Shown here: piece after piece, positions 1-64,000 of the stretch
Layout of the letters: every line of letters starts with the position of its first letter
Position numbering within the stretch: the stretch's first letter is position 1
Origin: Cyanidioschyzon merolae
Lineage: Eukaryota
Length of the DNA: 64,000 nucleotides
Reading direction: 5' to 3' (one strand)
Assembly (NCBI GenBank): GCA_000091205.1
Contig: AP006500.2
Notes under the pieces: model-generated
The model's input: the letters and a program-made list of their open reading frames with translations, nothing else
Databases searched by the model: none
What the model was told of the DNA's origin: nothing
Position numbers and translations under genes: made by a program

Positions 1-248
1 CGGCCAGACGTGTCGACATCGGGACGCTAACGCTGCCATCAACGTCCGTCGCCCGTTGACAACGGAACTGGGTAGGCAGGATTGACCGGCGTCATTTTAA
101 AGCCTGAGATGAGAGAGCGGAAAAGGAAGCAGTCCCAGAAAAAGCGCACAGTGGCAGGCAGTTGCATCAGTTCAAAAAGAGGCTCAGACGTTAGTAGGCG
201 CGCCCGAGTACGCAATGTGTACACGATGCACTCTTTTCTGACGTGGGT
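1..248 (-). repeat. Copy c of a near-identical dispersed repeat, truncated by the window edge. It is the reverse complement of 5322-5569.
   Basis: The ORF-track peptide at 39..224 (-) is identical to the one at 5346..5531 (+). Reverse-complementing bases 1-60 gives bases 5509-5568 exactly. Homology stops at 248/5322. Confidence 0.85.
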
Positions 249-526
249 CTAACGCATAAGCAATGCCGGAAACCGTTGATGAAAAAATTGGTATGGGTCC
301 GATTCTCTGGAACTCGATATGCTGTAAAGGCTTTGTCTCTTCAGGCGAAGGAAGTCAACGGAGGCCGCTTCTCGGCAAATAAGAAAGTACACGTCGTGCA
401 ATAACGAACGCGCTCTACAATCGGACTAAGGGGCTTCCGTGCTGGCGTTGTCGCGCTTGGTGCTGGTCCGGAACGGTACTGATCGCGGTGGTTCTTCTTG
501 CTGGACGGAACAGTGCAGGTTCCCGA

Positions 527-1720
527 ATGGCAAGTTATGACCCATTTGCTTTGAAAGCAAGCGGTTGTGAGCAGAAAAAACCACCCGCCTGGTTTGAACT
601 AGGCAAAAGTCTGCTAACGCTCACGTTTGCCGCGGGCGCCGATCAAGAACCCTATAGCCCGGACTCATTTTGGATAAACGCCGGATCCGAAACCTCCAGC
701 ACACGGGTCAAGCGAAGCAGGCCCGTTGAAGCCGTTTCCACGACTAGCGCTGGCACCTCTGATGACGTTCGGGCGGCTGGACGGAGCGAAACGGATAGGC
801 AGGTCCCTGTTCAAGAGCCCCGAAACGAGCCGAAAGGTCCCGGCTGCTTCTTCCCGCCGCCAATAGACGACCGAGTTTTGTGTGTTTGCGCTTTTATTGC
901 TCGGAACTTCACAGGTCCTGATATTGAAATCGAGGCCAAGCTGGGAACAGTTATTGATCTGTCCACCAGAGAACGGGCTGTCCTACCTGGCTGCGCCACT
1001 GCGGCCTGCCTCCAAGCCGAGGTGAACAACGTGCTGCGCTTTGAGTCGAAGGTTTCTTTCGATGCATTCAAGCGACTAAACGAAGTCTTAAACAGGACAG
1101 TGGCATCAGCAGTCCGCCATCGCGGACCATTGGTGCGACATTCGCGTTCACGTCAGACGGATCTGCGCTTCTCGTCAGGCTACAGGGAGACGCGTCCGTG
1201 GAGCCGCAGCGAAGGCGAAGCAGAATCCGGAACGAATGCGACCCAAGGCAACGATAAGACGCCTGCCTCGTTCATGTTCAAGACTCGGTTAGAAACGCTG
1301 CATATTCTCTTCCCAAGTCATCCATATGATGTACGCGTGAACGCTGCCCGCGAACAGCAACTGACTCCTGCCGAAGCGGTGCGACTCGGAGACGCTCGAG
1401 GTGTACTCGAAAGTGAACGACTCAAGGATCGTTTATCCTATCGCTGTGGTGAGCTTTCCATCGATATCACCGTGGTGCACCTTCCCAGAGAGTCGCTCAT
1501 GACGTACGAGGTTGAGGTCGAGCTCATCTTCGACAACCGAGCCGACCAGTGCGCAGAACTTGTACAAGTTTGCACGGACTACCGTCAGCGTCTTGAATCC
1601 GCAGCCCCATTGGCGCCCCCAATGGGTCCTTCACCGCCAGCGTTACTCGTCACCATTGCAGAGACTCTATTCAACACGCTAGTGGCTCTGAATAACGTGC
1701 TGGCAAGCATTACCAACTAG
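527..1720 (+). CDS. mRNA-capping RNA 5'-triphosphatase, Cet1-like (triphosphate tunnel metalloenzyme family). Start is the first ATG; the ORF track starts at GTG 488.
   Basis: Motif A ExExKxG is present as DIEIEAKLG. The C-terminal metal-binding motif C is present as YEVEVELIFD. Size is ~400 aa, as in fungal/protozoan Cet1/Prt1-type enzymes. Confidence 0.6.
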   Translation: MASYDPFALKASGCEQKKPPAWFELGKSLLTLTFAAGADQEPYSPDSFWINAGSETSSTRVKRSRPVEAVSTTSAGTSDDVRAAGRSETDRQVPVQEPRNEPKGPGCFFPPPIDDRVLCVCAFIARNFTGPDIEIEAKLGTVIDLSTRERAVLPGCATAACLQAEVNNVLRFESKVSFDAFKRLNEVLNRTVASAVRHRGPLVRHSRSRQTDLRFSSGYRETRPWSRSEGEAESGTNATQGNDKTPASFMFKTRLETLHILFPSHPYDVRVNAAREQQLTPAEAVRLGDARGVLESERLKDRLSYRCGELSIDITVVHLPRESLMTYEVEVELIFDNRADQCAELVQVCTDYRQRLESAAPLAPPMGPSPPALLVTIAETLFNTLVALNNVLASITN

Positions 1721-1795
1721 TCTCCGTGGACGCTCCTGTAACCAAACCCGAACCCTGTGTCAGACGCGTCGGCACAGCGTCCTCTGGGCCGTCGC

Positions 1796-2431
1796 TCAGA
1801 CGACAAGACGGTATGTAACGTAGCGCCCTGCAGTCTCAGAGTTGCGGGTAATCTTAAGCACTTGCCCTCGTGTCACACCAAAGTAACGCGCGACGGGATC
1901 GCTCTGTAGGATGCGCGGCAGCTGCGTGTCCTTGAGCTGGTACCGTTTAAGGAGGGTCTTCTTCTGCTCCGCCGTCAGAACTTCGTGCTTAGGAACCAGC
2001 TGGTGTCGAGTGATATTCACTAAAAGCTCAGCTTCTTGGAAAAGCTCCAGATGAAAGCGCGGTTGGAGCTCTGCCACCGCCTGTTTCGCAATAGGAGTCA
2101 AGCCCGTCTGCACGACGATGATCGCACGAAGTACGTTCTCTGTCTCCAAGCGAAGGCAGTACTCTCGGATGGGCTTCACACCCACCTTCTCCTCTTTGGG
2201 GAAAAAGACGTATATTTGGTTAGAGCGATCGTTGCGATGCTGCCGCAACATGGTAAGAGACTCTCGCGCACGCCCCGCTGCGTCGAACTTGTGTGCGAAC
2301 TCTTCCAACGGCAGTTCCAAGTCAGTTTTCGTCGGTAAAACGAGGTAACCACGGTCTCGTAGCATTTCTAGAATCGTCCGACGAATCCTATGTAAACGAC
2401 GCGTCTCGTCGGCCTGGATGTCGGTGGCCAT
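1796..2431 (-). CDS. RPB5: DNA-directed RNA polymerases I/II/III shared subunit RPB5 (RPABC1).
   Basis: 211 aa with an ATG start (CAT at 2429-2431). The N-terminal jaw domain (LHRIRRTILEMLRDRGY) and C-terminal assembly domain (IIVVQ...TP.AK., HELVPKHEVLT..EK..LL..Y) match RPB5 throughout. Confidence 0.85.
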   Translation of the reverse strand: MATDIQADETRRLHRIRRTILEMLRDRGYLVLPTKTDLELPLEEFAHKFDAAGRARESLTMLRQHRNDRSNQIYVFFPKEEKVGVKPIREYCLRLETENVLRAIIVVQTGLTPIAKQAVAELQPRFHLELFQEAELLVNITRHQLVPKHEVLTAEQKKTLLKRYQLKDTQLPRILQSDPVARYFGVTRGQVLKITRNSETAGRYVTYRLVV

Positions 2432-3815
2432 TGCGACGAACGCACCGCTGCCAAAACAAGTGCAACGATTACGGCGACAACAGTGTTCACGGTGGTCTCG
2501 CGTAGGCCTTTGCGTCGGCTTTAGCTCGGAGCGATATGTTCGGCAGCGAAAACCACAACACCGTCAACGTTAGCGTCTGTGTAGCGAACGCTTCGCAGTA
2601 GCGCTCCCTCGGAACGCGAACACAGTACAATGCTCATCCAGGCTGATATGCGGTCGCGAACGCCCCCGCGATAGCGCTGCCCAGGAGCAAGGAGCCTTTG
2701 ACGGAACGCCTGCTTGACAAACTGCAGAGCTTCGACTGGTGTCACTTACTAAACGCAACCAGTACAAGCCTGATGAAGGTATGCACGCACCCTGCAGTGG
2801 CTGCAGCTTAAGAGAGTCTTGCTCGTGTTTGCGGACGCTCCGGGCAAAGTAGGCCAGGAAGCAGTGCAGCTATCTGGTGACTACGCTGCAGGCCGATGGA
2901 AACGACCTTTTGGAACACGTAGGTGTTGAAGTCCCTGTCTGGCGCTGTTTCATAACCTGAAAGAGGCAGCCAAGCAGCTCAGGGCCATGTTTGACGTTTT
3001 TCGTGGTTTGGACGCTATTTTGGACAAGTTCTTGAGGGCAGTGCGCGGAGCTGCGACACGCTGGTGTTTCCCAAAGTCGCTCGCATACGGGGACAGACAA
3101 TTTGATGCGTCGGTACACTCGTCATGAAGATGCTCGTCGCCTGGACGGGAGTATTTCGGGAAGGATGCGGATAAATCGAGGCCACGTGCCCCGTTTCGCT
3201 TCGGGAGTACCCGCGAGCCACTGGGCAGCAGCAAAGTACCCGACGCTTACGTAGCGTCGATCGCACGTCCCGCGAGTCGCACTGCTGCAGTAGTGCCGAT
3301 GCGGCAACCAGCAACCTGCAACACTGTGTACTACGGATAGCCGCTCGCTGACGGTGCCTCAGCGATGGACCTGGAAACAGCGGAACGCCGGTCGTGTGCT
3401 GTGGTCTGCCTACTTCACTCGAATGCATTGGGGAGCTGTCGGAGAGCAGGGAAATCGCGGTGTCCGCGAGCAGTGTGCCGCGTTCCATGTAACGATTTCA
3501 CTCGTATGTACACTCGTGAGCGCGTCGACGTTGGGCAATATGCTTCGAATCTGGGCCACGGAAAACAAGAAGCTGGAAAGGTTTCGAAGCAGATCACTTC
3601 GCAACCACGAACTGTCTCTTGTCTGAAACTTGGATGCTTTACGTATTTACGGATCCGCCGAAGCGTTTCCGCAGCTCTTCTGAGTTGCACAGATACGAAA
3701 ACCGTTCCATCAAATCCGCCTAGACAAAGCGCACACTATCTAGTCGCCATATAAAAGTGATACCGAATCCGAAGGATGCTTGTGCAATCACCGTCTCTCA
3801 TTCGTCCGGACCAGC

Positions 3816-5117
3816 TCAATGCCGAGATTTGTATTCCTGGTTGAGATCGTCGACTCCAAACTCAAAAGCAACCTCTGCCTCGGCTTCCGCCAAATCCGCT
3901 GGTGTCATCATCTCGTCTATCATGACGTCAGCCTTTTTCTCCCAACGCAGCGCCCAGCAACGTATTAGCTGCACAAGGAGCCAAGCCAGCAGAACAGATG
4001 CTGTCAACGTAGCGATCACAAACAGTACGATCCCGTAGAGAGGCCACCCGTTGGATTCTCCGAGATCGCATCCATCGTTCGTGCACAACAGCATCTGAAG
4101 CGTCCGGTTCCCGAGCGAATGTATCGCAATACCGGGAGCCAGTGTTGGATAAAGGAGCGCGTCCGCAGGATCCGCTGTTTCCACGAAGAATGCACTGTCG
4201 TTCGCCGCGCAAACAGGCGAACAGGTACGCTTCAGAGAGTAATGATCCGAAACGGATGGCCTCAGAAAATAAATAGACTGTTCCGGCGTGTATTTGCTGG
4301 GGGCATAGAGACTCGGTAACTCGCTCAAAACTGATGTCGATGCAAAGTATAGCTCATCGGAGGTGACGAAACGCGGGACCAAGTCCTGGTGGTGCACAAA
4401 CGCACCCAATGATACCAGCGGCAGGAAGCCGTCATGGCCACGCTCAGGAGATCCGTACAAGAAAATATCAAAGAAGGTCGATGCTTCGTCGTTATTGTCG
4501 TCGACGAGAAAAGCAGGCTGGTTGACGGCGTTCGCACGAATGAGACCTGTGAAGCCCAGCACTATCGCCGCCGCTCGTAGAACAACCGTCGGAAGATCGT
4601 ATTCATCTGGCGGTGGTTTGCCGTCTGTTCCCAGATAGAACCGATTCGCAGAGCGCAGGTACACCCAGCACTGAAGCGAGTCCGAGTTCACTGGCTTGAA
4701 CAGGTACTCCTGCACCGCTTGGGTTGAGGCAAGCTGGTAAGAGCCGCTCGCATAGAACGGTCGAACACCTGCTTGCGTCGATACGAACGACTGGGTCACA
4801 TAAAATAGCTCGGTCTCGCGCGTTGCTTGATCCTTCAGAAATTGAGTTGACTCGTTGATGAAGGAGAAGTTACATGTTACCGTCTGTGCTCGCAGACCTG
4901 GATATTGCTGTGGCCAAATTTGCAGCGAATAGTTTATCGCGTCGTACCGTTGCTTTAGCACCGTCTGATTGGTGACGCCATCTTCGGAGTACACTGAAAA
5001 CTCCCAGAAAGGTCGACTAAGTCCAAGTGCAGTCCACCGCTGGAAGACCAGCAGCGAAACGAGGCCGAGCCGCAGTAGCCAGCGCCAGGAAGCTGCTGAG
5101 CCTGTGGTTGCTGCCAT
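3816..5117 (-). CDS. Hypothetical type I membrane glycoprotein, with an N-terminal signal peptide and a single C-terminal TM helix. Start is the first ATG; the ORF track extends to GTG at 5327.
   Basis: Long single ORF. From the internal Met there is a hydrophobic N-terminus (MAATTGSAASWRWLLRLGLVSLLVF). A C-terminal TM segment (LYGIVLFVIATLTASVLLAWLLV) is followed by a charged tail. No family recognised. Confidence 0.45.
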   Translation of the reverse strand: MAATTGSAASWRWLLRLGLVSLLVFQRWTALGLSRPFWEFSVYSEDGVTNQTVLKQRYDAINYSLQIWPQQYPGLRAQTVTCNFSFINESTQFLKDQATRETELFYVTQSFVSTQAGVRPFYASGSYQLASTQAVQEYLFKPVNSDSLQCWVYLRSANRFYLGTDGKPPPDEYDLPTVVLRAAAIVLGFTGLIRANAVNQPAFLVDDNNDEASTFFDIFLYGSPERGHDGFLPLVSLGAFVHHQDLVPRFVTSDELYFASTSVLSELPSLYAPSKYTPEQSIYFLRPSVSDHYSLKRTCSPVCAANDSAFFVETADPADALLYPTLAPGIAIHSLGNRTLQMLLCTNDGCDLGESNGWPLYGIVLFVIATLTASVLLAWLLVQLIRCWALRWEKKADVMIDEMMTPADLAEAEAEVAFEFGVDDLNQEYKSRH

Positions 5118-5246
5118 GATGGAGCCAGCAGACTGCGGCCTCGTACAAGCTTGTTCTGACGAGTGATCTTCGTCGACAGCGAGTGTGGGTTGTTCTTGTA
5201 CACGAGGACGTAGCAAAGGAGTGCCTGAAATAGCCGGCAAACACCT

Positions 5247-5263
5247 ACACACACACACACGAA
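5247..5263. repeat. (CA)n microsatellite.
   Basis: acacacacacacac run at ~5249-5262. Confidence 0.6.
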
Positions 5264-5321
5264 CGCAGGTAGCACGGTCCAACACAACAGCTCGCCGACG
5301 AGATTTTCGCGATGCCAGTAC

Positions 5322-6695
5322 ACCCACGTCAGAAAAGAGTGCATCGTGTACACATTGCGTACTCGGGCGCGCCTACTAACGTCTGAGCCTCTTTTTGAAC
5401 TGATGCAACTGCCTGCCACTGTGCGCTTTTTCTGGGACTGCTTCCTTTTCCGCTCTCTCATCTCAGGCTTTAAAATGACGCCGGTCAATCCTGCCTACCC
5501 AGTTCCGTTGTCAACGGGCGACGGACGTTGATGGCAGCGTTAGCGTCCCGATGTCGACACGTCTGGCCGTTGCAGACGCTGTTCGTTCATGGGCAGAAGT
5601 TGCGATCCACGCTTCAGGTGTTCTCTCTGTCTAGTTTGGACGCGGGCGCTGGACGCCGTTCCGCGCGTTGACCCTTGACAGTGGTCAGGTGTTCCGAGAC
5701 ACCCACTACACCTCGCAGCGTTAACCTGTGGCGGGTGGACGCTTGCTTCACCGCTCGGTGCCTGGCCTTGACGGGTACAGAAGGCGCCAGTGGGTGCTCT
5801 CGTACGTTTCCACACCTGGCGCTATGCCTCGCGATCACCTGCTTCGCCTGGGCGACTCCCTAGGCGGGAGCGCTGTCTGCTGCACACGCAGGCGCACTGT
5901 GTCGCACTCCATGGAGGATTTGTGGAACGCGATATTGTCCACGATGAGAAGAGCACCGGGAGCTCCATCCAGGGCGCCGAGCGAGCTGAGCGATGTCCAT
6001 CGGTGAACGCTGACGCCGTGTAAAGCGCTGGTACGCGCTCCACCGGAGACGGTCGCTGCGATGACCTCTGGCCGAGGTCAGGACATTTTTCCGTGCAACC
6101 GGAAAAGACTGGAGCTTTCGGGAATACATGCCCTGAAGGGTCTCGTGCTCGCGTCGAATGCCATGTCTTTGGCGGTTCCAAATAGAGGCTGATTTGGCTT
6201 TCGAACGGAATCGATTGTATGATGACCAGAGGTCAGTGATTTTCTGACCCGAGCCCGTGAGCGAGCCGTCAAGCGACGTCATCGTGTTAGCCTTGTCTGT
6301 GTAGACGATGTTGCCCGTTGCTGAGCGCCGACTCTGCTACGAAACAGAGTGCTCGAGAACGCGAAGAATGCGCGATTGAGGCATCCGCTAGACGCTGGGA
6401 AGGGAGAAGCGTGGATGCTCATCCGAATGACAGGGAAATTGAAGTGTAATACTCTGCGAAGCCTTATTCGATAGCAACGCGAATCATGTTGATTCCGGTG
6501 ACGGACCCGCTTCCGTCTGGGAAGCGTTGTGGTGTTCATTCCGAAAGGACAACCGCAAATCGTAAAACTGTTTACGAATCCATACATCCTTATTGCTGGA
6601 CTCTGATTATCCAGGCTGCACATCAGAAAAACAGCCTCGGAAGACCCCAATGGCAGAAACTGGGCGAGCAACTCCCTTTTCCTTTCTAGTCTGAC
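5322..6695 (+). repeat. Copy a of the dispersed repeat, and the longest copy. Its first 248 bp form an inverted repeat with 1-248. Bases 5448-6695 are a direct repeat of 10545-11793.
   Basis: Paired ORF-track entries are offset by 5098 bp with near-identical peptides, differing by 1-2 residues (5540..5815 vs 10638..10913, 5860..6282 vs 10958..11380, etc.). No convincing coding potential. Confidence 0.85.
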
Positions 6696-7931
6696 ACAGG
6701 TGTAGCAGCATGGACAAATTCTCCGATCCAGGAAAGCGCGTTTTCGCCAAGGCACAACCCGCTTTGACACGGCAGGTCTTTCAGGAGCGGGAACGTTCGA
6801 ATGGTAACCGTCTCTCCTCTCTCGCGCTCTGTGGAGAGTGGGGTCTGGATGTGTTCCGCTCAACCGAAAAGGCTCCACTACAATCTCTGTTCGCATTTGC
6901 GCCTCGACAGAATTTACCGGGATTTCATCTCCCAAATTCTTTATCATGGCTTAAGATCGATGTATCTGACATGTATCGCTTGGATGCGCGACTACCGCCA
7001 GTGCCCAATGGAAGAGAATTGCGTTGTTCCACACCAGCAGCGGTTCACGCGTCGCTCCCCGCGGGAAACGAGTGGCGAGCGCAATGACCAGAGCCTGAGG
7101 AGACAGGAGGCTGGAGCTCGCCGCACAGGCAGGTATCGGATATTTCGCTGCGTCGAACGATCCTCGATGAATCGTTTTCCGTGTGCAAAGCGCAAGGGTT
7201 TCTCGGGCGAGTCGGCGCACTGGTGCCGTCCTCAACTCGGCCAGAAAGCGCGCCACTGCCCTGGCATGCACAGCGGAACCAGCAAGCTCCACATTCGACA
7301 AGGTCCATTCGGCAAGTCCCTGCAGATTATTTCAGATGGACCAATACAGTCCGTAACCAGGAAGTTAACCATCATTCCATTACATATTCTTCGACGTTAT
7401 ATCAGATCACGACTTGTCTTTCCCTCCATCATAGATACTTCATGAATCTATCGCCCGTTCGGGTGCCCAGCCTGTGCCAGTCACTTGCTGTGTCGCTGGA
7501 TGCGCCGTCGCCGGGTGCGACGCATGCAGACAGGACACCAACGCGACGCTTTCCTAGCAGTTGGTTCGGAGAGGTCCGACTCTGTGCCGCCGTGCGAAGC
7601 ATTCGCTTCGGGTCTGCAACCCCAAACTTGAACACGACTCTGGGTCCAGCGGGTGTTTCAGAGGACGCTGTCGGTTTATGCCTCGCGCTTCCCTGGTTGC
7701 CGATGGGCATCGCGCAGCCGGGCGAATGCCGCTTCGATGCACTTCCGGGTACACCGCCCCGTACATGCAGTAATCGAAATCGCGCGCGCACAGATGCATG
7801 CGTTTCCCGCCAGAAAGACGCTGCCGTAGGCGGCAATCGCACGGCAGCACGCGCGATCCCCATCCGCTTGTATCCCGAGCGCTTTGAGCGTTCTCTTGGA
7901 CTGTGTTCCTCACTGCGAACGTGTCTCCGGA

Positions 7932-10424
7932 ATGGCCACTGAACTAGCATACCGACTGCCATTTGATAGTCTGAACTTGGGTAGTAACCCTCAGCAAAGC
8001 TTGCGGGCGCTCGGTGGCTCACAACCTTCAGACTCTCGCGGTGGGGCGGGCCGGAGTCGTAGCAGTCCTGCGAACACGTACTCGACGGACGTGGAAGTCC
8101 TCGTCCACTTCTTTCAGACTTTTGTGGATGATCGTGAGGCAAACCCGAGCTTGGGCAGCGACAGTCTGGACAGGGATGCCGACGGGACTCGCCACACGGC
8201 CGCTGGCTCCGAAGCGGCTGAGGAGCCCGCTGCGCTAGGCGAGCGGCAGAACTTGCGAGGCGTCGCGCCAAAGTACCTGCGCCATCTGCAAAAAATTGTC
8301 GACCGCGACTCCAAAATACTTGCTGTTGAGCTGGATGACTTGTTCACGGCTCATGAGGAAACGCTCGCTATGCGCATCCAGCTGAACACCAAGCGGTACA
8401 TTGAAATCTTGTCTCAGGCTGCGGACGCCATTATCGCCACGTTGCGACCGAGTAGGCTGCTGGCTTTGGACACTCTAGACCTATTGATGCAGCAGCGGGA
8501 GCAAAACGAACAGGAGAACCGTCTCGAAGACCAGGAGCTTTTCGGTAATGCCGGTGCTGGTGCTGGTGCAGCAGACGAAGATCCCTACAAGCGCATTCCC
8601 CCGCTTTTGGCGCGGCGCTATCAGGTGCAGCTGGTCCCTGCATCAGAGGACAAACCGTTCCGGATCCGTGATGTGCGAGCTGAGCATGTTGGCCGGCTTG
8701 TGCAAGTCAGTGGCATCGTAACGCGCGTGCTCGATGTGCGCCCACTCGTTCAGGTTGCCATTTATGTCTGCGATGCCTGCGGTACGGAGTATTACCAACC
8801 GATACCGGGACGACAATATATGCCCCTTTTCTTTTGCTCAAAGCAAGAATGCATGCGTTCCGCCACCGGAGGCGGGCGTCTCATTCCCCAGTATCGTGCT
8901 TTCAAATATAGCAAGTTCCAAGAGATTCGCATTCAAGAGCCCGCGCACGATGTTCCCGTTGGTAGCATTCCACGAACGTTAACTGTTCTGTTGCAAGGCG
9001 AACTCTCGAATGCTTGCGCAGCTGGCGACCACATTACGGTGGCCGGTATTTTTTTGCCAACGCTCGTGTCTGGCTTTCGCGCGTTCAAGCAGGGACTCCT
9101 GTCGGACACCTACCTCGAAGCCACTTTCATTCGGCAACAAAAACGGGACTACAAGGATTATCAGCGGGAAATAGCCCGCAATCAGCTCATTCAGGCTCGG
9201 ATTGCTGAACTCGCCAGTACCGCTGGAGTTTATGATCGGCTCGCGCGCTCCATTGCTCCAGAAATCTACGGGCACGAGGATGTCAAAAAAGCGCTCCTTC
9301 TGCAACTGGTAGGCGCACCGACCCGTGAACTTGCTGATGGGATGCGCCTGCGCGGTGATATACACGTATGCCTCATGGGCGATCCCGGTGTCGCCAAGTC
9401 GCAGCTGCTTCGCTACATCTGCAATGTAGCACCGCGAGGCGTCTACACTACGGGCAAGGGCTCGAGTGGTGTGGGCCTCACCGCAGCCGTTCTCCGTGAC
9501 TCCAATACCGGTGATGTGACGTTAGAAGGCGGCGCCCTCGTCATGGCTGACTGCGGCATCGCATGCATCGATGAATTCGACAAAATGGATGAGATTGATC
9601 GCACCTATATCCATGAGGTCATGGAGCAACAGACAGTCTCGATCGCCAAAGCTGGTATTACGACTTCGCTGAATGCACGGGCGGCCGTTCTCGCAGCAGC
9701 GAATCCAGTTCAGGGCCGTTATAATCGACGACGCTCAGCCGCCGAAAATATCAACATGCCAGCAGCACTGCTGTCGCGCTTTGATCTGTTGTTCCTCATG
9801 CTCGATGCACCCGATCAGGACAAGGACCTGGCTCTTGCCCGACATGTGACGTACGTGCACCGGACGGGCGAGGCCCCAGAACTCGGATTCGAACCAGCGT
9901 CACCCGACTTGCTGCGAGCCTACGTTGCGCAGGCTCGACAGTGTGTGCCCGTAGTACCGTCCGAGTTGACGGCCTATGTCGTAGAACACTACGTAGCGCT
10001 ACGCGCTGATGATAAGCAGCGCCGCTGGTTGCCTCGCGGCCACACGACTGCTCGCACGTTGCTGAGCATCCTACGACTTGCACAGGCACTCGCTCGGCTG
10101 CGCTTTTCCAACCTTGTTTCGCGCGAAGATATTGATGAAGCTGTGCGACTGCTCAACTGCTCCAAGGCCTCTCTGGACGATCCGAGCGAGGCAGGTGGCC
10201 ATCGGAACTTGCACGAGCTGGACGCGACAACGCGGATCTATCTACTCATCCGCGACCATGCTGCTGACCGGGGCGAGCGCTCGGTGCCCATTGCGGACAT
10301 CCTCGAGCAGGCCCTGCAGCAAGGTTTCACTAGCCAACAGTTCTACACCGCGCTGAGTGAATACGAAGACATCAATATCTGGTCGGTGGACTCGAACCGT
10401 ACCCGCATTACATTCACGGTGTGA
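7932..10424 (+). CDS. MCM7: DNA replication licensing factor MCM7. Start is the first ATG; the ORF track starts at TTG 7884.
   Basis: The zinc finger CDACGTEYYQPI...CSKQEC is followed by GGRL...FQEIRIQE...VPVGSIPR...GDHITVAGIFLP, closely matching metazoan MCM7. Walker A is GDPGVAKSQLL. The MCM box IDEFDKMD and arginine-finger region SRFDLLF are present. 830 aa. Confidence 0.92.
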   Translation: MATELAYRLPFDSLNLGSNPQQSLRALGGSQPSDSRGGAGRSRSSPANTYSTDVEVLVHFFQTFVDDREANPSLGSDSLDRDADGTRHTAAGSEAAEEPAALGERQNLRGVAPKYLRHLQKIVDRDSKILAVELDDLFTAHEETLAMRIQLNTKRYIEILSQAADAIIATLRPSRLLALDTLDLLMQQREQNEQENRLEDQELFGNAGAGAGAADEDPYKRIPPLLARRYQVQLVPASEDKPFRIRDVRAEHVGRLVQVSGIVTRVLDVRPLVQVAIYVCDACGTEYYQPIPGRQYMPLFFCSKQECMRSATGGGRLIPQYRAFKYSKFQEIRIQEPAHDVPVGSIPRTLTVLLQGELSNACAAGDHITVAGIFLPTLVSGFRAFKQGLLSDTYLEATFIRQQKRDYKDYQREIARNQLIQARIAELASTAGVYDRLARSIAPEIYGHEDVKKALLLQLVGAPTRELADGMRLRGDIHVCLMGDPGVAKSQLLRYICNVAPRGVYTTGKGSSGVGLTAAVLRDSNTGDVTLEGGALVMADCGIACIDEFDKMDEIDRTYIHEVMEQQTVSIAKAGITTSLNARAAVLAAANPVQGRYNRRRSAAENINMPAALLSRFDLLFLMLDAPDQDKDLALARHVTYVHRTGEAPELGFEPASPDLLRAYVAQARQCVPVVPSELTAYVVEHYVALRADDKQRRWLPRGHTTARTLLSILRLAQALARLRFSNLVSREDIDEAVRLLNCSKASLDDPSEAGGHRNLHELDATTRIYLLIRDHAADRGERSVPIADILEQALQQGFTSQQFYTALSEYEDINIWSVDSNRTRITFTV

Positions 10425-10544
10425 ACGTTCGCCTGCCTAGTCAAGACCAATGCCAGAATAATATGGAACGCGTCCCCCATCTCGGGCGTTCACATGAACG
10501 ACTGGATCTGTTTCTAATGTCGTCAGCACCAGGCTTTGCGGCCA

Positions 10545-11793
10545 TTTCCGCTCTCTCATCTCAGGCTTTAAAATGACGCCGGTCAATCCTGCCTACCCAG
10601 TTCCGTTGTCAACGGGCGACGGACGTTGATGGCAGCGTTAGCGTCCCGATGTCGACACGTCTGGCCGTTGCAGACGCTGTTCGTTCATGGGCAGAAGTTG
10701 CGATCCACGCTTCAGGTGTTCTCTCTGTCTAGTTTGGACGCGGGCGCTGGACGCCGTTCCGCGCGTTGACCCTTGACAGTGGTCAGGTGTTCCGAGACAC
10801 CCACTACACCTCGCAGCGTTAACCTGTGGCGGGTGGACGCTTGCTTCACCGCTCGGTGCCTGGCCTTGACGGGTACAGAAGGCGCCAGTGGGTGCTCTCG
10901 TACGTTTCCGCACCTGGCGCTATGCCTCGCGATCACCTGCTTCGCCTGGGCGACTCCCTAGGCGGGAGCGCTGTCTGCTGCACACGCAGGCGCACTGTGG
11001 CGCACTCCATGGAGGATTTGTGGAACGCGATATTGTCCACGATGAGAAGAGCACCGGGAGCTCCATCCAGGGCGCCGAGCGAGCTGAGCGATGTCCATCG
11101 GTGAACGCTGACGCCGTGTAAAGCGCTGGTACGCGCTCCACCGGAGACGGTCGCTGCGATGACCTCTGGCCGAGGTCAGGACATTTTTCCGTGCAACCGG
11201 AAAAGACTGGAGCTTTCGGGAATACATGCCCTGAAGGGTCTCGTGCTCGCGTCGAATGCCATGTCTTTGGCGGTTCCAAATAGAGGCTGATTTGGCTTTC
11301 GAACGGAATCGATTGTATGATGACCAGAGGTCAGTGATTTTCTGACCCGAGCCCGTGAGCGAGCCGTCAAGCGACGTCATCGTGTTAGCCTTGTCTGTGT
11401 AGACGATGTTGCCCGTTGCTGAGCGCCGACTCTGCTACGAAACAGAGTGCTCGAGAACGCGAAGAATGCGCGATTGAGGCATCCGCTAGACGCTGGGAAG
11501 GGAGAAGCGTGGATGCTCATCCGAATGACAGGGAAATTGAAGTGTAATACTCTGCGAAGCCTTATTCGATAGCAACGCGAATCATGTTGATTCCGGTGAC
11601 GGACCCGCTTCCGTCTGGGAAGCGTTGTGGTGTTCATTCCGTAAGGACAACCGCAAATCGTAAAACTGTTTACGAATCCATACATCCTTATTGCTGGACT
11701 CTGATTATCCAGGCTGCACATCAGAAAAACAGCCTCGGAAGACCCCAATGGCAGAAACTGGGCGAGCAACTCCCTTTTCCTTTCTAGTCTGAC
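10545..11793 (+). repeat. Copy b of the dispersed repeat. It is >99% identical to 5448-6695 and fills the whole MCM7-TAD3 intergenic space.
   Basis: Collinear with copy a at offset 5097-5098 (one 1-bp indel). I saw only a handful of substitutions, e.g. at 5807, 5902 and 6541. Confidence 0.88.
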
Positions 11794-11886
11794 GTAGCTT
11801 TCACAAAATCGCATCTCGTTTGACTTTGACGATCCGGATCCGGCTTGGGGCTCCTCGCAGCACCCGTCTGTTCTCCGCTCGAGCGT

Positions 11887-12750
11887 ATGAAAGCACCACA
11901 GTACACCTTATGCGCATGTGTCGATCAAGAGGAGCTCCAGAAGCGCATGAGTCTCGAACCGGAGCGACACGTCGAAGTGTGGGTGATCCAGGCGATCCCG
12001 CGTCACGCGGAACAACTGCTGCGGTACCTGTCGAGTTCGGTGCCGCTTGGTCGAGAGCTCGCCCATTTGAAGCGTGGACACCGGGATAGCACCGGTGCCG
12101 TCAACGTACTGCTTGCACTCGTCTCCGCGGACGATCCGGAAGTTCCCAACCGAAACGCGCACGCCGTACTAGAGCGACTCGGTGTGGCACGCGAGTGGGT
12201 ACATACCGCCACGCTTCGCCGGTGTGTTGTGCCCGCAGTGGCGCCTCGAACTGGACTACAGAGTCAGCACTGGTCGCGAACGCTCTGGCCTGTTATATAC
12301 AGGCCAGAGGCTCCGGAACCACCGATACTCGCTGAGACCGAGGTCGGCACGGCGCTGGAGCTCCTCGAACGTCTCGAGCACGAGACGCAGGGCACCGACG
12401 TTAACGCCGCTCTTGTTGTGCGTTGGCCGCTACCCAGCGCACCTGCACAGGTGATCTGCAGTGTCCAGGGTCCGCATGCGCCACTCAGGTGCATCGACGA
12501 AGCGTCCCGCATTTTCCGCGACCGAGACAACGGCGAGGAGCATCCGCATTATATGCTCACTGGTTTGGACCTCTTCACAGTTCGGGAGCCGTGTGTTTGC
12601 TGTGCAATGGCGGCGACGCATTCTCGCATTCGTCGCCTGTTCTTTATTCACCCGGACGCGAGCTTCGGTGGGATCCTTCGGGTCGGCGTGCATCGACTCA
12701 AGGCCCTTAATCATCGGTACGAGGCGTATCAGCGCCAGCTCGCCTCTTAG
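11887..12750 (+). CDS. tRNA-specific adenosine deaminase subunit, Tad3/ADAT3-like, of the CDA superfamily. The catalytic Glu is replaced (HAP instead of HAE). Start is the first ATG; the ORF track starts at TTG 11845.
   Basis: C-terminal deaminase motifs: HAPLRCIDEA...TGLDLFTVREPCVCCAMAATHSRIRRLFF (H-[AE]-x ... PCxxC ... HSRIRR). Confidence 0.55.
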   Translation: MKAPQYTLCACVDQEELQKRMSLEPERHVEVWVIQAIPRHAEQLLRYLSSSVPLGRELAHLKRGHRDSTGAVNVLLALVSADDPEVPNRNAHAVLERLGVAREWVHTATLRRCVVPAVAPRTGLQSQHWSRTLWPVIYRPEAPEPPILAETEVGTALELLERLEHETQGTDVNAALVVRWPLPSAPAQVICSVQGPHAPLRCIDEASRIFRDRDNGEEHPHYMLTGLDLFTVREPCVCCAMAATHSRIRRLFFIHPDASFGGILRVGVHRLKALNHRYEAYQRQLAS

Positions 12751-14068
12751 CGAACAAGTGGCGTGCGTGTGTGTTTCGCGCGCTTCCCCCGTACAGGAGC
12801 GGACGCTGAACGCATGTATCCGATTCAGCAATACGGGGGCTAAGAGAGATTCATGGGAGTATGGAGCACGTCAACGGAAGCTTTCGTCGGGTCCGCATTG
12901 GCGACATCAGCACAGTTTCGGAGTCGTGGTTCAGGCATCAGCCCTGCGCCTGCGAACTGGGACCTAGGTACCCGCACGATAATGCCGTAGCGCTGGGGGT
13001 GCATCGACTGGCACGAAACCGCGTGATCCGGATGCGGTGTGGTCGGGCGCTACGTTCGCAAACGCATGCTCGTCGGTGACATCCTGTGGGCGGCATGACG
13101 CTATGCTGGGGCAGTCTCGCTTTTTTTTGTCTCGGATTTCGGAAGCATCCGACGAGACCGTCAGTGTATTCAGATTCGGCGTGTCAAATTGAAAGCGCTG
13201 GGGATGTGACGTACAAGGCGCTAGAGGTTTTGGAGCGCCACTATGTAACCGGACTCGACATACGAACTGACTGAGCGACACACCTGTAGAGCACGACGCT
13301 ATAGGGCCCTCGCTGCCCGGAGGGCACGAAAATACAGAGAGGATGCTGCTCGGTGGAGCGCGTGGATAGCGCACGCAGAGGTCTTGACGGGCGCGCGCTG
13401 CTCGAGGGCCATCACGCCGGACACGTGTCCATCCCAAGATGCTTGCGTGCACGCACACGCGATGCATCGCAATTTTCGCGATCATTCACAGGCGAGGAAT
13501 GCTCCTGACAGGCCGCTTGTCGAGTTACACCCGGAAACTACCAAAAGAATGAAAGCGTGCTCTGGGTTGCGGATTTGCATGCGCACTGCTGCCGGAAGCG
13601 AGCAATTCACTCAATGTCCGCAGTCACTCTGCGTGGTGCTAGCGATTCTTTAGGTCAATTAGAATTGAAAGAGGTTTCCGAGCAGCTTCCAGAGAAGGAC
13701 GCTGCGAAAGCATCCCCTATCGAAGAGATTTCATGCAAGCGCAGGTTGCTGCTGCTGAAAATTGGATAACGCAGCTGGTGTCGATGTCTCACCATGATGC
13801 TGGCGAGTCAACGAATGCGCTGCATCCGTCAGCTCGGAAGTGCCATCGCGACACACCGCTACCGCGGTATCACCCCGTGAGCAGCGCATGTTGCTTGCGC
13901 ACCGGATATGGAGCGCTGAATGCCTCCTACGTGCACGCTATTCAGTGCGTGCGGATACACATGATACTCAGGATCGGCTGCTTCCGTGATCTCGATCTGC
14001 CATCTCCAAGTTGGCCATTTTGCTTCGCGCACAAATCGCTTATCATGATCATTCGTCAGTTTGCTCCG

Positions 14069-15184
14069 CTACTTCTCCCACTCGAGGACGACCTTGCCGG
14101 CAGTTCCGCTGCCTGCGACTTTGAACGCTTCCTCGTACTCGTGCGCCGGAAAGCGATGCGTCAGCACCGGTTGGATGCGTTCCATGAGGCCGCCCACCAG
14201 CATGTTGATCATCCGGTACCAGGTCTCAAACATCTCGCGCCCGTAAATTCCCTTAATGGAGAGCCCCTTGAAAACAACGTCATCCCAATTAATGGGAAAA
14301 GACTCACTCGGTATCCCGAGGAGTGCAATACGACCTCCGTGATTCATCGTCGCCAGCATGCTCCGGAAAGCAGACGGCACCCCGCTCATCTCGAGACCTA
14401 CATCGAAACCTTCGGTCATACCTAGCTGTTTCATCGCATCGCGAAGCAGATGCTCCGTATGCTTGGAGTCATCTTCCATGCCTAGACCAGTAGCCGGCTT
14501 GCCCTGGCTCGTATTGATCGCCAGCGTCGCACCGCATTTTTGCGCTAGTGAGAGGCGCTCATCACGTACGTCTGTTACGACGATGTGCCGTGCCCCGACG
14601 TGGCGGCAGATTCCGGCTGCCATCATCCCTATGGGTCCAGCGCCCGTAATCAAAACATCCTCTCCAACCAGGTCATTCGCCAGTGCCGTATGTACAGCGT
14701 TTCCCAACGGGTCCATGACAGCACCCCAGATATCCGGGATACGGTCAGGTAGTCGGACAACATTCCGCGCTGGCACTGCAACATAATCTGCAAATGCGCC
14801 GTCACGATTCACGCCTACGCCGAGCGTATTTCGGCAGAGGTGTTGGCGACCCGCTCGGCAGTTTCGGCAGAAGCCACAGGTCACGTGACCTTCTCCAGTG
14901 ACCCGGTCGCCAACGCGCAGCGGTACTTTTTGTGCCACTTGATCACCGAGCGCAGCGACACGCCCGACGTACTCGTGACCCACAACGAGAGGAATTGGAA
15001 TCGTTCGCTGTGCCCAAGCGTCATACTTGTAGATGTGAAGGTCCGTCCCGCAGATTGAGGCGTGCGTCACGCGAATGAGCACGTCATTGGGACCAACAGG
15101 CGGGACTGGTTGATTCTCAACCCACTCAAGACCGGCCTTTGGAGCCTTTTTCACCAGCGCTCGCATAAACCTTCCGACAGACAT
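14069..15184 (-). CDS. tdh: L-threonine 3-dehydrogenase, the zinc-dependent MDR/ADH-type as in bacterial Tdh.
   Basis: ATG start. The sequence [38 protein letters not shown] is near-collinear with E. coli Tdh. Structural zinc cysteines are present ([15 protein letters not shown]), as is the Rossmann motif GAGPIG. 371 aa. Confidence 0.9.
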
Positions 15185-15351
15185 GAATGAAAGCTCTTTT
15201 TGGACGCTGCAAACAACCTAAAACTAGTCGATAGACGACGCGTACGAGGTCTGTATCGCACACGCGCGATGATCGCTCCAGCAACTGCGCTCGACACGGG
15301 TGCTTTGCCGATCGCCGGCGTCGGCGTCGAACACGCACCTCTTATGAAAAG

Positions 15352-15405
15352 CGGCGGCATCGGCGGCATCGGCGGCATCGGCGGCATCGGCGGCATCGAT
15401 GATCG
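15352..15405. repeat. 9-bp microsatellite (GGCGGCATC)x6.
   Basis: Perfect tandem copies in the divergent tdh/methyltransferase intergenic region. Confidence 0.8.
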
Positions 15406-16380
15406 ATTGCAAGCCGCTTGAGCACATGTGCGTTTCGCCCAGAATCAGATACGCCGCTGCGCGTTCCTGCATGGACGTTGCAATTGCACGCACTTTCCCG
15501 TGACCTCCATGTCGTATTCGTGCTGCACGACGTCTGCGGTGAGCCCAGCACTAGGATGTTGCTGGATGTGGCATCTATTCAACAAGACGGCTTCGTTGTG
15601 GGATCGGTGATTCTGTGAGGCACTCGCGAGATGCAGCGGATGTCTACTTCCACGGCTACCGACAGCGTATGCGCGCATACGGTGGTTGCTGGTTGGATGC
15701 ATCGATCATGCAGTGCAAAGGTGCGTGCCGCTTCGGGGTGACGTGCTTGCGAGCACCTAGTCGTCTCTCTCTGGACCATATCTCACTAGAGAGAACAGGA
15801 AAGAGGCATAGACAATGATTCTGCAAGGCACCAGGCGAACGCCGTGCAGTACTCGAGCACAGAACGCCATGAATCGAAAGCCTGTTGCCGCGATGCAGAA
15901 GCGTGCGTCGCATTCGCGATCGCCCGCTGTCGCTGATGCGTCACAAGCTATCCGATGTCGTGTGCGACAACAAGGCACGTGCGGTGCGAGTAGCGCCGAG
16001 GATCCTGTAGCCGGCCGCGTCAGCACCGTATGGCAGAGAGGCGGCAGCGCTTTCAGCGCCATAGCCTCTGCCCATGGCAACCGCAGCAGCGGAAGATCGT
16101 CAGAGATAATAGACATCCCATTTTCCAATATGAAGACCAACCTGGTGCCTCTGGGCCAACAAAGGGCCCGGAGCGTAATCGTCATCGCTTCTCGAGTTGC
16201 TGATATTCATCTCGCGTACCAGGCATGGTGGTACGCATGATCGCTCAAACGCCGCAGGAAACGATGCCCTGGTAGCGATCATGCGACGCGCACGCGTCCT
16301 CGAGCAGAGCACATCCTCCGCTTTATCGAGTTGGTGCATACTGCTCGTGTCCAGTACGTCTTCTTTTTTCGCAAAAAACC

Positions 16381-17490
16381 ATGTTTGTGCACGGGAAAGC
16401 ACTGAATGCAGTGAGTGTGCGACAAAACGGGCGAGTTGTATGTCTAGCTGAGCGGCCGCGAGGTTCCGGCGGAACGGCTCGCATCAAGCCCGCTTGGGCT
16501 GGCACCGACGAGTTGCTGTCGAAGCTCACGAACTTGCTCATTCAGACACCGTGGGTGTATCGCATTCTGAAGAAGCAAGCAAAAGCGGTTATGGTACGGA
16601 CAGCAGCGTCGCGTGGCATTGACTGGAGCGGTTGTGCTGCTGCTTTAGAAGAAGCGGGTGTTTCAAAGTACTTTGCACCGCGCACAGACCTGGTGTACCC
16701 CGCATACTACACCAAGCCGTTTCATGCGTACGATGAGGGAAACTTGTGCTGGCTGGCCGCGTATGAGGTAGAGCCGGCAACCTACGCCATGGCGCTTCGC
16801 GTATGGCCCCAGGAGCGGGAGCTTTCCTGGCGAGACGCCCAGCGACGTCTGCGTCACTGCTTTCTTGACCAGGTCACGCGCTTCATGGCGGACCCCGGAG
16901 ACTTGCGAATCGACCGTGTGCGTTTCACGCTGGATGTTGGCTGTGGCGCTGGAATCAGCACACGCTTCCTCGCAGAGTACCTGGCGCGCAACATACCCCG
17001 AGACGACGCTTTGCGCGTGCTCGGTATCGACCCGTCACCGTATTTCCTGGCCGTGGCCAACTTGCGGAACGAAAAGGCGAACGCGCTAGATGTGCAGAGA
17101 CTTCCGCCAAACGTTCGCATTGAATACCAGCAAGCATTGGGCGAATCGCTGCCGCTTGCTGACAGTGTCGTGGACCTGGTTACACTACAGTTCGTCCTGC
17201 ACGAGTTGCCGCGAGATGCAGCCGAGTCTGTCTTTCGTGAGCTTGTGCGAGTCACTCGAGACCGTGGCTGCATCGCAATGGTGGACAACAACCCGCGCTC
17301 GCCCGTCATCCAAAACTTGCCGCCGGCGCTCTTCACGCTTATGAAATCAACGGAGCCGCATTCCGACGATTACTACACTTTTGACGTGGAAGCATGTTTG
17401 CGCCAGATTCCCGGGATCGAACGGGTTCAGGTGACGGCATGCGATCCTCGCCATCGTGCCATCCTTTGCCGTGTTCGTAAATCTACGTAG
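16381..17490 (+). CDS. Class I SAM-dependent methyltransferase (Methyltransf_11 / UbiE-like), substrate unknown.
   Basis: ATG start. Motif I is LDVGCGAGISTRFLAEYL. Post-I acidic loop LGIDPSP. Motif II region VDLVTLQFVLHELP. Confidence 0.7.
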   Translation: MFVHGKALNAVSVRQNGRVVCLAERPRGSGGTARIKPAWAGTDELLSKLTNLLIQTPWVYRILKKQAKAVMVRTAASRGIDWSGCAAALEEAGVSKYFAPRTDLVYPAYYTKPFHAYDEGNLCWLAAYEVEPATYAMALRVWPQERELSWRDAQRRLRHCFLDQVTRFMADPGDLRIDRVRFTLDVGCGAGISTRFLAEYLARNIPRDDALRVLGIDPSPYFLAVANLRNEKANALDVQRLPPNVRIEYQQALGESLPLADSVVDLVTLQFVLHELPRDAAESVFRELVRVTRDRGCIAMVDNNPRSPVIQNLPPALFTLMKSTEPHSDDYYTFDVEACLRQIPGIERVQVTACDPRHRAILCRVRKST

Positions 17491-17789
17491 CGAGTTTCTC
17501 ACTGGTTCAGGTGACTTGATCGTACACGAGACTTGCACCAAGACTAGCCCAGCGCCCGCTGGGCGAAGCCTAGATATACCAAGGGAGCTAGAGACGACGC
17601 ACCCAAGTCGCACACGCCCCCAGAGCCTGCACGCGCCTGAGATACGGGCGAAAGAGCGTCCGTCCGCGAGCGCGAGTGTCCCAGTGAATGCCAACTCGTT
17701 TTCCGAGCAGACCCCCGAGACGCCACGACGCCCGGCGATATTGCCGTCGTTTGGAATACGAGCGGAGCAAGAACCCTGAGCAGTATCTC

Positions 17790-18152
17790 ATGGCAAAGCG
17801 GAAACATCCAGCGCTGTGGCGCGGGAGGCCCTTGTCGAAGCGTATGCAACGGCTCGCCCGTCAGCTTGTAAACGGTCGGATCATGATGGATGCGCCCATC
17901 AACGTTGCTCAGGAGGCGGCGTTTCCCTCGTTAAATAGCGCTTTTGACGATCAGCGCGTTGTGTTACAGTCTTGGGCAAAGCACCGTTTATCGAATAGAA
18001 AACCGATCCTCACTAGAACTCGCACTGATCCCATGTGCCTGCTGCGAACATTTCTCGTCAACACACCCAAACTCATGGCGCGACTCGTAGACGACTGCGC
18101 GGATACCCAAGCGAAGCGGGCGCATGGGCATCCCAGAACTAACCGAGGGTAA
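17790..18152 (+). CDS. Possible small basic protein (120 aa from an internal ATG), family not recognised.
   Basis: Open frame in an otherwise empty 1.7-kb intergenic region. Basic N-terminus MAKRKHPALWRGRPLSKR. No homology recognised; could be spurious. Confidence 0.25.
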   Translation: MAKRKHPALWRGRPLSKRMQRLARQLVNGRIMMDAPINVAQEAAFPSLNSAFDDQRVVLQSWAKHRLSNRKPILTRTRTDPMCLLRTFLVNTPKLMARLVDDCADTQAKRAHGHPRTNRG

Positions 18153-18555
18153 ACCCTCCGGCGTTGGCAACAACCGGTTTCGGCTCCTGCAGAGGTGTCG
18201 TATCTGCGCTCTAGGCCCTCGCTGCGCAAGCGCTAGCCGCTACCGACGACAAACCGAGTTATATCGCGGAGCACAGGTCGCCCAGCCTCTAAGAAGGGCT
18301 CTGTGCTCGGACCTCGATAGATCGGTGCTCGCCGCACATTTGCGGCTGCCTCCGAAGCAGTACTGTTCTGGGCGGATGGTCTATTCGATCCTGTTCCTGT
18401 CAAAGATCCAGACCGCTGCATAGCGTGCTTCACTACCCTAGCTGCAACCGAGTGTTGCAAGGCAAACGCGAAAGCGCTTTGATAGCACCGGGGTGTGGTG
18501 CAGCGGTGTCCCCAGCTGAGGTTGAAGGGAAAGCGCGCGCTCTCGTCCATGTGCC

Positions 18556-18897
18556 GCTGGGCTTACGGATTACAGACGCCGCGATCGACCTCGACAGACT
18601 GTGCATGTGCCGCTGGGCTTACGGATTTCGCGCGTAGCGATCGTCCACTGGAGGCACTGCTGCGATTACGGATTTCGCGCGTAGCGATCGTCCACTGGAG
18701 GCACTGCTGCGATTACGGATTTCGCGCGTAGCGATCGTCCACTGGAGGCACTGCTGCGATTACGGATTTCGCACGTAGCGATCGTCCACTGGAGGCACCG
18801 CTGCGATTACGGATTTCGAGCGTAGCGATCGCCAGCTGGAGGCACCGCTGCGATTACGGATTTCGCGCGTAGCGATCGCCAGCTGGAGGCGCTCAGG
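18556..18897. repeat. 47-bp minisatellite, ~6.5 copies, with unit gattacggatttcgcgcgtagcgatcgtccactggaggcactgctgc.
   Basis: Period 47 bp: gattacgg recurs at 18663, 18710, 18757, 18804 and 18851. There are diverged leading copies and point variants (cactgc/caccgc, gtccac/gccagc). Confidence 0.85.
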
Positions 18898-19220
18898 TAC
18901 CGCCGCGCCGCCGCCGCCGCTTCCACAGAACCTGACAAGCGCTGCTTCTAAACTGGAGCCGTTCTCTGCGCTCTGGGGCGGTACACGCCCGCGCCAGCGC
19001 TCTTCTATCTTCTGTACAGCACCAGATCATGTACATCACACTGGGTACTTTTATAACCCCGAACGCGCTGTTCGTTCCGAAAGCCTCATTCGAGGCACAG
19101 GCGTTTGCGCGGGGGCGACTTGACGGGCGCTGGCACCCGGCGGTCACTCGGATTGCGCTGCGGGGGAACAGAGCATTGCGCCAGCAACAAGTTGCAAGAC
19201 GAAGCGCAAGCCGCTGGTTC

Positions 19221-20702
19221 ATGGGCTTCCACGACGAGTGCGGGGTTGTCGGTGTTATGACACCGCTGCACAAACCGGCGTCGGACGTGCCCGCACGCTT
19301 GGCCTACTTTGCGTTGCACGCTCTGCAGCACCGCGGACAGGAAGGTGCCGGGATTGTACTATGGGAACCCGATTCCTCGGACGCTCAAGTCAGTACCAAA
19401 GGTCAGTTGCGTGAGATCAAAGGCCTCGGGCTGGTCTCCGAGGTATTCACGGACGCGATTTTGGGGGCGAGTCGGGCGGTTGCAGCGCTTGGACACGTCC
19501 GCTACTCCACGGCCGGCGAGAAAAACATTCGAAATGTGCAACCGTTCACTGTGAAGATGCGGCACGGTCAGATAGCGATCGCTCACAACGGCAACTTAAC
19601 AAACGCTGAAGCGCTGAAGCGAGAACTCGAGGCGCGGGGCACCATTTTCAATACATCGTCGGACACGGAAGTTATTCTGCATTTGATGGCACAGTCGGTT
19701 CAAGGAGGATCCGCTGATGCGCGTACACGCCTAACCGACGCGCTCGGTCGTGTTGACGGTGCTTACTCGCTGTGCGTCCTCACGGCAGGACAACTTATTG
19801 CTGTGCGGGATCCGCGGGGATTCCGTCCCTTGATGCTTGGTCGAATATCGGAAACTTCGCCAGCCACTACGACTGGATCACCCCCGGACGCCTCGATGAC
19901 GACGTGGATCATCTGCAGCGAGTCGTGTGCCTTGGACATGGTTGGTGCAGAGACCGTCCGTGAGATTGAACCGGGCGAGCTGGTGGTTATCGATCGCGCC
20001 AGCGGAAACCTCCAGTCGTTCTTCCCGTTTCCACGGCAGCAACGTCGCGCTTGCATTTTCGAGCACATCTATTTCAGTAAGGTCACATCGAATGTGTTCG
20101 GCCGATCGGTGTACCTCTCGCGGTTTCGATTTGGAGAGTTGTTAGCACAAGCAGCACCAGTCGAAAAGGGGGCCGACTACGTCGTTCCAGTGCCGGACAG
20201 CGGCATTGCTGCCGCCCTCGGATTTAGCGCTGCGAGCGGGATTCCCTTCCAGATGGGCATTTCGAGGAGCCATTATGTTGGTCGAACCTTTATCCAACCT
20301 ACCCAGGAGATTCGCAATGCAGGTGTCATGTTGAAGCTAACGGCTGTCCGTAGCCTGATTGAGGGCAAGCGCGTCGTTGTTGTGGACGACTCGATCGTGC
20401 GCGGCACCACGAGTCGCAAGATTGTACACATGTTGCGCGAGGCTGGCGCTAGCGAGATCCATTTGCGCATCGCTTGCCCGCCAATTATAGGCAGCTGCTA
20501 CTACGGGGTCGATACACCGAATCGCGAGGAACTGCTCTCGTGGCGCATTCCAGACTCACATAAGGCTTGCGAGTGGATTGGAGCGGACTCTTTGGGATTT
20601 TTGTCCCTCGAGTCGCTTAGATCCTTCCTGGCTGATGAGAGCGGGGACTATTGTTACGGCTGTTTCAATGGCCAGTATCCAGTTCTTCCGGTCGATGCCT
20701 GA
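19221..20702 (+). CDS. purF: Amidophosphoribosyltransferase (glutamine-PRPP amidotransferase, PurF/Ade4), of the 4Fe-4S type with a short propeptide. The ORF track starts at an upstream ATG, 19029.
   Basis: The propeptide MGFHDE precedes the nucleophile Cys of CGVVGV. Ntn-GATase motifs include SDTEVILHL. The PRTase motif is VVVVDDSIVRGTTSRKIV. C-terminal Fe-S cysteines are CYYGVDTP...CYGCF. Confidence 0.9.
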   Translation: MGFHDECGVVGVMTPLHKPASDVPARLAYFALHALQHRGQEGAGIVLWEPDSSDAQVSTKGQLREIKGLGLVSEVFTDAILGASRAVAALGHVRYSTAGEKNIRNVQPFTVKMRHGQIAIAHNGNLTNAEALKRELEARGTIFNTSSDTEVILHLMAQSVQGGSADARTRLTDALGRVDGAYSLCVLTAGQLIAVRDPRGFRPLMLGRISETSPATTTGSPPDASMTTWIICSESCALDMVGAETVREIEPGELVVIDRASGNLQSFFPFPRQQRRACIFEHIYFSKVTSNVFGRSVYLSRFRFGELLAQAAPVEKGADYVVPVPDSGIAAALGFSAASGIPFQMGISRSHYVGRTFIQPTQEIRNAGVMLKLTAVRSLIEGKRVVVVDDSIVRGTTSRKIVHMLREAGASEIHLRIACPPIIGSCYYGVDTPNREELLSWRIPDSHKACEWIGADSLGFLSLESLRSFLADESGDYCYGCFNGQYPVLPVDA

Positions 20703-21906
20703 GATGAAGGAAGCCTTTCGAGGCGAACGTGTAGCATGGACGCAATCGCTTGTGTGTCCGTTGTGTCGCGATACCTTGGTATGACCAGATTCGAAACTGG
20801 CGAGTGCTTGTTTCCAGCTGTGTCGAAGTGACGCACGTAGATGCATTCGCCCGGAAGCGTGCGTCTTGCCAGGAGCCAGCGGACAGCTCGCCGTTCCGAC
20901 GTCGTCTTTTCGTCTCTGGACTGGCACGGCTACGGACCTCGGCGTGTCCATGGGCGTGGCATCGTGCGCATGTATACATCGCCGTTGCGCCTTCGGCTCA
21001 GCGCTGTCTCCAGTTATACACCATGCGCGCTGCCAAAGGCATCAGGATTGTTTTCGAGCGATTTCGCGGGGAAACAACCCAGAGAGCCCATGCGTCGCGA
21101 CTTTGGGGAGCGGTTTAGATTGGCTCAGGAATGTAAAGGGTACGCTAAACCGCACCAAAAAGCCAGGTTGTTCGCGAGGCATGCGAGCAGGCGGTGTACC
21201 CCCGAGAAAGCCGACGATTGGACGGTTTATGTATGTGCGAGCACGCTACGCTGCACCCGCAACACCGCGATTCGAGACGCCTCCGCCATTGTGCAGCAAG
21301 CAGACAGTGCCTTGTGGCAGTTCGGAGCAGCTGCAGGTGCCGGGGCACAGCATTGCGCGGCAGACTCTGGGCATAGATGACGGTGGACGCACAGAGGCTG
21401 CAACCGTGGCCTGCTGCGCAATACCTGCAGCAATGATGGGGTGCTGGACGCTACGTTGGCATCGCGAGTTCTGGTGTCTACCACGACACACAGGAGGATG
21501 CCTCTCTGGAACGCAGCTGTTTAGAGTAGGTTGTCCAGTGCGTTCGTTGCTCCGAGAAACGCGGTTACAAGTAAATGAAATTCCCGTATGGTACCGGAAC
21601 TGGCCTTGGAGCTGTCGGAGCAGAGACTGCAACCGACACTCGCCTCTGTGAGCGGTCTGCGAGCCAGCGCCCAAGCACACCTGGAAGGAGTTGCGTCGTC
21701 TTGCCTCCGGGTTCCTGGACAGAAACGTTCACGAGCACGAGTGTACCCTGTCGCGGTGGGCACGGCAGTGCGCCGGCGCACCTGTCCAGCGAACAGTTGC
21801 GCGTGAGCCTGTCGAGCGTGCGCCCGCACCAGTGCCTGTCCGACTGGGAGCACGGCTCGCTGAACGGCGTGCCTACGCTTCACGTGTGCCCTCAAAAACA
21901 AAAGCT

Positions 21907-21977
21907 TACGCCGCGCGGGAATCGAACCCGCGTCTAGACGATGGCAACGTCTTAGGATACCACTACCCCAGCGGCGT
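21907..21977 (-). tRNA. tRNA-Gly (anticodon GCC), no encoded CCA.
   Basis: Manual fold of the reverse complement. Acceptor ACGCCGC/GCGGCGT (7 bp). D arm GGGT-AGTGGT-ATCC. Anticodon stem AGACG/CGTCT with loop TTGCCAT. T arm GCGGG-TTCGATT-CCCGC. Discriminator A. 71 nt. Confidence 0.75.
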
Positions 21978-22896
21978 TACAAGGCACTGCGATGACTTGA
22001 AAATTCAGCATCCGAAACTAGATATAAAGGCATATGACGCCATCGGACTGCATGGCGTGGACGGGCGCGATGCTGCGCACTTGCGCGCACGCTGCTTGGG
22101 TGTTCCGTTGCACAGCATTTTGCCGAAGCGAGTCCGGAGACGCAGGCTCTTGATGGTGGCCTGTTTTGCGAACGAGGCTTTTCCTGGTATCAGGAGGCTC
22201 GGTCACTAGTCATTGCGCGGTTTGTATGGTCAGTGGCTGCCCAGTTGAGTGGAAACGGACGCGGTCGGGTGGACACGCCCACAGACACCTCGAGGCCAGC
22301 GTGCACCTGAAGCACGCAGCACTGTGCATGCGTGCACCTGGACAGGTTCGTTGGGCTCTGAACAAAAATATCACCTAGGTTGTCTCGCTGGTGCGAATGC
22401 GGGAATGATGCGGGGCACCGAACCTCGCTATAAGCTCTCCGCGCGAGGCTTGTATCCGCACAGCTGATGTGGCAAACAACGACGGAGGCGACGCCTACTC
22501 ACTGTGTGCTGGTGTTCATATTGCGAACAAGCACGTGTGCCATGAAATGGAGTAGACCCATGACCTTCCCATGTGCTGGCCCATTTTCCTACTCGTTGCG
22601 ACCTGCGAACGAACTTTTTAGGTAGTTCAGAACAAGTTTAGCGTTTCTTCTATGCTGAATGTCATGTGAGCGCAGCCGCCCGTTCACTGCACCACCGCCA
22701 TGATCCACCGGGCGGACGCGGATGTGCTTCAGCCTTGCATGCCTGGTAGCAGCCCGTTCGCGGTCATCGGCAGGAAACTCGCCCCGGAATATCCGTTGCA
22801 GACTGTGTATGTTCTGCAAATCGCGCGAGCGCGAAACCTACTTGTATGCACGGAATGAAGCATTCCGCAGTCGAGCGTGACCCCGGCGCGAGGCCC

Positions 22897-23949
22897 TCAA
22901 AGTTTGGACATAAACTCGCCGATACGCACGGCGCGGCGCTCCTTCATGCTCTTTCTCGCTGCGTAAGCGAGCACCACCGGCATACGCCCATCCTCCCCGG
23001 TCACCGGCACCGCCTTTCCTTCCATAATGCAACGCACAAAAGTCTCCATTTCTAAAGCGTAGGCATCGCGATAGCGGTCCATGAAAAAGTTCAGTGGCAG
23101 GTCGCGACGTACACTCGCACCATCCTGCAACGTCGCATTGTTCGGAAAGTTATTCGCAGTGGACACATTTCCCTTCGATCCGTGAATTTCAATACGCTGG
23201 TCGTAACCATAAGCGGCTTTTCGACAGCATTCGATCGTACCGATGGCGCCGTTCGCGAACCGCAGGGTCACAATCGCGGTGTCGATATCGCCCGCTTGCT
23301 CACCGATCTGGGGATCCACCAGGTTGGCTCCAGCAGCAGCAACGACTTCCACGATTTCTGAGCCCATCGTAAACCGGGCCATGTCGAAATCATGCGTCAT
23401 CATGTCAAAGAATAGGCCCCCAGACTGCTTCAAGTAGGCAAGCGGAGGTGGCGCAGGGTCACGTGAGATGATGTGCAGTGAGTAGGGCTCGCCGATTTCC
23501 CCGCTGGCGACAGCTTCCCTTACCCGGCGGAAGTTCGCATCAAAACGCCGCTGAAACCCTATTTGCATCTGGACACCGGCGCGCTTCACTTCCGAAAGCG
23601 CGTTATCGATGCGCTCGAGGTCGTAGTCGATCGGTTTCTCGCAAAAAATCTGTTTGCCTGCCCGCGCTGCTGCCACGATGATTTCGTAGTGCGTGTCTGA
23701 GGGCGAACAAATGATAACAGCGTCCACCTCAGGTGACTGGACAACCTCCTGCCAGTCTTTGACTGCACGCGGGATGCGAAACTCTTTCGCCGCCGCCTGG
23801 GCAGCCTGCTCGATAAAGTCCGCAATAACCACGACCTGCGCGAGGTTGCTCATGCGAGCCAAAGCCGCGCAGTGAACACGACCAATTCTCCCGGCACCAA
23901 TGATACCAATTCTAACTGGTCCCCCCCTGAATTGAGCGACCGCTTCCAT
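22897..23949 (-). CDS. Gfo/Idh/MocA-family NAD(P)-dependent oxidoreductase (inositol 2-dehydrogenase-like). Start is the internal ATG before the Rossmann fold; the ORF track extends to 24087.
   Basis: N-terminal dinucleotide fold VRIGIIGAGRIGRVHC. The family core is EKPIDYDLERID...GFQRRFD. The C-terminal domain is alpha/beta. Confidence 0.75.
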   Translation of the reverse strand: MEAVAQFRGGPVRIGIIGAGRIGRVHCAALARMSNLAQVVVIADFIEQAAQAAAKEFRIPRAVKDWQEVVQSPEVDAVIICSPSDTHYEIIVAAARAGKQIFCEKPIDYDLERIDNALSEVKRAGVQMQIGFQRRFDANFRRVREAVASGEIGEPYSLHIISRDPAPPPLAYLKQSGGLFFDMMTHDFDMARFTMGSEIVEVVAAAGANLVDPQIGEQAGDIDTAIVTLRFANGAIGTIECCRKAAYGYDQRIEIHGSKGNVSTANNFPNNATLQDGASVRRDLPLNFFMDRYRDAYALEMETFVRCIMEGKAVPVTGEDGRMPVVLAYAARKSMKERRAVRIGEFMSKL

Positions 23950-25521
23950 ACCTGTTTGACTTCGTGTGTAGCGCAGCATGCTCCTGTGCGCGAGCCGTAA
24001 CCACAGCGCCAAGCGTAGCGCATTCGCCGTCTCAGCGCCGGGGTCCAGGGACGCTCGTCGATTGCTCACGGTATTTAGGCGATGCATCGAACTTGAACGT
24101 CCGTGTGCGCGATGCTAAAGGCAACAAAGCGCATGAACGCTTTTTTCGCCGAGACTTGAGCGCCTCGATGAATATCCGGAAAAGCCTCGTGATTCTGGAG
24201 CGTGCATCAGGTTTACAAAGAGCGAACTTTCGACGGAATCGTTTCGCTTTCAGCGTGCACATAGTGCTGAATGCGCAAGACTTACGGTGGAAACAATGCC
24301 GCGCACGCGGGGGCGAGAGACACAGAGAAAGCCCGAATTCTGGCAAGCTGCAAGACACTGGTGTGGAGCGGTTCAGGAATCCAGAAAAACCTGGAACGCT
24401 GCATGTATAGAATGCGAATGGTTTTCCGGCGCTGTCGACGAACGACCATGAGACCATGATTTTCCACGAGCCGCATGTATGGATTTTCTCGCAGAGAGCA
24501 CTATCCCAGGGCCAGAGCGACAATAGAAGAGGTCCTCGGAAACGGGTGCACATTCCAAAGATTCCGTCCCTGCACGCTGTCATCAACGAAACCAGCCTCT
24601 GTGGGCTATTTCTGCGACTGGTTCCTTTTTTTCCCGCTCGTATCCCCAGCTTGAGCCAGCTAGGTAACTTGTGCTTCTCCAGCTCGACTGTCAGCAGTCA
24701 CAGTATGTGGACTGAAGCACCAGAATTCCAATTTCGCTGGTTGCTTGTGTCTTCTGCGCGTTTCACGCACAGGCCGTACTTTCGAGCCGCACCTCGCTGC
24801 CAATGTTCATCTTCTTTTCATATAACATCGGAGCGTCTTGTGCAGCGATAACACTTTCATGCGGTCGGGATGTTTCCCTATGTCCACCAGAACGAAGCGT
24901 TCTCCGAGCGCCACCCCGAAGCGCTCGAAAGCTTGCTTTATCGCTCGCGACCTGCCCGGGACCGATAGCGGTGGCCCGTGTCGATGCCCGCGCCGCCTCG
25001 GAGTCCCGCGCACGGCACCCAGAGGAACATTGCATCCCTCGGATGTCCCTTTTGTACATGATCAAACGATCGCCAGCAGCGCTCGCGATATGCTGTCCAT
25101 TTATTCCGCTCATATCCAGATATGTACTTTGGAGATCGAGTGCCACATCGCTTCACACTGCGGCAGTATGAGCGCGTCGGCGTCGTCGCCGAGCAGCAGC
25201 AGCAGCAGCGCCAGCAGCGCCAGCAGCCACAGAGCGTACGCCTGCAGTCGACGCGGCGCTCGAGGGCATTTTCGTGGCGAGCGCGCGACGCAGGATCGGA
25301 AGCCCTAATCCAGGCTGCCAGGACGTTTAACGTTGCCTTCTTCGTGCTATTTGACGGACGTGTGGCACTTTGCTTCGAACATTCAGCATATTGAAGTCTG
25401 CTTTGAACAAGTAGTCCACTGACTGAATAGTAGCACGCGTTACGCGAGCCGTTTCACGCTACAAGCGCGGGGAAACCTTCTCCCGTGAACGGAGGCTACG
25501 CGGCAAGCCGGAGCCTACACC

Positions 25522-27969
25522 ATGCGACGGCTGCGCGCTGACGACGACGTCGACAAGCCGCCGGGGCAGCACAAGGCGACTGCAGACGACGTCACTACCC
25601 AAATGTGGAACGAGACAGAGCGAATTACTCGCAGCCCGCGGACGACAGGTGCTGTATCTAGTCGTGCCGAGAGCAGAGACTCCGGTTCGAGAGTGCGACG
25701 GACGGCGCTGAAAGGCGCAAACGCCGGCGCCTCGTATGGACCCGGCACCGGACAACAGACGCGTTATTACACGAGGGCCCGCTCGCGAGAAGCGAACTCT
25801 TTAGCTGCAGAGGCCACGTTTACCGGCTCCTCGTTGACGGTGTACAGCAGTGGTGAAGGCAGCGTTAACCAGCTGACTGCGACAGCGTCTGGCTCAGGGG
25901 TTGGGTCCGGCTCTGGACAGGGCTCTGGTGCGAACTCGGGACAAGGTTCGGGCGCGGACTCAGGGTCGGGCTCCGGTGCTGGCGGTACGGGCTCCTCGTC
26001 TATCAGCAATGACGCAACAGGCTGCAGTCGTTCGGGTTCTGGGGGATCGGCCGGTTCGCAAGGCCGGGGTGACCACGGAACCGAAGATACCCCTGTCTCT
26101 ATGCAGCGAGCACACTCCACAGAGGGGTATCTGCATCGTGTTCCCAGTAACGGCCGACCGCGAAACCTTGCCGAGCAAATGGAGCTCGTGGAACGCCCCG
26201 ACACGAGCGCGTTGCAGCTGCGAGGACCGCGAACGCACGCGCTCCCCATAGGGTCACCAGCACAACTGCAACTGCAAGCGAATCTGCGGGAACAGGCCAA
26301 CCCGAACGCGACCGCCGTTGAGCCTGCGCCTCTCGACACTATGCAGCGGCGAGCAGCTGCCTTTGCTCAACCAGAACGCACGAACACGTCGAGACAAGCA
26401 CAGCAGCAGGGCTTCGCACGAAGCCGTCGCGGCGTTTTCTCAGATGCCTCCTCAGGCCGGATGCAGTTTCCAAGTGATGTGTCCGCAGGTGCACAACATG
26501 CCTCCGGTATGCATGGTCACCATGGGATCGCGTCACAGGCGCTTGCCCAGGCAGCGCCCGCGGTCGCAGTGACCGAAGCACAACGCTTGCGAGCCTTGAG
26601 CTCAATGGACGCACACGAGTCGTTGCCCTCGTGGAGAGCCGCTACACCGCGTGCCCCAGATGCCCAGACGGTGCTGAGCGCAGAGACGCGAACGGCAGCT
26701 GATGAGTGTGTATCGGTGTCAACGAGTTCCTTCGAGCGGCAACGGGAGTCTGCGCTGGAGAATCCACCACCATCACCGCTCATGATGATCGCTGCGCAGG
26801 TTGTCGCACCGCGACTGCCACCAGATCTGGGACTTGCGCTCCAGCCCGATGATCCAAACGGTCATGTACAGTATAGTGTCGGGGAAGGCCTCGGACCAAC
26901 CGCTGACTTTCCGAACGGCCGCTACCAAATTCTAGCGCCGCTCGGAAGCGGCACATTCGGCAAGGTCGTATCGTGCTGGGATCGAGTTACAGAGCAACTC
27001 GTTGCTGTGAAAGTGATTCGAGCTGTGCGCAAGTACGCAGAGGCGGCAAGGATGGAAATCGATATCCTCCTTGAACTGGGGCGGAAGGATCCCACAAGTC
27101 GCTTCCACTGCGTTCGCATGCTATCCTATTTCACGCACGTAAGCCAACAGGGGAATGCGCACGTCTGCCTCGTATTCGAGCATTTGGGACCGTCCCTCTT
27201 TGACGTCCTGATGCGCAATCACTTTCGTCCGTTACCGGTACCCATTTTACGTGCGGTAGCTCGGCAACTCTTGGAGGCCATCACCTTCTTGCACGAGCAC
27301 AACCAAATCGTGCATACGGATATCAAACCAGAGAACGTGCTCATCGTTCCGAGCAGTTACTATCCGAACCGGCAAATAACCGAACATGTGCAGGTGCGTC
27401 TGATAGATTTTGGTTCCGCTAGCAGACTCGATAAGGTCAGCGTTCGGCACGCTATTGTTTCGACGCGGCACTATCGAGCGCCGGAGATCATTCTGGGCAC
27501 CGGCTGGTCATTCGCCTGCGATATCTGGTCGTTTGGTGCGTTGCTGGTAGAGTGCTACACTGGCCAAACGCTGTTTCAGAGCCACGACGATCTGGAGCAT
27601 CTCCAACTCATGCAGAAACTTCTCCAGCACGAGAATGGCGAGGTGATTGTGCCACCACCGCGACCGAGCCCCAGCAGCACCTCTATGGGCAGTCAACGGC
27701 GCCGAGAAGCACTGAAACTCTTCCGGGATGGCCGCCTAAACTGGCCAGAGGGCATCGACGAGCAGAGCGCAAACAGCCTTGCACGGCAGAAGAGCATTCG
27801 TCGTGTCGCCCGCATGCCGGAGCTGCACTCCATCTTCAGACCAGAGCATGCTTGCTTGCTTCATCTGATTCGATGTTGTCTAACAATAGATCCGTTGAAG
27901 CGATGGCGCCCCAGCGAGCTCCTGCGTCACCCTTTTTTTATGAGTTACTCGACGGAAGCTACGCCCTAG
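25522..27969 (+). CDS. Dual-specificity protein kinase of the CMGC group, CLK/LAMMER-like, with a long low-complexity N-terminus.
   Basis: ATG start. Kinase motifs GSGTFGKVV, VAVK, HTDIKPENVL, DFGSA and STRHYRAPEIILG. LAMMER-like EHLQLMQKLL. The N-terminal half is (SG)n/Ala/Gln-rich. Confidence 0.85.
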   Translation: MRRLRADDDVDKPPGQHKATADDVTTQMWNETERITRSPRTTGAVSSRAESRDSGSRVRRTALKGANAGASYGPGTGQQTRYYTRARSREANSLAAEATFTGSSLTVYSSGEGSVNQLTATASGSGVGSGSGQGSGANSGQGSGADSGSGSGAGGTGSSSISNDATGCSRSGSGGSAGSQGRGDHGTEDTPVSMQRAHSTEGYLHRVPSNGRPRNLAEQMELVERPDTSALQLRGPRTHALPIGSPAQLQLQANLREQANPNATAVEPAPLDTMQRRAAAFAQPERTNTSRQAQQQGFARSRRGVFSDASSGRMQFPSDVSAGAQHASGMHGHHGIASQALAQAAPAVAVTEAQRLRALSSMDAHESLPSWRAATPRAPDAQTVLSAETRTAADECVSVSTSSFERQRESALENPPPSPLMMIAAQVVAPRLPPDLGLALQPDDPNGHVQYSVGEGLGPTADFPNGRYQILAPLGSGTFGKVVSCWDRVTEQLVAVKVIRAVRKYAEAARMEIDILLELGRKDPTSRFHCVRMLSYFTHVSQQGNAHVCLVFEHLGPSLFDVLMRNHFRPLPVPILRAVARQLLEAITFLHEHNQIVHTDIKPENVLIVPSSYYPNRQITEHVQVRLIDFGSASRLDKVSVRHAIVSTRHYRAPEIILGTGWSFACDIWSFGALLVECYTGQTLFQSHDDLEHLQLMQKLLQHENGEVIVPPPRPSPSSTSMGSQRRREALKLFRDGRLNWPEGIDEQSANSLARQKSIRRVARMPELHSIFRPEHACLLHLIRCCLTIDPLKRWRPSELLRHPFFMSYSTEATP

Positions 27970-28943
27970 GCGAACGCGAGACGTGCATATCGAGTTTATG
28001 CACTGGCGCTGAGCGCACCTGTTCCCTGCGTCGCGTTGCAAAGACAACGGGATACGCAAACATACGGTATTCATCGGGTCTGCGCACAGCAGCGAATAAC
28101 ACTCGTGTCCGATGTATAGTACAGGCGTCTGCGAGCGTGCGTGGTGAAACGTTCGTTGGCAGGCAGCTGGTTTTGATGGGTGGCCTTCATCAAGCGCCAT
28201 GCTGGAGCGAACACCGGATAGGCGCTGGAGCGCCTGCGCAACTTGCGTGGCTCGCATGCGGACGCTGTCATAAGTGAAAGCCACCTCGCAGGTCACCGGT
28301 GCAAGCTTTCTGGGTTGCAAGCGGTTGTCTCTGGCGAGAGGAACCCGGCCATCAGCGGTGGAGTTTTCCGTGGTACGCGTGCAGCAGCAGCAGCAGCAGC
28401 GCTTGCGAAGGAGCCTCTGGCGCCAGGAGCATCTGCGAACAAGTCAGTGCGTACATGACCTCGTCGTTGCGTCTGACAGCGACCGGCTCCATAGGTCGAG
28501 AAACGCCTCTGGAGCTCGCATTCGGGAACCAACAAAAAGCGGCAACCTTGCCGATGTGAAACGTACCCGCGGATGCTATGGAATCAGGAGAGCAACTCCT
28601 TTTACTGCAAAGCGTGACAAGAGCACAGCAGGCTGCGCCCCAGGCCGACGCATCGGTATCGTGGACGCTTCAAAGCAATTCCACTGACTGCAAAGCGCAA
28701 CACGAGCACCAGAGAGGATGTCACCTGTGAAGGGCCCTGGCTCTTCCTTGGCCAGCAAACACGTGAACGCAACGCACAGAACGCTGCACCTGTTCGTACG
28801 ATAGCCCTGCTTTACCACAGTTACCGCAGCGTAGGGCTCTCGTGCAAACCTCCGGTGCCATGGATAGCGCGCTGCACCACAGGGCATCGCCAGGAGCACC
28901 AGCTCAGGCCGGCCAATGGATGACCCCGCACTCGCAGCCGCGC

Positions 28944-30563
28944 CTATTGACCCGAAGGGCGAAAACTGGCCATCAGTGGACTCGAAAGCAATAGTGTGGT
29001 CAGGGTTCCGACCAGGCCCAAGGCAATGACCGCGGCAGACGCGGCTGTGCTATCACCGGAGGAGGTCAGAGCCGCGGTTCCCAGGCCGTGCGAGACGCTC
29101 CCCAGTGCAACACCGCGAGCGAGCGCGGGCATCTCGGGTCCAGGCCTCAGGATCATGGAGCCCAGACTAGCACCGAGGATGCCGGAAATGAGTACGCTCG
29201 CTACGGTAATGCTCGTATCCGCCTGCAAGCGCTTGGACGATGCGATCGCTAGTGGCATCGTAATCGAACGTGGAAAGAGGGCAGCTCGCAGCGCTGGTGT
29301 CCTTAAGCCCAGGATCCGACTCGCAACTGCCGTCCAGACGAGTGAGAAGATGGCTGAAAACGCGGACCCGCCGACGAGCGGTAACCATTGGCGACTGAGG
29401 AGCGCACGTGCGCGATACAGACGGAATGAGAGGGCGATGAGCGAGGGACCTAATAGCTGCATAAACCAATTCCCCGCAATGAACGGATAGCGTTCTAGTC
29501 GCTTGTACCAGCTGGCGTCCGCATTAACAGACTCGGAGAGCTCGAGTCCACTGGCGACCACAGCAGTGAGACCTGCACAAGTAAGCACCGGGTGCAGAAC
29601 TCGTTGCCACGGCTTGGGCACGGCGCGAGTACCCAGTCGATAGCTTAACGCGGTGACGACGGCAAGGAGCAGCCGATCTCGCCAGTACTGCGCTGGGGCG
29701 ATACAGAGGATCGCCAACAACGAACTCAGTCCGAAAAGCACGGGGTCTGCGAAGGCACCAGCACGCTCCCGGGAAGAGCAGCTCGTCTCTGGTGCGAGAT
29801 CCGAAGCACGGTTCTCGGCAAGCGGTGTAGATGCCCGCTCTCTGGACTGCCATCGCATCAGCGAACGCGTGACCGCGGCAGTCGTCCACAAGCCCGCAAG
29901 GAAACCCGAAACGATGACACCTGCTAGGGCTAGGAGCTCTCGCTTGGAAGCGCCTCCCGTATACAGACGAGCGGGCAACGCGACTAACGGAGGTGCAAAG
30001 AACAGCGGCATCCATTCAGCCAGAAAGGCCAGCGCTGGCTTCACGAAGCGCTCGAGCCCAACGAGTGCTCGTGCCGACCACGCGTGTTCCACCACACCAA
30101 GCAGCCCAACAAGCAGTACGAGGCCAGTGAGTGAACCCGGGAGCAGGTATATGTCTTGATCAAGGCGCCTTTCCAGGTACTTGAGGATGAGAACGGTGAG
30201 GCACCCGCGCCCCAGTGCCTCGCAGCGCTGCCCGAGCGTGCGGGTGGACGTGATGCACCCCGCTGACGCAGGTCGGTTTCGGTCTCGCAGGATACGCCAC
30301 TTTTCCATCGCAAACGCATAGAGCTGATCAGTGAAGCGCTTGATTAGCTGAGTCCCTGACGCGTCTGGGGCCTCCGCTGAAGAGCCAGTGCCCAGCTGCT
30401 GCGCTACCGGCACCAAGGCTTGTTTATCCAGAGCTGGCACCCAATTCACCTGTTGCAGGGCGATGAGTGCACTTGCAACTGCGAGAGCAGAGCGTACAGA
30501 AGGCCATCGAGTCGTTGTAAGCCTTGTATCGAAAAGAACTGGAACCTGTACTTGTGGTCGCAT
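28944..30563 (-). CDS. Fused LrgA-LrgB-like membrane transporter (PLGG1 / plastidal glycolate-glycerate translocator-like). The start is uncertain; the ORF track extends to GTG 30737.
   Basis: About 12 predicted TM helices. The LrgB signature in the C-terminal half is PRSITMPLA...RGVALGSVSHGLGTAAL. An N-terminal extension could be a targeting peptide. Confidence 0.65.
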   Translation of the reverse strand: MRPQVQVPVLFDTRLTTTRWPSVRSALAVASALIALQQVNWVPALDKQALVPVAQQLGTGSSAEAPDASGTQLIKRFTDQLYAFAMEKWRILRDRNRPASAGCITSTRTLGQRCEALGRGCLTVLILKYLERRLDQDIYLLPGSLTGLVLLVGLLGVVEHAWSARALVGLERFVKPALAFLAEWMPLFFAPPLVALPARLYTGGASKRELLALAGVIVSGFLAGLWTTAAVTRSLMRWQSRERASTPLAENRASDLAPETSCSSRERAGAFADPVLFGLSSLLAILCIAPAQYWRDRLLLAVVTALSYRLGTRAVPKPWQRVLHPVLTCAGLTAVVASGLELSESVNADASWYKRLERYPFIAGNWFMQLLGPSLIALSFRLYRARALLSRQWLPLVGGSAFSAIFSLVWTAVASRILGLRTPALRAALFPRSITMPLAIASSKRLQADTSITVASVLISGILGASLGSMILRPGPEMPALARGVALGSVSHGLGTAALTSSGDSTAASAAVIALGLVGTLTTLLLSSPLMASFRPSGQ

Positions 30564-31954
30564 GGCGTGCGAGCGTTGCTGCCAGCGTGCGGCTTGCGAG
30601 TACGCAAAGGCACAAGCACAGCAGTAGCCAGGACACAGGTACCGGCACGCGCAAAAACACAGTCTCAAGTGCAGCAGACAGCACAAGCAAAAGCGCAAGC
30701 AAAGGCACGAGCGAAAAACACGAGCTCGAGTGCCCACAAGAGCACAGCATCAATTTTTTTCGAAAACATTTGCGAGCTTCGCTCCAACGAGACGTTCCGT
30801 TATACGCACGATACCTGGAGCAACGCCAAGCACTAAAGCCGAGAAGCCAGCTTGAGCGTCATATTACGTTAGATTTCATTAAAGCAATCGCTGCTAAAGC
30901 TGTATGCAAGGGCGTCGTGCTGAACGTTGGCGGAGCTTCGGGTTACGTCCACGCTGAGCAGCGTACCAGGGCGCCAGCGGTTTCTCACTGGCGGTTGAGG
31001 CGAAGCTTCCACACGAGACGCGCCTGCTTATGCAAACGCTAACGATTGGCGAGGTGGTGGAAACCTCGTCACTTTCGCGAATACGTTTGCATTCCAGTAC
31101 AGCAGTTCCGTTGTTTCCTCCCAGAGACTCGAGGCTTCATCCAGTCATTGGCGTAGCGGGCACCTAGTCTTCAGCGGACAGCGCAAGCCATCGTACAAGT
31201 TGTGCGACAGAGACGAATGCAAGCTCCTTCGACTTTCGGCTGACTAGAATGACGTGCACCTCGTTCGGAGGCGTCCTCCGTGCAGCGCTGCATGACAGGA
31301 AGCTGTTTACGGAAATGCGCACCCATGGGGAACTCGCCGATGCAGTATGCGTTCCACAACGGAGCTGAGTGGCGTGACGGGTGCTCGTCAGACGAGGCCC
31401 CAGTGACCGCGACTCCTGATGCAGCACTCTGGGCGCTGTGCGTAAGTGCTGCTTGTTCACGTCGAGCATGCCGATCAGCGTGCTGTCCAGCAGGCATTCT
31501 AGAAACTGCTCCATAGGCGGCGTGAAGTGTGCATATGCCGCGCGCGTCCGCAGCGAAACCCGCTGCGACACTCCCAGACAGCTATGAGAGCTCGTCACCC
31601 TGGTTGAATGCAGCTCGTTTGAAACGCGAGTTTCAAAAGCGACTGCTTATCCATCCCTGAACAACGCTATTCACCCTTGATTTAGCCAAGGATCAACAGG
31701 ATGTGCGCATTCTTTTGAAACGCGAGTTCCAAAAGCGACTGCTTATCCATCCCTGAACAACGCTATTCACCCTTGATTTAGCCAAGGACAAACAAGACTC
31801 AAAGCAAGCTGTGCTGCGACCGCCCAACTGCATACCGCTCGCGAGTCGATCAGGATACCCCGTGTCCTGTGAAGCAGCTGCACTGTGGCACATCCGGGGT
31901 TCCAGAACCTCGTCCGTACGCCTGCGCATGGCTCGGGTGTATCCAGAGAGCGCC

Positions 31955-34210
31955 CTAGTCACAGACACGAAACCGAGGCATCTCATCAATTCCGTAGCTT
32001 CGACGCAGCGATGTGAGGTAACTTGCCAAACACGGTGGTCTTTGGAAAGGAGTGAACGCGAACAGCGCCTGGTATTTGTCCCCCTGATCCACCTGCACAG
32101 CTTCACCTGTAACGCTCTGTTCATTCACGAACGGAAGCAGAAACATATCAAAGCAGGCAAGGTCCTCCTCGACGAGTAGCCCTTTCGTCGGTGAGGAGGC
32201 CTCAGTTGTCGAAGCGCCGCTACCAAAGAGCCGCTCTGCGAGCTCCACTGCGCCCATGTCGGTTGCGGATAGACCACTCTGAACGAGCGACATCGCATCC
32301 AGGGGATCTGGTGTGCCTCCGTCATGACACCGCAGCCGCTGGACGTAGACACGAGCGCGCCCGCGTTGGCGTCCCGGATCAATGGTCAGTTTCAGGGAGT
32401 CGTGATCACGCTGTAGAGCATCGTGCCAGTGGGCAGCTGTGTGCGCCAAAATCTGCTGAAAGAGCCCCATGACAGCGCTGAATGCTTCTCGTGCCCAGTG
32501 CGTGTTCCCAAACACATACTGTTCCATTTCGGAAAGCGGTACGAACTCAAACCCGAAACATTCCCGCGTGTTGTGGTAGGTCACAAACGCACCAACCATG
32601 CGGCCTACGCGAAGCTGGAAACAGTACTTGATGAATACCGAGCGAATCATATCGTAAAATTCTCGCTCATAAGAGTACATCGGTCCACGCAAGTGCGTGA
32701 TACGGTACTCCAAGTAGTCCCGGTAGTTGTCGAGATCCCAGCGAATCGGTGCAGCGGCTCGCGTTTTCAAGTCAAACGGCTCATCGGTGCGCGGGTGTCG
32801 GCAATCAATCTGCGCTCGCAGGACAAAGTCCCCGCAGCGGCTGTAGTTGAAAGCCTGGTCCGGCATCGGCGAGATCGCTTCGTCCGTCAAAAGCTGGGCC
32901 TGGGGACGCAGAAACTTGCGACAGAATGCACCGGGTTCCATGGTCAGCATGCGCTCCATCGAATGTCCCAGATCCATGAGGATGCTTTCGCGGTTCACGA
33001 TGCCTTTGCATGCGTCAATCGCGATCATACCGTCGAGCGGTTGGAGAAGAACGCTCACCGGTTTGTGGGCATGCCTGGTAAAATGTCGAGGCTGCCGCTG
33101 GAAGAATTCGCTGAGACCCTCTAAAGTGGTCCCCCGAAAGCTGCTCACCAAGTGATAGAGCGCCGTCAGCACGCCCGTGATCGAGGACGTTGAGGCGAGG
33201 TACGAGGCACCTTCGAGGCGCGCCACCTCGCGAAGTGCATCATCACGCGAAGCAGGTACATAGGGTGGGATGTTCTCCCAGGCGATTTCCGCCGGCTGTC
33301 GAATAAGTCGCAGGTAGGGATCAAAGTTGTAGCGCTGGGTCTCTGGGCACAGCAGCGGATGAACGCCCCCGTCTTCGACCACTCGGGAGAGGTCGTGCGC
33401 GAGGGTCGGCACACTCACATTCGGCAAACGTGCATTCGACGCTGGCGTGAGGGCAAAGCTGTTGTGCGGAGGCAGTAGCAGCTTCCACTGCCTGTCGGAG
33501 GCGATCAGCTCGGGGGGAGCGTTGCGCCACAACCGTTCCAACTCCCGCGCCGCCTGTCGCTCTGCCGCCTCGAGCGTTGTCGGCAAACGAGCCAGCGTCT
33601 CCGAGCGCCTTCGCTCTGAAAACGGAACCGGTACTGGACGCGTGCGATAGACGTAGCCTTTCGGGGGTCCCGGTGTCAGGGCACTCGACAGTAACGCTGT
33701 CGCCGGGTCGTTTCGCGTGCCTGTTGCCACGGGTGTCGGCTTGCGCTGCGCGGCCGGTACCTCCACGGCGACTTGTGGTGTCGACTGGGCCGCTACCGCC
33801 ACTTGCGTTGCAGCAACAGCGGTAGGCACTTCCGACAGCACGCGCTCTAAAAGCTTTTCAGCAGCGGAACCTACTTCTGCCGCAGGTAGCAAGTCGAGCG
33901 CTGCCGCAGCGCGATCGAAACGGTTCGAGACGGATCGTCGCACGGGATTTCTTGGCCAGCGCTTGCTATGTATCAGTCGCCTGTGATCATTAGCCCAACG
34001 AACACAAGTTGCCGTCGTCATCGCCACAGCTCCTGGAAAGCAGGCGGTGTAGAGCCCGCGCGATGGAGCACAGGATGCCGAGGTCCGTTCTTCGAGCGCC
34101 GAGGCGCCTCCTGTGTGCCGAGCTCCCGCGTTTCCCAGTGTGTCGAGGCGAAGTACTCGCCCTGAACGTGTAGCATGCTTGCTCGCGAAGCCTCGCAAAC
34201 AACCTAGCAT
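31955..34210 (-). CDS. Large conserved hypothetical protein, tentatively a Pet127-like PD-(D/E)XK protein. Start is the first ATG; the ORF track starts at TTG 34366.
   Basis: Single ~750-800 aa ORF, similar in size to yeast Pet127. Candidate PD-(D/E)XK core GDFVLRAQIDCRH...DEPFDLKTR. The assignment is from memory of the family only. Confidence 0.35.
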   Translation of the reverse strand: MLGCLRGFASKHATRSGRVLRLDTLGNAGARHTGGASALEERTSASCAPSRGLYTACFPGAVAMTTATCVRWANDHRRLIHSKRWPRNPVRRSVSNRFDRAAAALDLLPAAEVGSAAEKLLERVLSEVPTAVAATQVAVAAQSTPQVAVEVPAAQRKPTPVATGTRNDPATALLSSALTPGPPKGYVYRTRPVPVPFSERRRSETLARLPTTLEAAERQAARELERLWRNAPPELIASDRQWKLLLPPHNSFALTPASNARLPNVSVPTLAHDLSRVVEDGGVHPLLCPETQRYNFDPYLRLIRQPAEIAWENIPPYVPASRDDALREVARLEGASYLASTSSITGVLTALYHLVSSFRGTTLEGLSEFFQRQPRHFTRHAHKPVSVLLQPLDGMIAIDACKGIVNRESILMDLGHSMERMLTMEPGAFCRKFLRPQAQLLTDEAISPMPDQAFNYSRCGDFVLRAQIDCRHPRTDEPFDLKTRAAAPIRWDLDNYRDYLEYRITHLRGPMYSYEREFYDMIRSVFIKYCFQLRVGRMVGAFVTYHNTRECFGFEFVPLSEMEQYVFGNTHWAREAFSAVMGLFQQILAHTAAHWHDALQRDHDSLKLTIDPGRQRGRARVYVQRLRCHDGGTPDPLDAMSLVQSGLSATDMGAVELAERLFGSGASTTEASSPTKGLLVEEDLACFDMFLLPFVNEQSVTGEAVQVDQGDKYQALFAFTPFQRPPCLASYLTSLRRSYGIDEMPRFRVCD

Positions 34211-36855
34211 GACTGGAGCGCTCCCCCCGTCTCTACACGATGAGCCGCCACCAGCTGCCCAGCAGCGCTGGAAAAGCCCACGGGCGCACGTTGCGTTCCA
34301 GCGACGGCAGGCGGCTGCGGCGCGCCCGAGGCCAACCTGACAGGCGTCCAGTTCGCTGGTATCCAAAACTTGCTATCGAGAGGGTCTTCGTGTGCTCTGT
34401 GGCTTCGCTGTCCACAAATAAGAAGAGTCAGGGGCGTGGGACAAAAGGTTTCAGGGGTTGTTTGGAAAATTAGGGGCCTCACTGCAGATGCGCTGCTTGC
34501 ACGGTGCGCTGAGCGCTGCGGGCGAGCGCCCAACACTACTGCACTCGTTACGCAACCGAGACGCCGTTACTCGGTGAAACCGAGAACAAGTTCACTCGTT
34601 TGATTGTCCGTAGTGTTGGCGAGTTGTGACGCATCAGGTAGCTGTGTTCTTGTGGGGTTAGCAAAGGGCGAGTGGCTGCTTTTCTGGGACGAATGGGCAG
34701 ACCGGTGGTGTCTGTTTCCGGAGCGATGCTCGCTCTGTGACAGTGCGCGCTACTCACAGCGCGACGCTGACTGGCAGAACGTGCAGCAGCTGGGATACCT
34801 GTATACTATGGATTACAGTGTGTAGTTGGATAGGGCTTCCCGCCTTGATCCGCGCTGCTTTCTGACTAATGTCGGCGGCGTGCGCTGGAGCACGCTCTAC
34901 CGAATACAGATCAGACAGCAGCGAAGCTTCTCAATGCGTAGAGGCGCCTGTAACTTGAAGCGCGTTACATTCTCGAGCGCGGAGTAGGAACGGCGGTGTT
35001 GTCAGGTTTGAAGGAAAGCAAACTTTCGTTTTTCGTTTTTGGTGCTTGTGGCTGCTGTTGGAACAGAAAATGGAATGATCGTCGAGGACGATTTAACTCG
35101 GATGACGACTCCAAGCTTCATCCTTGCGTGCGACGCTCGGCCGCATACGAACCAAGGTGAGCGCGCAGTACCGGCCCGTGCTGAATCGCGTAGCCACGGT
35201 TGCAGCGCTTGATACGCTGACATTCGTCCAGCGACTTCAGAGGCATCACGGATGAAGCGCAGGCACCTGTTGACGGCTCTGCATGCGAGGCGATGGTCTC
35301 GGGACAAGGGCGGCTTTCTGGAGAATCTCGCAAGAGACATGATTCAAGCAGCAATGAGGAACCTCTGAGAAAGGCGTCCAGCGCCACGAACGTTGTTACT
35401 GATGAATCTGGGAGTTTGCGCACGGCTCGATACTCGTTGGCGGCCCTCTTTCTGTGGAACGTATAGAGGGCCGCTTCCAAAGCGTTCATTCGAAGCCAAG
35501 AACAAGTACGTGCAGGTTTCGCTACCGCCCGGAGCATATCGCTCACGATTTACGAGGAACGCGGTCGATAGATCACTGCATACAACGCGAGAGCATTCAA
35601 TACGAAAGGGCTGCTCCATTCAAATCCCCAAAGAGAACCAGGTAAACAAGCACTGTGCAGTTGCAGATCGGTTATTGACGCCTAGTGCAGGAATCGAACC
35701 AGGTCTGGGCAGGATGCTCTTGCGCAGCACATGAGCCGCTACACAATGCTCCCTGCGAAGCAACCGACTCTACCTCTTCGATATAGACGACGCGCAGTAG
35801 CAGGCATTATCTATGCATGGAGTCAGAATGCTCCTGATGGTCGGATACTGGGCATTCGAAGGCGCCAACCTGCGTCTATGTGGTGGCAGGCTGCTGACTT
35901 AGCCGCTACGCCTATCGTCGACCAGGATGCCGCCATGACGCTGTGTGGAAACGCATTTGCGCATGTAAACAAGTCAAGGCCACAGCGTTGTACAGGGCTA
36001 TGGTTCCCGAACCTGGTTCCAGCGAGTGCCAGAGCCAGAGCGTCCGGTAGCTTAGTATGCAGTGAGGAGGTTCTCGGGCGTTACGGTTATGGTCGCCACG
36101 AGGCCTCTGTGGTGTTTGCAGCGAGAGTCTGGGTATCGTGGACGACCACGTGCGCCCTGGCCGCTCATTATCCACTGATGGATAGCATACGGTGCCGACT
36201 TGGGAATGAATTGGTACCGGTCCAAGTACCGAACATTCGCGTGCAACCTAAAATTTGCGTCCCGTTCCCCTGCCTCCAGAAACCACCGACTGCTTACGAT
36301 GGAGTTGGACAGACATGAGAGACCGGCGTTTGCAAAGCTAGATATAGCTGGGAGGACAATAAACCAGTCGCAGAATAAGCTCGCAAACGCCGGCGTTGAT
36401 CGCAACCGGAACAGACGCAAAGTTTTGCGTGTACCCCCCGAGTAAACGAAGTGTTCCTGTTCCAACACACTCCTGCTGAAACGGGTTATAGGCCGTAGCC
36501 GACCTAGGATCGAACGCTGCGATCCCGTGCGCTCCAGGTCAAACGTAATACCCTCGCACGCGTACACAAGTTTGCGCTATGGCCTCGTAGTGTTTCGCTT
36601 CGTCTGCCTGCCTTCTTACTTGCTCGGGGGGTCTCGATGCTTGCCTAGCGGAAACCGTAGTCCTGCGGCAACGTTCGCCACTGACTGCATTCTTGTTGTT
36701 CCGTCTCTGGGCGCAGTTGTCTCTACGCCCCGGCGGTGACGCGCAAGCCTGGGCTCACCAGCACCGCTGGGCACTGTCCCTGCAACACGGGACAGCAAAC
36801 ACAGCACCAGAGGACGTGTGTGCCTGGCCGGCTCGCTGGATTCGCTCCGAACTCG

Positions 36856-38343
36856 ATGCAGCTACCCGAGACGCCGATGTGGCAGCAGGTGCTGCAGCGC
36901 GTCCTCACGGAGCTAGAAACCCTTCGAATCGTGCACACCTGCCGCTCTGCGAGCCTGTACGAAGACGATCGGATATGGACGCTGATTCCAGCCCACTTTC
37001 GTGAGCAGATCTCGGACAGTACCAGCGCTGTGTTGCAGCAAGAGGGCGCTGCGCTGGCGGACGCACTGCTAGTACCTTTCGTCCACACGCCCGAGTCTAC
37101 GACGTTTTTAGAACAGAAGGACGATCTCAAAACAACGCTGGAACTTGCTTACCAGCGCCTACCTCGAAGAAAAGCGCTACAAGTTCGGAAACTCGCGCCC
37201 CGCATGGGACAGCTTCTGGACCAGCTGGTATGTTTCGCGGATCACAACGAGGAGCATCTGCAGCTCGTGGAGGTAGGTTGCGGACGTGGTCTTGTTTCCC
37301 AGACCCTGAGCGTTGCACTTGGGGCGCAGCGAGGACGCCACTGCCTCGACATCCTCGGCATCGAACAGGATCCGCGTTTGTGCGCGCTGTTCCGCCGCCG
37401 TTGGGCGCGTGCGCCTCAGCAGGTCGAGGCAGCGCGCTGCGCCGTTCGACACGCACGTATCGAGTGTGCGGCGGATATTGCGCGGCATGCGTGTCTTGCA
37501 CGCGAACTTTGTGACAATGTCACGCATCGCAGCGTGATCCTGGCGCTGCACGGATGCGGTGCGTTATCTGCGTATGCGTTGCGCACGCTTGACTCGGAGC
37601 GGTGCACACTCCAGCCTGAAGCAGTGATCTGTATTGGTTGCTGTTATCATAAGCTCCGGTGTCGGGATGCAGTCGCGGAGTTGGTGCCGGATGAAGCAGC
37701 TTGTGTGGAGTTTCCGCTCTCTCGTTGGCTTTCGCAGCTGGAGGGGTTTACGTTCAGCGCGCTGGCCTATGGTGGCGATGCGCTGATGAATCGGAGTTCT
37801 TTGTATCTGGCTAGCACGGATGCAACGGCACTGCGCAATCCGAATGCGATGCATGCGCAGAAAATCCTTCGGCAGCATCACTATCGAGCGATGCTACAAG
37901 TGGTGCTGAGCAGCCTGGCTACCGCGGGGGATGCGGAGCTCAGGCGGCGCGCGCAGATGCTCCTCGAAGCCGAGCGGGACCCGCGCTGGGCGCTTCTACG
38001 TCGAATGGGTAAGCGTATTGACCAGTTCAACGATTTCGCGGCCTATGCGAGAGACGGCCTAGAGTGCCTGCAACTGCCTTTTGATCCAGAATTGGTGCAG
38101 GAGATTGCGGCGAAATACGATACGCCGCTGCATCGACATCGATGTTTCGTGTTTTGGACCTTGTGTGGCAGGTTGGCGCCCCTGCTCGAAGCACTTGTCC
38201 TACTAGATCGCGTTGTTTACGCCCAAGAGTGCGGGTATCATGCGTGGATTGAGGCGGCGTTTCCAGCAGAGGCGTCGCCCCGTAACAGGGCCATTATTGC
38301 GGTTCGTAGACAAGTCGCAGATCGATGTGCTCGCGCCGCATGA
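36856..38343 (+). CDS. Methyltransferase-like protein (Methyltransf_32 / METTL25-RRNAD1-like). Start is the first ATG; the ORF track starts at GTG 36736.
   Basis: SAM motif VEVGCGRGLVS followed by the family-typical LHGCGALS. 495 aa. Confidence 0.45.
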   Translation: MQLPETPMWQQVLQRVLTELETLRIVHTCRSASLYEDDRIWTLIPAHFREQISDSTSAVLQQEGAALADALLVPFVHTPESTTFLEQKDDLKTTLELAYQRLPRRKALQVRKLAPRMGQLLDQLVCFADHNEEHLQLVEVGCGRGLVSQTLSVALGAQRGRHCLDILGIEQDPRLCALFRRRWARAPQQVEAARCAVRHARIECAADIARHACLARELCDNVTHRSVILALHGCGALSAYALRTLDSERCTLQPEAVICIGCCYHKLRCRDAVAELVPDEAACVEFPLSRWLSQLEGFTFSALAYGGDALMNRSSLYLASTDATALRNPNAMHAQKILRQHHYRAMLQVVLSSLATAGDAELRRRAQMLLEAERDPRWALLRRMGKRIDQFNDFAAYARDGLECLQLPFDPELVQEIAAKYDTPLHRHRCFVFWTLCGRLAPLLEALVLLDRVVYAQECGYHAWIEAAFPAEASPRNRAIIAVRRQVADRCARAA

Positions 38344-38692
38344 TGCGCTGCAAAGGCGCGATCATGCAAAAGCGATCAACGCAAACGGCTTGTTCGCCGC
38401 TTTATACAGGGCATGCGTCACCGGGGCTAGGTTGTCGGCAACGTGGACGAACGCTTCGCAATGCAAACGCGGAAACGAACGCGATTGCAGCACGAGCGCT
38501 GGTGCATGTACAGCAATGTTACGTGTACTCGATGACGCACGGGTTTCGTCTCTTCTGGGTTCGCGGGGCCCAGGAGTTGCGCTCGGATTCTCCTGCAAGC
38601 ATCATATATCCGTTTCTAGTCACGTGCATCGTGCCGCATCATCCGTTCGGAGCTCAGAAAAGCAACCTGTGTCGAAGTATTGCCTCAAGCTT

Positions 38693-38727
<35 letters not shown>

Positions 38728-39130
38728 TGGCGTTGATAGCTGCAACCGCAACATGCGACGTACTCTGCGCGTTGCGGTTTCGCTGCAACTCTCCATGACC
38801 AAGATGACGCCAATGACGATACCGAACGAGGCGTCTTCGGTAACTTGAAAACCTAGGCATGGACCGAGTGGTGCAACTGCTTCCAGCCCATTCGCCTCTG
38901 CGGAGCGTATTCATGTCCTAAGCGCTTCACCACGAAAAAATGGATTCGCTGCGTGCAAACTTTCGTCTCGACCTTGAGCGGTTTCGCTGCGGCCGCTCGC
39001 GGAAGAATCGGTGCCTCTGGGGCAGCGCTTTGCGATTTGCGGCGCATTCCATTCGCTGCAGCTGGCATCTCGGAACGTGCAAGCAAGCCTAGGAATCGTA
39101 TCCTGTCCATCCGTCGCGCATGTCATCCGC

Positions 39131-40483
39131 TCAATTTCCAGGAAACAGCAAGGACCCGATAAGGCATGCTGAAAGCGGTACCGTTATATTATCATCACCA
39201 GGCGCGACAAGTTCCACCACAGCACAGCACACAGTAAGCATTGCAATGCGCGCTGCCGCAGCAGCGATCCCGATGTCGACGTATCCCCACGCGTGGAAAA
39301 TCGCGATGTACAGACACGATACTAGAAACGCGCTGACAATGAACACCGTGGTGCCGCCGATGGTTTTCTGCGAGCCACCACCCCGTGGTAGTGGCCATTT
39401 CGGTGTTCGCCATCGACGCCCAATGAGATCCGCCATCCCGTCCCCGACACACATTTGGATCAGGGCCAGGATCCCTACCGGTGACGGGCCGCGCCAGAAG
39501 AGAAACGTACATACCGTTGTCGCTAGGCAGTAGTAAAGCGGTCCTTTGAGCGCTTCACTTCGATCTCCTTGAACCACCATCGATGCATTTGCGGTCATGG
39601 ATTGCTCCGAGGCGCCGTCCTCATCGGCATGCTCTCGGATCCATTTCTGCATTGCTGCCTTCTGTCGCGCCAACGCATTCACCAGCGTGTCTTGACTTAG
39701 ACCCAGACCTGCCAACAGAAGCCTCACCGAGAGAATCGCAGGCACCATGGCTGCAATGCCCTGCGAGCTCCTCGCAGCCATGCTCAGAAACGTCGACCAC
39801 GACTGGAGGGAGACCCCCGCGGGAACCGCGCCAGCTGCGACGTGATTCTCGGCAAAGAGTGGCCACGACAGCATGAAGAGAGGCACACTGGTGATGTGAA
39901 CGATCTTACGAGAGAGTGTTGACTCAATGTATCCGTTTGTAGCGAGCCAGTCCCATATTTTCAGCCACGCGTACGAGCCGATCAGAGCGAATACGGCGGC
40001 TGCCAGGTCGCGTGTGACGAGCGCGTTGCCGTGCACAACTTGAAGACTCTCGCGCGCCACTGTGCTTCCTGAAGCGTAGCAAGGCGCAGATAACGTCCCG
40101 ACCAGTGCAGCGCCCAACGTTTCCAGGTACTGCCGCCAACGCGAAGCGTCCCTGCTGGCGAATACCCCCACAGACGGTAAACGACGCTGCCAGACGCTGC
40201 CTTTGACCTCGAGTTCGTGAGCGTGCCATCCAGTGAACCTAGAACGCGTTTCGTTATCCTGTCCGCCTCTGGTGCAGTGACGTTGTGCATTGCGCGGCAC
40301 TTGGCCTCGGTTATCGGGCTGAAAGCAGCACGAGCCCCAGCATCGTCTACGCCAGACTGCTATCGTTTGCGTTGCATTCGTCGGGTGCTGCGCAACATCC
40401 AGGTAGCGCCGAAGTGTACCAAGCGCCGGCCAAACGAAGCAGACACTGTCACCAGGACGTGCCCTACGGTGCACGAGCCGCAT
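39131..40483 (-). CDS. CTP-dependent polyprenol kinase-like membrane protein (phytol kinase VTE5 / dolichol kinase / CDS family).
   Basis: ATG start. Multi-TM protein. SRKIVHITSVPLF matches the RKxxH motif. The C-terminal CVGDGMADLIGRRWRTPKWP matches the cytidylyltransferase-family D..A..GR..G motif. An N-terminal ~110 aa extension could be a transit peptide. Confidence 0.5.
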   Translation of the reverse strand: MRLVHRRARPGDSVCFVWPALGTLRRYLDVAQHPTNATQTIAVWRRRCWGSCCFQPDNRGQVPRNAQRHCTRGGQDNETRSRFTGWHAHELEVKGSVWQRRLPSVGVFASRDASRWRQYLETLGAALVGTLSAPCYASGSTVARESLQVVHGNALVTRDLAAAVFALIGSYAWLKIWDWLATNGYIESTLSRKIVHITSVPLFMLSWPLFAENHVAAGAVPAGVSLQSWSTFLSMAARSSQGIAAMVPAILSVRLLLAGLGLSQDTLVNALARQKAAMQKWIREHADEDGASEQSMTANASMVVQGDRSEALKGPLYYCLATTVCTFLFWRGPSPVGILALIQMCVGDGMADLIGRRWRTPKWPLPRGGGSQKTIGGTTVFIVSAFLVSCLYIAIFHAWGYVDIGIAAAAARIAMLTVCCAVVELVAPGDDNITVPLSACLIGSLLFPGN

Positions 40484-40599
40484 CCACTACAGCCTGCTCG
40501 GAAGCTCCCGGCTGGCTACCCGAGAATGGACGTCTCGAAAGAACGAACGTCGCCTTGGCCGCAGATCGGCGCGTCGTCGCCTGCCGAAGGCCGCAGCCG

Positions 40600-40690
40600 A
40601 ACGCCCTATATTGGTAGTGGGTAGTATTGGTAGTACATAGGATTGGTAGTAGGATCGGTATCAGTAATGATGGTTTTCGTGGTTGTGATA
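40600..40690. repeat. Imperfect 9-bp minisatellite (ttggtagta)n.
   Basis: tattggtagtgggtagtattggtagtacataggattggtagtaggatcggta. Confidence 0.6.
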
Positions 40691-40772
40691 ATGCCTCCTG
40701 TGGCGAAGCGAGCGCCAACAGTGGGCGCAGTGAACGGAGCGCACAGCATCGATCTAGATATCGCTTTTAAGG

Positions 40773-41215
40773 GAACGAAACCTACTCAAGCGTTATGATC
40801 CACAAACGTCTATCTGAACGAACGGAGATCCGTTTCGCTTTATCGGGTAGCAATGATTCATCCGGGATAGAGTCTGTTTGGGCTTGTCGAATGTACATCG
40901 TGAAAATTCGCTCTGCTGGAGTCTCTATTCTATAGAGAACGAAACCTACGCAAGCGTTATGATACACAAACGTCTATCTGAACGAACGGAGATCCGTTTC
41001 GCTTTATCTGGTAGCAATGATTCATCCGGGATAGAGTCTGTTTGGGCTTGTCGAATGTACATCGTGAAAATTCGCTCTGCTGGAATCTCTATTTTATAGA
41101 GAACGAAACCTACTGAAGCGTTATGATACACAAACGTCTATCTGAACGAATGGAGATCCGTTTCGCTTTATCGGGTAGCAATGATTCATCCAGGGTAGAG
41201 TCTGTTCATACGCAT
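40773..41215. repeat. 165-bp satellite, 2.7 tandem copies.
   Basis: Copies at 40773-40937, 40938-41102 and 41103-~41215 (partial) differ by a few substitutions. The ORF-track peptides at 40782..40967 and 40946..41131 are near-identical. Confidence 0.88.
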
Positions 41216-41429
41216 TCATCGTACATCCTGGGGAAATTCTAGCCAAGCAGCCAAAACGAAGTACGAGTAGCACCGCACTGCTGCTGGCAGACGCGGGAAA
41301 CATGCGCTGGGGGTACGTGGCGCGCACGCCTCGCGCTTCCATCCATAGCGCTTTCCAGGCGAAACAGTGACACCTGGAAAGAGGCGATTTCCCGGAAACC
41401 TCGTGATTCAGCCTGGAACGATTTCCGAT

Positions 41430-43442
41430 ATGGAAAACTTCAAAACTCAGCGTCTCGGGGGTCAGGGTTCGCAACAGACCTCGGGAGAAACTGGCACTGC
41501 GACTACTGGCAGAAGGCGCACGGTGCGTCGCAAACGGGGCACTAGCGGTGCCACAGTGCGTCGGCCGGTGCGAGCGAAAGGAGCGCACGACGTGCAACAC
41601 CCAGCCGCTGCGTCGAGCTCGGAGAGCACTGCTCACAGGGATTCTTGGCATGGTCCGGAAGATGAGCATCCAAAGGGAGTGCTGGGCGCGACGCAGTCGA
41701 CCAAAAAAACCGTCGTGACTTACGAAACCAAGTTGGCGGCAAGCTTCGAAGAGCACCAGTCCCCGGCGCGTGTGCCTGTCGGACCGGCACAAACGCCCAC
41801 GAACGAGGCGGGAAGCGCGAGCGGAACCATGCCATTGTCACCACAGCAAACTACGGTGACACTGGGCACACCCAAGGGAGATCCCATGGCTCGGGCGCTG
41901 GCGCGCTGCAAGTCACCGGAGCGTCGTGGCCCCAGAACACCGCGGACTATCGAGCCAGCTCTGTCTGGCGAGCGCATAGGCGAGAATGCCCGGGCGGAGC
42001 AGGTGCCCAAGGCTCCGCACCGCGACGCCTTTTACGAAAAGGGAGCTGCATCTGTTGCGCATGAGCATTCAGAGACATCCGTTCCGGCAGAGGCGCCGAG
42101 CACAACTGATCTAAGTACCCAATCCACTATCAGCGTCGTCTCTCAAGCGGAAGGACCCAAAAAGCGCGTCCGAAAAAAGCAGAGACATGGACAAGAGCCG
42201 AAGAATGGTAGGATGTCTGCGAGCCGCCAAAAGCATGCGCATGCCAGTACGGATGGTGGTGCGCCTGAAGCTGCCACAAGTTCGCTTCTGTCGCGAACAG
42301 CGCTTACGGTGAGTCCTTCCCGCGGGAAAACTGAGCATGCTGCAGAAAGCATCAAGAAAGAGACAGCAATTAGGGGTGCAACAGCGAGCAAGGTCCAGGA
42401 GGATAATCGGCGATCGGCCTTTGCGAGCAGCGACAAAGTGGGGCAAGAAGAAAAGGATTCAGCGGAAAGGCGTCCAACTCGCCTCGGGCACGTGTCGAAG
42501 AAGAGCGTAGCCACGGGCGCGAATGCGCCTATTGCAGACACCAAATCGGTATCGCCACCACTGCACCAACTGAGTGCTACAGACAAGGAGCGCTTCCATG
42601 CCCCGGAAACCGGGTTTGCGTCTACGACTAGCAGGCGCGAGTCGCAGACTGCATCAGAGTTGCAAAAGCACCAAATGTCTATGAAAGATGCGCATGCAAG
42701 CAGCGAGCGCAACGAACCGTCACGGAAGAAGCGGGCCGCTGCGCTGTTACAACCCGCTGCGCTCGAGACAGACGCGCAATCGGGTACAAAGCACAGTAGC
42801 CCCTATCGAACAGCGGCATCAGCGCCGACGATAGAAACTAGACAGAAAACGAAGCGCCCTGTAGACTCGAAACCAGCGCTGGAACCTGCAATGCCGCTGA
42901 AGAGACCAGCCTCTGAACCAGCTGGTGTCGACACGGACCCCAGACACCATCGCTCAGCAGAGGCGACTGTAGCGCAGCTGCCAGCCGAGCGTCGTGGTAC
43001 GAGGCGCGTCCCAGCGAAGCGAGATGCCACCACCGAAGCCCAGCCTGCACCCCCGTCTCTGGATCACGATGCAGCTGAGCGCCTTGGTGACATACGTTTC
43101 AACGATCAGTGGAATTTATTTTTCGATCATGACAAGGGGCGATTTTATCCGGTCCATTTCGCCATTCATCCGAACGCGGCTGACGCTGCAGCCATGCACG
43201 CTGAAATTGAAAACAACGCCACTTTACAGCAAGAGCTCCGTGAGCTCGTTTTCACTATCTGTCGCCTGCCGGTTTTGCCGCCACGATGTATTTTGACCCC
43301 CTCCATGCTTGTTGAAATTGTCTTGGAGGACAGAGCCGATCTGCGCGGCTTGCTTGCTGGCAAATATGCGCTCTGGCGCGGCGATGTACCCGTATTGCCG
43401 GACAAGTTCTGGTACACATTTCTTATTCAAAAACTGCTCTGA
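41430..43442 (+). CDS. Hypothetical low-complexity basic/Ser-Ala-rich protein with a structured C-terminal ~130 aa. Start is the first ATG; the ORF track starts at GTG 41367.
   Basis: Long ORF in frame with the local GC3 bias. The C-terminal segment (WNLFFDHDKGRFYPVHF...WYTFLIQKLL) looks globular. No family recognised. Confidence 0.45.
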   Translation: MENFKTQRLGGQGSQQTSGETGTATTGRRRTVRRKRGTSGATVRRPVRAKGAHDVQHPAAASSSESTAHRDSWHGPEDEHPKGVLGATQSTKKTVVTYETKLAASFEEHQSPARVPVGPAQTPTNEAGSASGTMPLSPQQTTVTLGTPKGDPMARALARCKSPERRGPRTPRTIEPALSGERIGENARAEQVPKAPHRDAFYEKGAASVAHEHSETSVPAEAPSTTDLSTQSTISVVSQAEGPKKRVRKKQRHGQEPKNGRMSASRQKHAHASTDGGAPEAATSSLLSRTALTVSPSRGKTEHAAESIKKETAIRGATASKVQEDNRRSAFASSDKVGQEEKDSAERRPTRLGHVSKKSVATGANAPIADTKSVSPPLHQLSATDKERFHAPETGFASTTSRRESQTASELQKHQMSMKDAHASSERNEPSRKKRAAALLQPAALETDAQSGTKHSSPYRTAASAPTIETRQKTKRPVDSKPALEPAMPLKRPASEPAGVDTDPRHHRSAEATVAQLPAERRGTRRVPAKRDATTEAQPAPPSLDHDAAERLGDIRFNDQWNLFFDHDKGRFYPVHFAIHPNAADAAAMHAEIENNATLQQELRELVFTICRLPVLPPRCILTPSMLVEIVLEDRADLRGLLAGKYALWRGDVPVLPDKFWYTFLIQKLL

Positions 43443-43821
43443 GCTGACGTGCACGTTGATGTTGTCGTACTTGCACCGCCACTGCTGGTCTCTGGTGATG
43501 CATTCCGCATCGACTATACGTGAGGATACAGACGACGACGTGGACACGCATGGAGTGCATTTTTCTCCCGTCAGCGCCTCCCAGAGGCAAGACTGTTCCG
43601 AACTCGCCGTCGTTGCCTGCGCTTGGAGTGCAGCGAGCTCCAGCCGCTGCGTGCTCAGGCTCTGAGACGTTCCGCACTGTGAATCGATTGCATACGGTAC
43701 GCAGACCGACCACTGCAGCTGAGTACGGACGCGATGTTCGGGAACGCGGAAGCATTCGCAGCGATCCCCACGATGCTAGAGCGACCGGTTGCGTCCGTGC
43801 TCGGGATGTTGTCGTCTCGGC

Positions 43822-44403
43822 TCATGTATTGTCGGGCGCAGGTGGTACCGACTTGGAGTCCCCGATGGGTAACTGCTCCTTTCGGAAGCTGCACGGCAGG
43901 AGCGCCTCTAGCGACGACACGAGGTATCGACACCGCTGGGCACCGCTCGCTGAGGCGTCAGCAACGTCTTCCCAGGTATTCGTGTGCAAGCTAACGAGAA
44001 CAAGTTCAGCTTCGGGAGCTGCATGCTCAGCGAGCACCTGTCGACACGCTCCGCACGGATAACAGACCCCGACGCTGTCTCCCTGAACGCCACGAACCCT
44101 GGGCGCACACACCGCAACACAAACAATACGAACTTGGTCTGTTCGCCCTCGCGCTGTCCAGCTGGACGTGCAGCTCGCATAGAGGTTGCCAACTGCAACC
44201 CTCTCCGCACACATACTTAAACCATAGGATGCGTTTTCGACGTTGCAACCGCTGGCGACGACACCGTCGCTTGTAGCAACGGCAGCACCCACGGGAAACT
44301 TGCTGTAAGGAGCATACGCTCGAGAAGCAGCCTCCAACGCAGTTTGCACGGTTACCTGCTGCAGCTCCGTGAGCTGATCGAAGCGGAGCAGTCCAGAACC
44401 CAT
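43822..44403 (-). CDS. CDA: Cytidine deaminase (homotetrameric CDA type). Start is the first ATG; the ORF track starts at TTG 44412.
   Basis: AYAPYSKFPVGAAV...SGCNVENASYGLSMCAERVAV...PCGACRQVL gives the zinc ligands C-[AE]-E and PCxxC. A ~40-aa insertion sits between the motifs. Confidence 0.85.
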   Translation of the reverse strand: MGSGLLRFDQLTELQQVTVQTALEAASRAYAPYSKFPVGAAVATSDGVVASGCNVENASYGLSMCAERVAVGNLYASCTSSWTARGRTDQVRIVCVAVCAPRVRGVQGDSVGVCYPCGACRQVLAEHAAPEAELVLVSLHTNTWEDVADASASGAQRCRYLVSSLEALLPCSFRKEQLPIGDSKSVPPAPDNT

Positions 44404-44879
44404 CGCATGCAAAAGCGCTCTCTTCTGAATCTGTTTGCTCCGTGAAACGAACCCACTTCCTCCAGGAGCGCGAGTGCAGCCCGTTTTACCGGACGCCGAG
44501 GTACGTGGTCCTCCACCGATACGTAGGTGTTCCGCCAGCCCTTGGTCTGTGGTGCCGACACCGCCCTATCGGCCCACGGAGAACAGGTGCTTCATGTATT
44601 CACTGGAACATGTTCGAGTTCCACGTCGCAGTCGTCGCGTGCACGGCCTCGGCAGTGCTGCTGCTGCTGCTGACGACATGTAGCGATGATGTTTCTATCA
44701 CCAGAACGTTTTGACGGATTCCGAATTGCCAAGGACACGACGGATATCGGCGACCGGGAACGCGTTAACCAGTTCGTAGGATACTTTTCGGTCCCGCGTG
44801 CAGCAGTCGTAGAAGGTAAGCGTGGAGCCCTGAGTTGCTTGCTCTGTTCCTGTCTTTCGATTCTTTCCGAATTTGGTTT

Positions 44880-45700
44880 AGAGATACGGGTTCGATAGTC
44901 ACAGCGCAGCAATTAGGGCTTACGGATTCATCTAGACTCTGCGGATTCTCTGTCGGGTTTCCAGAGGGGCTTTTCCGACGCTTTGCCACTGGCGTTCTTG
45001 ACTTTACTAGAGTCGAGATGATTCGTGGCAATTGCGAACACGGGTTCGTATCGTAAAAGGTACCAATGTCCGATGCATGCGTACAAGCCTGGACTCTTCG
45101 CAGTACCGTACGTGTCGCGTGTTCAAAGCATGCATTCGTCGAGTATTCGATGTTTGCGTTGCAAGGGAACTCGTGGGTACTGCAACACGCGCCCCCAGAT
45201 GTCCAACGTAAAGACTCGACATCGTCCATTGACGAATTGATCACAAGCTCGTTCCAGAAACTGCAAGAACTTGTCAAATGAACGATTTCACTCGAAAGAA
45301 AAAATTTTCTTCTCTTTAATGTCATCAATGATGCGGCATTTTTTGCTGCAATTGGGTAATTTGTACGGGATGAGTCGCTGGATTTTCCCGTCTCTTCTGT
45401 TTGCATGGAAAATTGTCAAGAATTTGGAATTCATCCACCACAACAAGCGCATCTTGGAGAGCGTGCGTCAGCGCTTCGCACGAAAGGAGCGTGGAAACAT
45501 CGATATTTCTCGATTCGATCCCCAGCCTGGATCTCGTTTCCGATACTCGTTTCATCACGTACAACACCGCGCTCTGGGAATCCTTGATCACGTGAAACAA
45601 CCTGCGCTCGCAAGTGATGCGGACAGCCTACCCGCCCTGGAGATCGCCTCTCACAAGGCCGTGATCCTTCGGTACGGCACCGCGCACAGCAACGGAAGAG
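44880..45700 (+). repeat. Element A: a diverged (~65-70%) paralogue of 58450-59250, lying on an AT-rich island.
   Basis: Collinear shared blocks include gacgaattgatcacaagctcgt, tcgagatgattcgtggc/tcgaaatgaatcgcggc, ttgcatggaaa and cgcttcgcacgaaaggagcgtggaaacatcgatatt. Confidence 0.65.
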
Positions 45701-46361
45701 TGCGTCGAAGAGCACCCTCTGTAGCTGTCAAACACCTGCGCAACGCGATGAGGCGAACCTTCACGTACCACCGGGCGGTGCTCTGACGAAGAGGTATCCT
45801 AGCCATATGGGAACACCTGACCACTGTCAAGTGTCATCGATGCGAACATATACTGAGGCTGCATACAAACGAGATGAACTTAGAAGGCGACGTGTACATG
45901 ACGACTTTCATCCGTTCATCAGGTGCGTCATTAATAGCCAGCAGCGGCGTCATCGGGACTCGAATGCTGTCATCAACACGTTTCGACTTCGGACAGCAGC
46001 GCTGAACGGAAAGGAGTCAACTGCGAATATATATCGCTGAGGATAAGAGCAAGCAAATTTAAGCAGTCACAGAAAAAGCCTACAAAAACTTGTACATATG
46101 GCAGTAAGAAGAGACCCAAACGTTTGAGTGTACACCAGAGTTAGGAATCTCCTTCCGTTGTACGCGGAGCAGGGGATCTGTGCCCGCTTCGTGCAGCCGG
46201 CGATCCGACGACGCCCGTGGAGCGCCCCGCCGTCGCGCCCGCGCGTCGATCGCACGCGACAAGGCGCTGCGCTGGGGCGGCACCTGCGCTCAGCGACACC
46301 CGAATTCCAAGACTCGGAAATACTTCTGCTACTGCAACTGTTACTGCATCAGCGAGGTGCT

Positions 46362-47366
46362 ATGGGAGCTATGGAACGCACGCCGGGTGCATTCATCACA
46401 ACTTGGAGCAGCCGATTGAACGTCTCGGTTAGGAGCTTCCGAGGCGCACCAGCGGCGAATACACTCGATGTTCGCCGCGGCAACAGCGAGCGAGAGCGCT
46501 TCATTCTTGCGCAGCCGCCACTACGTCCAGCAAGACGTGTGCAACCTATCCGGGACTGGCGTGACCAACGCCCAGCAACCGTTAAAGAACAGCGCTCGCG
46601 GGCGCTCAGCACTGTCGCATCGCTTAGCGTCGGAGACGTCACACTTGAACACGTTGGCGCTGAAGGCACGACTTCCTATCGCGTTTATCTGCGAGTGGCA
46701 CGCGGCGACCGTCTTGAGCGCATCTCGCCGTGGCATGACCTGCCGCTATTCCCACGTGGCAACGCAGAAACGCTTCTTTTCGTAAATGAAATTCCGAAAG
46801 GCACCCGTGCTAAGATGGAAATCGCAAAAGATGAACCACAGAACCCAATTAAACAGGACACGAAAAAAGGCGCTCTGCGTTTCTACGAATACGGACCTTC
46901 GCTGATCAACTACGGTGCGCTACCGCAAACCTGGGAGGATCCTGCTGTCGTGCACACCGAGAGCGGATGCAGTGGCGACAATGACCCGCTGGATGTTATC
47001 GAGATTGGATCACAGGCCATGCCGACTGGGGCGGTGTACGAAGTGAAGCCTTTAGGGATGCTCGGCTTGATCGATAGCGGCGAATTAGACTGGAAGTTGA
47101 TCGCTATCCGTACGGAAGATCCGAAAGCCGCTCTCATTCAAGGTCTCTCCGATATGGAAGAGCACTTTCCTAACCTTCTTCACCAAGTTCGTGAGTGGTT
47201 CCGCCTCTACAAAACCGCAGAGGGTAAGGGCGAGAATACCTACGCGTACAATGGGAAGGCCCTAGACGTGTCGTTTGCGCTGCAGATCGTACGCGAGGCC
47301 CACGAGAACTGGCGCAAGCTGAAGAGTGGTGAACGCGCAAATACTGAGCAGCTCGCCCTGTCATAA
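46362..47366 (+). CDS. ppa: Soluble inorganic pyrophosphatase (family I) with an ~90-aa N-terminal presequence. Start is the first ATG; the ORF track starts at GTG 46128.
   Basis: LLFVNEIPKGTRAKMEI...KKGALRFY...NYGALPQTWEDP...DNDPLDVIEIG matches the family I PPase active site. Confidence 0.9.
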   Translation: MGAMERTPGAFITTWSSRLNVSVRSFRGAPAANTLDVRRGNSERERFILAQPPLRPARRVQPIRDWRDQRPATVKEQRSRALSTVASLSVGDVTLEHVGAEGTTSYRVYLRVARGDRLERISPWHDLPLFPRGNAETLLFVNEIPKGTRAKMEIAKDEPQNPIKQDTKKGALRFYEYGPSLINYGALPQTWEDPAVVHTESGCSGDNDPLDVIEIGSQAMPTGAVYEVKPLGMLGLIDSGELDWKLIAIRTEDPKAALIQGLSDMEEHFPNLLHQVREWFRLYKTAEGKGENTYAYNGKALDVSFALQIVREAHENWRKLKSGERANTEQLALS

Positions 47367-47589
47367 ACGCAGAAATCGAGGCGGATGCGAGCAGGGCATG
47401 CAATGCTTTTCTTGGTTGACGGGGTTCTGAGTGGGTTTCCTCCGATCACTGGCGTTCGCGCACCTATGCCGCACAAAAGCAAGCATCTTTTCGCCAACGA
47501 TGCCACGGTGCATCCGGTGCTGTTACAGAACCCGGGTGCCGGTAGACACTGTAGCTGCCTTCTGTGGCAACCCCTGATTCACAAAATCG

Positions 47590-48624
47590 TCAACGGTTCA
47601 GTGAGACGCTGCTGTCGACGGCTTTGTTGCGATCATTACCATCATCATTACCGTCGTCGTCGTCGTCGTTGGCTCGTGCACCGGGCAGCGTGTCGGGTGC
47701 AAAGCCACCTTGCTTGAGACTATATACAATTTTCTCCCGCTTGATCTGCTCCCGCACATCCTTTGGCAAACAGAAAAGCCCCGTAAACGATATGCCATCC
47801 AAAGTGCGCAGCGCTGCCTCCCCGAGACGTTCCGTAATCAGCCGCTCCACTGCCTCGACAGCAGCATCTCCGTGTACAACCAGCGGTTTATCGCTGGCGA
47901 CTGCAAAACCCTGCGGACTCCCGTAGGAAGGAATGAACGCCTGGAACGGATACACCGAAGCGAAGACGGCTTGCAACGTCTTCACGATGCGCGGATGCAT
48001 TGGTGACTCGTTGAGGCTTGTCGGACCCGCCTGGGTGACGAAAACGCCATCATGGTGCAGTCGGCCTTTCACCGCTAGGAAAAATTCTCGTGTAAACAGC
48101 GCCAGACTAGGACCGTGCTCCAGTGGATCCGTCAGATCGCTCAAAATCACGTCGTACTGGTCAGTGCTTTTCTGCACAAATGCCCAGGCGTCGGTTGCGT
48201 GCACCTTCACCCGCGGGTCATGAAGCGAGCCGTGATGAATCACGCTCAAGTGCTTCTTACATGCCTGGATGACCTGATCATCAATATCGACGATATCGAT
48301 TCGTTGAATCGTATCCCATTTGAGTAGCTCACGCGCTGCACCGCCATCGCCGCCTCCGAGAATGAGTACGTTTTTCGGGGAACCGTGCAGTAGACACGGC
48401 ACGTGACACAGCGGCTCATGGTAGAGCGCCTCGTCACCCGATGTACACTGCAGTTTACCGTCGAGAAAAAGAGCTTTCCCGTAGGTACCAATATCCGCTA
48501 TGACGAGGTCCTGGTAAGCGGTGGACTCGACGACGTCTACGCGGCGCACGCCGTGCTGGTACACGTCAAACGGCGTGATATACTCGGAGAACCACAGGTC
48601 CGCCTTGACTTGTGCACCTGGCAT
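47590..48624 (-). CDS. speE: Spermidine synthase (SpeE, bacterial-type) with an acidic C-terminal tail. Start is the first ATG; the ORF track extends to GTG 48678.
   Basis: The N-terminus WFSEY...LDG is collinear with SpeE. VLILGGGDGGAAREL is present. The aminopropyltransferase motifs IDIVDID and DLTDP are present. The C-terminal DDDDDGNDDGND is encoded partly by (GTC)n. Confidence 0.85.
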   Translation of the reverse strand: MPGAQVKADLWFSEYITPFDVYQHGVRRVDVVESTAYQDLVIADIGTYGKALFLDGKLQCTSGDEALYHEPLCHVPCLLHGSPKNVLILGGGDGGAARELLKWDTIQRIDIVDIDDQVIQACKKHLSVIHHGSLHDPRVKVHATDAWAFVQKSTDQYDVILSDLTDPLEHGPSLALFTREFFLAVKGRLHHDGVFVTQAGPTSLNESPMHPRIVKTLQAVFASVYPFQAFIPSYGSPQGFAVASDKPLVVHGDAAVEAVERLITERLGEAALRTLDGISFTGLFCLPKDVREQIKREKIVYSLKQGGFAPDTLPGARANDDDDDGNDDGNDRNKAVDSSVSLNR

Positions 48625-49017
48625 TTTCCGGTGGCAAATGCGCTGCGCACCTGTAGGCTCCGCTCCAGAGCGTTGCACCTTCGAACGAATGCCGTTGCGA
48701 GCTCGCGCACTGCAGCAGGAACTGGGCCCACAGGTCGCAGATGCCGTTTCAGTCCCGCTCGCGTCAGAGTGTCAAGCCTAAATTTATCTTGATGCTCTCT
48801 ATGAAAAGCCAGATCTATACAGATAAGGCGTACCTGTGCCCTATCCTGGCGTACTACCCCCGTGTTGAACGCAGCAGAGGCGTGCACTCGTGTCGATGCC
48901 CGCGAGTGCCAGCGGCGGGCGCCGGCGTCGTCGACCCGCTCTCGCAGATCGTTTCGCTGCACTGCGGTGTGGCGACACAGCGTGCAACACACCATGAGAA
49001 CATCATTATGAACACGA

Positions 49018-49632
49018 ACTTGAACAACACTTGTCACGAATTGGTGTGTGTATGTGTTCAGGATGCCAAAGCATCGATCGCACTGATGTATGAACACGAA
49101 CTTGAACATCACTTGTTACGAATTGGTGTGTGTGTGTGTTCAGGATGCCAAAGCATCGGTATGAACACGAACTTGAACAACACTTGTTACGAATTGGTGT
49201 GTGTGTGTGTTCAGGATGCCAAAGCATCGATCGCACTGATGTATGAACACGAACTTGAACATCACTTGTTACGAATTGGTGTGTGTGTGTGTTCAGGATG
49301 CCAAAGCATCGATCGCACTGATGTATGAACACGAACTTGAACATCACTTGTCACGAATTGGTGTGTGTGTGTGTTCAGGATGCCAAAGCATCGATCGCAC
49401 TGATGTATGAACACGAACTTGAACATCACTTGTCACGAATTGGTGTGTGTGTGTGTTCAAGATGCCAAAGCATCGGTATGAACACGAACTTGAACAACAC
49501 TTGTTACGAATTGGTGCGTGTGTGTGTTCAGGATGCCAAAGCATCGGTATGAACACGAACTTGAACAACACTTGTTACGAATTGGTGTGTGTGTGTATGT
49601 GTTCAGGATGCCAAAGCATCGATCGCACCGAT
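49018..49632. repeat. 70/82-bp minisatellite, ~8 copies, with a (GT)n core.
   Basis: The unit atgaacacgaacttgaacaacacttgttacgaattggtgtgtgtgtgtgttcaggatgccaaagcatcg occurs with or without atcgcactgatgt. The ORF-track 'peptides' here are repeat artefacts. Confidence 0.88.
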
Positions 49633-50704
49633 TACGAGGCGAAAATGATTTCAGGGCAAAGTCGCATCTTTTCGAGGTAACCCCGTATGCTGGATGCCCC
49701 ATTGTGCGACTGCACCTGTTCACAGCTCTATCGATCGTTCTCGTCTAGGCCTGTGCTGCTCCCGGCAGAGCAGCTGCTTCGCATGCCGCCATTTCGGGAC
49801 CTACAGCATACACCCAGCGAGCGATGGCTCTTCTGGGTGCAACACCTCCGAACGACGCTTGTAACGTTGGGATCGTGTATGCGCAGAATGCATCCCAGAT
49901 GCATAGATCGTGTTCGCCTTGTGTGGACCATTCGTCAAGCGCAGCGTCGTGTAGCCACACCACACCCCGATCAGGCGAGTGCGCATACCACCAAACCTCC
50001 GCAGCGCAACGCTGTGCGCACCAGAGACGTACACCGGGGAGACGAACGCGCGCCCTGCACTGTTGCAGCGACCCTAGTGCGCGGATATGGGGCTTTGCTC
50101 GGGCTCGCGCATCGACCGGAGCGCCCCGATGTGTCTGGATCATGCCCTTGACCAGGCACTAGACTGGGTCCTAGAGCAGGTACGCATTCTTTGTTTACAG
50201 GGGCCGACTCAAGTTACCCGCGGATGCGCGTGTCCAGACTGCAGCTGGCACTCTGAGGCTGCCCCAGTTCCACGGCAGACGTATCAAGTCCCAATGACAT
50301 GAGAGAAAAACGGGCGCACGCAGTGAACACCACCGAGATCGGTATCGCGGATATCCGATCGCCAGGCCAACAGCGGCTCTCTCTCGCTCTAAAGCGGCGA
50401 CAGAACGGCCTTGGGATGCCTTCACGGACGTCGACGTCAGGAGAGACGCTCCGTTTCAGCGTCCACAGCGGAGCGCGGCTGCGAGGCGGTATGGCTTGCG
50501 CGCGCCGTCGCCGCAAGGACGTTACGAATTTGATTTCCCCTTGAACTTGTAGTTCACGAGTAAGCACGGTATTCTCAGTGTTACTCGAACTGCTCTTGAG
50601 CGTGTAGTTGACTAGGAGGGCGTGAACCCTGACACTCATATTATTTCCATTTCAACGTTTACTTGATTCGAACGACGGCATCCATATCGTCCAAAAAATG
50701 GCCT

Positions 50705-52407
50705 ATGCTTCCACGGTGGCTAAAGAGGCTGCAAATCAAATGGAGGAACAAAGTCGCAGGTCGACCAACATCAAAACTTGGAGCGACAGCCGGCTCCAAA
50801 TGTCAGGTACAGCAACCCATGGCGCCTGCCGGCTGCTGTGTGGCAGTTCCGAGCACACCACGGTCGACGACGACGCGTCTTTCCACTGACGACTACTCTG
50901 TTTCCGAAGCGTCCAGCCAGTTTAAACCTCAGCTCCTGGAAGACTGGGTCATAGACTTGAGTGCTGAGCCTTTGCGTCTTTCGGGAGCAGCCGAGCATCC
51001 CTGCGGTGGCCTGTTCGAGAAGGGCCTCCATCGGTCGCTCGCTGTGGACGCGCTCTGGCAGCAAGCTGTCGAGTCTGACCGAACGCCAGCCCGAACATGC
51101 GCCCAGTACGATGCAGTGCGTTACCTGCCGGTAGATGGCACCACAGACGTGTTGCTTCCGCAGACACATGCACGGGACTGGGCATACGCCCCGCCCGCCG
51201 ACGCCAAGCAGCCTCGGTCGGCGTTACTGGCTCGGCGTCGATGGACAGAGGGTAACCTCATTGTCGGCAGGAGGCTGCAGCCCCTGGTTGGTGTCCAGGG
51301 TTCTGGTTCCGACGGGCGCTATGTGTTTCTGGCACCCGCCGTGTCCACAGAAATGCAGCAGCAGCAGCAGCAGCAGCAGCGTCCGTCACCTGCTGATGGC
51401 AATGCCGCTGCTCATCACTTGGTCGGCTCAGAGCGGATCCCGACCGAGATCCTGTCCGAGGACCCATTAGATCTGGTAGAGATGCTGGCGCTCGCGCTAG
51501 ACCGGCAACAAGTGGAAGCGAACTGTGGCCAGCAAGCTGAGCGAAGCGTACATGAAACCGGATACGAGACGTCGGACACCAGGCATCAGCACAGGCAGGC
51601 ATCGCTCCACGCGAGCGAAGCATCGCCGCATTCTTCGGATGGTACGCTGCACGATGCTGAGGCTGGTGCCGCTGCTTGTGCCCCAGTCGGCGATGCTTTC
51701 CGCATGGATAACATATCTACAGCGTTTGTCGCTGATAACGAGCAGGAGCTGCCCGTTGAATCCAGCGAACTCACACGTGCACCGCTATCACGCCGAGCGC
51801 TTGTTCGCACCGTCCGAAGCGTTGCCGAGTATATCCACGCCGTGCTGCTCCGTTGGACTAGCGATGATCACGCAGACGGTGGCGGTGGTCTCAGCGCTGC
51901 ACCCCGCGAGCTCGATGAACTCACCACGGCAGGTATCGTGGAACTGCTCGAGATCCTGCTCTGGAACGAGGGCGTCATCATCCTGAACGATACAGACGGT
52001 CTCACTGCAGCGGTTTACGGAGCCTCCGCGTTGGCAGACTTGGCACTCTGTGCACCGTACGAAACGCTCGTAGGAAGCGCCTCCGTCCTCGAATGCCTCC
52101 GCCAGACGATTGCCGCTCAGGAACGGTACCGCTTTGGTCGGCCGCCTTCGCCATTATCGCAGCTGCTGCTACGTGAAGCTTGGCGATGCCTTCGAAATAT
52201 CACTGGAAATACACGAGTCGCTAATCGACTTGTCTTTTTAGCGCAAGATGCAGAAAGAAACAAGGAACCGTCGCTCATCGAACTCGCGCTGCTCCTGAGT
52301 GACAATGCGGCGATACCGGCTGCGATCGCCGTCGAGGCCTGGGCCTGTATACGCAACTGGTGCGCTGCTGCCGTGGAGCCCGTGGATCCCTCTCAACCGA
52401 GCAGTTC

Positions 52408-52442
<35 letters not shown>

Positions 52443-53656
52443 ATGTCCCTCGTCGCCAGCCGATGACATCGAACCCGTGGGCCTGTTTCATGCTCTTGGA
52501 GAAAAGCGAACACGGTGCGACCTTGTGGCGTCTGGCCACCCGACACGCTGCCCTTCTCGAGACAAGTACCAGCGACGATGCATGCTTCCAGCATCGTCAA
52601 GCACTGGAGCAGCTCTGGGCACTGATTTCGGTGATGCTCACCACGCTCAATGAGCATCAATGGAAATATCTCGACGGCATCGGACTCCTCGAGGCCGTGG
52701 AGCATGTCCTGCAAATGCCTTGGCAGTTTGAGCGGGATCCGTTCTCCATCGAAAGCGCTGTACCAGCAGACTCGCTCCTCGATACCAACGCACGGACGGT
52801 ACCGTTACTCGTACGCCAGTACGCGCTTCGTTGCGTGCGGCTCCTAACTGAGCGCGAAACAGGGCTCCGCACCTGGTTGCAGTACACGCGCAAGTGGAGC
52901 ATCATCAGGCCCAGTGAGAGCGTCCCGCTTTTGGCAATAATCGTCAAGCACTTGACTTGCACGCAGATGAGTGAGCGTCCCGCCTATTATGCGCTTGCGA
53001 TCCAAGCGGGAGAGGTGCTCACGACCCTGTGCCGCTACGGCTCCGTTCGTGGCGACCTCCTCCAGACGCCAGGCCTAGTACACGGGCTCGTGGGTCAGTT
53101 AGCAGCCCAGTCACTGGACCTGCTGGCGCAAAATCCTCAACAGGCAGCCGCTGTACCAGCCGTCGGTGCTGAGCGCACCCCAGCCGCAACGCACGCGCTT
53201 CCCAGGAACCAAAGCTGGGTCCAGGATAGAGTGTACCAACCCGAAGCCTTCCAACAGCAGTTGATGCTGGTCTGCCTCCAGGCCCTTACGGACCTCGCAG
53301 CACTGCCGCAGGCGTCACCAGCGATTCTCAGTGCGTTGGAACACTACGGTGGCCTTCGGTTCCTGCTCGACTCGTGTCAAGTGCTGGGGTTGCACCCAGC
53401 GATTCGTTCCAGCGTCCGAAACCTGTTGCTTGCGCTGCGATCCCTGCTCACGGAAAGCAACACGACACGAAGCCCTGACGTCTTTGATATAGAGAGCGTT
53501 ATCCAGGACATTTCTCGAACGGCGACTTTCTTGTGCGGTTTCAGTAGTCGTACGCGTCTCGCGCTGGAGCTCTTCGCCGTCCAACAGCGACTCAGCAAGG
53601 CGAGTCTAAGCCGCTCTGTATCCAGCAGTGCCTTGTTGCTGCAGCGACGCACTTGA
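50705..53656 (+). CDS. Large hypothetical protein (~980 aa), probably alpha-helical, with poly-Gln and poly-Thr tracts. The start is uncertain; the ORF track starts at TTG 50663.
   Basis: Single 3-kb ORF. (CAG)9 at ~51355-51381 and (ACG)10 at ~52410-52441 are in frame. No family recognised. Confidence 0.5.
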
Positions 53657-54806
53657 GTGTGTGCTGCGACCGAGGACCCGCGGAAGCGTCGTGCTCCAGG
53701 GTGCCGCATCCTGTGAGGTCTCTCCGACTGCAGCTTCAGCGCGGGAGAGTACATGCGTTGCGTATCGTGCGACTCGGGGGGCAGCGCTGGAGTGCGGACA
53801 GCACGCTCCTCAAAATCAGCAGCAGCAGCAGCAGCAGCAGAAACGCTGGTGCCTGCTAGTTCAGCCTAGAGCTGCTGCTTGGAACGAGTCACTGGGCACC
53901 AAGGTGGCACTTGACGAGGGGGGCGGGTCTTCTGTGGCGACGTCTCGCCCGTTCCTGTCGACGTACTTGGAGCCTGTCTCCAGCGCGACTGGTATATCGG
54001 TAAGCCCAGGGTTTCCCGAGTCACCGACGGTGTACTCAGAGACGCACGCTGGTTTCAGTCGCTTGCGGAAATGAGGCCAAAGCGCACGCTAGTGATGCCT
54101 CCCCGTTATCGAGCATGGCGGGCCTTGTCACTCAAACGCCTCATAAGCAGCGGTTTCCGTGTTCATCCGGGGCGCAACTAGCTCTCTTGCAGCTGCTTTT
54201 GAGCGAAATCTGTATACTTTAAAGTGAATGCCGTTCTTGTGGACGCCTTGGATGAGCCATGCTGTCAGGAGCGGGCATTCGTCTACCCCAAGGTCTAGTG
54301 CATCTCTGGTCGACAGCGAAACGCTGAGCGGAAATCGTTTCCGATGGCGCTCGGCTCATGACAAAAGCTACTCAGTATGAAAGGTCGGTGCAGTCGGTCT
54401 GCGATCAAATGGCTATGGGCAGGGAACCGAGCCTACGCACGGAAAGTATGCGTTGTGCGGTATCGACAGAGAGGCGCAACGGTTCGCGAATACACTTTTC
54501 AGGCGCCGCAATGAGAGACGTACCACTCAATGGGGCTTCGCATCGAGCTGTATTTCCGGGCAAGCGTTCCTGTTCTGCTGCAGCGTTGCCTGATGGGCTG
54601 GTCTTCCATAAATCCCGGGCCTTGAACAGGTCCCTGGATCCACGGCAGCAGCAGGGGAACAAGATAGCGTCTGAACGCTGAAACAACCAGCGAATGGCGC
54701 TCCCAGGCGCATCCTGTGCGGATGCATCGACTCGACATTGTAGAGACGCGTCAGAAATTCCATATCATGATGCATCTGTACGGCCACTACCAGAAAACTG
54801 CATCGT

Positions 54807-57800
54807 TCATAGCCGCTTCGAGCGAGATCCCGTGGCACCGCCAGCGTCCAAGGAAAACAGTAAGAGCAGGTCCGCCAGTCGACTCGATTGATTCTCTGTA
54901 CCAGAACTGCCGAGTGCATCCTCTACCATGCTCCGTTTCTTGTCCTGAAGCAAGAGCATACGCTCCTCGACAGAGTCTCGAACGATGTAACGCCGAATCT
55001 GTACAGTACGAGTCTGTCCCATTCGATGAACCCGATCCATGGCCTGCTCTTCTACATAAGGATTCCACCAGGGATCCACCAAAAAGACGGAGGAGGCGGC
55101 GGTGAGGTTCAAACCAACGCCTCCCGCACGAAGCGAAGCTAAGAGCACGTTCATCCGTCCAGTGGCGGTTGCGGCCGAGGTAGACGGATTCATCGTGGCA
55201 AACGCCTCGAGTACCGCTGTTCGTCGGCTCTGGGAGAGCGTGCCATCAAGACGCCCCACTTGAAACAGCGTTCGAGCGTGCTCGTGATTCCATGCTTGCA
55301 GCGCTCGTTCAATCAGGTCCAGCATACCGGTCCACTGGGAGAACACCACACATTTGCCGTGCCGAACAGGATCGCGCTCGAACGCCTGCACTGCTTCGAC
55401 GAGATCATTGACGAGTCTCGCGAGCTTGGTGCTGAGGAAGAAACCCCTCTCCAGGTCGACGCGAAAGCGAGACCGACGCGGCGTACTCATCACATCGGCA
55501 AAAGAGCAGCCTTTCCGACACACGGGACATTGGGCGTTCCCGTGTCGATTGCTCAGCAGCAACGTCAAGATGCAGTCTCGACAGAAGACATGCGCGCAGT
55601 TCCGTAAAGCCACTGCGTCATCGATGCTCTCCAAACAGATCGGACACAAGGGTTTGGTGTTCGTACTGGACTCGATGGAGCGCTCATCGTGCAGACTCTG
55701 CTGCAACTGGCCCGCCAACGTTTCCAGGTACGTGGTCGCCTGGTCTGATCCTCGGCCTTCCGTCAAGCGTTGCATAAACTTCTGCACATCCTGGAGAATA
55801 TGCAGGTCGCGTGCCGGGCAGGACATGATCAGGAGCGGATGATCGCAGAGCTGTCGAATGCGCATCAACATTTCAAATACCGTCGTCAAGTAAAAGGTGA
55901 TCTGATTGTCTGCCAAAAACGTGGAAAAGCGCGCTCGACTTGCCTTGTAAACGGCATCATAGAGCTGTCGTTCGGCAGCAGATAGGTCTACGTATACGAC
56001 CTCCGTCTGCTTGGCGGGTAGCTCCAGAATCGGTGCACCAGTGTGCTCGTCCAGTGTGCGCTTCGTTCGACGTAGCATCAGCGGTTGAAGAATCGATGAC
56101 AAAAGCGAGAGCGCTGCCTGCATCTTTGCCGCTTGACCTGACTCGAAGGGACGCGCTATGTACCGTTTCCAAAGCGAGGCATCTGACCAGGGTTCCACCG
56201 CCAGAAACCGCAACAGCGGATAGATGTCTTCGAGATTGTTCTGCAACGGGGTTCCCGTCAGAGCCCAGCGGTAACGGCTTCTCAGGTCGAGCACGGCACG
56301 AGAGCAGCCACTGCTGGGATTCTTGATGACATGCGCCTCGTCCAGGATCAGTCGATGCCAGCGAAGTGCGTACAAACCGCGCGCCTCCGCGGATTCAGTT
56401 TGTTGGGTGCTTTTCCAGGTCGAATACAGGGTACCGTAGGTGGTAATCACCACCTGAAAACGCGCCAAGACCAAGGGATCCGTCTCGCGATCATTCGCGT
56501 AGTAGATATGGACAATGAAATCGGCATCATCGGCGACATGAGTGTTGAGTTCAGCGCACCACTGACTGAGAATCGACATGGGGCAGACAATCAGCGTACC
56601 GCCACAGCAGCTGTCGACGAGCGACCGTCTGGTTTGAGCTGCGGCTGCGGCATTGGCAGCTCGACGTCCACCAGCCTTCGTATCGGACTCGTTTTCGCGG
56701 TGCGACTCGGTGGTGACGCGCTCGGGATGCTTCGTGAACAGCGCTGCCTGTCGGTCGAGTCGTGTCTGCTCCTGGGGAGGTCGTGGGTTTGCCAACATTA
56801 ACGAAATCGCTTCGACGGTTTTCCCGAGTCCCATTTCGTCCGCTAGGATGCCTCCGGCTACCGCCGGCGACGTCATCGGCGGCTGCAGCGATACCCGGCC
56901 CGATACTCGATGCTGGAAGTAGCGCGTTCCATCGGGGAGACGCTGCTCCCGCCAGGTTTGTTGGGTATCGTCGCTACTTGGAGTATGACTTGGAGCTCGT
57001 TCGCGAGCAACCATCCAGTTCAGGGCACTCTGTTGGTACGGACGCAGCGTCGACGCCAACAGTGGCGGCACCGGCACCGGTGGTGCATCAACATGGACGT
57101 TTTCGGCAGCGGCTAGGATCCACTGGACGGCGTCCTCGGGGCGGAAGGCCTCAGTGCGTAGGCACTTGGTTACCGAAGCGGAGCCCCGCTCTCCGGGTGC
57201 TTCGATTCGCGCCTTGGTATGGGTAATGGTATCCGAACTCAGAGCCGTTGTTTCGTTGGTGTCCGTCCCTGAACCGGTTAGGGAGTGGAAGAGCTGTGCA
57301 ATCCAGTGCGTGAGTGCATCCTCCTGGTCCGCGTCGAAGCCTGCAGGTCGCCGACCGCTACGCTCCCCGGGTGCAGCGAAGGAAAACATAGACTTGGCAG
57401 CAAATATGGCAACCTCGGCAATAAACACACAGGCGAATCGAATGTGCAGCGGGCAGTCCACCGCTCGAGCTCGCGCTATAATCAGATTGGCGCTCTGCAA
57501 AGCACCGAGGCAAGTTGGTAGATCGAGCGCTTCCAGCGGCTCAAGACGCCCAAACTCGCGGCCGTGCTCAGCGGTGCACACCCGCACTGCGAAGCGCAGT
57601 CGCTGACGCTGCCGGTTGCGGTTGTGACGACCCAGACTTCCCGTTCCGTTGGACATAATTGGGCTCACCTTGAGCACCAGCTCCGCGCCACTCGTCACCG
57701 CCATGGGCTCAAGCGTGGCAGTGGCGCGAACCGGGACTAGAATACTGCCGAGGTACTTGGGCCAGCGCGTCGTGCCTCCTCCGTGCTCTGCTCGCAGCGC

Positions 57801-58187
57801 CACCAGTTGTTTCTGGATCCAGGGTTCCAACGAGTCCATATCCTCCACCGGGTCTTGAGGCGACGCACACGAGGATGCTGGTTCGCTTTCTGGCGTCGGC
57901 GAGTCAAACACTTCACGGCCAACTGCAGGTGTCCGTCTGCTGGAGCCCACGCCGTCGGAGAGGCGTCCGGTTTTCGCTTCCCATGACGTTGCTGACGGCG
58001 AGTAGGCACGCTCTGCAGCGTGCTGCTGCCTGCTCTTGGCCCCCGTCTCGTGAGATGCCTGGGAGTTGGGGCGACGCTGCGCTTCGCCGCCTCTGTACCG
58101 TTTCCTGGCACTGCTCGCTGCACCTACTTGGCTCTGAAACGGAGTGGAAGCATGCCTGTTCCCTATTTGTGTTTGCATGCGGTCCAT
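54807..58187 (-). CDS. SNF2-family DNA helicase/translocase with a HIRAN-like N-terminus and an embedded C3HC4 RING (Rad5/HLTF/Rad16 subfamily).
   Basis: ATG start. Helicase motifs include ILADEMGLGKT and LILDEAHVIKN. The RING CPICLES...CAHVFCRDC...CPVCR lies between the helicase lobes. Motif VI is QAMDRVHRMGQTRTV. An N-terminal HIRAN-like segment is present. Confidence 0.85.
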   Translation of the reverse strand: MDRMQTQIGNRHASTPFQSQVGAASSARKRYRGGEAQRRPNSQASHETGAKSRQQHAAERAYSPSATSWEAKTGRLSDGVGSSRRTPAVGREVFDSPTPESEPASSCASPQDPVEDMDSLEPWIQKQLVALRAEHGGGTTRWPKYLGSILVPVRATATLEPMAVTSGAELVLKVSPIMSNGTGSLGRHNRNRQRQRLRFAVRVCTAEHGREFGRLEPLEALDLPTCLGALQSANLIIARARAVDCPLHIRFACVFIAEVAIFAAKSMFSFAAPGERSGRRPAGFDADQEDALTHWIAQLFHSLTGSGTDTNETTALSSDTITHTKARIEAPGERGSASVTKCLRTEAFRPEDAVQWILAAAENVHVDAPPVPVPPLLASTLRPYQQSALNWMVARERAPSHTPSSDDTQQTWREQRLPDGTRYFQHRVSGRVSLQPPMTSPAVAGGILADEMGLGKTVEAISLMLANPRPPQEQTRLDRQAALFTKHPERVTTESHRENESDTKAGGRRAANAAAAAQTRRSLVDSCCGGTLIVCPMSILSQWCAELNTHVADDADFIVHIYYANDRETDPLVLARFQVVITTYGTLYSTWKSTQQTESAEARGLYALRWHRLILDEAHVIKNPSSGCSRAVLDLRSRYRWALTGTPLQNNLEDIYPLLRFLAVEPWSDASLWKRYIARPFESGQAAKMQAALSLLSSILQPLMLRRTKRTLDEHTGAPILELPAKQTEVVYVDLSAAERQLYDAVYKASRARFSTFLADNQITFYLTTVFEMLMRIRQLCDHPLLIMSCPARDLHILQDVQKFMQRLTEGRGSDQATTYLETLAGQLQQSLHDERSIESSTNTKPLCPICLESIDDAVALRNCAHVFCRDCILTLLLSNRHGNAQCPVCRKGCSFADVMSTPRRSRFRVDLERGFFLSTKLARLVNDLVEAVQAFERDPVRHGKCVVFSQWTGMLDLIERALQAWNHEHARTLFQVGRLDGTLSQSRRTAVLEAFATMNPSTSAATATGRMNVLLASLRAGGVGLNLTAASSVFLVDPWWNPYVEEQAMDRVHRMGQTRTVQIRRYIVRDSVEERMLLLQDKKRSMVEDALGSSGTENQSSRLADLLLLFSLDAGGATGSRSKRL

Positions 58188-58449
58188 GCACCGCGTCTAC
58201 AACAGATCCAATACCGCGTCCTCCTTATACAGACGACCTGAACAGCGTCGTATGCCCGGAAAGGCTTCAGTTTCGGGTTCGGCTCGGCTCGGCTCGGCTC
58301 GGGCCAGTCCTGAAGGCAACGCGTTGTCAAAGCGGAGCGGGAACACGCGCGCTACCTGCACGACGCCCGAGTTCGATGAAAATGGAAGCGTGAATAATAT
58401 GTTCTGCTTCTTGCTTTCGAACTGTTTTCAGATCTGATTTTCGGATCCA

Positions 58450-59250
58450 AAAAGTTCTAGACGCGAATTTTAGCAATACGGATTCACGGATTCATGCGTC
58501 GGTTTCGGATGCTTTGCTGAGTTTGCAGTCTGGCTTGCTTGAGGCTTTGCCGCCGATACTCATGATGTCATGGGTATCGAAATGAATCGCGGCTCGCTCG
58601 AGCGAGGGATCTTAACATACACGATATCCTTATCCAATGGATGTGTACAAGCATCCGCAACGCTCCTTTCCTTAGGTGTAGCATTGCTCAAATAACGAAT
58701 TCTTTCGAGGTTTCGATCTTACTGCTTCAAGGCATCTCGTGGGCCCCGTGTGTCGCGCCCCTTGATAGACGTTGAAGTTTTTACAACTTGGGCCTGAACG
58801 ACTTGATCACAAGCTCGTACAGAACGCTCACTGAACAGGTACGGTCAGGGAATCGATTCCGATCGAAAGATAAATCGTTTTCTCTTTGTGGCTGCCGAAG
58901 AACAGCGCACTCGACAGCAGCTCGATACCTCGGACGGGATATGCTGCCAGATGCCTCCATCTCTATTGCTTGCATGGGAAAGCGTCTTGGACATGGACGT
59001 CAGTCATTGCAGCGATCGTTTCCCGTCGGATATACGTCACCGCTTCCAAGCAAGAAAGCGTAGACGGATCGAAATACGTCGATCTGTTCTCCAGCTTCGA
59101 TTTTCGTTCCGGCACTTGTTCCATCATAGACAGGATCCAGTTCCACAGATCCTCTGTCTCATGGAAGAGCGTGCACTGCCATGTACAGAGGAGGAATTAC
59201 TCGCCTGAACCATCGCCCAGAGCAAGCGAGAGATCCCAGGAGATGTTACC
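58450..59250 (+). repeat. Element B: a diverged paralogue of element A (44880-45700), also on an AT-rich island.
   Basis: Same shared blocks as element A, in the same order and orientation. The small ORFs 58888..59208 and 45271..45786 align in frame (SLLxAW...RF.ARK..I.I.R...RF..F.HH). Confidence 0.65.
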
Positions 59251-60115
59251 GGGTGCGGCTGCCGAGGCAAGGAGCGAGTGGAGCCTTCTGTTCCAGTCAA
59301 GGGCGTGCACCGAGCGCTGACGCAAACGTTCATGCTCCCTGTGGCGATACTCGACGGGCAAGGAAGAAGTGTACAAGACGTATGAGGACACCTCACCACC
59401 GCCAATGGCACCGCTGCAAAGAGCGCAGCGATGTTGTCTACGTAAGTGATGGAAATGGCAAGCGAAGCGGCGTTCGCAACGACCGCTTTTGCTTGAAGTG
59501 CATCGACAGCAGCCGGAAGCAACGAATTCGGTGCTTGCAAACTGCCATCAACATGCTGCGTCTGCTCAAAAAGATGCTGGCGGACAGGAGAGACCGGCCT
59601 GTTCAAAGCCGGAGATAAGAAAAGGGCAAAAAGGTCGCAGAACAAGCACTCCCTGGCTGGTGGTGAACTCAGACCCAAACTTTAGAGTGTAACTTCCCAC
59701 ACGGTCCCGTTCTTTCGCCTGCTGACACAGTTGTAACACGCACGCATCCAGGCATCGTTTCAACTACCGATGAGTACGGCGATGACGACAAGAGCAGTTG
59801 TTCGGGTACCTGATTCGCTTCCTTGCAGAATCCACGTTTCTAACCAGACGATTCCAGACCCCAGGTCACTCTACAGAGCCAGAGTACCAACGTAATTGTT
59901 TCCTCGGCTCTCGTGAACGTATCCTCATATTGCCGAGACGTCCATCTCGTCGGGGTACGAGCTCCCAGCACCTGTGTTTCTCTTGTTTCGCTGGTACGGC
60001 GGCGTCGGCAGCCACGGCGTTTCGCTTCGCGCACACGTGGCCTCTTCCTGCGTTTGGCAACGAACGAAGAGGGCAACGATTGCCTTCTAGTTTCGCATTG
60101 TTTCTTGGTGCCTTG

Positions 60116-60433
60116 ATGACGCACACAGTGCTCCTGTTACAACCTGCAGCAGCGAAGACGACACGAACATACTACGACTATGAGTCGATCGCGGAGCTGG
60201 TGGACGGCCTTTGTCATTTGTACGAGCAGCGGGTACGAGCGCAGAACCCCGGTATGCAGCAAGTGGAGTACGGACTTGGTGACTTGAATCGTTTCATTGA
60301 TGAACTATTCGATTGTGGAGTTTTGACCTATGACGAAGCGACACGTTCTTACAAACCGCACAATAAAGCTTGGTTAAAGGAGCAGTGCTATCGGCTCTTG
60401 AAAGCACGGGCAAAGCCGGCGAACGCTGCCTGA
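60116..60433 (+). CDS. ERH: Enhancer of rudimentary homologue (ERH). Start is the internal ATG; the ORF track starts at ATG 59798, which gives an unsupported 106-aa extension.
   Basis: MTHTVLLLQP...RTYYDYESIAELVDGLCHLYEQ...YDEATRSYKPHNKAWLKEQCYRLL is collinear with metazoan/plant ERH (~105 aa). Confidence 0.8.
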   Translation: MTHTVLLLQPAAAKTTRTYYDYESIAELVDGLCHLYEQRVRAQNPGMQQVEYGLGDLNRFIDELFDCGVLTYDEATRSYKPHNKAWLKEQCYRLLKARAKPANAA

Positions 60434-60835
60434 AAGGGGGCAGTGAACGCTGCCCAGTGTCATGTGATCCGCAGGTGTGTAGGTTCTGGGTCTGGGTTAG
60501 GTTTGGAGCGCTGCTAGCACTGTAGAATGTCCAATGATCGGCAAGTGTGAACGTTGGGGCTCTGGCTTGGCGCCCTGCGAGCAGTGTCGGGGAGTGGTCG
60601 TATTCAAGCCAAGCGAGCACGATTTCTAGCTATAATTGAGAGAAGCGAGACGCTCGAGCGCCAAGTTAGGGATCAAGCATTCGTTCGATGCTCTTGCAAC
60701 CGTATCATCTCGTCGTGCTTGAACGGCGCTCTCAGGTCGATACCGGCGAGCAACGCGCTAGCACTTGTACGCGAACAGGAGCAGCAGTGGCGGCATCTGG
60801 GCTTAGAGAACTAGTCCAGGCTCCACGCAAACGAG

Positions 60836-61393
60836 ATGCGTGATCCATTCGAATACCATCGAGACGAATTCCGTACTGATAAGCTCCACAGGAGCGGTCG
60901 TTTCGATGACAGAACGAGTCGCATGATGCGTGGTCGTTCTGTTCGCGAAAAGTATGCCCTCCTCTGGATTCTCGCGTGGGCAGGAGCTTGGCGTCGAGTT
61001 GCCGAGACGGCACAGACTTTCCCAATCGGCTTGCAAAAGACGAGCGCTTTGCTCACAGAGGAGCAGCATATTCAAACGCTTCTCCACCTCAAGTCACACC
61101 GGCTGGTGACGTTACAACCTGGCGGAGCGCCGTCGCCTAAGTGGCGTCGCTACGAAACCTCTTTTCTTCTAAAGGCTCTGTCGTTCCAGTTGCGACTCCA
61201 CGTTGTACAGACACTCACCCCATCGACTCAACCTGGATATGCTGAGGCGCGGAGCTCTAGCGTCGCATATCCTGAAGACGAAGGTCTAGGGCAGCGTCCC
61301 GGTAAGCGAGCGCCATTGCAGGCTTGGCACTCGTCGACTTTTCTTGATCGGGCAAGCCTCTATTCGCGACGAGATGGCTTGTGTGCAGTTTGA
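60836..61393 (+). CDS. Hypothetical protein (185 aa).
   Basis: ATG-initiated ORF downstream of ERH on the same strand. No recognisable family; could be spurious. Confidence 0.3.
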   Translation: MRDPFEYHRDEFRTDKLHRSGRFDDRTSRMMRGRSVREKYALLWILAWAGAWRRVAETAQTFPIGLQKTSALLTEEQHIQTLLHLKSHRLVTLQPGGAPSPKWRRYETSFLLKALSFQLRLHVVQTLTPSTQPGYAEARSSSVAYPEDEGLGQRPGKRAPLQAWHSSTFLDRASLYSRRDGLCAV

Positions 61394-61888
61394 GGAATCT
61401 AGAAGTCGCCGCACGGAAACGATGTTCACTTTCCATGTTGCCTTCTGGATGCAAGTATTTGGAAACTTGTGTATAGATCCATTGATCCGAGACGGTAAAA
61501 AGCTGGAGTAGTATCGCTGTTTTTCAAAGTACGATCGATCTGTCCAACCGGGTACATGCCCAAAAGTCTGAAAATGATCAGCATCTGGGAATGGGACTTT
61601 TCGCTTTTTTTTACCAAGAAGGTTCGATTTCGCTAACCGACTATGTCCCGAATCTCTGATATGGATCGACATTTATCGATACGACCATTCGATGAGGCGC
61701 TGGACACCACAGAATGCGAGAAACGGCGCCTGTCGCTGCGCGCTCAGGAGGATTGTTTCTGTTTTTGGGCGCCTGTCAGCGATCCATGCGGAAACCTTGA
61801 ACATCTACGCTTACGCGAGAGACCATTTTCCCACTGTACGAAGCCTGAGACGGTTTCAAGAGTTTTCATTTGGCTTTAAGCGAATGTG

Positions 61889-64000
61889 ATGCGCGCCAGC
61901 TCCGACAAACGCAGCGTGGCGGTTATCGAGGCGCTGCGTCACTGGGGCATCCCGCTGAACCCGCGTACAGGCACCTACACACCCGAGCTGGCGGACGCAG
62001 ATGCCCGCTCTGGTGCTTTCGTCTCCGACTCAAGTACGCAAGCACGAGTGGACGCTGACCAGGGAAACGATAACACGGAAAGCGCCGTCGACAATAGACG
62101 CATCCGCGAGGCGAGCGACTGGCTGCAGCAGCTGCGACCGGCTGTGCCGCTGCGACTTGTTCACCAGAACCTTCAGAGTGTTGCGGAAGAGATACGTGCT
62201 AAGCTGACAGCCTGGATAGAACAGGATCTGGGGCGCCGAAGCTCGTTCCAGGCAGAATACAACGGCGATGACGCACTTGCACTAGAAACACCACAAACTG
62301 CACCGGCTCGTGCAGGTTGCGCTCAGCCGGACGCGTCTGCATCTGGTGAACTGGGCACTTTGCTGGAGATCATTCAGCATTGCCGCCAAAAGACCCGTTT
62401 CGCGTGGGAAACCCTCCAAGGTGTTTATCAGGAGCAGTGCAGCAGGCGTGATCAAGTCTGCACACGAATACAACAAGCATATTGGGCGACTCGGCGACGC
62501 TGGCATGCGGAACGCCTTGAGCGCATCACGGAGCTCGCGTGCCAAGTAGAAGAAGCGCTTGCTTCGGTTGACCCATACCCACCGGTATCAGCCGCAGAGG
62601 AGAAATCCCCAGACAAGGCGACTGGCATTCGGGACGATACCGCACGCACACCGACCGACGAGTCTGCAGATGCACAGACTGAGGCATGGCATCGACTCTA
62701 TATTGCTGCCAAGCAACTGGGTGAATGTTTCCAGCTACAAGAGATGTTGCGGGAGGATGTATCCACGGCTGATACGCAGCCGATGCCGCACGAGCCCGAC
62801 ACATCGCCGCTTTCATGTGAGATGCTGGCGGGATTGATCCACACCCAACTGGAGCAGCTTCAAAAACGCCTGGCTACCACGCTCCGCAGCAAACTCGTGG
62901 CAACCTTGACAAGTACGTCCGCTGGCGGTGTACCAGAGGCCGTCCACTGGGAACGCTTTCGCGAACTCGCCCAGGCCTATCAAGATGCGCGCCTCGCGCT
63001 AGCCTTTGAAAGCGACTTTCGGGAAGCGGTTGTACGGCCTCTGGTGCAACGCCTCATGAAAGAGGCGAACGTGAATACGAGTACCGCTCCCGAAACAATG
63101 GATACAGGCGAGTCTGCATTGATCCGCTGCTGGCAATCCGTTATCGCACAGCTGGAGCAGGTTGTTGCTGTGTTTATAACCCCGGCAGCACGCATTGCCA
63201 TGCAGGTCACTGGGGTACCTCCAGCCACAAAGAGGCGACCAAGTGCAATCCTCTATCTAGATCTCCTCGGTAGAGGCTTCTGGCCGGTAATCGCTGATGA
63301 AATACGGGAAGCGTTCGTGACCAAGTTATCACCAGCAGATGCGGAACTTTTCCATCGGGCCTATTGTCTCATGCAACGCTTTGCAGCGCATGTTCGGAGA
63401 GCGAGAGCCGCTGTCGTGCCGGAGGCGGCGGATCTAGTCATCCGCCATGAGGCTACGACTGCATTCTGGCGGTGCTGGAACCTTGCTGCATATTTCCAAG
63501 TACGCTCGACGGGCCTCATCGAACGTCTCGAACACGTCCTGCAGCTGTCGCCGGAACCCGTAACCACGCTGGATGCCAGGTCAGCGCTCTGTGAACTGTG
63601 GCATGCAGATCCAGTTGCATGGGCTTGTTTTCAGCGCTGGCATGCCCAGGGAGTGCGGTGTTGGCAGACCCTCTATACCGTTGCTGCGATACAAGTCTTG
63701 TGGTCTGGATCGGTGTTCGTATCGGCGCTGGTGAGCGAGTCGTTGCGGCTGACGCTGCGTCTGATAGCGCGTCTTGTGGTCTGGCTGGAACAAGGCTCGG
63801 CAGCGGGTGGTCCATTCACCGCCGCTGAGTGCGCGTGGATGATGGACGATCTCCACATTCTCCAGCGCCAGCTACCTGCCGCATTCGAGACGCTTTGGCG
63901 AGATCGAGTCTCTGAGCTAGATGAGGTATTCGCGTCGCCGCATGACGCAGGTGCAGCGCGCGCGCTACCTGTCGCTGAGACATTCACGCAAGCGCTCGAA
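61889..64000 (+). CDS. 5' portion (>700 codons) of a large hypothetical protein gene that continues beyond the right edge of the window.
   Basis: I translated codon by codon from the ATG at 61889 to base 64000 and found no stop. The ORF track misses it because it never closes. Predicted helical, Leu/Ala/Glu-rich; no family recognised. Confidence 0.55.
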   Translation, partial: MRASSDKRSVAVIEALRHWGIPLNPRTGTYTPELADADARSGAFVSDSSTQARVDADQGNDNTESAVDNRRIREASDWLQQLRPAVPLRLVHQNLQSVAEEIRAKLTAWIEQDLGRRSSFQAEYNGDDALALETPQTAPARAGCAQPDASASGELGTLLEIIQHCRQKTRFAWETLQGVYQEQCSRRDQVCTRIQQAYWATRRRWHAERLERITELACQVEEALASVDPYPPVSAAEEKSPDKATGIRDDTARTPTDESADAQTEAWHRLYIAAKQLGECFQLQEMLREDVSTADTQPMPHEPDTSPLSCEMLAGLIHTQLEQLQKRLATTLRSKLVATLTSTSAGGVPEAVHWERFRELAQAYQDARLALAFESDFREAVVRPLVQRLMKEANVNTSTAPETMDTGESALIRCWQSVIAQLEQVVAVFITPAARIAMQVTGVPPATKRRPSAILYLDLLGRGFWPVIADEIREAFVTKLSPADAELFHRAYCLMQRFAAHVRRARAAVVPEAADLVIRHEATTAFWRCWNLAAYFQVRSTGLIERLEHVLQLSPEPVTTLDARSALCELWHADPVAWACFQRWHAQGVRCWQTLYTVAAIQVLWSGSVFVSALVSESLRLTLRLIARLVVWLEQGSAAGGPFTAAECAWMMDDLHILQRQLPAAFETLWRDRVSELDEVFASPHDAGAARALPVAETFTQALE

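Follow-up and report, generated by a model that had tools for sequence, protein, structure and literature searches.

A stand-alone Cet1/Pct1-type RNA 5'-triphosphatase gene in nuclear DNA of the red alga Cyanidioschyzon merolae

The closest described relatives of the protein analysed here are the yeast RNA 5'-triphosphatases Pct1 and Cet1. Schizosaccharomyces pombe Pct1 (4pn0/4pn1) is the best match by both sequence and predicted fold and is, like the algal protein, a stand-alone triphosphatase. Saccharomyces cerevisiae Cet1 (1d8h, 3kyh), which shares the family and the tunnel fold but is more distant from the algal protein than Pct1, docks on the guanylyltransferase Ceg1 via a WAQKW peptide, and it has a paralogue, Cth1, with a non-capping role. 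Enzymes of this family (PF02940) also hydrolyse NTPs in a Mn/Co-dependent manner. Trypanosoma cruzi Cet1 (6l7v-6l7y) and the mimivirus triphosphatase domain (3bgy, 2qy2) belong to the same family and match in their C-terminal motifs, but they are much more distant and form smaller, minimal tunnels; the mimivirus triphosphatase is in addition fused to other capping activities, unlike the algal protein. The metazoan/plant enzyme, a cysteine-phosphatase fused to a guanylyltransferase, serves the same step of the capping reaction with an unrelated fold and chemistry, acting through a covalent cysteinyl-phosphate intermediate and independently of metal (PMC2904801, PMC5172449).

Near one end of the window, the whole stretch of 64,000 nucleotides that was analysed, an uninterrupted open reading frame runs from an ATG at position 527 to a stop codon at 1718-1720 and comprises 397 codons. 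The gene and the principal features of its catalytic part are:

527..1720, plus strand: coding sequence of the Cet1/Pct1-type RNA 5'-triphosphatase, 397 amino acids plus stop, complete
854..1717, plus strand: folded catalytic domain, residues 110-397, with a triphosphate-tunnel fold by AlphaFold2 and Foldseek
926..946, plus strand: motif A, EIEAKLG, residues 134-140, first metal-binding glutamate strand, aligned with Cet1 IELEMKFG
1418..1441, plus strand: motif B, RLKDRLSY, residues 298-305, basic strand, aligned with Cet1 RTKDRVSY
1502..1525, plus strand: motif C, TYEVEVEL, second metal-binding glutamate strand, aligned with Cet1 THEVELEI

No earlier ATG precedes the one at 527 in the open frame; a mechanical list of open reading frames takes the frame back as far as a GTG at 488, upstream of which in-frame stop codons follow. 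In an alignment of nine homologous sequences, which also served as a search profile (A1), the homologues from three other Cyanidiales likewise begin M-x-x-YDPF. The ATG at 527 is thus supported as the start codon by these shared beginnings, with their invariant Pro6. The translation is identical at 397 of 397 positions to a C. merolae 10D protein (BAM82462.1 / XP_005538498.1 / UniRef100_M1VGW6; pairwise comparison), which identifies the window as nuclear DNA of this red alga. The composition of the window, with 53-60% GC and tightly packed, apparently uninterrupted open reading frames, fits C. merolae nuclear DNA. Full-length orthologues occur in Cyanidiococcus yangmingshanensis (56% identity), in another Cyanidiales-like genome (54%) and in Cyanidium caldarium (39-42%), each beside RPB5.

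The gene and its type are already known. Members of the identical cluster are named 'hypothetical protein, conserved', 'polynucleotide 5'-triphosphatase' and 'mRNA 5'-phosphatase'. According to a review of 2004, 'the red alga Cyanidioschyzon' has the metal-dependent triphosphatase found in fungi (PMC5172449), and Hausmann et al. 2005, as cited in a passage of PMC11157219, place the C. merolae enzyme in the tunnel family. Our analysis adds nothing new to the biology, since the gene already stands in the catalogues and its assignment to the capping type has been in print since about 2004-2005, some twenty years. A literature search for an experimental paper, biochemical or genetic, on the C. merolae triphosphatase found none.

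Sequence searches place the protein firmly in the family of the yeast enzymes. Residues 132-333 match PF02940, mRNA_triPase ('mRNA capping enzyme, beta chain'), scoring 88 bits, where the gathering score is 24 bits, with an E-value of 9.7e-25; the match spans profile positions 26-221 of 221, and no other Pfam family reaches E<=1. A scan against NCBIfam, whose models are directed at bacteria and archaea, gave no match, as expected. In a search of the PDB with the single sequence, Pct1 (4pn0) was matched at 3e-12 and T. cruzi Cet1 (6l7v) at 1e-3. With the A1 profile, the E-values improved to 3.8e-54 for Pct1 and 9.6e-12 for T. cruzi Cet1; S. cerevisiae Cet1 (1d8h/3kyh) was matched at 1.7e-26, and the mimivirus triphosphatase domain (3bgy, 2qy2) only weakly, at 0.06.

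A structural model calculated by AlphaFold2 on alignment A1 (mean pLDDT 72.8, pTM 0.68) consists of a core at about residues 110-397, with pLDDT mostly >88, and two segments predicted to be disordered, residues 1-107 (pLDDT <50) and residues 229-243. The modelled core is composed of an N-terminal helix followed by eight long antiparallel strands (residues 133-144, 204-215, 219-224, 248-261, 268-279, 294-307, 310-319 and 324-333), one short strand and flanking helices, with five helices in total. Foldseek comparison with the PDB gave Pct1 as the best match (E 4.8e-18, TM (target) 0.81, rmsd 3.0 Å), followed by Cet1 (E 1.6e-14, TM (target) 0.70), T. cruzi Cet1 (E 4.8e-12, TM (target) 0.70) and the mimivirus triphosphatase (E 7.9e-6, TM (target) 0.52). 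The eight long strands and the TM of 0.81 to Pct1 bear out, at the level of a predicted structure, an eight-stranded antiparallel beta-barrel tunnel; the original prediction had named structure prediction of the eight-strand tunnel as a check.

All three motifs recur in Pct1, which the profile alignment follows as far as the end of the chain, C-terminal region included. The two proteins nevertheless share only about 21% identity in the Foldseek alignment. Moreover, the algal protein differs from Pct1 in having a longer disordered N-terminus (107 residues), the disordered insert at residues 229-243 and a proline-rich linker (about residues 359-371) between the last two helices.

The residues that line the tunnel are strongly conserved. 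Alignment A1 contains 33 invariant columns, which include positions in all three motifs. Specifically, E134, E136, K138 and G140 are invariant in motif A, R298, K300, D301, R302, S304 and Y305 in motif B, and T326, E328, E330 and E332 in motif C, where EVEVEL occupies residues 328-333 (nucleotides 1508-1525). Both glutamate-rich strands on which the original prediction was based, EIEAKLG and EVEVEL, are present in the translation of the 527-1720 frame where it had placed them. Cet1 has a one-to-one counterpart for each of the motif glutamates and for the R-x-K-D-R strand, the algal IEIEAKLG and SIDITVV strands pair with IELEMKFG and RIDITKV of Cet1, and many of the invariant columns coincide with identical or conservatively substituted Cet1 positions. 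The matching invariant residues are E134, E136, K252, D268, R270 (Lys in Cet1), E276, R298, K300, R302, D313, T315, E328, E330 and E332. We take these residues to correspond to Glu305/307, Lys409, Glu433, Arg454/Lys456/Arg458, Asp471/Thr473 and Glu492/494/496 of the Cet1 mutational literature, and the numbering offset of the 1d8h chain is consistent with this correspondence. The basic strand of motif B presumably makes contact with the triphosphate. For Cet1 Arg393, the algal equivalent is probably R220, in a Y-R-E-T strand, an assignment made from the alignment and ambiguous to the extent that HMMER aligns the loop-rich residues 212-247 inconsistently.

In agreement with the original prediction of a protein not fused to a guanylyltransferase, PF02940 is the only domain in the 397 residues, and the gene is flanked by RPB5 on the opposite strand and by a non-coding repeat upstream. 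The same holds for its relatives. A word-indexed protein search with the nine-sequence profile gave 15 members of the large PF02940 family, and all 15 carry PF02940 alone, the orthologues being 365-401 residues long and the others 284-773. No guanylyltransferase (PF01331, PF03919) or DSPc domain was found in the 20 further open reading frames of at least 250 amino acids that were scanned in the window. Likewise, no guanylyltransferase gene is present in the 4.7 kb upstream, which consist of a BRO1-domain gene and a non-coding repeat, as judged from metagenome contig L003 (99.7% identical to the window). According to published work, the C. merolae guanylyltransferase is a separate, stand-alone protein: it was among the sequences used in PMC2904801, where it is given as CMA035C under 'GTase (functional with TPaseMDP)' (Table S1). 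A full-text literature search for 'CMA035C' returned no papers. The statement that C. merolae has a separate guanylyltransferase and no fused cysteine-phosphatase enzyme rests on this literature.

Taken together, the family, the predicted fold, the conservation of the tunnel residues, the single-domain organization and the identity to a catalogued C. merolae protein make us highly confident that the gene encodes a Cet1/Pct1-type tunnel metalloenzyme acting on the 5' ends of nascent RNA polymerase II transcripts, with a separately encoded guanylyltransferase; we infer catalysis, metal dependence, the capping role and the separate partner on the basis of family membership and of genome analyses in the literature. 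In such a mechanism, the 5'-triphosphate end of the nascent transcript would enter the beta-barrel tunnel, where a divalent metal would be held by E134, E136, E328, E330 and E332 of the first and last strands, and the phosphates would be held by the basic tunnel-lining side chains K252, R298, K300, R302 and probably R220. Hydrolysis of the gamma-phosphate would leave a diphosphate end, which the separate guanylyltransferase (CMA035C in the literature) would then cap with GMP. By analogy with the NTP hydrolysis of PF02940-type enzymes, the protein may have an additional, non-capping role.

Family membership alone is no proof of a cellular role, and, as with Cth1, the protein could be a non-capping paralogue of Cet1, the true capping triphosphatase being another gene. 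We regard this as improbable. The database searches, of which the word-indexed one is insensitive, recovered a single C. merolae cluster; the gene is full-length, retains all the tunnel residues and has kept its synteny across three Cyanidiales genera; and published genome surveys take the C. merolae protein as the capping enzyme.

Less probable still is that the protein belongs to the CYTH branch, as a thiamine triphosphatase, a CyaB-type cyclase or an AtTTM3-like inorganic tripolyphosphatase, and has nothing to do with capping. The CYTH enzymes share the fold class, and the Sulfolobus TTM, AtTTM3 and class IV adenylate cyclases are indeed among the distant matches in Foldseek (7nsa, 5a5y and 3n0z, E about 1e-4 to 1e-3). 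However, the capping triphosphatases are better by 10 to 14 orders of magnitude, with TM of 0.7-0.8 against about 0.4, and the Pfam scan found no match to the CYTH model (PF01928) at E<=1, against 88 bits for PF02940. In addition, the protein has the Cet1-type RxKDRxSY strand, and the alignment of the A1 profile with Pct1 reaches the end of the chain, through the predicted C-terminal helices. Because the best HMM match and the best-matching structures are capping triphosphatases, Pfam and Foldseek thus agreeing, we rejected the CYTH subgroup in favour of the Cet1 type.

A chance open reading frame or a decaying pseudogene, for which only the general caveat speaks that lists of open reading frames are mechanical, is effectively refuted by the match to a curated family at E 9.7e-25, the confident model of the core and the full-length conservation across genera in A1 (39-56% identity).

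The Cet1/Pct1-type catalytic domain is preceded by a long N-terminal region, in which three short motifs stand out:

527..847, plus strand: N-terminal region, residues 1-107, predicted to be disordered, poorly conserved save for the three motifs
536..547, plus strand: YDPF motif, residues 4-7, with Pro6 invariant in 9/9 aligned homologues
581..604, plus strand: PPAWFELG peptide, residues 19-26, kept in the three closest homologues
710..724, plus strand: KRSRP basic patch, residues 62-66, KR-x-R in most homologues

None of the three is seen in the aligned part of the Pct1 N-terminus. KRSRP resembles a nuclear localisation signal and may be one. The algal peptide, whose conserved form is PPAWF(E/D)LG, bears a loose likeness, of three residues only (PPAW against P-x-W-A), to the P-(A/I/V)-W-A peptides that three fungal homologues retrieved with the profile (P0019-P0021) carry towards their N-termini. 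In Cet1, this type of peptide is the Ceg1-docking motif. It is speculative that the PPAW peptide docks the guanylyltransferase as a counterpart of that motif. More generally, YDPF and PPAWF(E/D)LG might provide a lineage-specific means of recruitment to the guanylyltransferase or to RNA polymerase II, a proposal that we consider rather doubtful. If it were true, red algae would use Cet1-style docking, not the independent recruitment of Pct1.

Pfam, the fold comparison and the identity to a catalogued protein all vindicate the original prediction in its central point, that the motifs denote a capping triphosphatase. Its suggestion that the enzyme type is informative about lineage is weaker than was implied, the character being patchy and not following eukaryote phylogeny in a simple way. 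Red algae are sister to green plants, which use the fused cysteine-phosphatase type. C. merolae is a thermoacidophilic red alga of hot springs, and the further remark that this class of enzyme is a selective drug target applies to pathogens, not to such an organism. Our analysis confirms that a red alga, in the group that includes the green plants, has a triphosphatase of the yeast type; according to the literature, it lacks the fused metazoan/plant enzyme. The presence of the yeast type in this alga has served as a marker of deep relationships among eukaryotes, a use that is contested (PMC5172449, PMC2904801). In Trichomonas, the metazoan/plant type is found (PMC2904801). Inference of lineage therefore needs care, since a relative of the green plants has the 'fungal' type and Trichomonas the 'metazoan/plant' type.

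The downstream neighbour of the triphosphatase gene, at 1796-2431 on the opposite strand, encodes the RNA polymerase subunit RPB5 (Pfam E 1e-35 and 2e-26). The two genes are convergent, with 75 nt between their stop codons in C. merolae, and the convergent pair is kept in Cyanidiococcus and Cyanidium. In Cyanidiococcus, the triphosphatase and RPB5 genes as called share their last 19 nt (contig L001, 7185-7203). That a capping enzyme lies beside a polymerase subunit is probably coincidental, the genome being compact. The gene order in Cyanidiococcus and Cyanidium (contigs L001 and L002) is MCM7 (minus), triphosphatase (plus), RPB5 (minus), a gene of 469/489 amino acids (minus) and BRO1 (minus). 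Relative to this order, the three-gene block of C. merolae (window 527-5327) is inverted between BRO1 and MCM7, consistent with recombination between flanking inverted repeats.

Three copies of a non-coding repeat, about 1.25-1.4 kb long, lie at window positions 1-251, 5319-6695 and 10542-11793. The first of these is the edge of a copy that extends past the window by about 990 nt (L003 3256-4497). Positions 1-251 form a perfect inverted repeat of 5319-5569, and positions 5444-6695 are repeated directly at 10542-11793 (99.7%), so that the inverted pair brackets the block of triphosphatase, RPB5 and a 503-amino-acid open reading frame, and MCM7 lies between the members of the direct pair. Metagenome contigs L003, L004 and L005, which are 99.6-99.7% identical to the window, join the repeat copies in three ways. 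These arrangements could be real flipping or deletion, or mis-joins by the assembler. Because all breakpoints of the three contigs lie inside the 1.25-kb repeat, mis-joins explain them equally well, and we did not accept the contigs as structural variants. Natural flipping of the triphosphatase-RPB5 block, a matter separate from N-terminal recruitment, is likewise something to which we give little credence. A search of window positions 1-13000 against Rfam gave no match.

The 503-amino-acid open reading frame (window 3816-5327, minus strand) has no Pfam match, and its position is kept as that of the 469/489-amino-acid gene in Cyanidiococcus and Cyanidium. Its product, which has a hydrophobic stretch at the C-terminus and a number of N-x-S/T sites, may be a membrane or secreted protein specific to this lineage. 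Other open reading frames in the window encode, by Pfam, MCM7, an alcohol dehydrogenase, methyltransferases, an amidophosphoribosyltransferase-like protein, a GFO/IDH/MocA oxidoreductase, a protein kinase, an LrgA/LrgB-domain protein, Pet127, a pyrophosphatase, a spermidine synthase and a SNF2/RING helicase. Five long open reading frames of 261-997 amino acids (11845-12750, 20866-21651, 39131-40483, 41367-43442 and 50663-53656) have no Pfam family at E<=0.001. Finally, self-BLAST detects tandem repeats at 18545-18890, 40770-41206 and 49001-49632, with 88-96% identity and offsets of about 56-165 nt.

What the first reader, a model, noticed from the sequence alone, without database searches (positions are those of the whole stretch)
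44880..59250. Pair of diverged ~0.8-kb AT-rich paralogous elements, each in a divergent intergenic region and both in the same orientation
Element A (44880-45700, between cytidine deaminase(-) and pyrophosphatase(+)) and element B (58450-59250, between the Rad5-like helicase(-) and ERH(+)) share collinear blocks at roughly 65-70% identity over ~800 bp. Both are markedly more AT-rich than their surroundings. Each carries a small ORF on the + strand, and the two ORFs align in frame over ~70 codons with ~35% identity and no indels. That level is about what 65-70% nucleotide identity would give by chance, so I do not treat it as evidence of coding. They could be old transposon relics, a family of noncoding RNA or regulatory modules, or a small paralogous gene family. 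The shared context is the notable part: both sit upstream of a plus-strand gene and opposite a minus-strand gene.
Basis: seen in the sequence. Interest (0 to 1): 0.55.

Follow-up and report, generated by a model that had tools for sequence, protein, structure and literature searches.

The report
Decayed Fanzor transposon copies, red alga
The two look-alike stretches are dead, mutated copies of a jumping gene that once carried a Fanzor (TnpB-like, RNA-guided nuclease) gene; at least seven copies litter this 64-kb piece of a hot-spring red-alga genome, which is ordinary junk DNA, although nearby copies have recombined and flipped a block of genes.

Summary
The similarity is real: 60% identity over 774 bp and 188 bits, against at most 27 bits for shuffles. 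But it is neither a pair nor 0.8 kb. A (44806-46175) and B (58369-59730) belong to a ~1.37-kb dispersed family with seven copies in the window (four full, three partial), plus more on metagenome contigs. Old copies are equidistant (54-57%) and diverged without codon periodicity. Their majority consensus restores a ~360-codon ORF. Its C-terminus hits Pfam PF07282 (TnpB/Cas12f TNB), scores 29.9 bits against a Fanzor1 profile (shuffles at most 9.3), and aligns to intact 692-833-aa Fanzor1-like proteins (hhalign 99.7%, E 6e-26). One intact relative (P0356) always follows a DDE_3 transposase in a 3.5-kb mobile element on contigs I judge giant-virus-like. The host is a cyanidiophycean red alga, and orthologous loci in relatives lack the elements. 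The family is distinct from the published C. merolae Fanzor1 family CMe-1A. Copies F1, C and D share about 99.3-100% identical cores beside diverged ends, indicating gene conversion, and the inverted F1/C pair brackets an inverted gene block. No evidence supports a present coding or RNA function. Verdict: transposon relics, a new member of a known kind.

The parts
44806..46175 (+). Copy A, full length (about 1,370 bp), old and decayed. It lies between cytidine deaminase (43822-44412, -) and inorganic pyrophosphatase (ORF 46128-47366, +).
   Evidence: nhmmer family profile E = 0. Termini mapped against the C-type ends. 74% identical to the family consensus.
45395..46130 (+). Fanzor1-derived segment of copy A: fossil of the C-terminal ~207 codons plus the C-terminal tail, broken by stops and at least one frameshift. 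It contains 'EHLTTVKCHRC' and 'HRDSNAVINT'.
   Evidence: Translations, projected alignment and hhalign to the intact protein. Copy A alone scores 11.9 bits against the Fanzor1 profile, versus 7.9 for the best shuffle. Coordinates are approximate.
45271..45786 (+).
   Evidence: A 155-aa version (P0123) appears in metagenome protein collections. No frame-specific conservation.
58369..59730 (+). Copy B, full length (about 1,362 bp), old and decayed. It lies between the SNF2/RING Rad5-like helicase (54807-58187, -) and ERH (ORF 59798-60433, +).
   Evidence: nhmmer E = 0. Termini. 72% identical to the consensus.
58960..59692 (+). Fanzor1-derived segment of copy B. Its C-terminal tail still reads '...QERPACSKPEIRKGQKGRRTSTPWLVVNSDPNFRV*', by eye comparable with the intact '...EERPQYLCPQPVKK...FEDPPL*'.
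   Evidence: The tail comparison is by eye only. Coordinates are approximate.
58888..59208 (+).
   Evidence: 83 codons, 35% identity to the A ORF, no gaps.
5319..6695 (-). Copy C, full length (1,377 bp), 'C-type'. It lies between ORF 3816-5327 (-) and MCM7 (+), and forms the right boundary of the inverted block.
   Evidence: nhmmer E = 1.8e-124. 99.7% identical to D over 5444-6695. 100% identical to F1 over 5322-5569.
10446..11793 (-). Copy D, full length. Head and core (10542-11793) equal C, but the 3' tail (10446-10541) is an independent diverged lineage. It is inserted in the spacer between MCM7 and the next gene, which is only 95 bp in the relative.
   Evidence: (tail 72% identical to C's tail).
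1..251 (+). Copy F1, only the 3' 251 bp inside the window. The complete copy is at L015:936-2320. Core and tail equal C, but the first ~140 nt are diverged. It forms the left boundary of the inverted block.
24503..25045 (-). Copy E, partial (3' ~40% of the unit), old. It lies in the divergent spacer between the GFO/IDH/MocA oxidoreductase (22897-24087, -) and ORF 25522-27969 (+).
   Evidence: nhmmer E = 7e-30, model positions 865-1327. Alignment.
36265..36470 (+). Copy G, partial (3' ~200 bp), old. It lies upstream of the methyltransferase ORF 36736-38343 (+).
   Evidence: nhmmer E = 4e-12, model positions 1178-1328. Alignment.
252..5318 (.). Gene block (mRNA triphosphatase, Rpb5, ORF X) bracketed by the inverted identical copies F1 and C, and inverted relative to the gene order of the closest sequenced relative.
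   Evidence: blastn synteny against L009, gene calls and Pfam.

Best explanation
A and B are two members of a dispersed ~1.37-kb repeat family: fossil copies of a DNA transposon that carried a Fanzor1 (eukaryotic TnpB-like, RuvC-type RNA-guided nuclease) gene.

Shown:
- The family has at least 7 copies in 64 kb.
- Old copies are equidistant, i.e. a star phylogeny.
- They diverged without a detectable coding signature and are all broken.
- Their consensus restores an ORF whose last ~207 codons are homologous to the C-terminal RuvC/zinc-ribbon part of intact 692-833-aa Fanzor1-like proteins.
- The host is a cyanidiophycean red alga.
- The one orthologous region examined, in two related species (the locus holding F1, C and D), is element-free.
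- The neighbouring copies F1, C and D have mosaic, near-identical cores, and F1/C bracket an inversion.

Inferred:
- One amplification burst of an already shortened, non-autonomous derivative. The unit holds at most about half of a Fanzor1 gene, and its 5' ~600 bp match nothing.
- That derivative was moved in trans by a transposase such as the DDE_3 (Tc1/mariner-IS630 type) enzyme that accompanies its intact relative P0356.
- Insertion or retention favoured promoter-containing spacers, followed by largely neutral decay (about 0.2-0.27 substitutions per site from the consensus).
- Later ectopic gene conversion and non-allelic homologous recombination among nearby copies homogenised F1, C and D and inverted the block between F1 and C.

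The copies most likely have no present function.
For: Family and significance.

Star phylogeny: A, B, C and H are 54-57% identical pairwise.

No coding signature in the divergence: all six frames score alike, there is no 3-periodicity, and stops occur in every frame.

The consensus restores the ORF.

Homology to TnpB/Fanzor:
- Pfam PF07282: E = 5e-6, 27.0 bits, above the gathering score of 26.3.
- NCBIfam NF040570 guided_TnpB is the top hit at profile positions 337-388 of 389.
- phrog_506 'transposase' is the top hit.
- Fanzor1 C-terminal profile built from Bao & Jurka sequences: 29.9 bits, against shuffles of at most 9.3.
- Intact relatives found by exhaustive HMMER.
- BLASTP against P0183: E = 1e-28, 38% identity.
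- hhalign: 99.7%, E = 6e-26.
- DNA-level hits to the intact genes: E = 9e-16 and 2.7e-13.

The intact relative P0356 occurs in at least 8 contexts, always after a 317-aa DDE_3 gene, in a 3,477-bp unit with defined ends.

Host and orthologous empty sites.

Mosaic identity and inversion.

A Fanzor1 family is already documented in C. merolae (PMC3627910).
Against: - Only the 3' ~45% of the unit is demonstrably Fanzor-derived. The first ~155 codons and the 5' ~600 bp match nothing in the intact protein or transposon, so the deletion-derivative model is inferred rather than shown.
- Terminus homology to the intact element is collinear but not above shuffles.
- TIRs are weak, and no target-site duplication could be established.
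- Copies A and B have fewer in-frame stops than a neutral simulation predicts (3 vs 9.3, P = 0.011; 4 vs 8.8, P = 0.058).
- Indels are rare: 12-17 events per about 560-610 mismatches. Purely neutral decay therefore does not fit perfectly.
- No intact copy was found on a contig attributable to this alga.
- The RuvC-I aspartate could not be placed.
- Absence from related species was checked only at the MCM7 locus; the orthologous sites of A and B were not examined.
Confidence: 0.85

Rival explanations
1. Exapted elements. The relics are retained because they now act as regulatory DNA (bidirectional promoter or insulator modules) or as templates for a non-coding, omegaRNA-like transcript in gene-dense divergent spacers.
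For: - Enrichment in divergent spacers: 5 of 8 occupied against 1 of 14 others, p = 0.011.
- Full-length preservation with few indels in a compact genome, and a deficit of in-frame stops in A and B.
- Partial copies keep the 3' end, where Fanzor omegaRNAs are encoded (the omegaRNA position rests on my own knowledge of the Fanzor literature).
Against: - Orthologous genes at the one locus examined in two related species lack the elements and have short spacers.
- No conserved secondary structure or covariation in the 3' region: -0.83 kcal/mol.
- No Rfam family.
- Conservation is uniform along the unit with no constrained block.
- Copies are equidistant, as expected for neutral decay.
Confidence: 0.08
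2. A small paralogous protein-coding gene family. The + strand ORFs (45271-45786 and 58888-59208) encode real, fast-evolving small proteins.
For: The ORFs align in frame over 83 codons at 35% identity without gaps. Gene callers report such fragments as hypothetical proteins in metagenomes.
Against: - All six frames give the same 28-31% identity.
- Mismatches show no codon periodicity.
- The homologous region in C/D and H is interrupted at different places.
- The ORF ends differ between copies.
- The frame is explained as a fossil of Fanzor1.
Confidence: 0.02
3. The near-identical C-type copies (F1, C, D) reflect recent transposition of a still-mobile non-autonomous subfamily rather than gene conversion.
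For: Three copies with 99.7-100% identical cores lie within 12 kb. All three are absent from related species. An intact, evidently mobile relative exists in the same kind of environment.
Against: - Identity tracts are mosaic. F1 shares core and tail with C but has a diverged head. D shares head and core with C but has a diverged tail.
- The diverged head and tail are as far from C as unrelated old copies are: 0.58 and 0.72, against a range of 0.58-0.77.
- Fresh insertions would be identical end to end.
- All three lie close together, which favours ectopic conversion.
Confidence: 0.15
4. C and D are the long terminal repeats of a retrotransposon, and A and B are solo LTRs.
For: C and D are direct repeats, 99.7% identical over 1,252 bp, flanking 3.8 kb.
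Against: - The internal segment is the host MCM7 gene, with all MCM domains.
- MCM7 is syntenic in relatives without the repeats.
- The repeats carry a Fanzor-derived ORF fossil.
- There are no TG...CA ends.
Confidence: 0.01

Closest known systems
Fanzor1 (eukaryotic TnpB-like RNA-guided nuclease) genes carried by DNA transposons, as defined by Bao & Jurka 2013 (PMC3627910)
   Same: - The reconstructed ORF has the C-terminal signature [TS][TS]-x-x-C4 zinc ribbon ... RD.NAA.NI and a PF07282 hit.
- It matches a Fanzor1 profile.
- It matches intact 692-833-aa proteins that carry 'IETDGVGVS' and 'GLDPGR'; that these two motifs are Fanzor1 hallmarks was judged by eye against CMe-1, not tested.
- The intact relative P0356 rides with a DDE_3 (Tc1/mariner-type) transposase, an association the paper describes for Fanzor1.
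   Different: - The window copies are dead.
- The unit is only ~1.37 kb and holds at most the C-terminal ~45% of a Fanzor1 gene.
- The 5' ~600 bp are of unknown origin.
- RuvC-I and RuvC-II residues could not be placed.
CMe-1A / TE-N2_CMe of Cyanidioschyzon merolae (Fanzor1 family; 3,169 bp, ~150 copies ~80% identical to consensus, no TIRs, TSD undetermined; PMC3627910)
   Same: - Same host lineage (Cyanidiophyceae) and same superfamily.
- A similar state: an old family about 75-80% identical to its consensus, with unclear termini.
- A TE-N2_CMe-like element is present in this alga directly upstream of copy F1.
   Different: - No DNA similarity to the CMe-1A consensus.
- Only 23% identity over the C-terminal 155 aa to the CMe-1 protein.
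- The unit is 1.37 kb against 3.17 kb.
- No copy here retains an intact ORF, whereas some CMe-1A copies do according to the paper.
TnpB of IS200/IS605 and IS607 insertion sequences (prokaryotic; NCBIfam NF040570)
   Same: The C-terminal TNB/RuvC-III module is the top NCBIfam and PHROGs match, at the collinear end of the profile. The fossil ORF length (about 360-390 codons) resembles that of TnpB.
   Different: - Scores are far below family cut-offs (17 bits against 100).
- The Fanzor1 profile fits much better than a Fanzor2/IS607-type profile: 29.9 against -1.7 bits, although the Fanzor2 profile was built from only two sequences.
- The closest intact relatives are 692-833 aa and are metagenomic proteins on contigs I judge giant-virus-like.
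Repeat-mediated inversion and gene conversion between dispersed transposon copies (non-allelic homologous recombination)
   Same: Inverted, 100% identical copies F1 and C sit exactly at the two ends of a block that is inverted relative to the relative's gene order. Neighbouring copies show mosaic identity tracts.
   Different: The direction and timing of the inversion are inferred from one outgroup only. The left breakpoint lies at the window edge and is seen in full only on metagenome contig L015.

Membership tests
TnpB/Fanzor superfamily | C-terminal zinc-ribbon TNB domain (Pfam PF07282, formerly OrfB_Zn_ribbon) | tested here: met
   The consensus C-terminus scores E = 5e-6 and 27.0 bits, above the gathering score of 26.3. 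Single copies in raw frames give no hit. The consensus was built without reference to TnpB.
TnpB/Fanzor superfamily | [TS][TS]-x-x-C4 zinc finger followed by the RuvC-III motif RD.NAA.NI | tested here: met
   The consensus reads 'HLTTVKCHRC...CPCMKC...HRDSNAAINIL'. Copy C keeps 'HRDANAAINV' and copy A keeps 'EHLTTVKCHRC' and 'HRDSNAVINT'. The regex of Bao & Jurka matches.
TnpB/Fanzor superfamily | RuvC-I aspartate 125-275 residues upstream, and RuvC-II glutamate | tested here: inconclusive
   The regex is satisfied by several Asp residues, so the match is trivial. Profile alignments to Fanzor1 and to the intact relatives stop at consensus residue ~154 or ~216. By eye, 'SLDD' may correspond to 'GLDPG', but this is not supported statistically.
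TnpB/Fanzor superfamily | Intact ORF capable of encoding a nuclease | tested here: not met
   Every window copy has stops in all frames and at least one frameshift. There is no codon periodicity.
TnpB/Fanzor superfamily | Structured guide RNA (omegaRNA) encoded at the 3' end of the gene and element | tested here: inconclusive
   RNAalifold on seven 3' ends gives -0.83 kcal/mol and no meaningful covariation. Rfam gives no hit. Decay may have erased any structure, and no transcript data are available.
Fanzor1 clade | Significant similarity to Fanzor1 proteins rather than to Fanzor2/IS607-type TnpB | tested here: met
   The Fanzor1 C-terminal profile scores 29.9 bits (24.7 without CMe-1), against 9.3 for the best shuffle. 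A two-sequence Fanzor2 profile scores -1.7. hhalign to intact 'IETDG/GLDPG' proteins gives 99.7%.
Fanzor1 clade | Long N-terminal half (REC/WED-like region); total length about 600-900 aa | tested here: not met
   The unit can encode at most ~390 codons. Its first ~155 codons match nothing in the 692- or 833-aa relatives or in any frame of the intact transposon.
CMe-1A / TE-N2_CMe (C. merolae) | DNA similarity to the published 3,169-bp consensus | tested here: not met
   nhmmer of the family profile against CMe-1A gives no hit at E <= 10. CMe-1A against the window gives no hit. tblastn of CMe-1 against the window gives none.
Tc1/mariner-IS630 (DDE_3) non-autonomous derivative | Terminal inverted repeats shared with the autonomous element | tested here: inconclusive
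   Family ends read 5' GTCAGA... and ...TCTGACGTGGGTGTA 3'. The intact ends read CTACAATCTTGTTATG... and ...AACATAGGTGTA. The 3' resemblance is collinear but scores -1.6, against up to 1.4 for shuffles.
Tc1/mariner-IS630 (DDE_3) non-autonomous derivative | TA target-site duplication | tested here: inconclusive
   C and F1 end in ...GTA and ...CTA. The 5' junctions are not resolved because conversion tracts and decay blur them. No clean empty-site alignment was possible, since spacers are unalignable between species.
Tc1/mariner-IS630 (DDE_3) non-autonomous derivative | Remnant of, or association with, a DDE transposase | tested here: not met
   No similarity of any part of the unit to the DDE_3 gene region of the intact transposon. 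The association is seen only for the intact relative P0356.
LTR retrotransposon / solo LTR | Direct repeats flanking gag-pol | tested here: not met
   The segment between C and D is the host MCM7 gene, which is syntenic in relatives that lack the repeats.

The most novel reading that the evidence does not exclude
The relics are not inert. After a Fanzor1-bearing transposon entered this red-alga lineage (its closest intact relatives sit on contigs I judge giant-virus-like), copies lodged in bidirectional promoter spacers have been retained and partly constrained. The signs are few indels, a deficit of stops, and 3'-end-biased fragments. In this reading they act as regulatory modules or as sources of an omegaRNA-like transcript, and they also serve as recombination substrates that flip gene blocks.
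Probability: 0.07. Interest if true: 0.6.

Novelty: new member of a known kind. Interest (0 to 1): 0.33.

Why it matters
This explains an apparently odd pair of paralogous intergenic elements as ordinary transposon fossils, so they need no further attention as candidate genes or RNAs.

Three modest points of wider interest follow:
1. It documents a second Fanzor1-derived repeat family in cyanidiophycean red algae, distinct from the published CMe-1A. At the local density of 7 copies in 64 kb, it could be a noticeable fraction of a very compact genome.
2. Its closest intact relatives are on metagenome contigs I judge giant-virus-like, and one of them (P0356) is a mobile DDE_3 + Fanzor1 transposon. 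This fits the old proposal that viruses spread Fanzor genes among eukaryotes.
3. The copies act as substrates for gene conversion and for an inversion in a lineage whose model species, C. merolae, is (from my own knowledge) used for efficient gene targeting by homologous recombination. That is relevant to assembly errors and to structural variation in these algae.

Tried and rejected
- Pfam on raw six-frame translations of single copies gave nothing relevant. Only the consensus worked.
- phmmer of the consensus and of intact P0183 against PDB sequences gave no useful hit.
- tblastn of the consensus against phage records gave one chance hit, E = 1.
Exact-pattern scans were judged useless for neutrally diverged copies and were not run.
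- The word-indexed protein search with the projected alignment found only two fragments. The exhaustive HMMER search was needed to reach the intact relatives.
- The projected alignment A3 was not accepted by the exhaustive search. An alignment that included the short C-terminal ORFs was misaligned and discarded.
- The first N-terminal profile test was flawed by duplicate record names and was redone.
- LTR-retrotransposon reading of C and D: rejected.
- Identity with CMe-1A: rejected.
- Conserved RNA structure at the 3' end: none. Rfam: only a tRNA elsewhere in the window.
- Homology of the 5' ~600 bp to the DDE_3 gene, to the Fanzor N-terminus or to any frame of the intact transposon: none.
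- Terminus homology to the intact transposon: not significant.
- Contig ends at the edge of B were first suspected to mark a repeat boundary. They coincide better with a (CGGCT)n microsatellite, and B is not a high-identity repeat.

Full report
**1. Observation**

The two regions are truly similar. With sensitive blastn they align collinearly on the + strand over about 1.3 kb at 59% identity (E = 2e-72).

The elements are moderately AT-richer than their surroundings: 49.4% and 51.3% GC against 57.0% for the window. The two small + strand ORFs align in frame over 83 codons at 35% identity without gaps.

Identity is about 58-60%. The unit is about 1.37 kb (A 44806-46175, B 58369-59730). And it is not a pair.

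**2. A family, not a pair**

A DNA profile of A+B finds five more copies in the window:
- C, 6695->5319 (-), full length.
- D, 11793->10446 (-), full length.
- E, 25045->24503 (-), the 3' ~40% only.
- F1, 1-251 (+), cut by the window start.
- G, 36265-36470 (+), the 3' ~200 bp only.

A further diverged copy, H, lies on a metagenome contig between Gar1 and an MRS2-like gene (L005:1492-2915). A, B, C and H are all 54-57% identical to one another, which is a star phylogeny. Each is 72-81% identical to the majority consensus.

**3. Not coding now, but descended from a gene**

Translated comparison gives the same 28-31% identity in all six frames. Mismatches between copies show no period-3 pattern. 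Every copy has stops in every frame.

However, the majority-rule consensus of the diverged copies restores a single frame of about 360-385 codons with only 2-3 stops. That is the classic behaviour of decayed copies of a once-coding transposon.

Its C-terminus reads 'VDVWEHLTTVKCHRCE...RNYCPCMKCVNNSRKRRHRDSNAAINILRLL'. This consensus was built with no reference to any protein family. It then matched:
- Pfam PF07282 (Cas12f1-like TNB, the former OrfB_Zn_ribbon of TnpB) at E = 5e-6 and 27.0 bits, just above the curated threshold of 26.3.
- NCBIfam NF040570 'RNA-guided endonuclease TnpB' as top hit, at the very end of the profile (337-388 of 389).
- phrog_506 'transposase' as top hit.

**4. Host and literature**

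The MCM7 encoded between C and D is 70% identical to that of Cyanidium caldarium and 54-55% to Galdieria. Unnamed relatives reach 89% (NCBI assembly GCA_041825655.1) and 92%. The window therefore comes from a cyanidiophycean red alga of the Cyanidioschyzon/Cyanidiococcus kind, consistent with its intron-poor, gene-dense, 57% GC sequence.

Bao & Jurka (2013, PMC3627910) defined Fanzor1 and Fanzor2 as eukaryotic TnpB homologues. They reported one Fanzor1 family in C. merolae, CMe-1A: 3,169 bp, about 150 copies, about 80% identical to the consensus, a 734-aa protein, no TIRs and TSD undetermined. Its 5' 635 bp also occur as a separate element, TE-N2_CMe.

Using their published sequences:
- The reconstructed protein matches CMe-1 only weakly, though collinearly: 23% over 155 aa, E = 0.004 for the single comparison.
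- The DNA profile of this family does not hit CMe-1A at all, and CMe-1A does not hit the window.

This is therefore a different family.

A Fanzor1 C-terminal profile built from eight published Fanzor1 sequences scores the reconstructed protein at 29.9 bits (24.7 without CMe-1). The best of 2,000 shuffles scored 9.3 or less. Copies A and C individually also exceed all shuffles. A two-sequence Fanzor2 profile scores the reconstruction at -1.7.

**5. Intact relatives**

I ran an exhaustive HMMER search of 1.84 billion representatives with a profile of exact ORF translations (A, B, P0001, P0002). It found 184 cluster representatives at E <= 1e-3.

Nearly all are 60-280-aa fragments, which means many more decayed copies exist. 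The ten clusters I checked come only from metagenomes and carry no informative names.

A few are intact:
- P0183/P0349 (551 or 692 aa) and P0240/P0354 (387 or 833 aa) carry 'IETDGVGVS' and 'GLDPGR', which I read by eye as Fanzor1 hallmarks and the RuvC-I site, plus a zinc ribbon and 'NRDFNAAINIL'.
- P0183 against the reconstructed ancestor gives BLASTP E = 1e-28 at 38% identity, with one ~50-aa insertion in the intact protein's zinc ribbon.
- Profile-profile comparison gives 99.7% probability and E = 6e-26, aligning consensus residues 154-360 to residues 263-505 at 42% identity.
- The DNA profile also detects the intact genes: E = 9e-16 on L013, and 2.7e-13 plus a collinear 0.02 hit on the P0356 element.

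By eye, the conserved block 'AGACCCAAAC.TTAGAGTGTA' near the 3' end of A and B corresponds to the stop-codon region of the intact gene ('AGACCCAACACTAGAGAGAA'). In that reading the fossil ORF originally ran about 35 codons further than the consensus stop. B still reads '...QERPACSKPEIRKGQ...DPNFRV*'. This correspondence was not tested statistically.

**6. What the unit is**

Only the 3' ~45% of the 1.37-kb unit is demonstrably Fanzor-derived. The first ~155 codons and the 5' ~600 bp match neither the N-terminal half of the intact proteins nor any frame of the intact transposon, including its transposase gene. The RuvC-I aspartate could not be placed. The amplified unit was thus at best a shortened derivative that could not encode a full Fanzor1.

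The intact family comprises 13 clusters of 682-863 aa, all metagenomic. One member, P0356 (765 aa), occurs in at least 8 different contexts and always lies directly downstream of a 317-aa DDE_3 (PF13358, Tc1/mariner-IS630 type) transposase gene. Seven independent insertions define a 3,477-bp element with ends CTACAATCTTGTTATG... and ...AACATAGGTGTA.

The contigs that carry these intact genes are gene-dense. They encode ankyrin-repeat proteins, a DNA polymerase A fragment, ATG8, a UvrD helicase, an RNA ligase and a protein of more than 2,600 aa with a Peptidase_S74 domain. I read that as giant-virus-like, but I did not test it with marker genes.

The window family's ends (5' GTCAGA..., 3' ...TCTGACGTGGGTGTA) resemble a weak inverted repeat. 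The 3' end aligns collinearly with the intact element's terminus, but not above shuffled controls. A TA duplication could not be established. That the family is a non-autonomous derivative of such a mariner-type Fanzor1 transposon, mobilised in trans, is therefore my inference and is not shown.

**7. Age and position**

The 22-kb orthologous region of the 89% relative and the 8.6-kb region of the 92% relative contain no copy. MCM7 and the next gene are 95 and 69 bp apart there, against 1.4 kb holding D in the window.

Intergenic DNA is not alignable between these species, whereas copies are only about 20-27% diverged from their consensus. The burst therefore probably postdates the species split.

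Within the window, copies occupy 5 of 8 divergent spacers but only 1 of 14 tandem or convergent spacers (Fisher p = 0.011). I assigned the spacer classes by hand from the ORF map.

In such a spacer, either orientation faces a co-oriented gene.

**8. Recombination among copies**

F1, C and D are nearly identical in their cores, but in a mosaic way:
- C and D are 99.7% identical over exactly 1,252 bp (5444-6695 = 10542-11793), after which their 3' tails diverge.
- F1 and C are 100% identical over the last 248 bp seen in the window. In the metagenome strain that holds the complete F1 (L015), the core from element position ~140 to the end is 99.4% identical to C, while the first ~140 nt differ. 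L006/L007 carry this same F1-type head and 5' flank.
- The deviant tail of D and head of F1 are as distant from C (0.72 and 0.58) as unrelated old copies are from each other (0.58-0.77).

These are therefore old, independent insertions whose cores were overwritten by ectopic gene conversion or crossover. They are not fresh transpositions.

F1 (+) and C (-) form an inverted pair. The block between them (mRNA triphosphatase, Rpb5, ORF X; about 252-5318) is inverted relative to the relative's order X(+), Rpb5(+), triphosphatase(-), MCM7(+). Non-allelic homologous recombination between the inverted copies is the parsimonious cause.

Contigs L017 and L019 join D's core to F1's head and flank. This is either a second inversion isoform or an assembler switching paths inside the 1.1-kb identical core. 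Short-read contigs cannot decide.

**9. Tests for present function**

Rfam finds no family in any copy. RNAalifold on seven 3' ends finds no common structure (-0.83 kcal/mol). Conservation is even along the unit.

Two small anomalies remain:
- A and B have fewer new in-frame stops than a neutral simulation predicts (3 vs 9.3, P = 0.011; 4 vs 8.8, P = 0.058), whereas C fits (5 vs 4.9).
- Indels are rare: 12-17 events per about 560-610 mismatches.

These could mean that part of the divergence arose while the ORF was still selected, before or during the burst. They could also reflect a low indel rate in this genome. They keep a small probability alive for constraint or exaptation.

**10. Verdict**

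The finding is real, but it is explained. It is a family of decayed, probably non-autonomous Fanzor1-derived transposon copies in a cyanidiophycean red alga, distinct from the published CMe-1A family. Hence it is a new member of a known kind.

Its most interesting aspects are secondary: the inferred viral setting of its closest intact relatives (one of them a mobile DDE_3 + Fanzor1 transposon), and the role of the copies as substrates for gene conversion and an inversion.

Noticed in passing
window 252-5318, bounded by F1 (1-251, +) and C (5319-6695, -): The gene block mRNA triphosphatase / Rpb5 / ORF X is inverted relative to the gene order in the closest sequenced relative (L009, NCBI GCA_041825655.1). 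The breakpoints coincide with two inverted, 100% identical element copies.
   Followed up: yes
L017:3432-5666 and L019:2858-5094 (metagenome contigs carrying the identical MCM7): Downstream of MCM7, the D copy continues at element position ~140 into F1's diverged head and F1's upstream flank instead of D's own flank. This is either a second inversion isoform (F1 x D) in the population or an assembly path switch inside the 1.1-kb identical core.
   Followed up: partly
L006:81-657 and L007:13-587 (the flank just upstream of copy F1): A sequence similar to positions 62-644 of the published C. merolae CMe-1A consensus, i.e. its TE-N2_CMe module (nhmmer E = 3e-50), lies about 30 bp upstream of F1. 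No such element occurs inside the window.
   Followed up: partly
L026-L033 (e.g. L027:2-3478), L025, L013: An intact 3,477-bp transposon encoding a 317-aa DDE_3 transposase followed by a 765-aa Fanzor1-like protein is present in at least 8 different contexts. Related intact Fanzor1 genes lie on L025 and L013. The contigs are gene-dense and look giant-virus-like (ankyrin repeats, PolA, ATG8, UvrD, RNA ligase, a >2,600-aa Peptidase_S74 protein). Viral origin was not verified with marker genes.
   Followed up: partly
window 49007-49632: A tandem array of an 82-bp unit (8 copies, 89% matches) containing a (GT)n core forms the most AT-rich spot of the window (43.6% GC). It lies in the divergent spacer between ORF 47590-48678 (-) and ORF 50663-53656 (+) and is unrelated to the Fanzor family.
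   Followed up: no
window 40765-41206 and 18612-18890: Two further intergenic tandem arrays: 164 bp x 2.7 copies (94% matches) and 47 bp x 5.9 copies (96% matches). A shorter tandem duplication lies at about 31615-31797.
   Followed up: no
window 21907-21977 (-): tRNA-Gly (GCC), the only Rfam/ARAGORN hit in the window.
   Followed up: no
window ~58276-58303: A (CGGCT)n microsatellite lies just upstream of the Rad5-like helicase start. Three metagenome contigs carrying this helicase (L002-L004) end at about 58,300-58,318, within roughly 15 bp of it (ends inferred from gene offsets, not mapped), which probably explains the contig breaks near copy B.
   Followed up: no
copies A and B (44806-46175, 58369-59730): There are fewer new in-frame stop codons than a neutral simulation predicts (3 vs 9.3 and 4 vs 8.8), and the indel-to-substitution ratio is very low (about 1:35-1:50). 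This is not explained by simple neutral decay.
   Followed up: partly
window 6279-6947 (-) and 45271-45786 (+); metagenome proteins P0001, P0002, P0123: Gene callers annotate open fragments of these relics as hypothetical proteins. The exhaustive search returned 184 cluster representatives, nearly all of them such short fragments. They could be mistaken for a small-protein family.
   Followed up: partly
This is probably coincidence. The two proteins were not compared.
   Followed up: no
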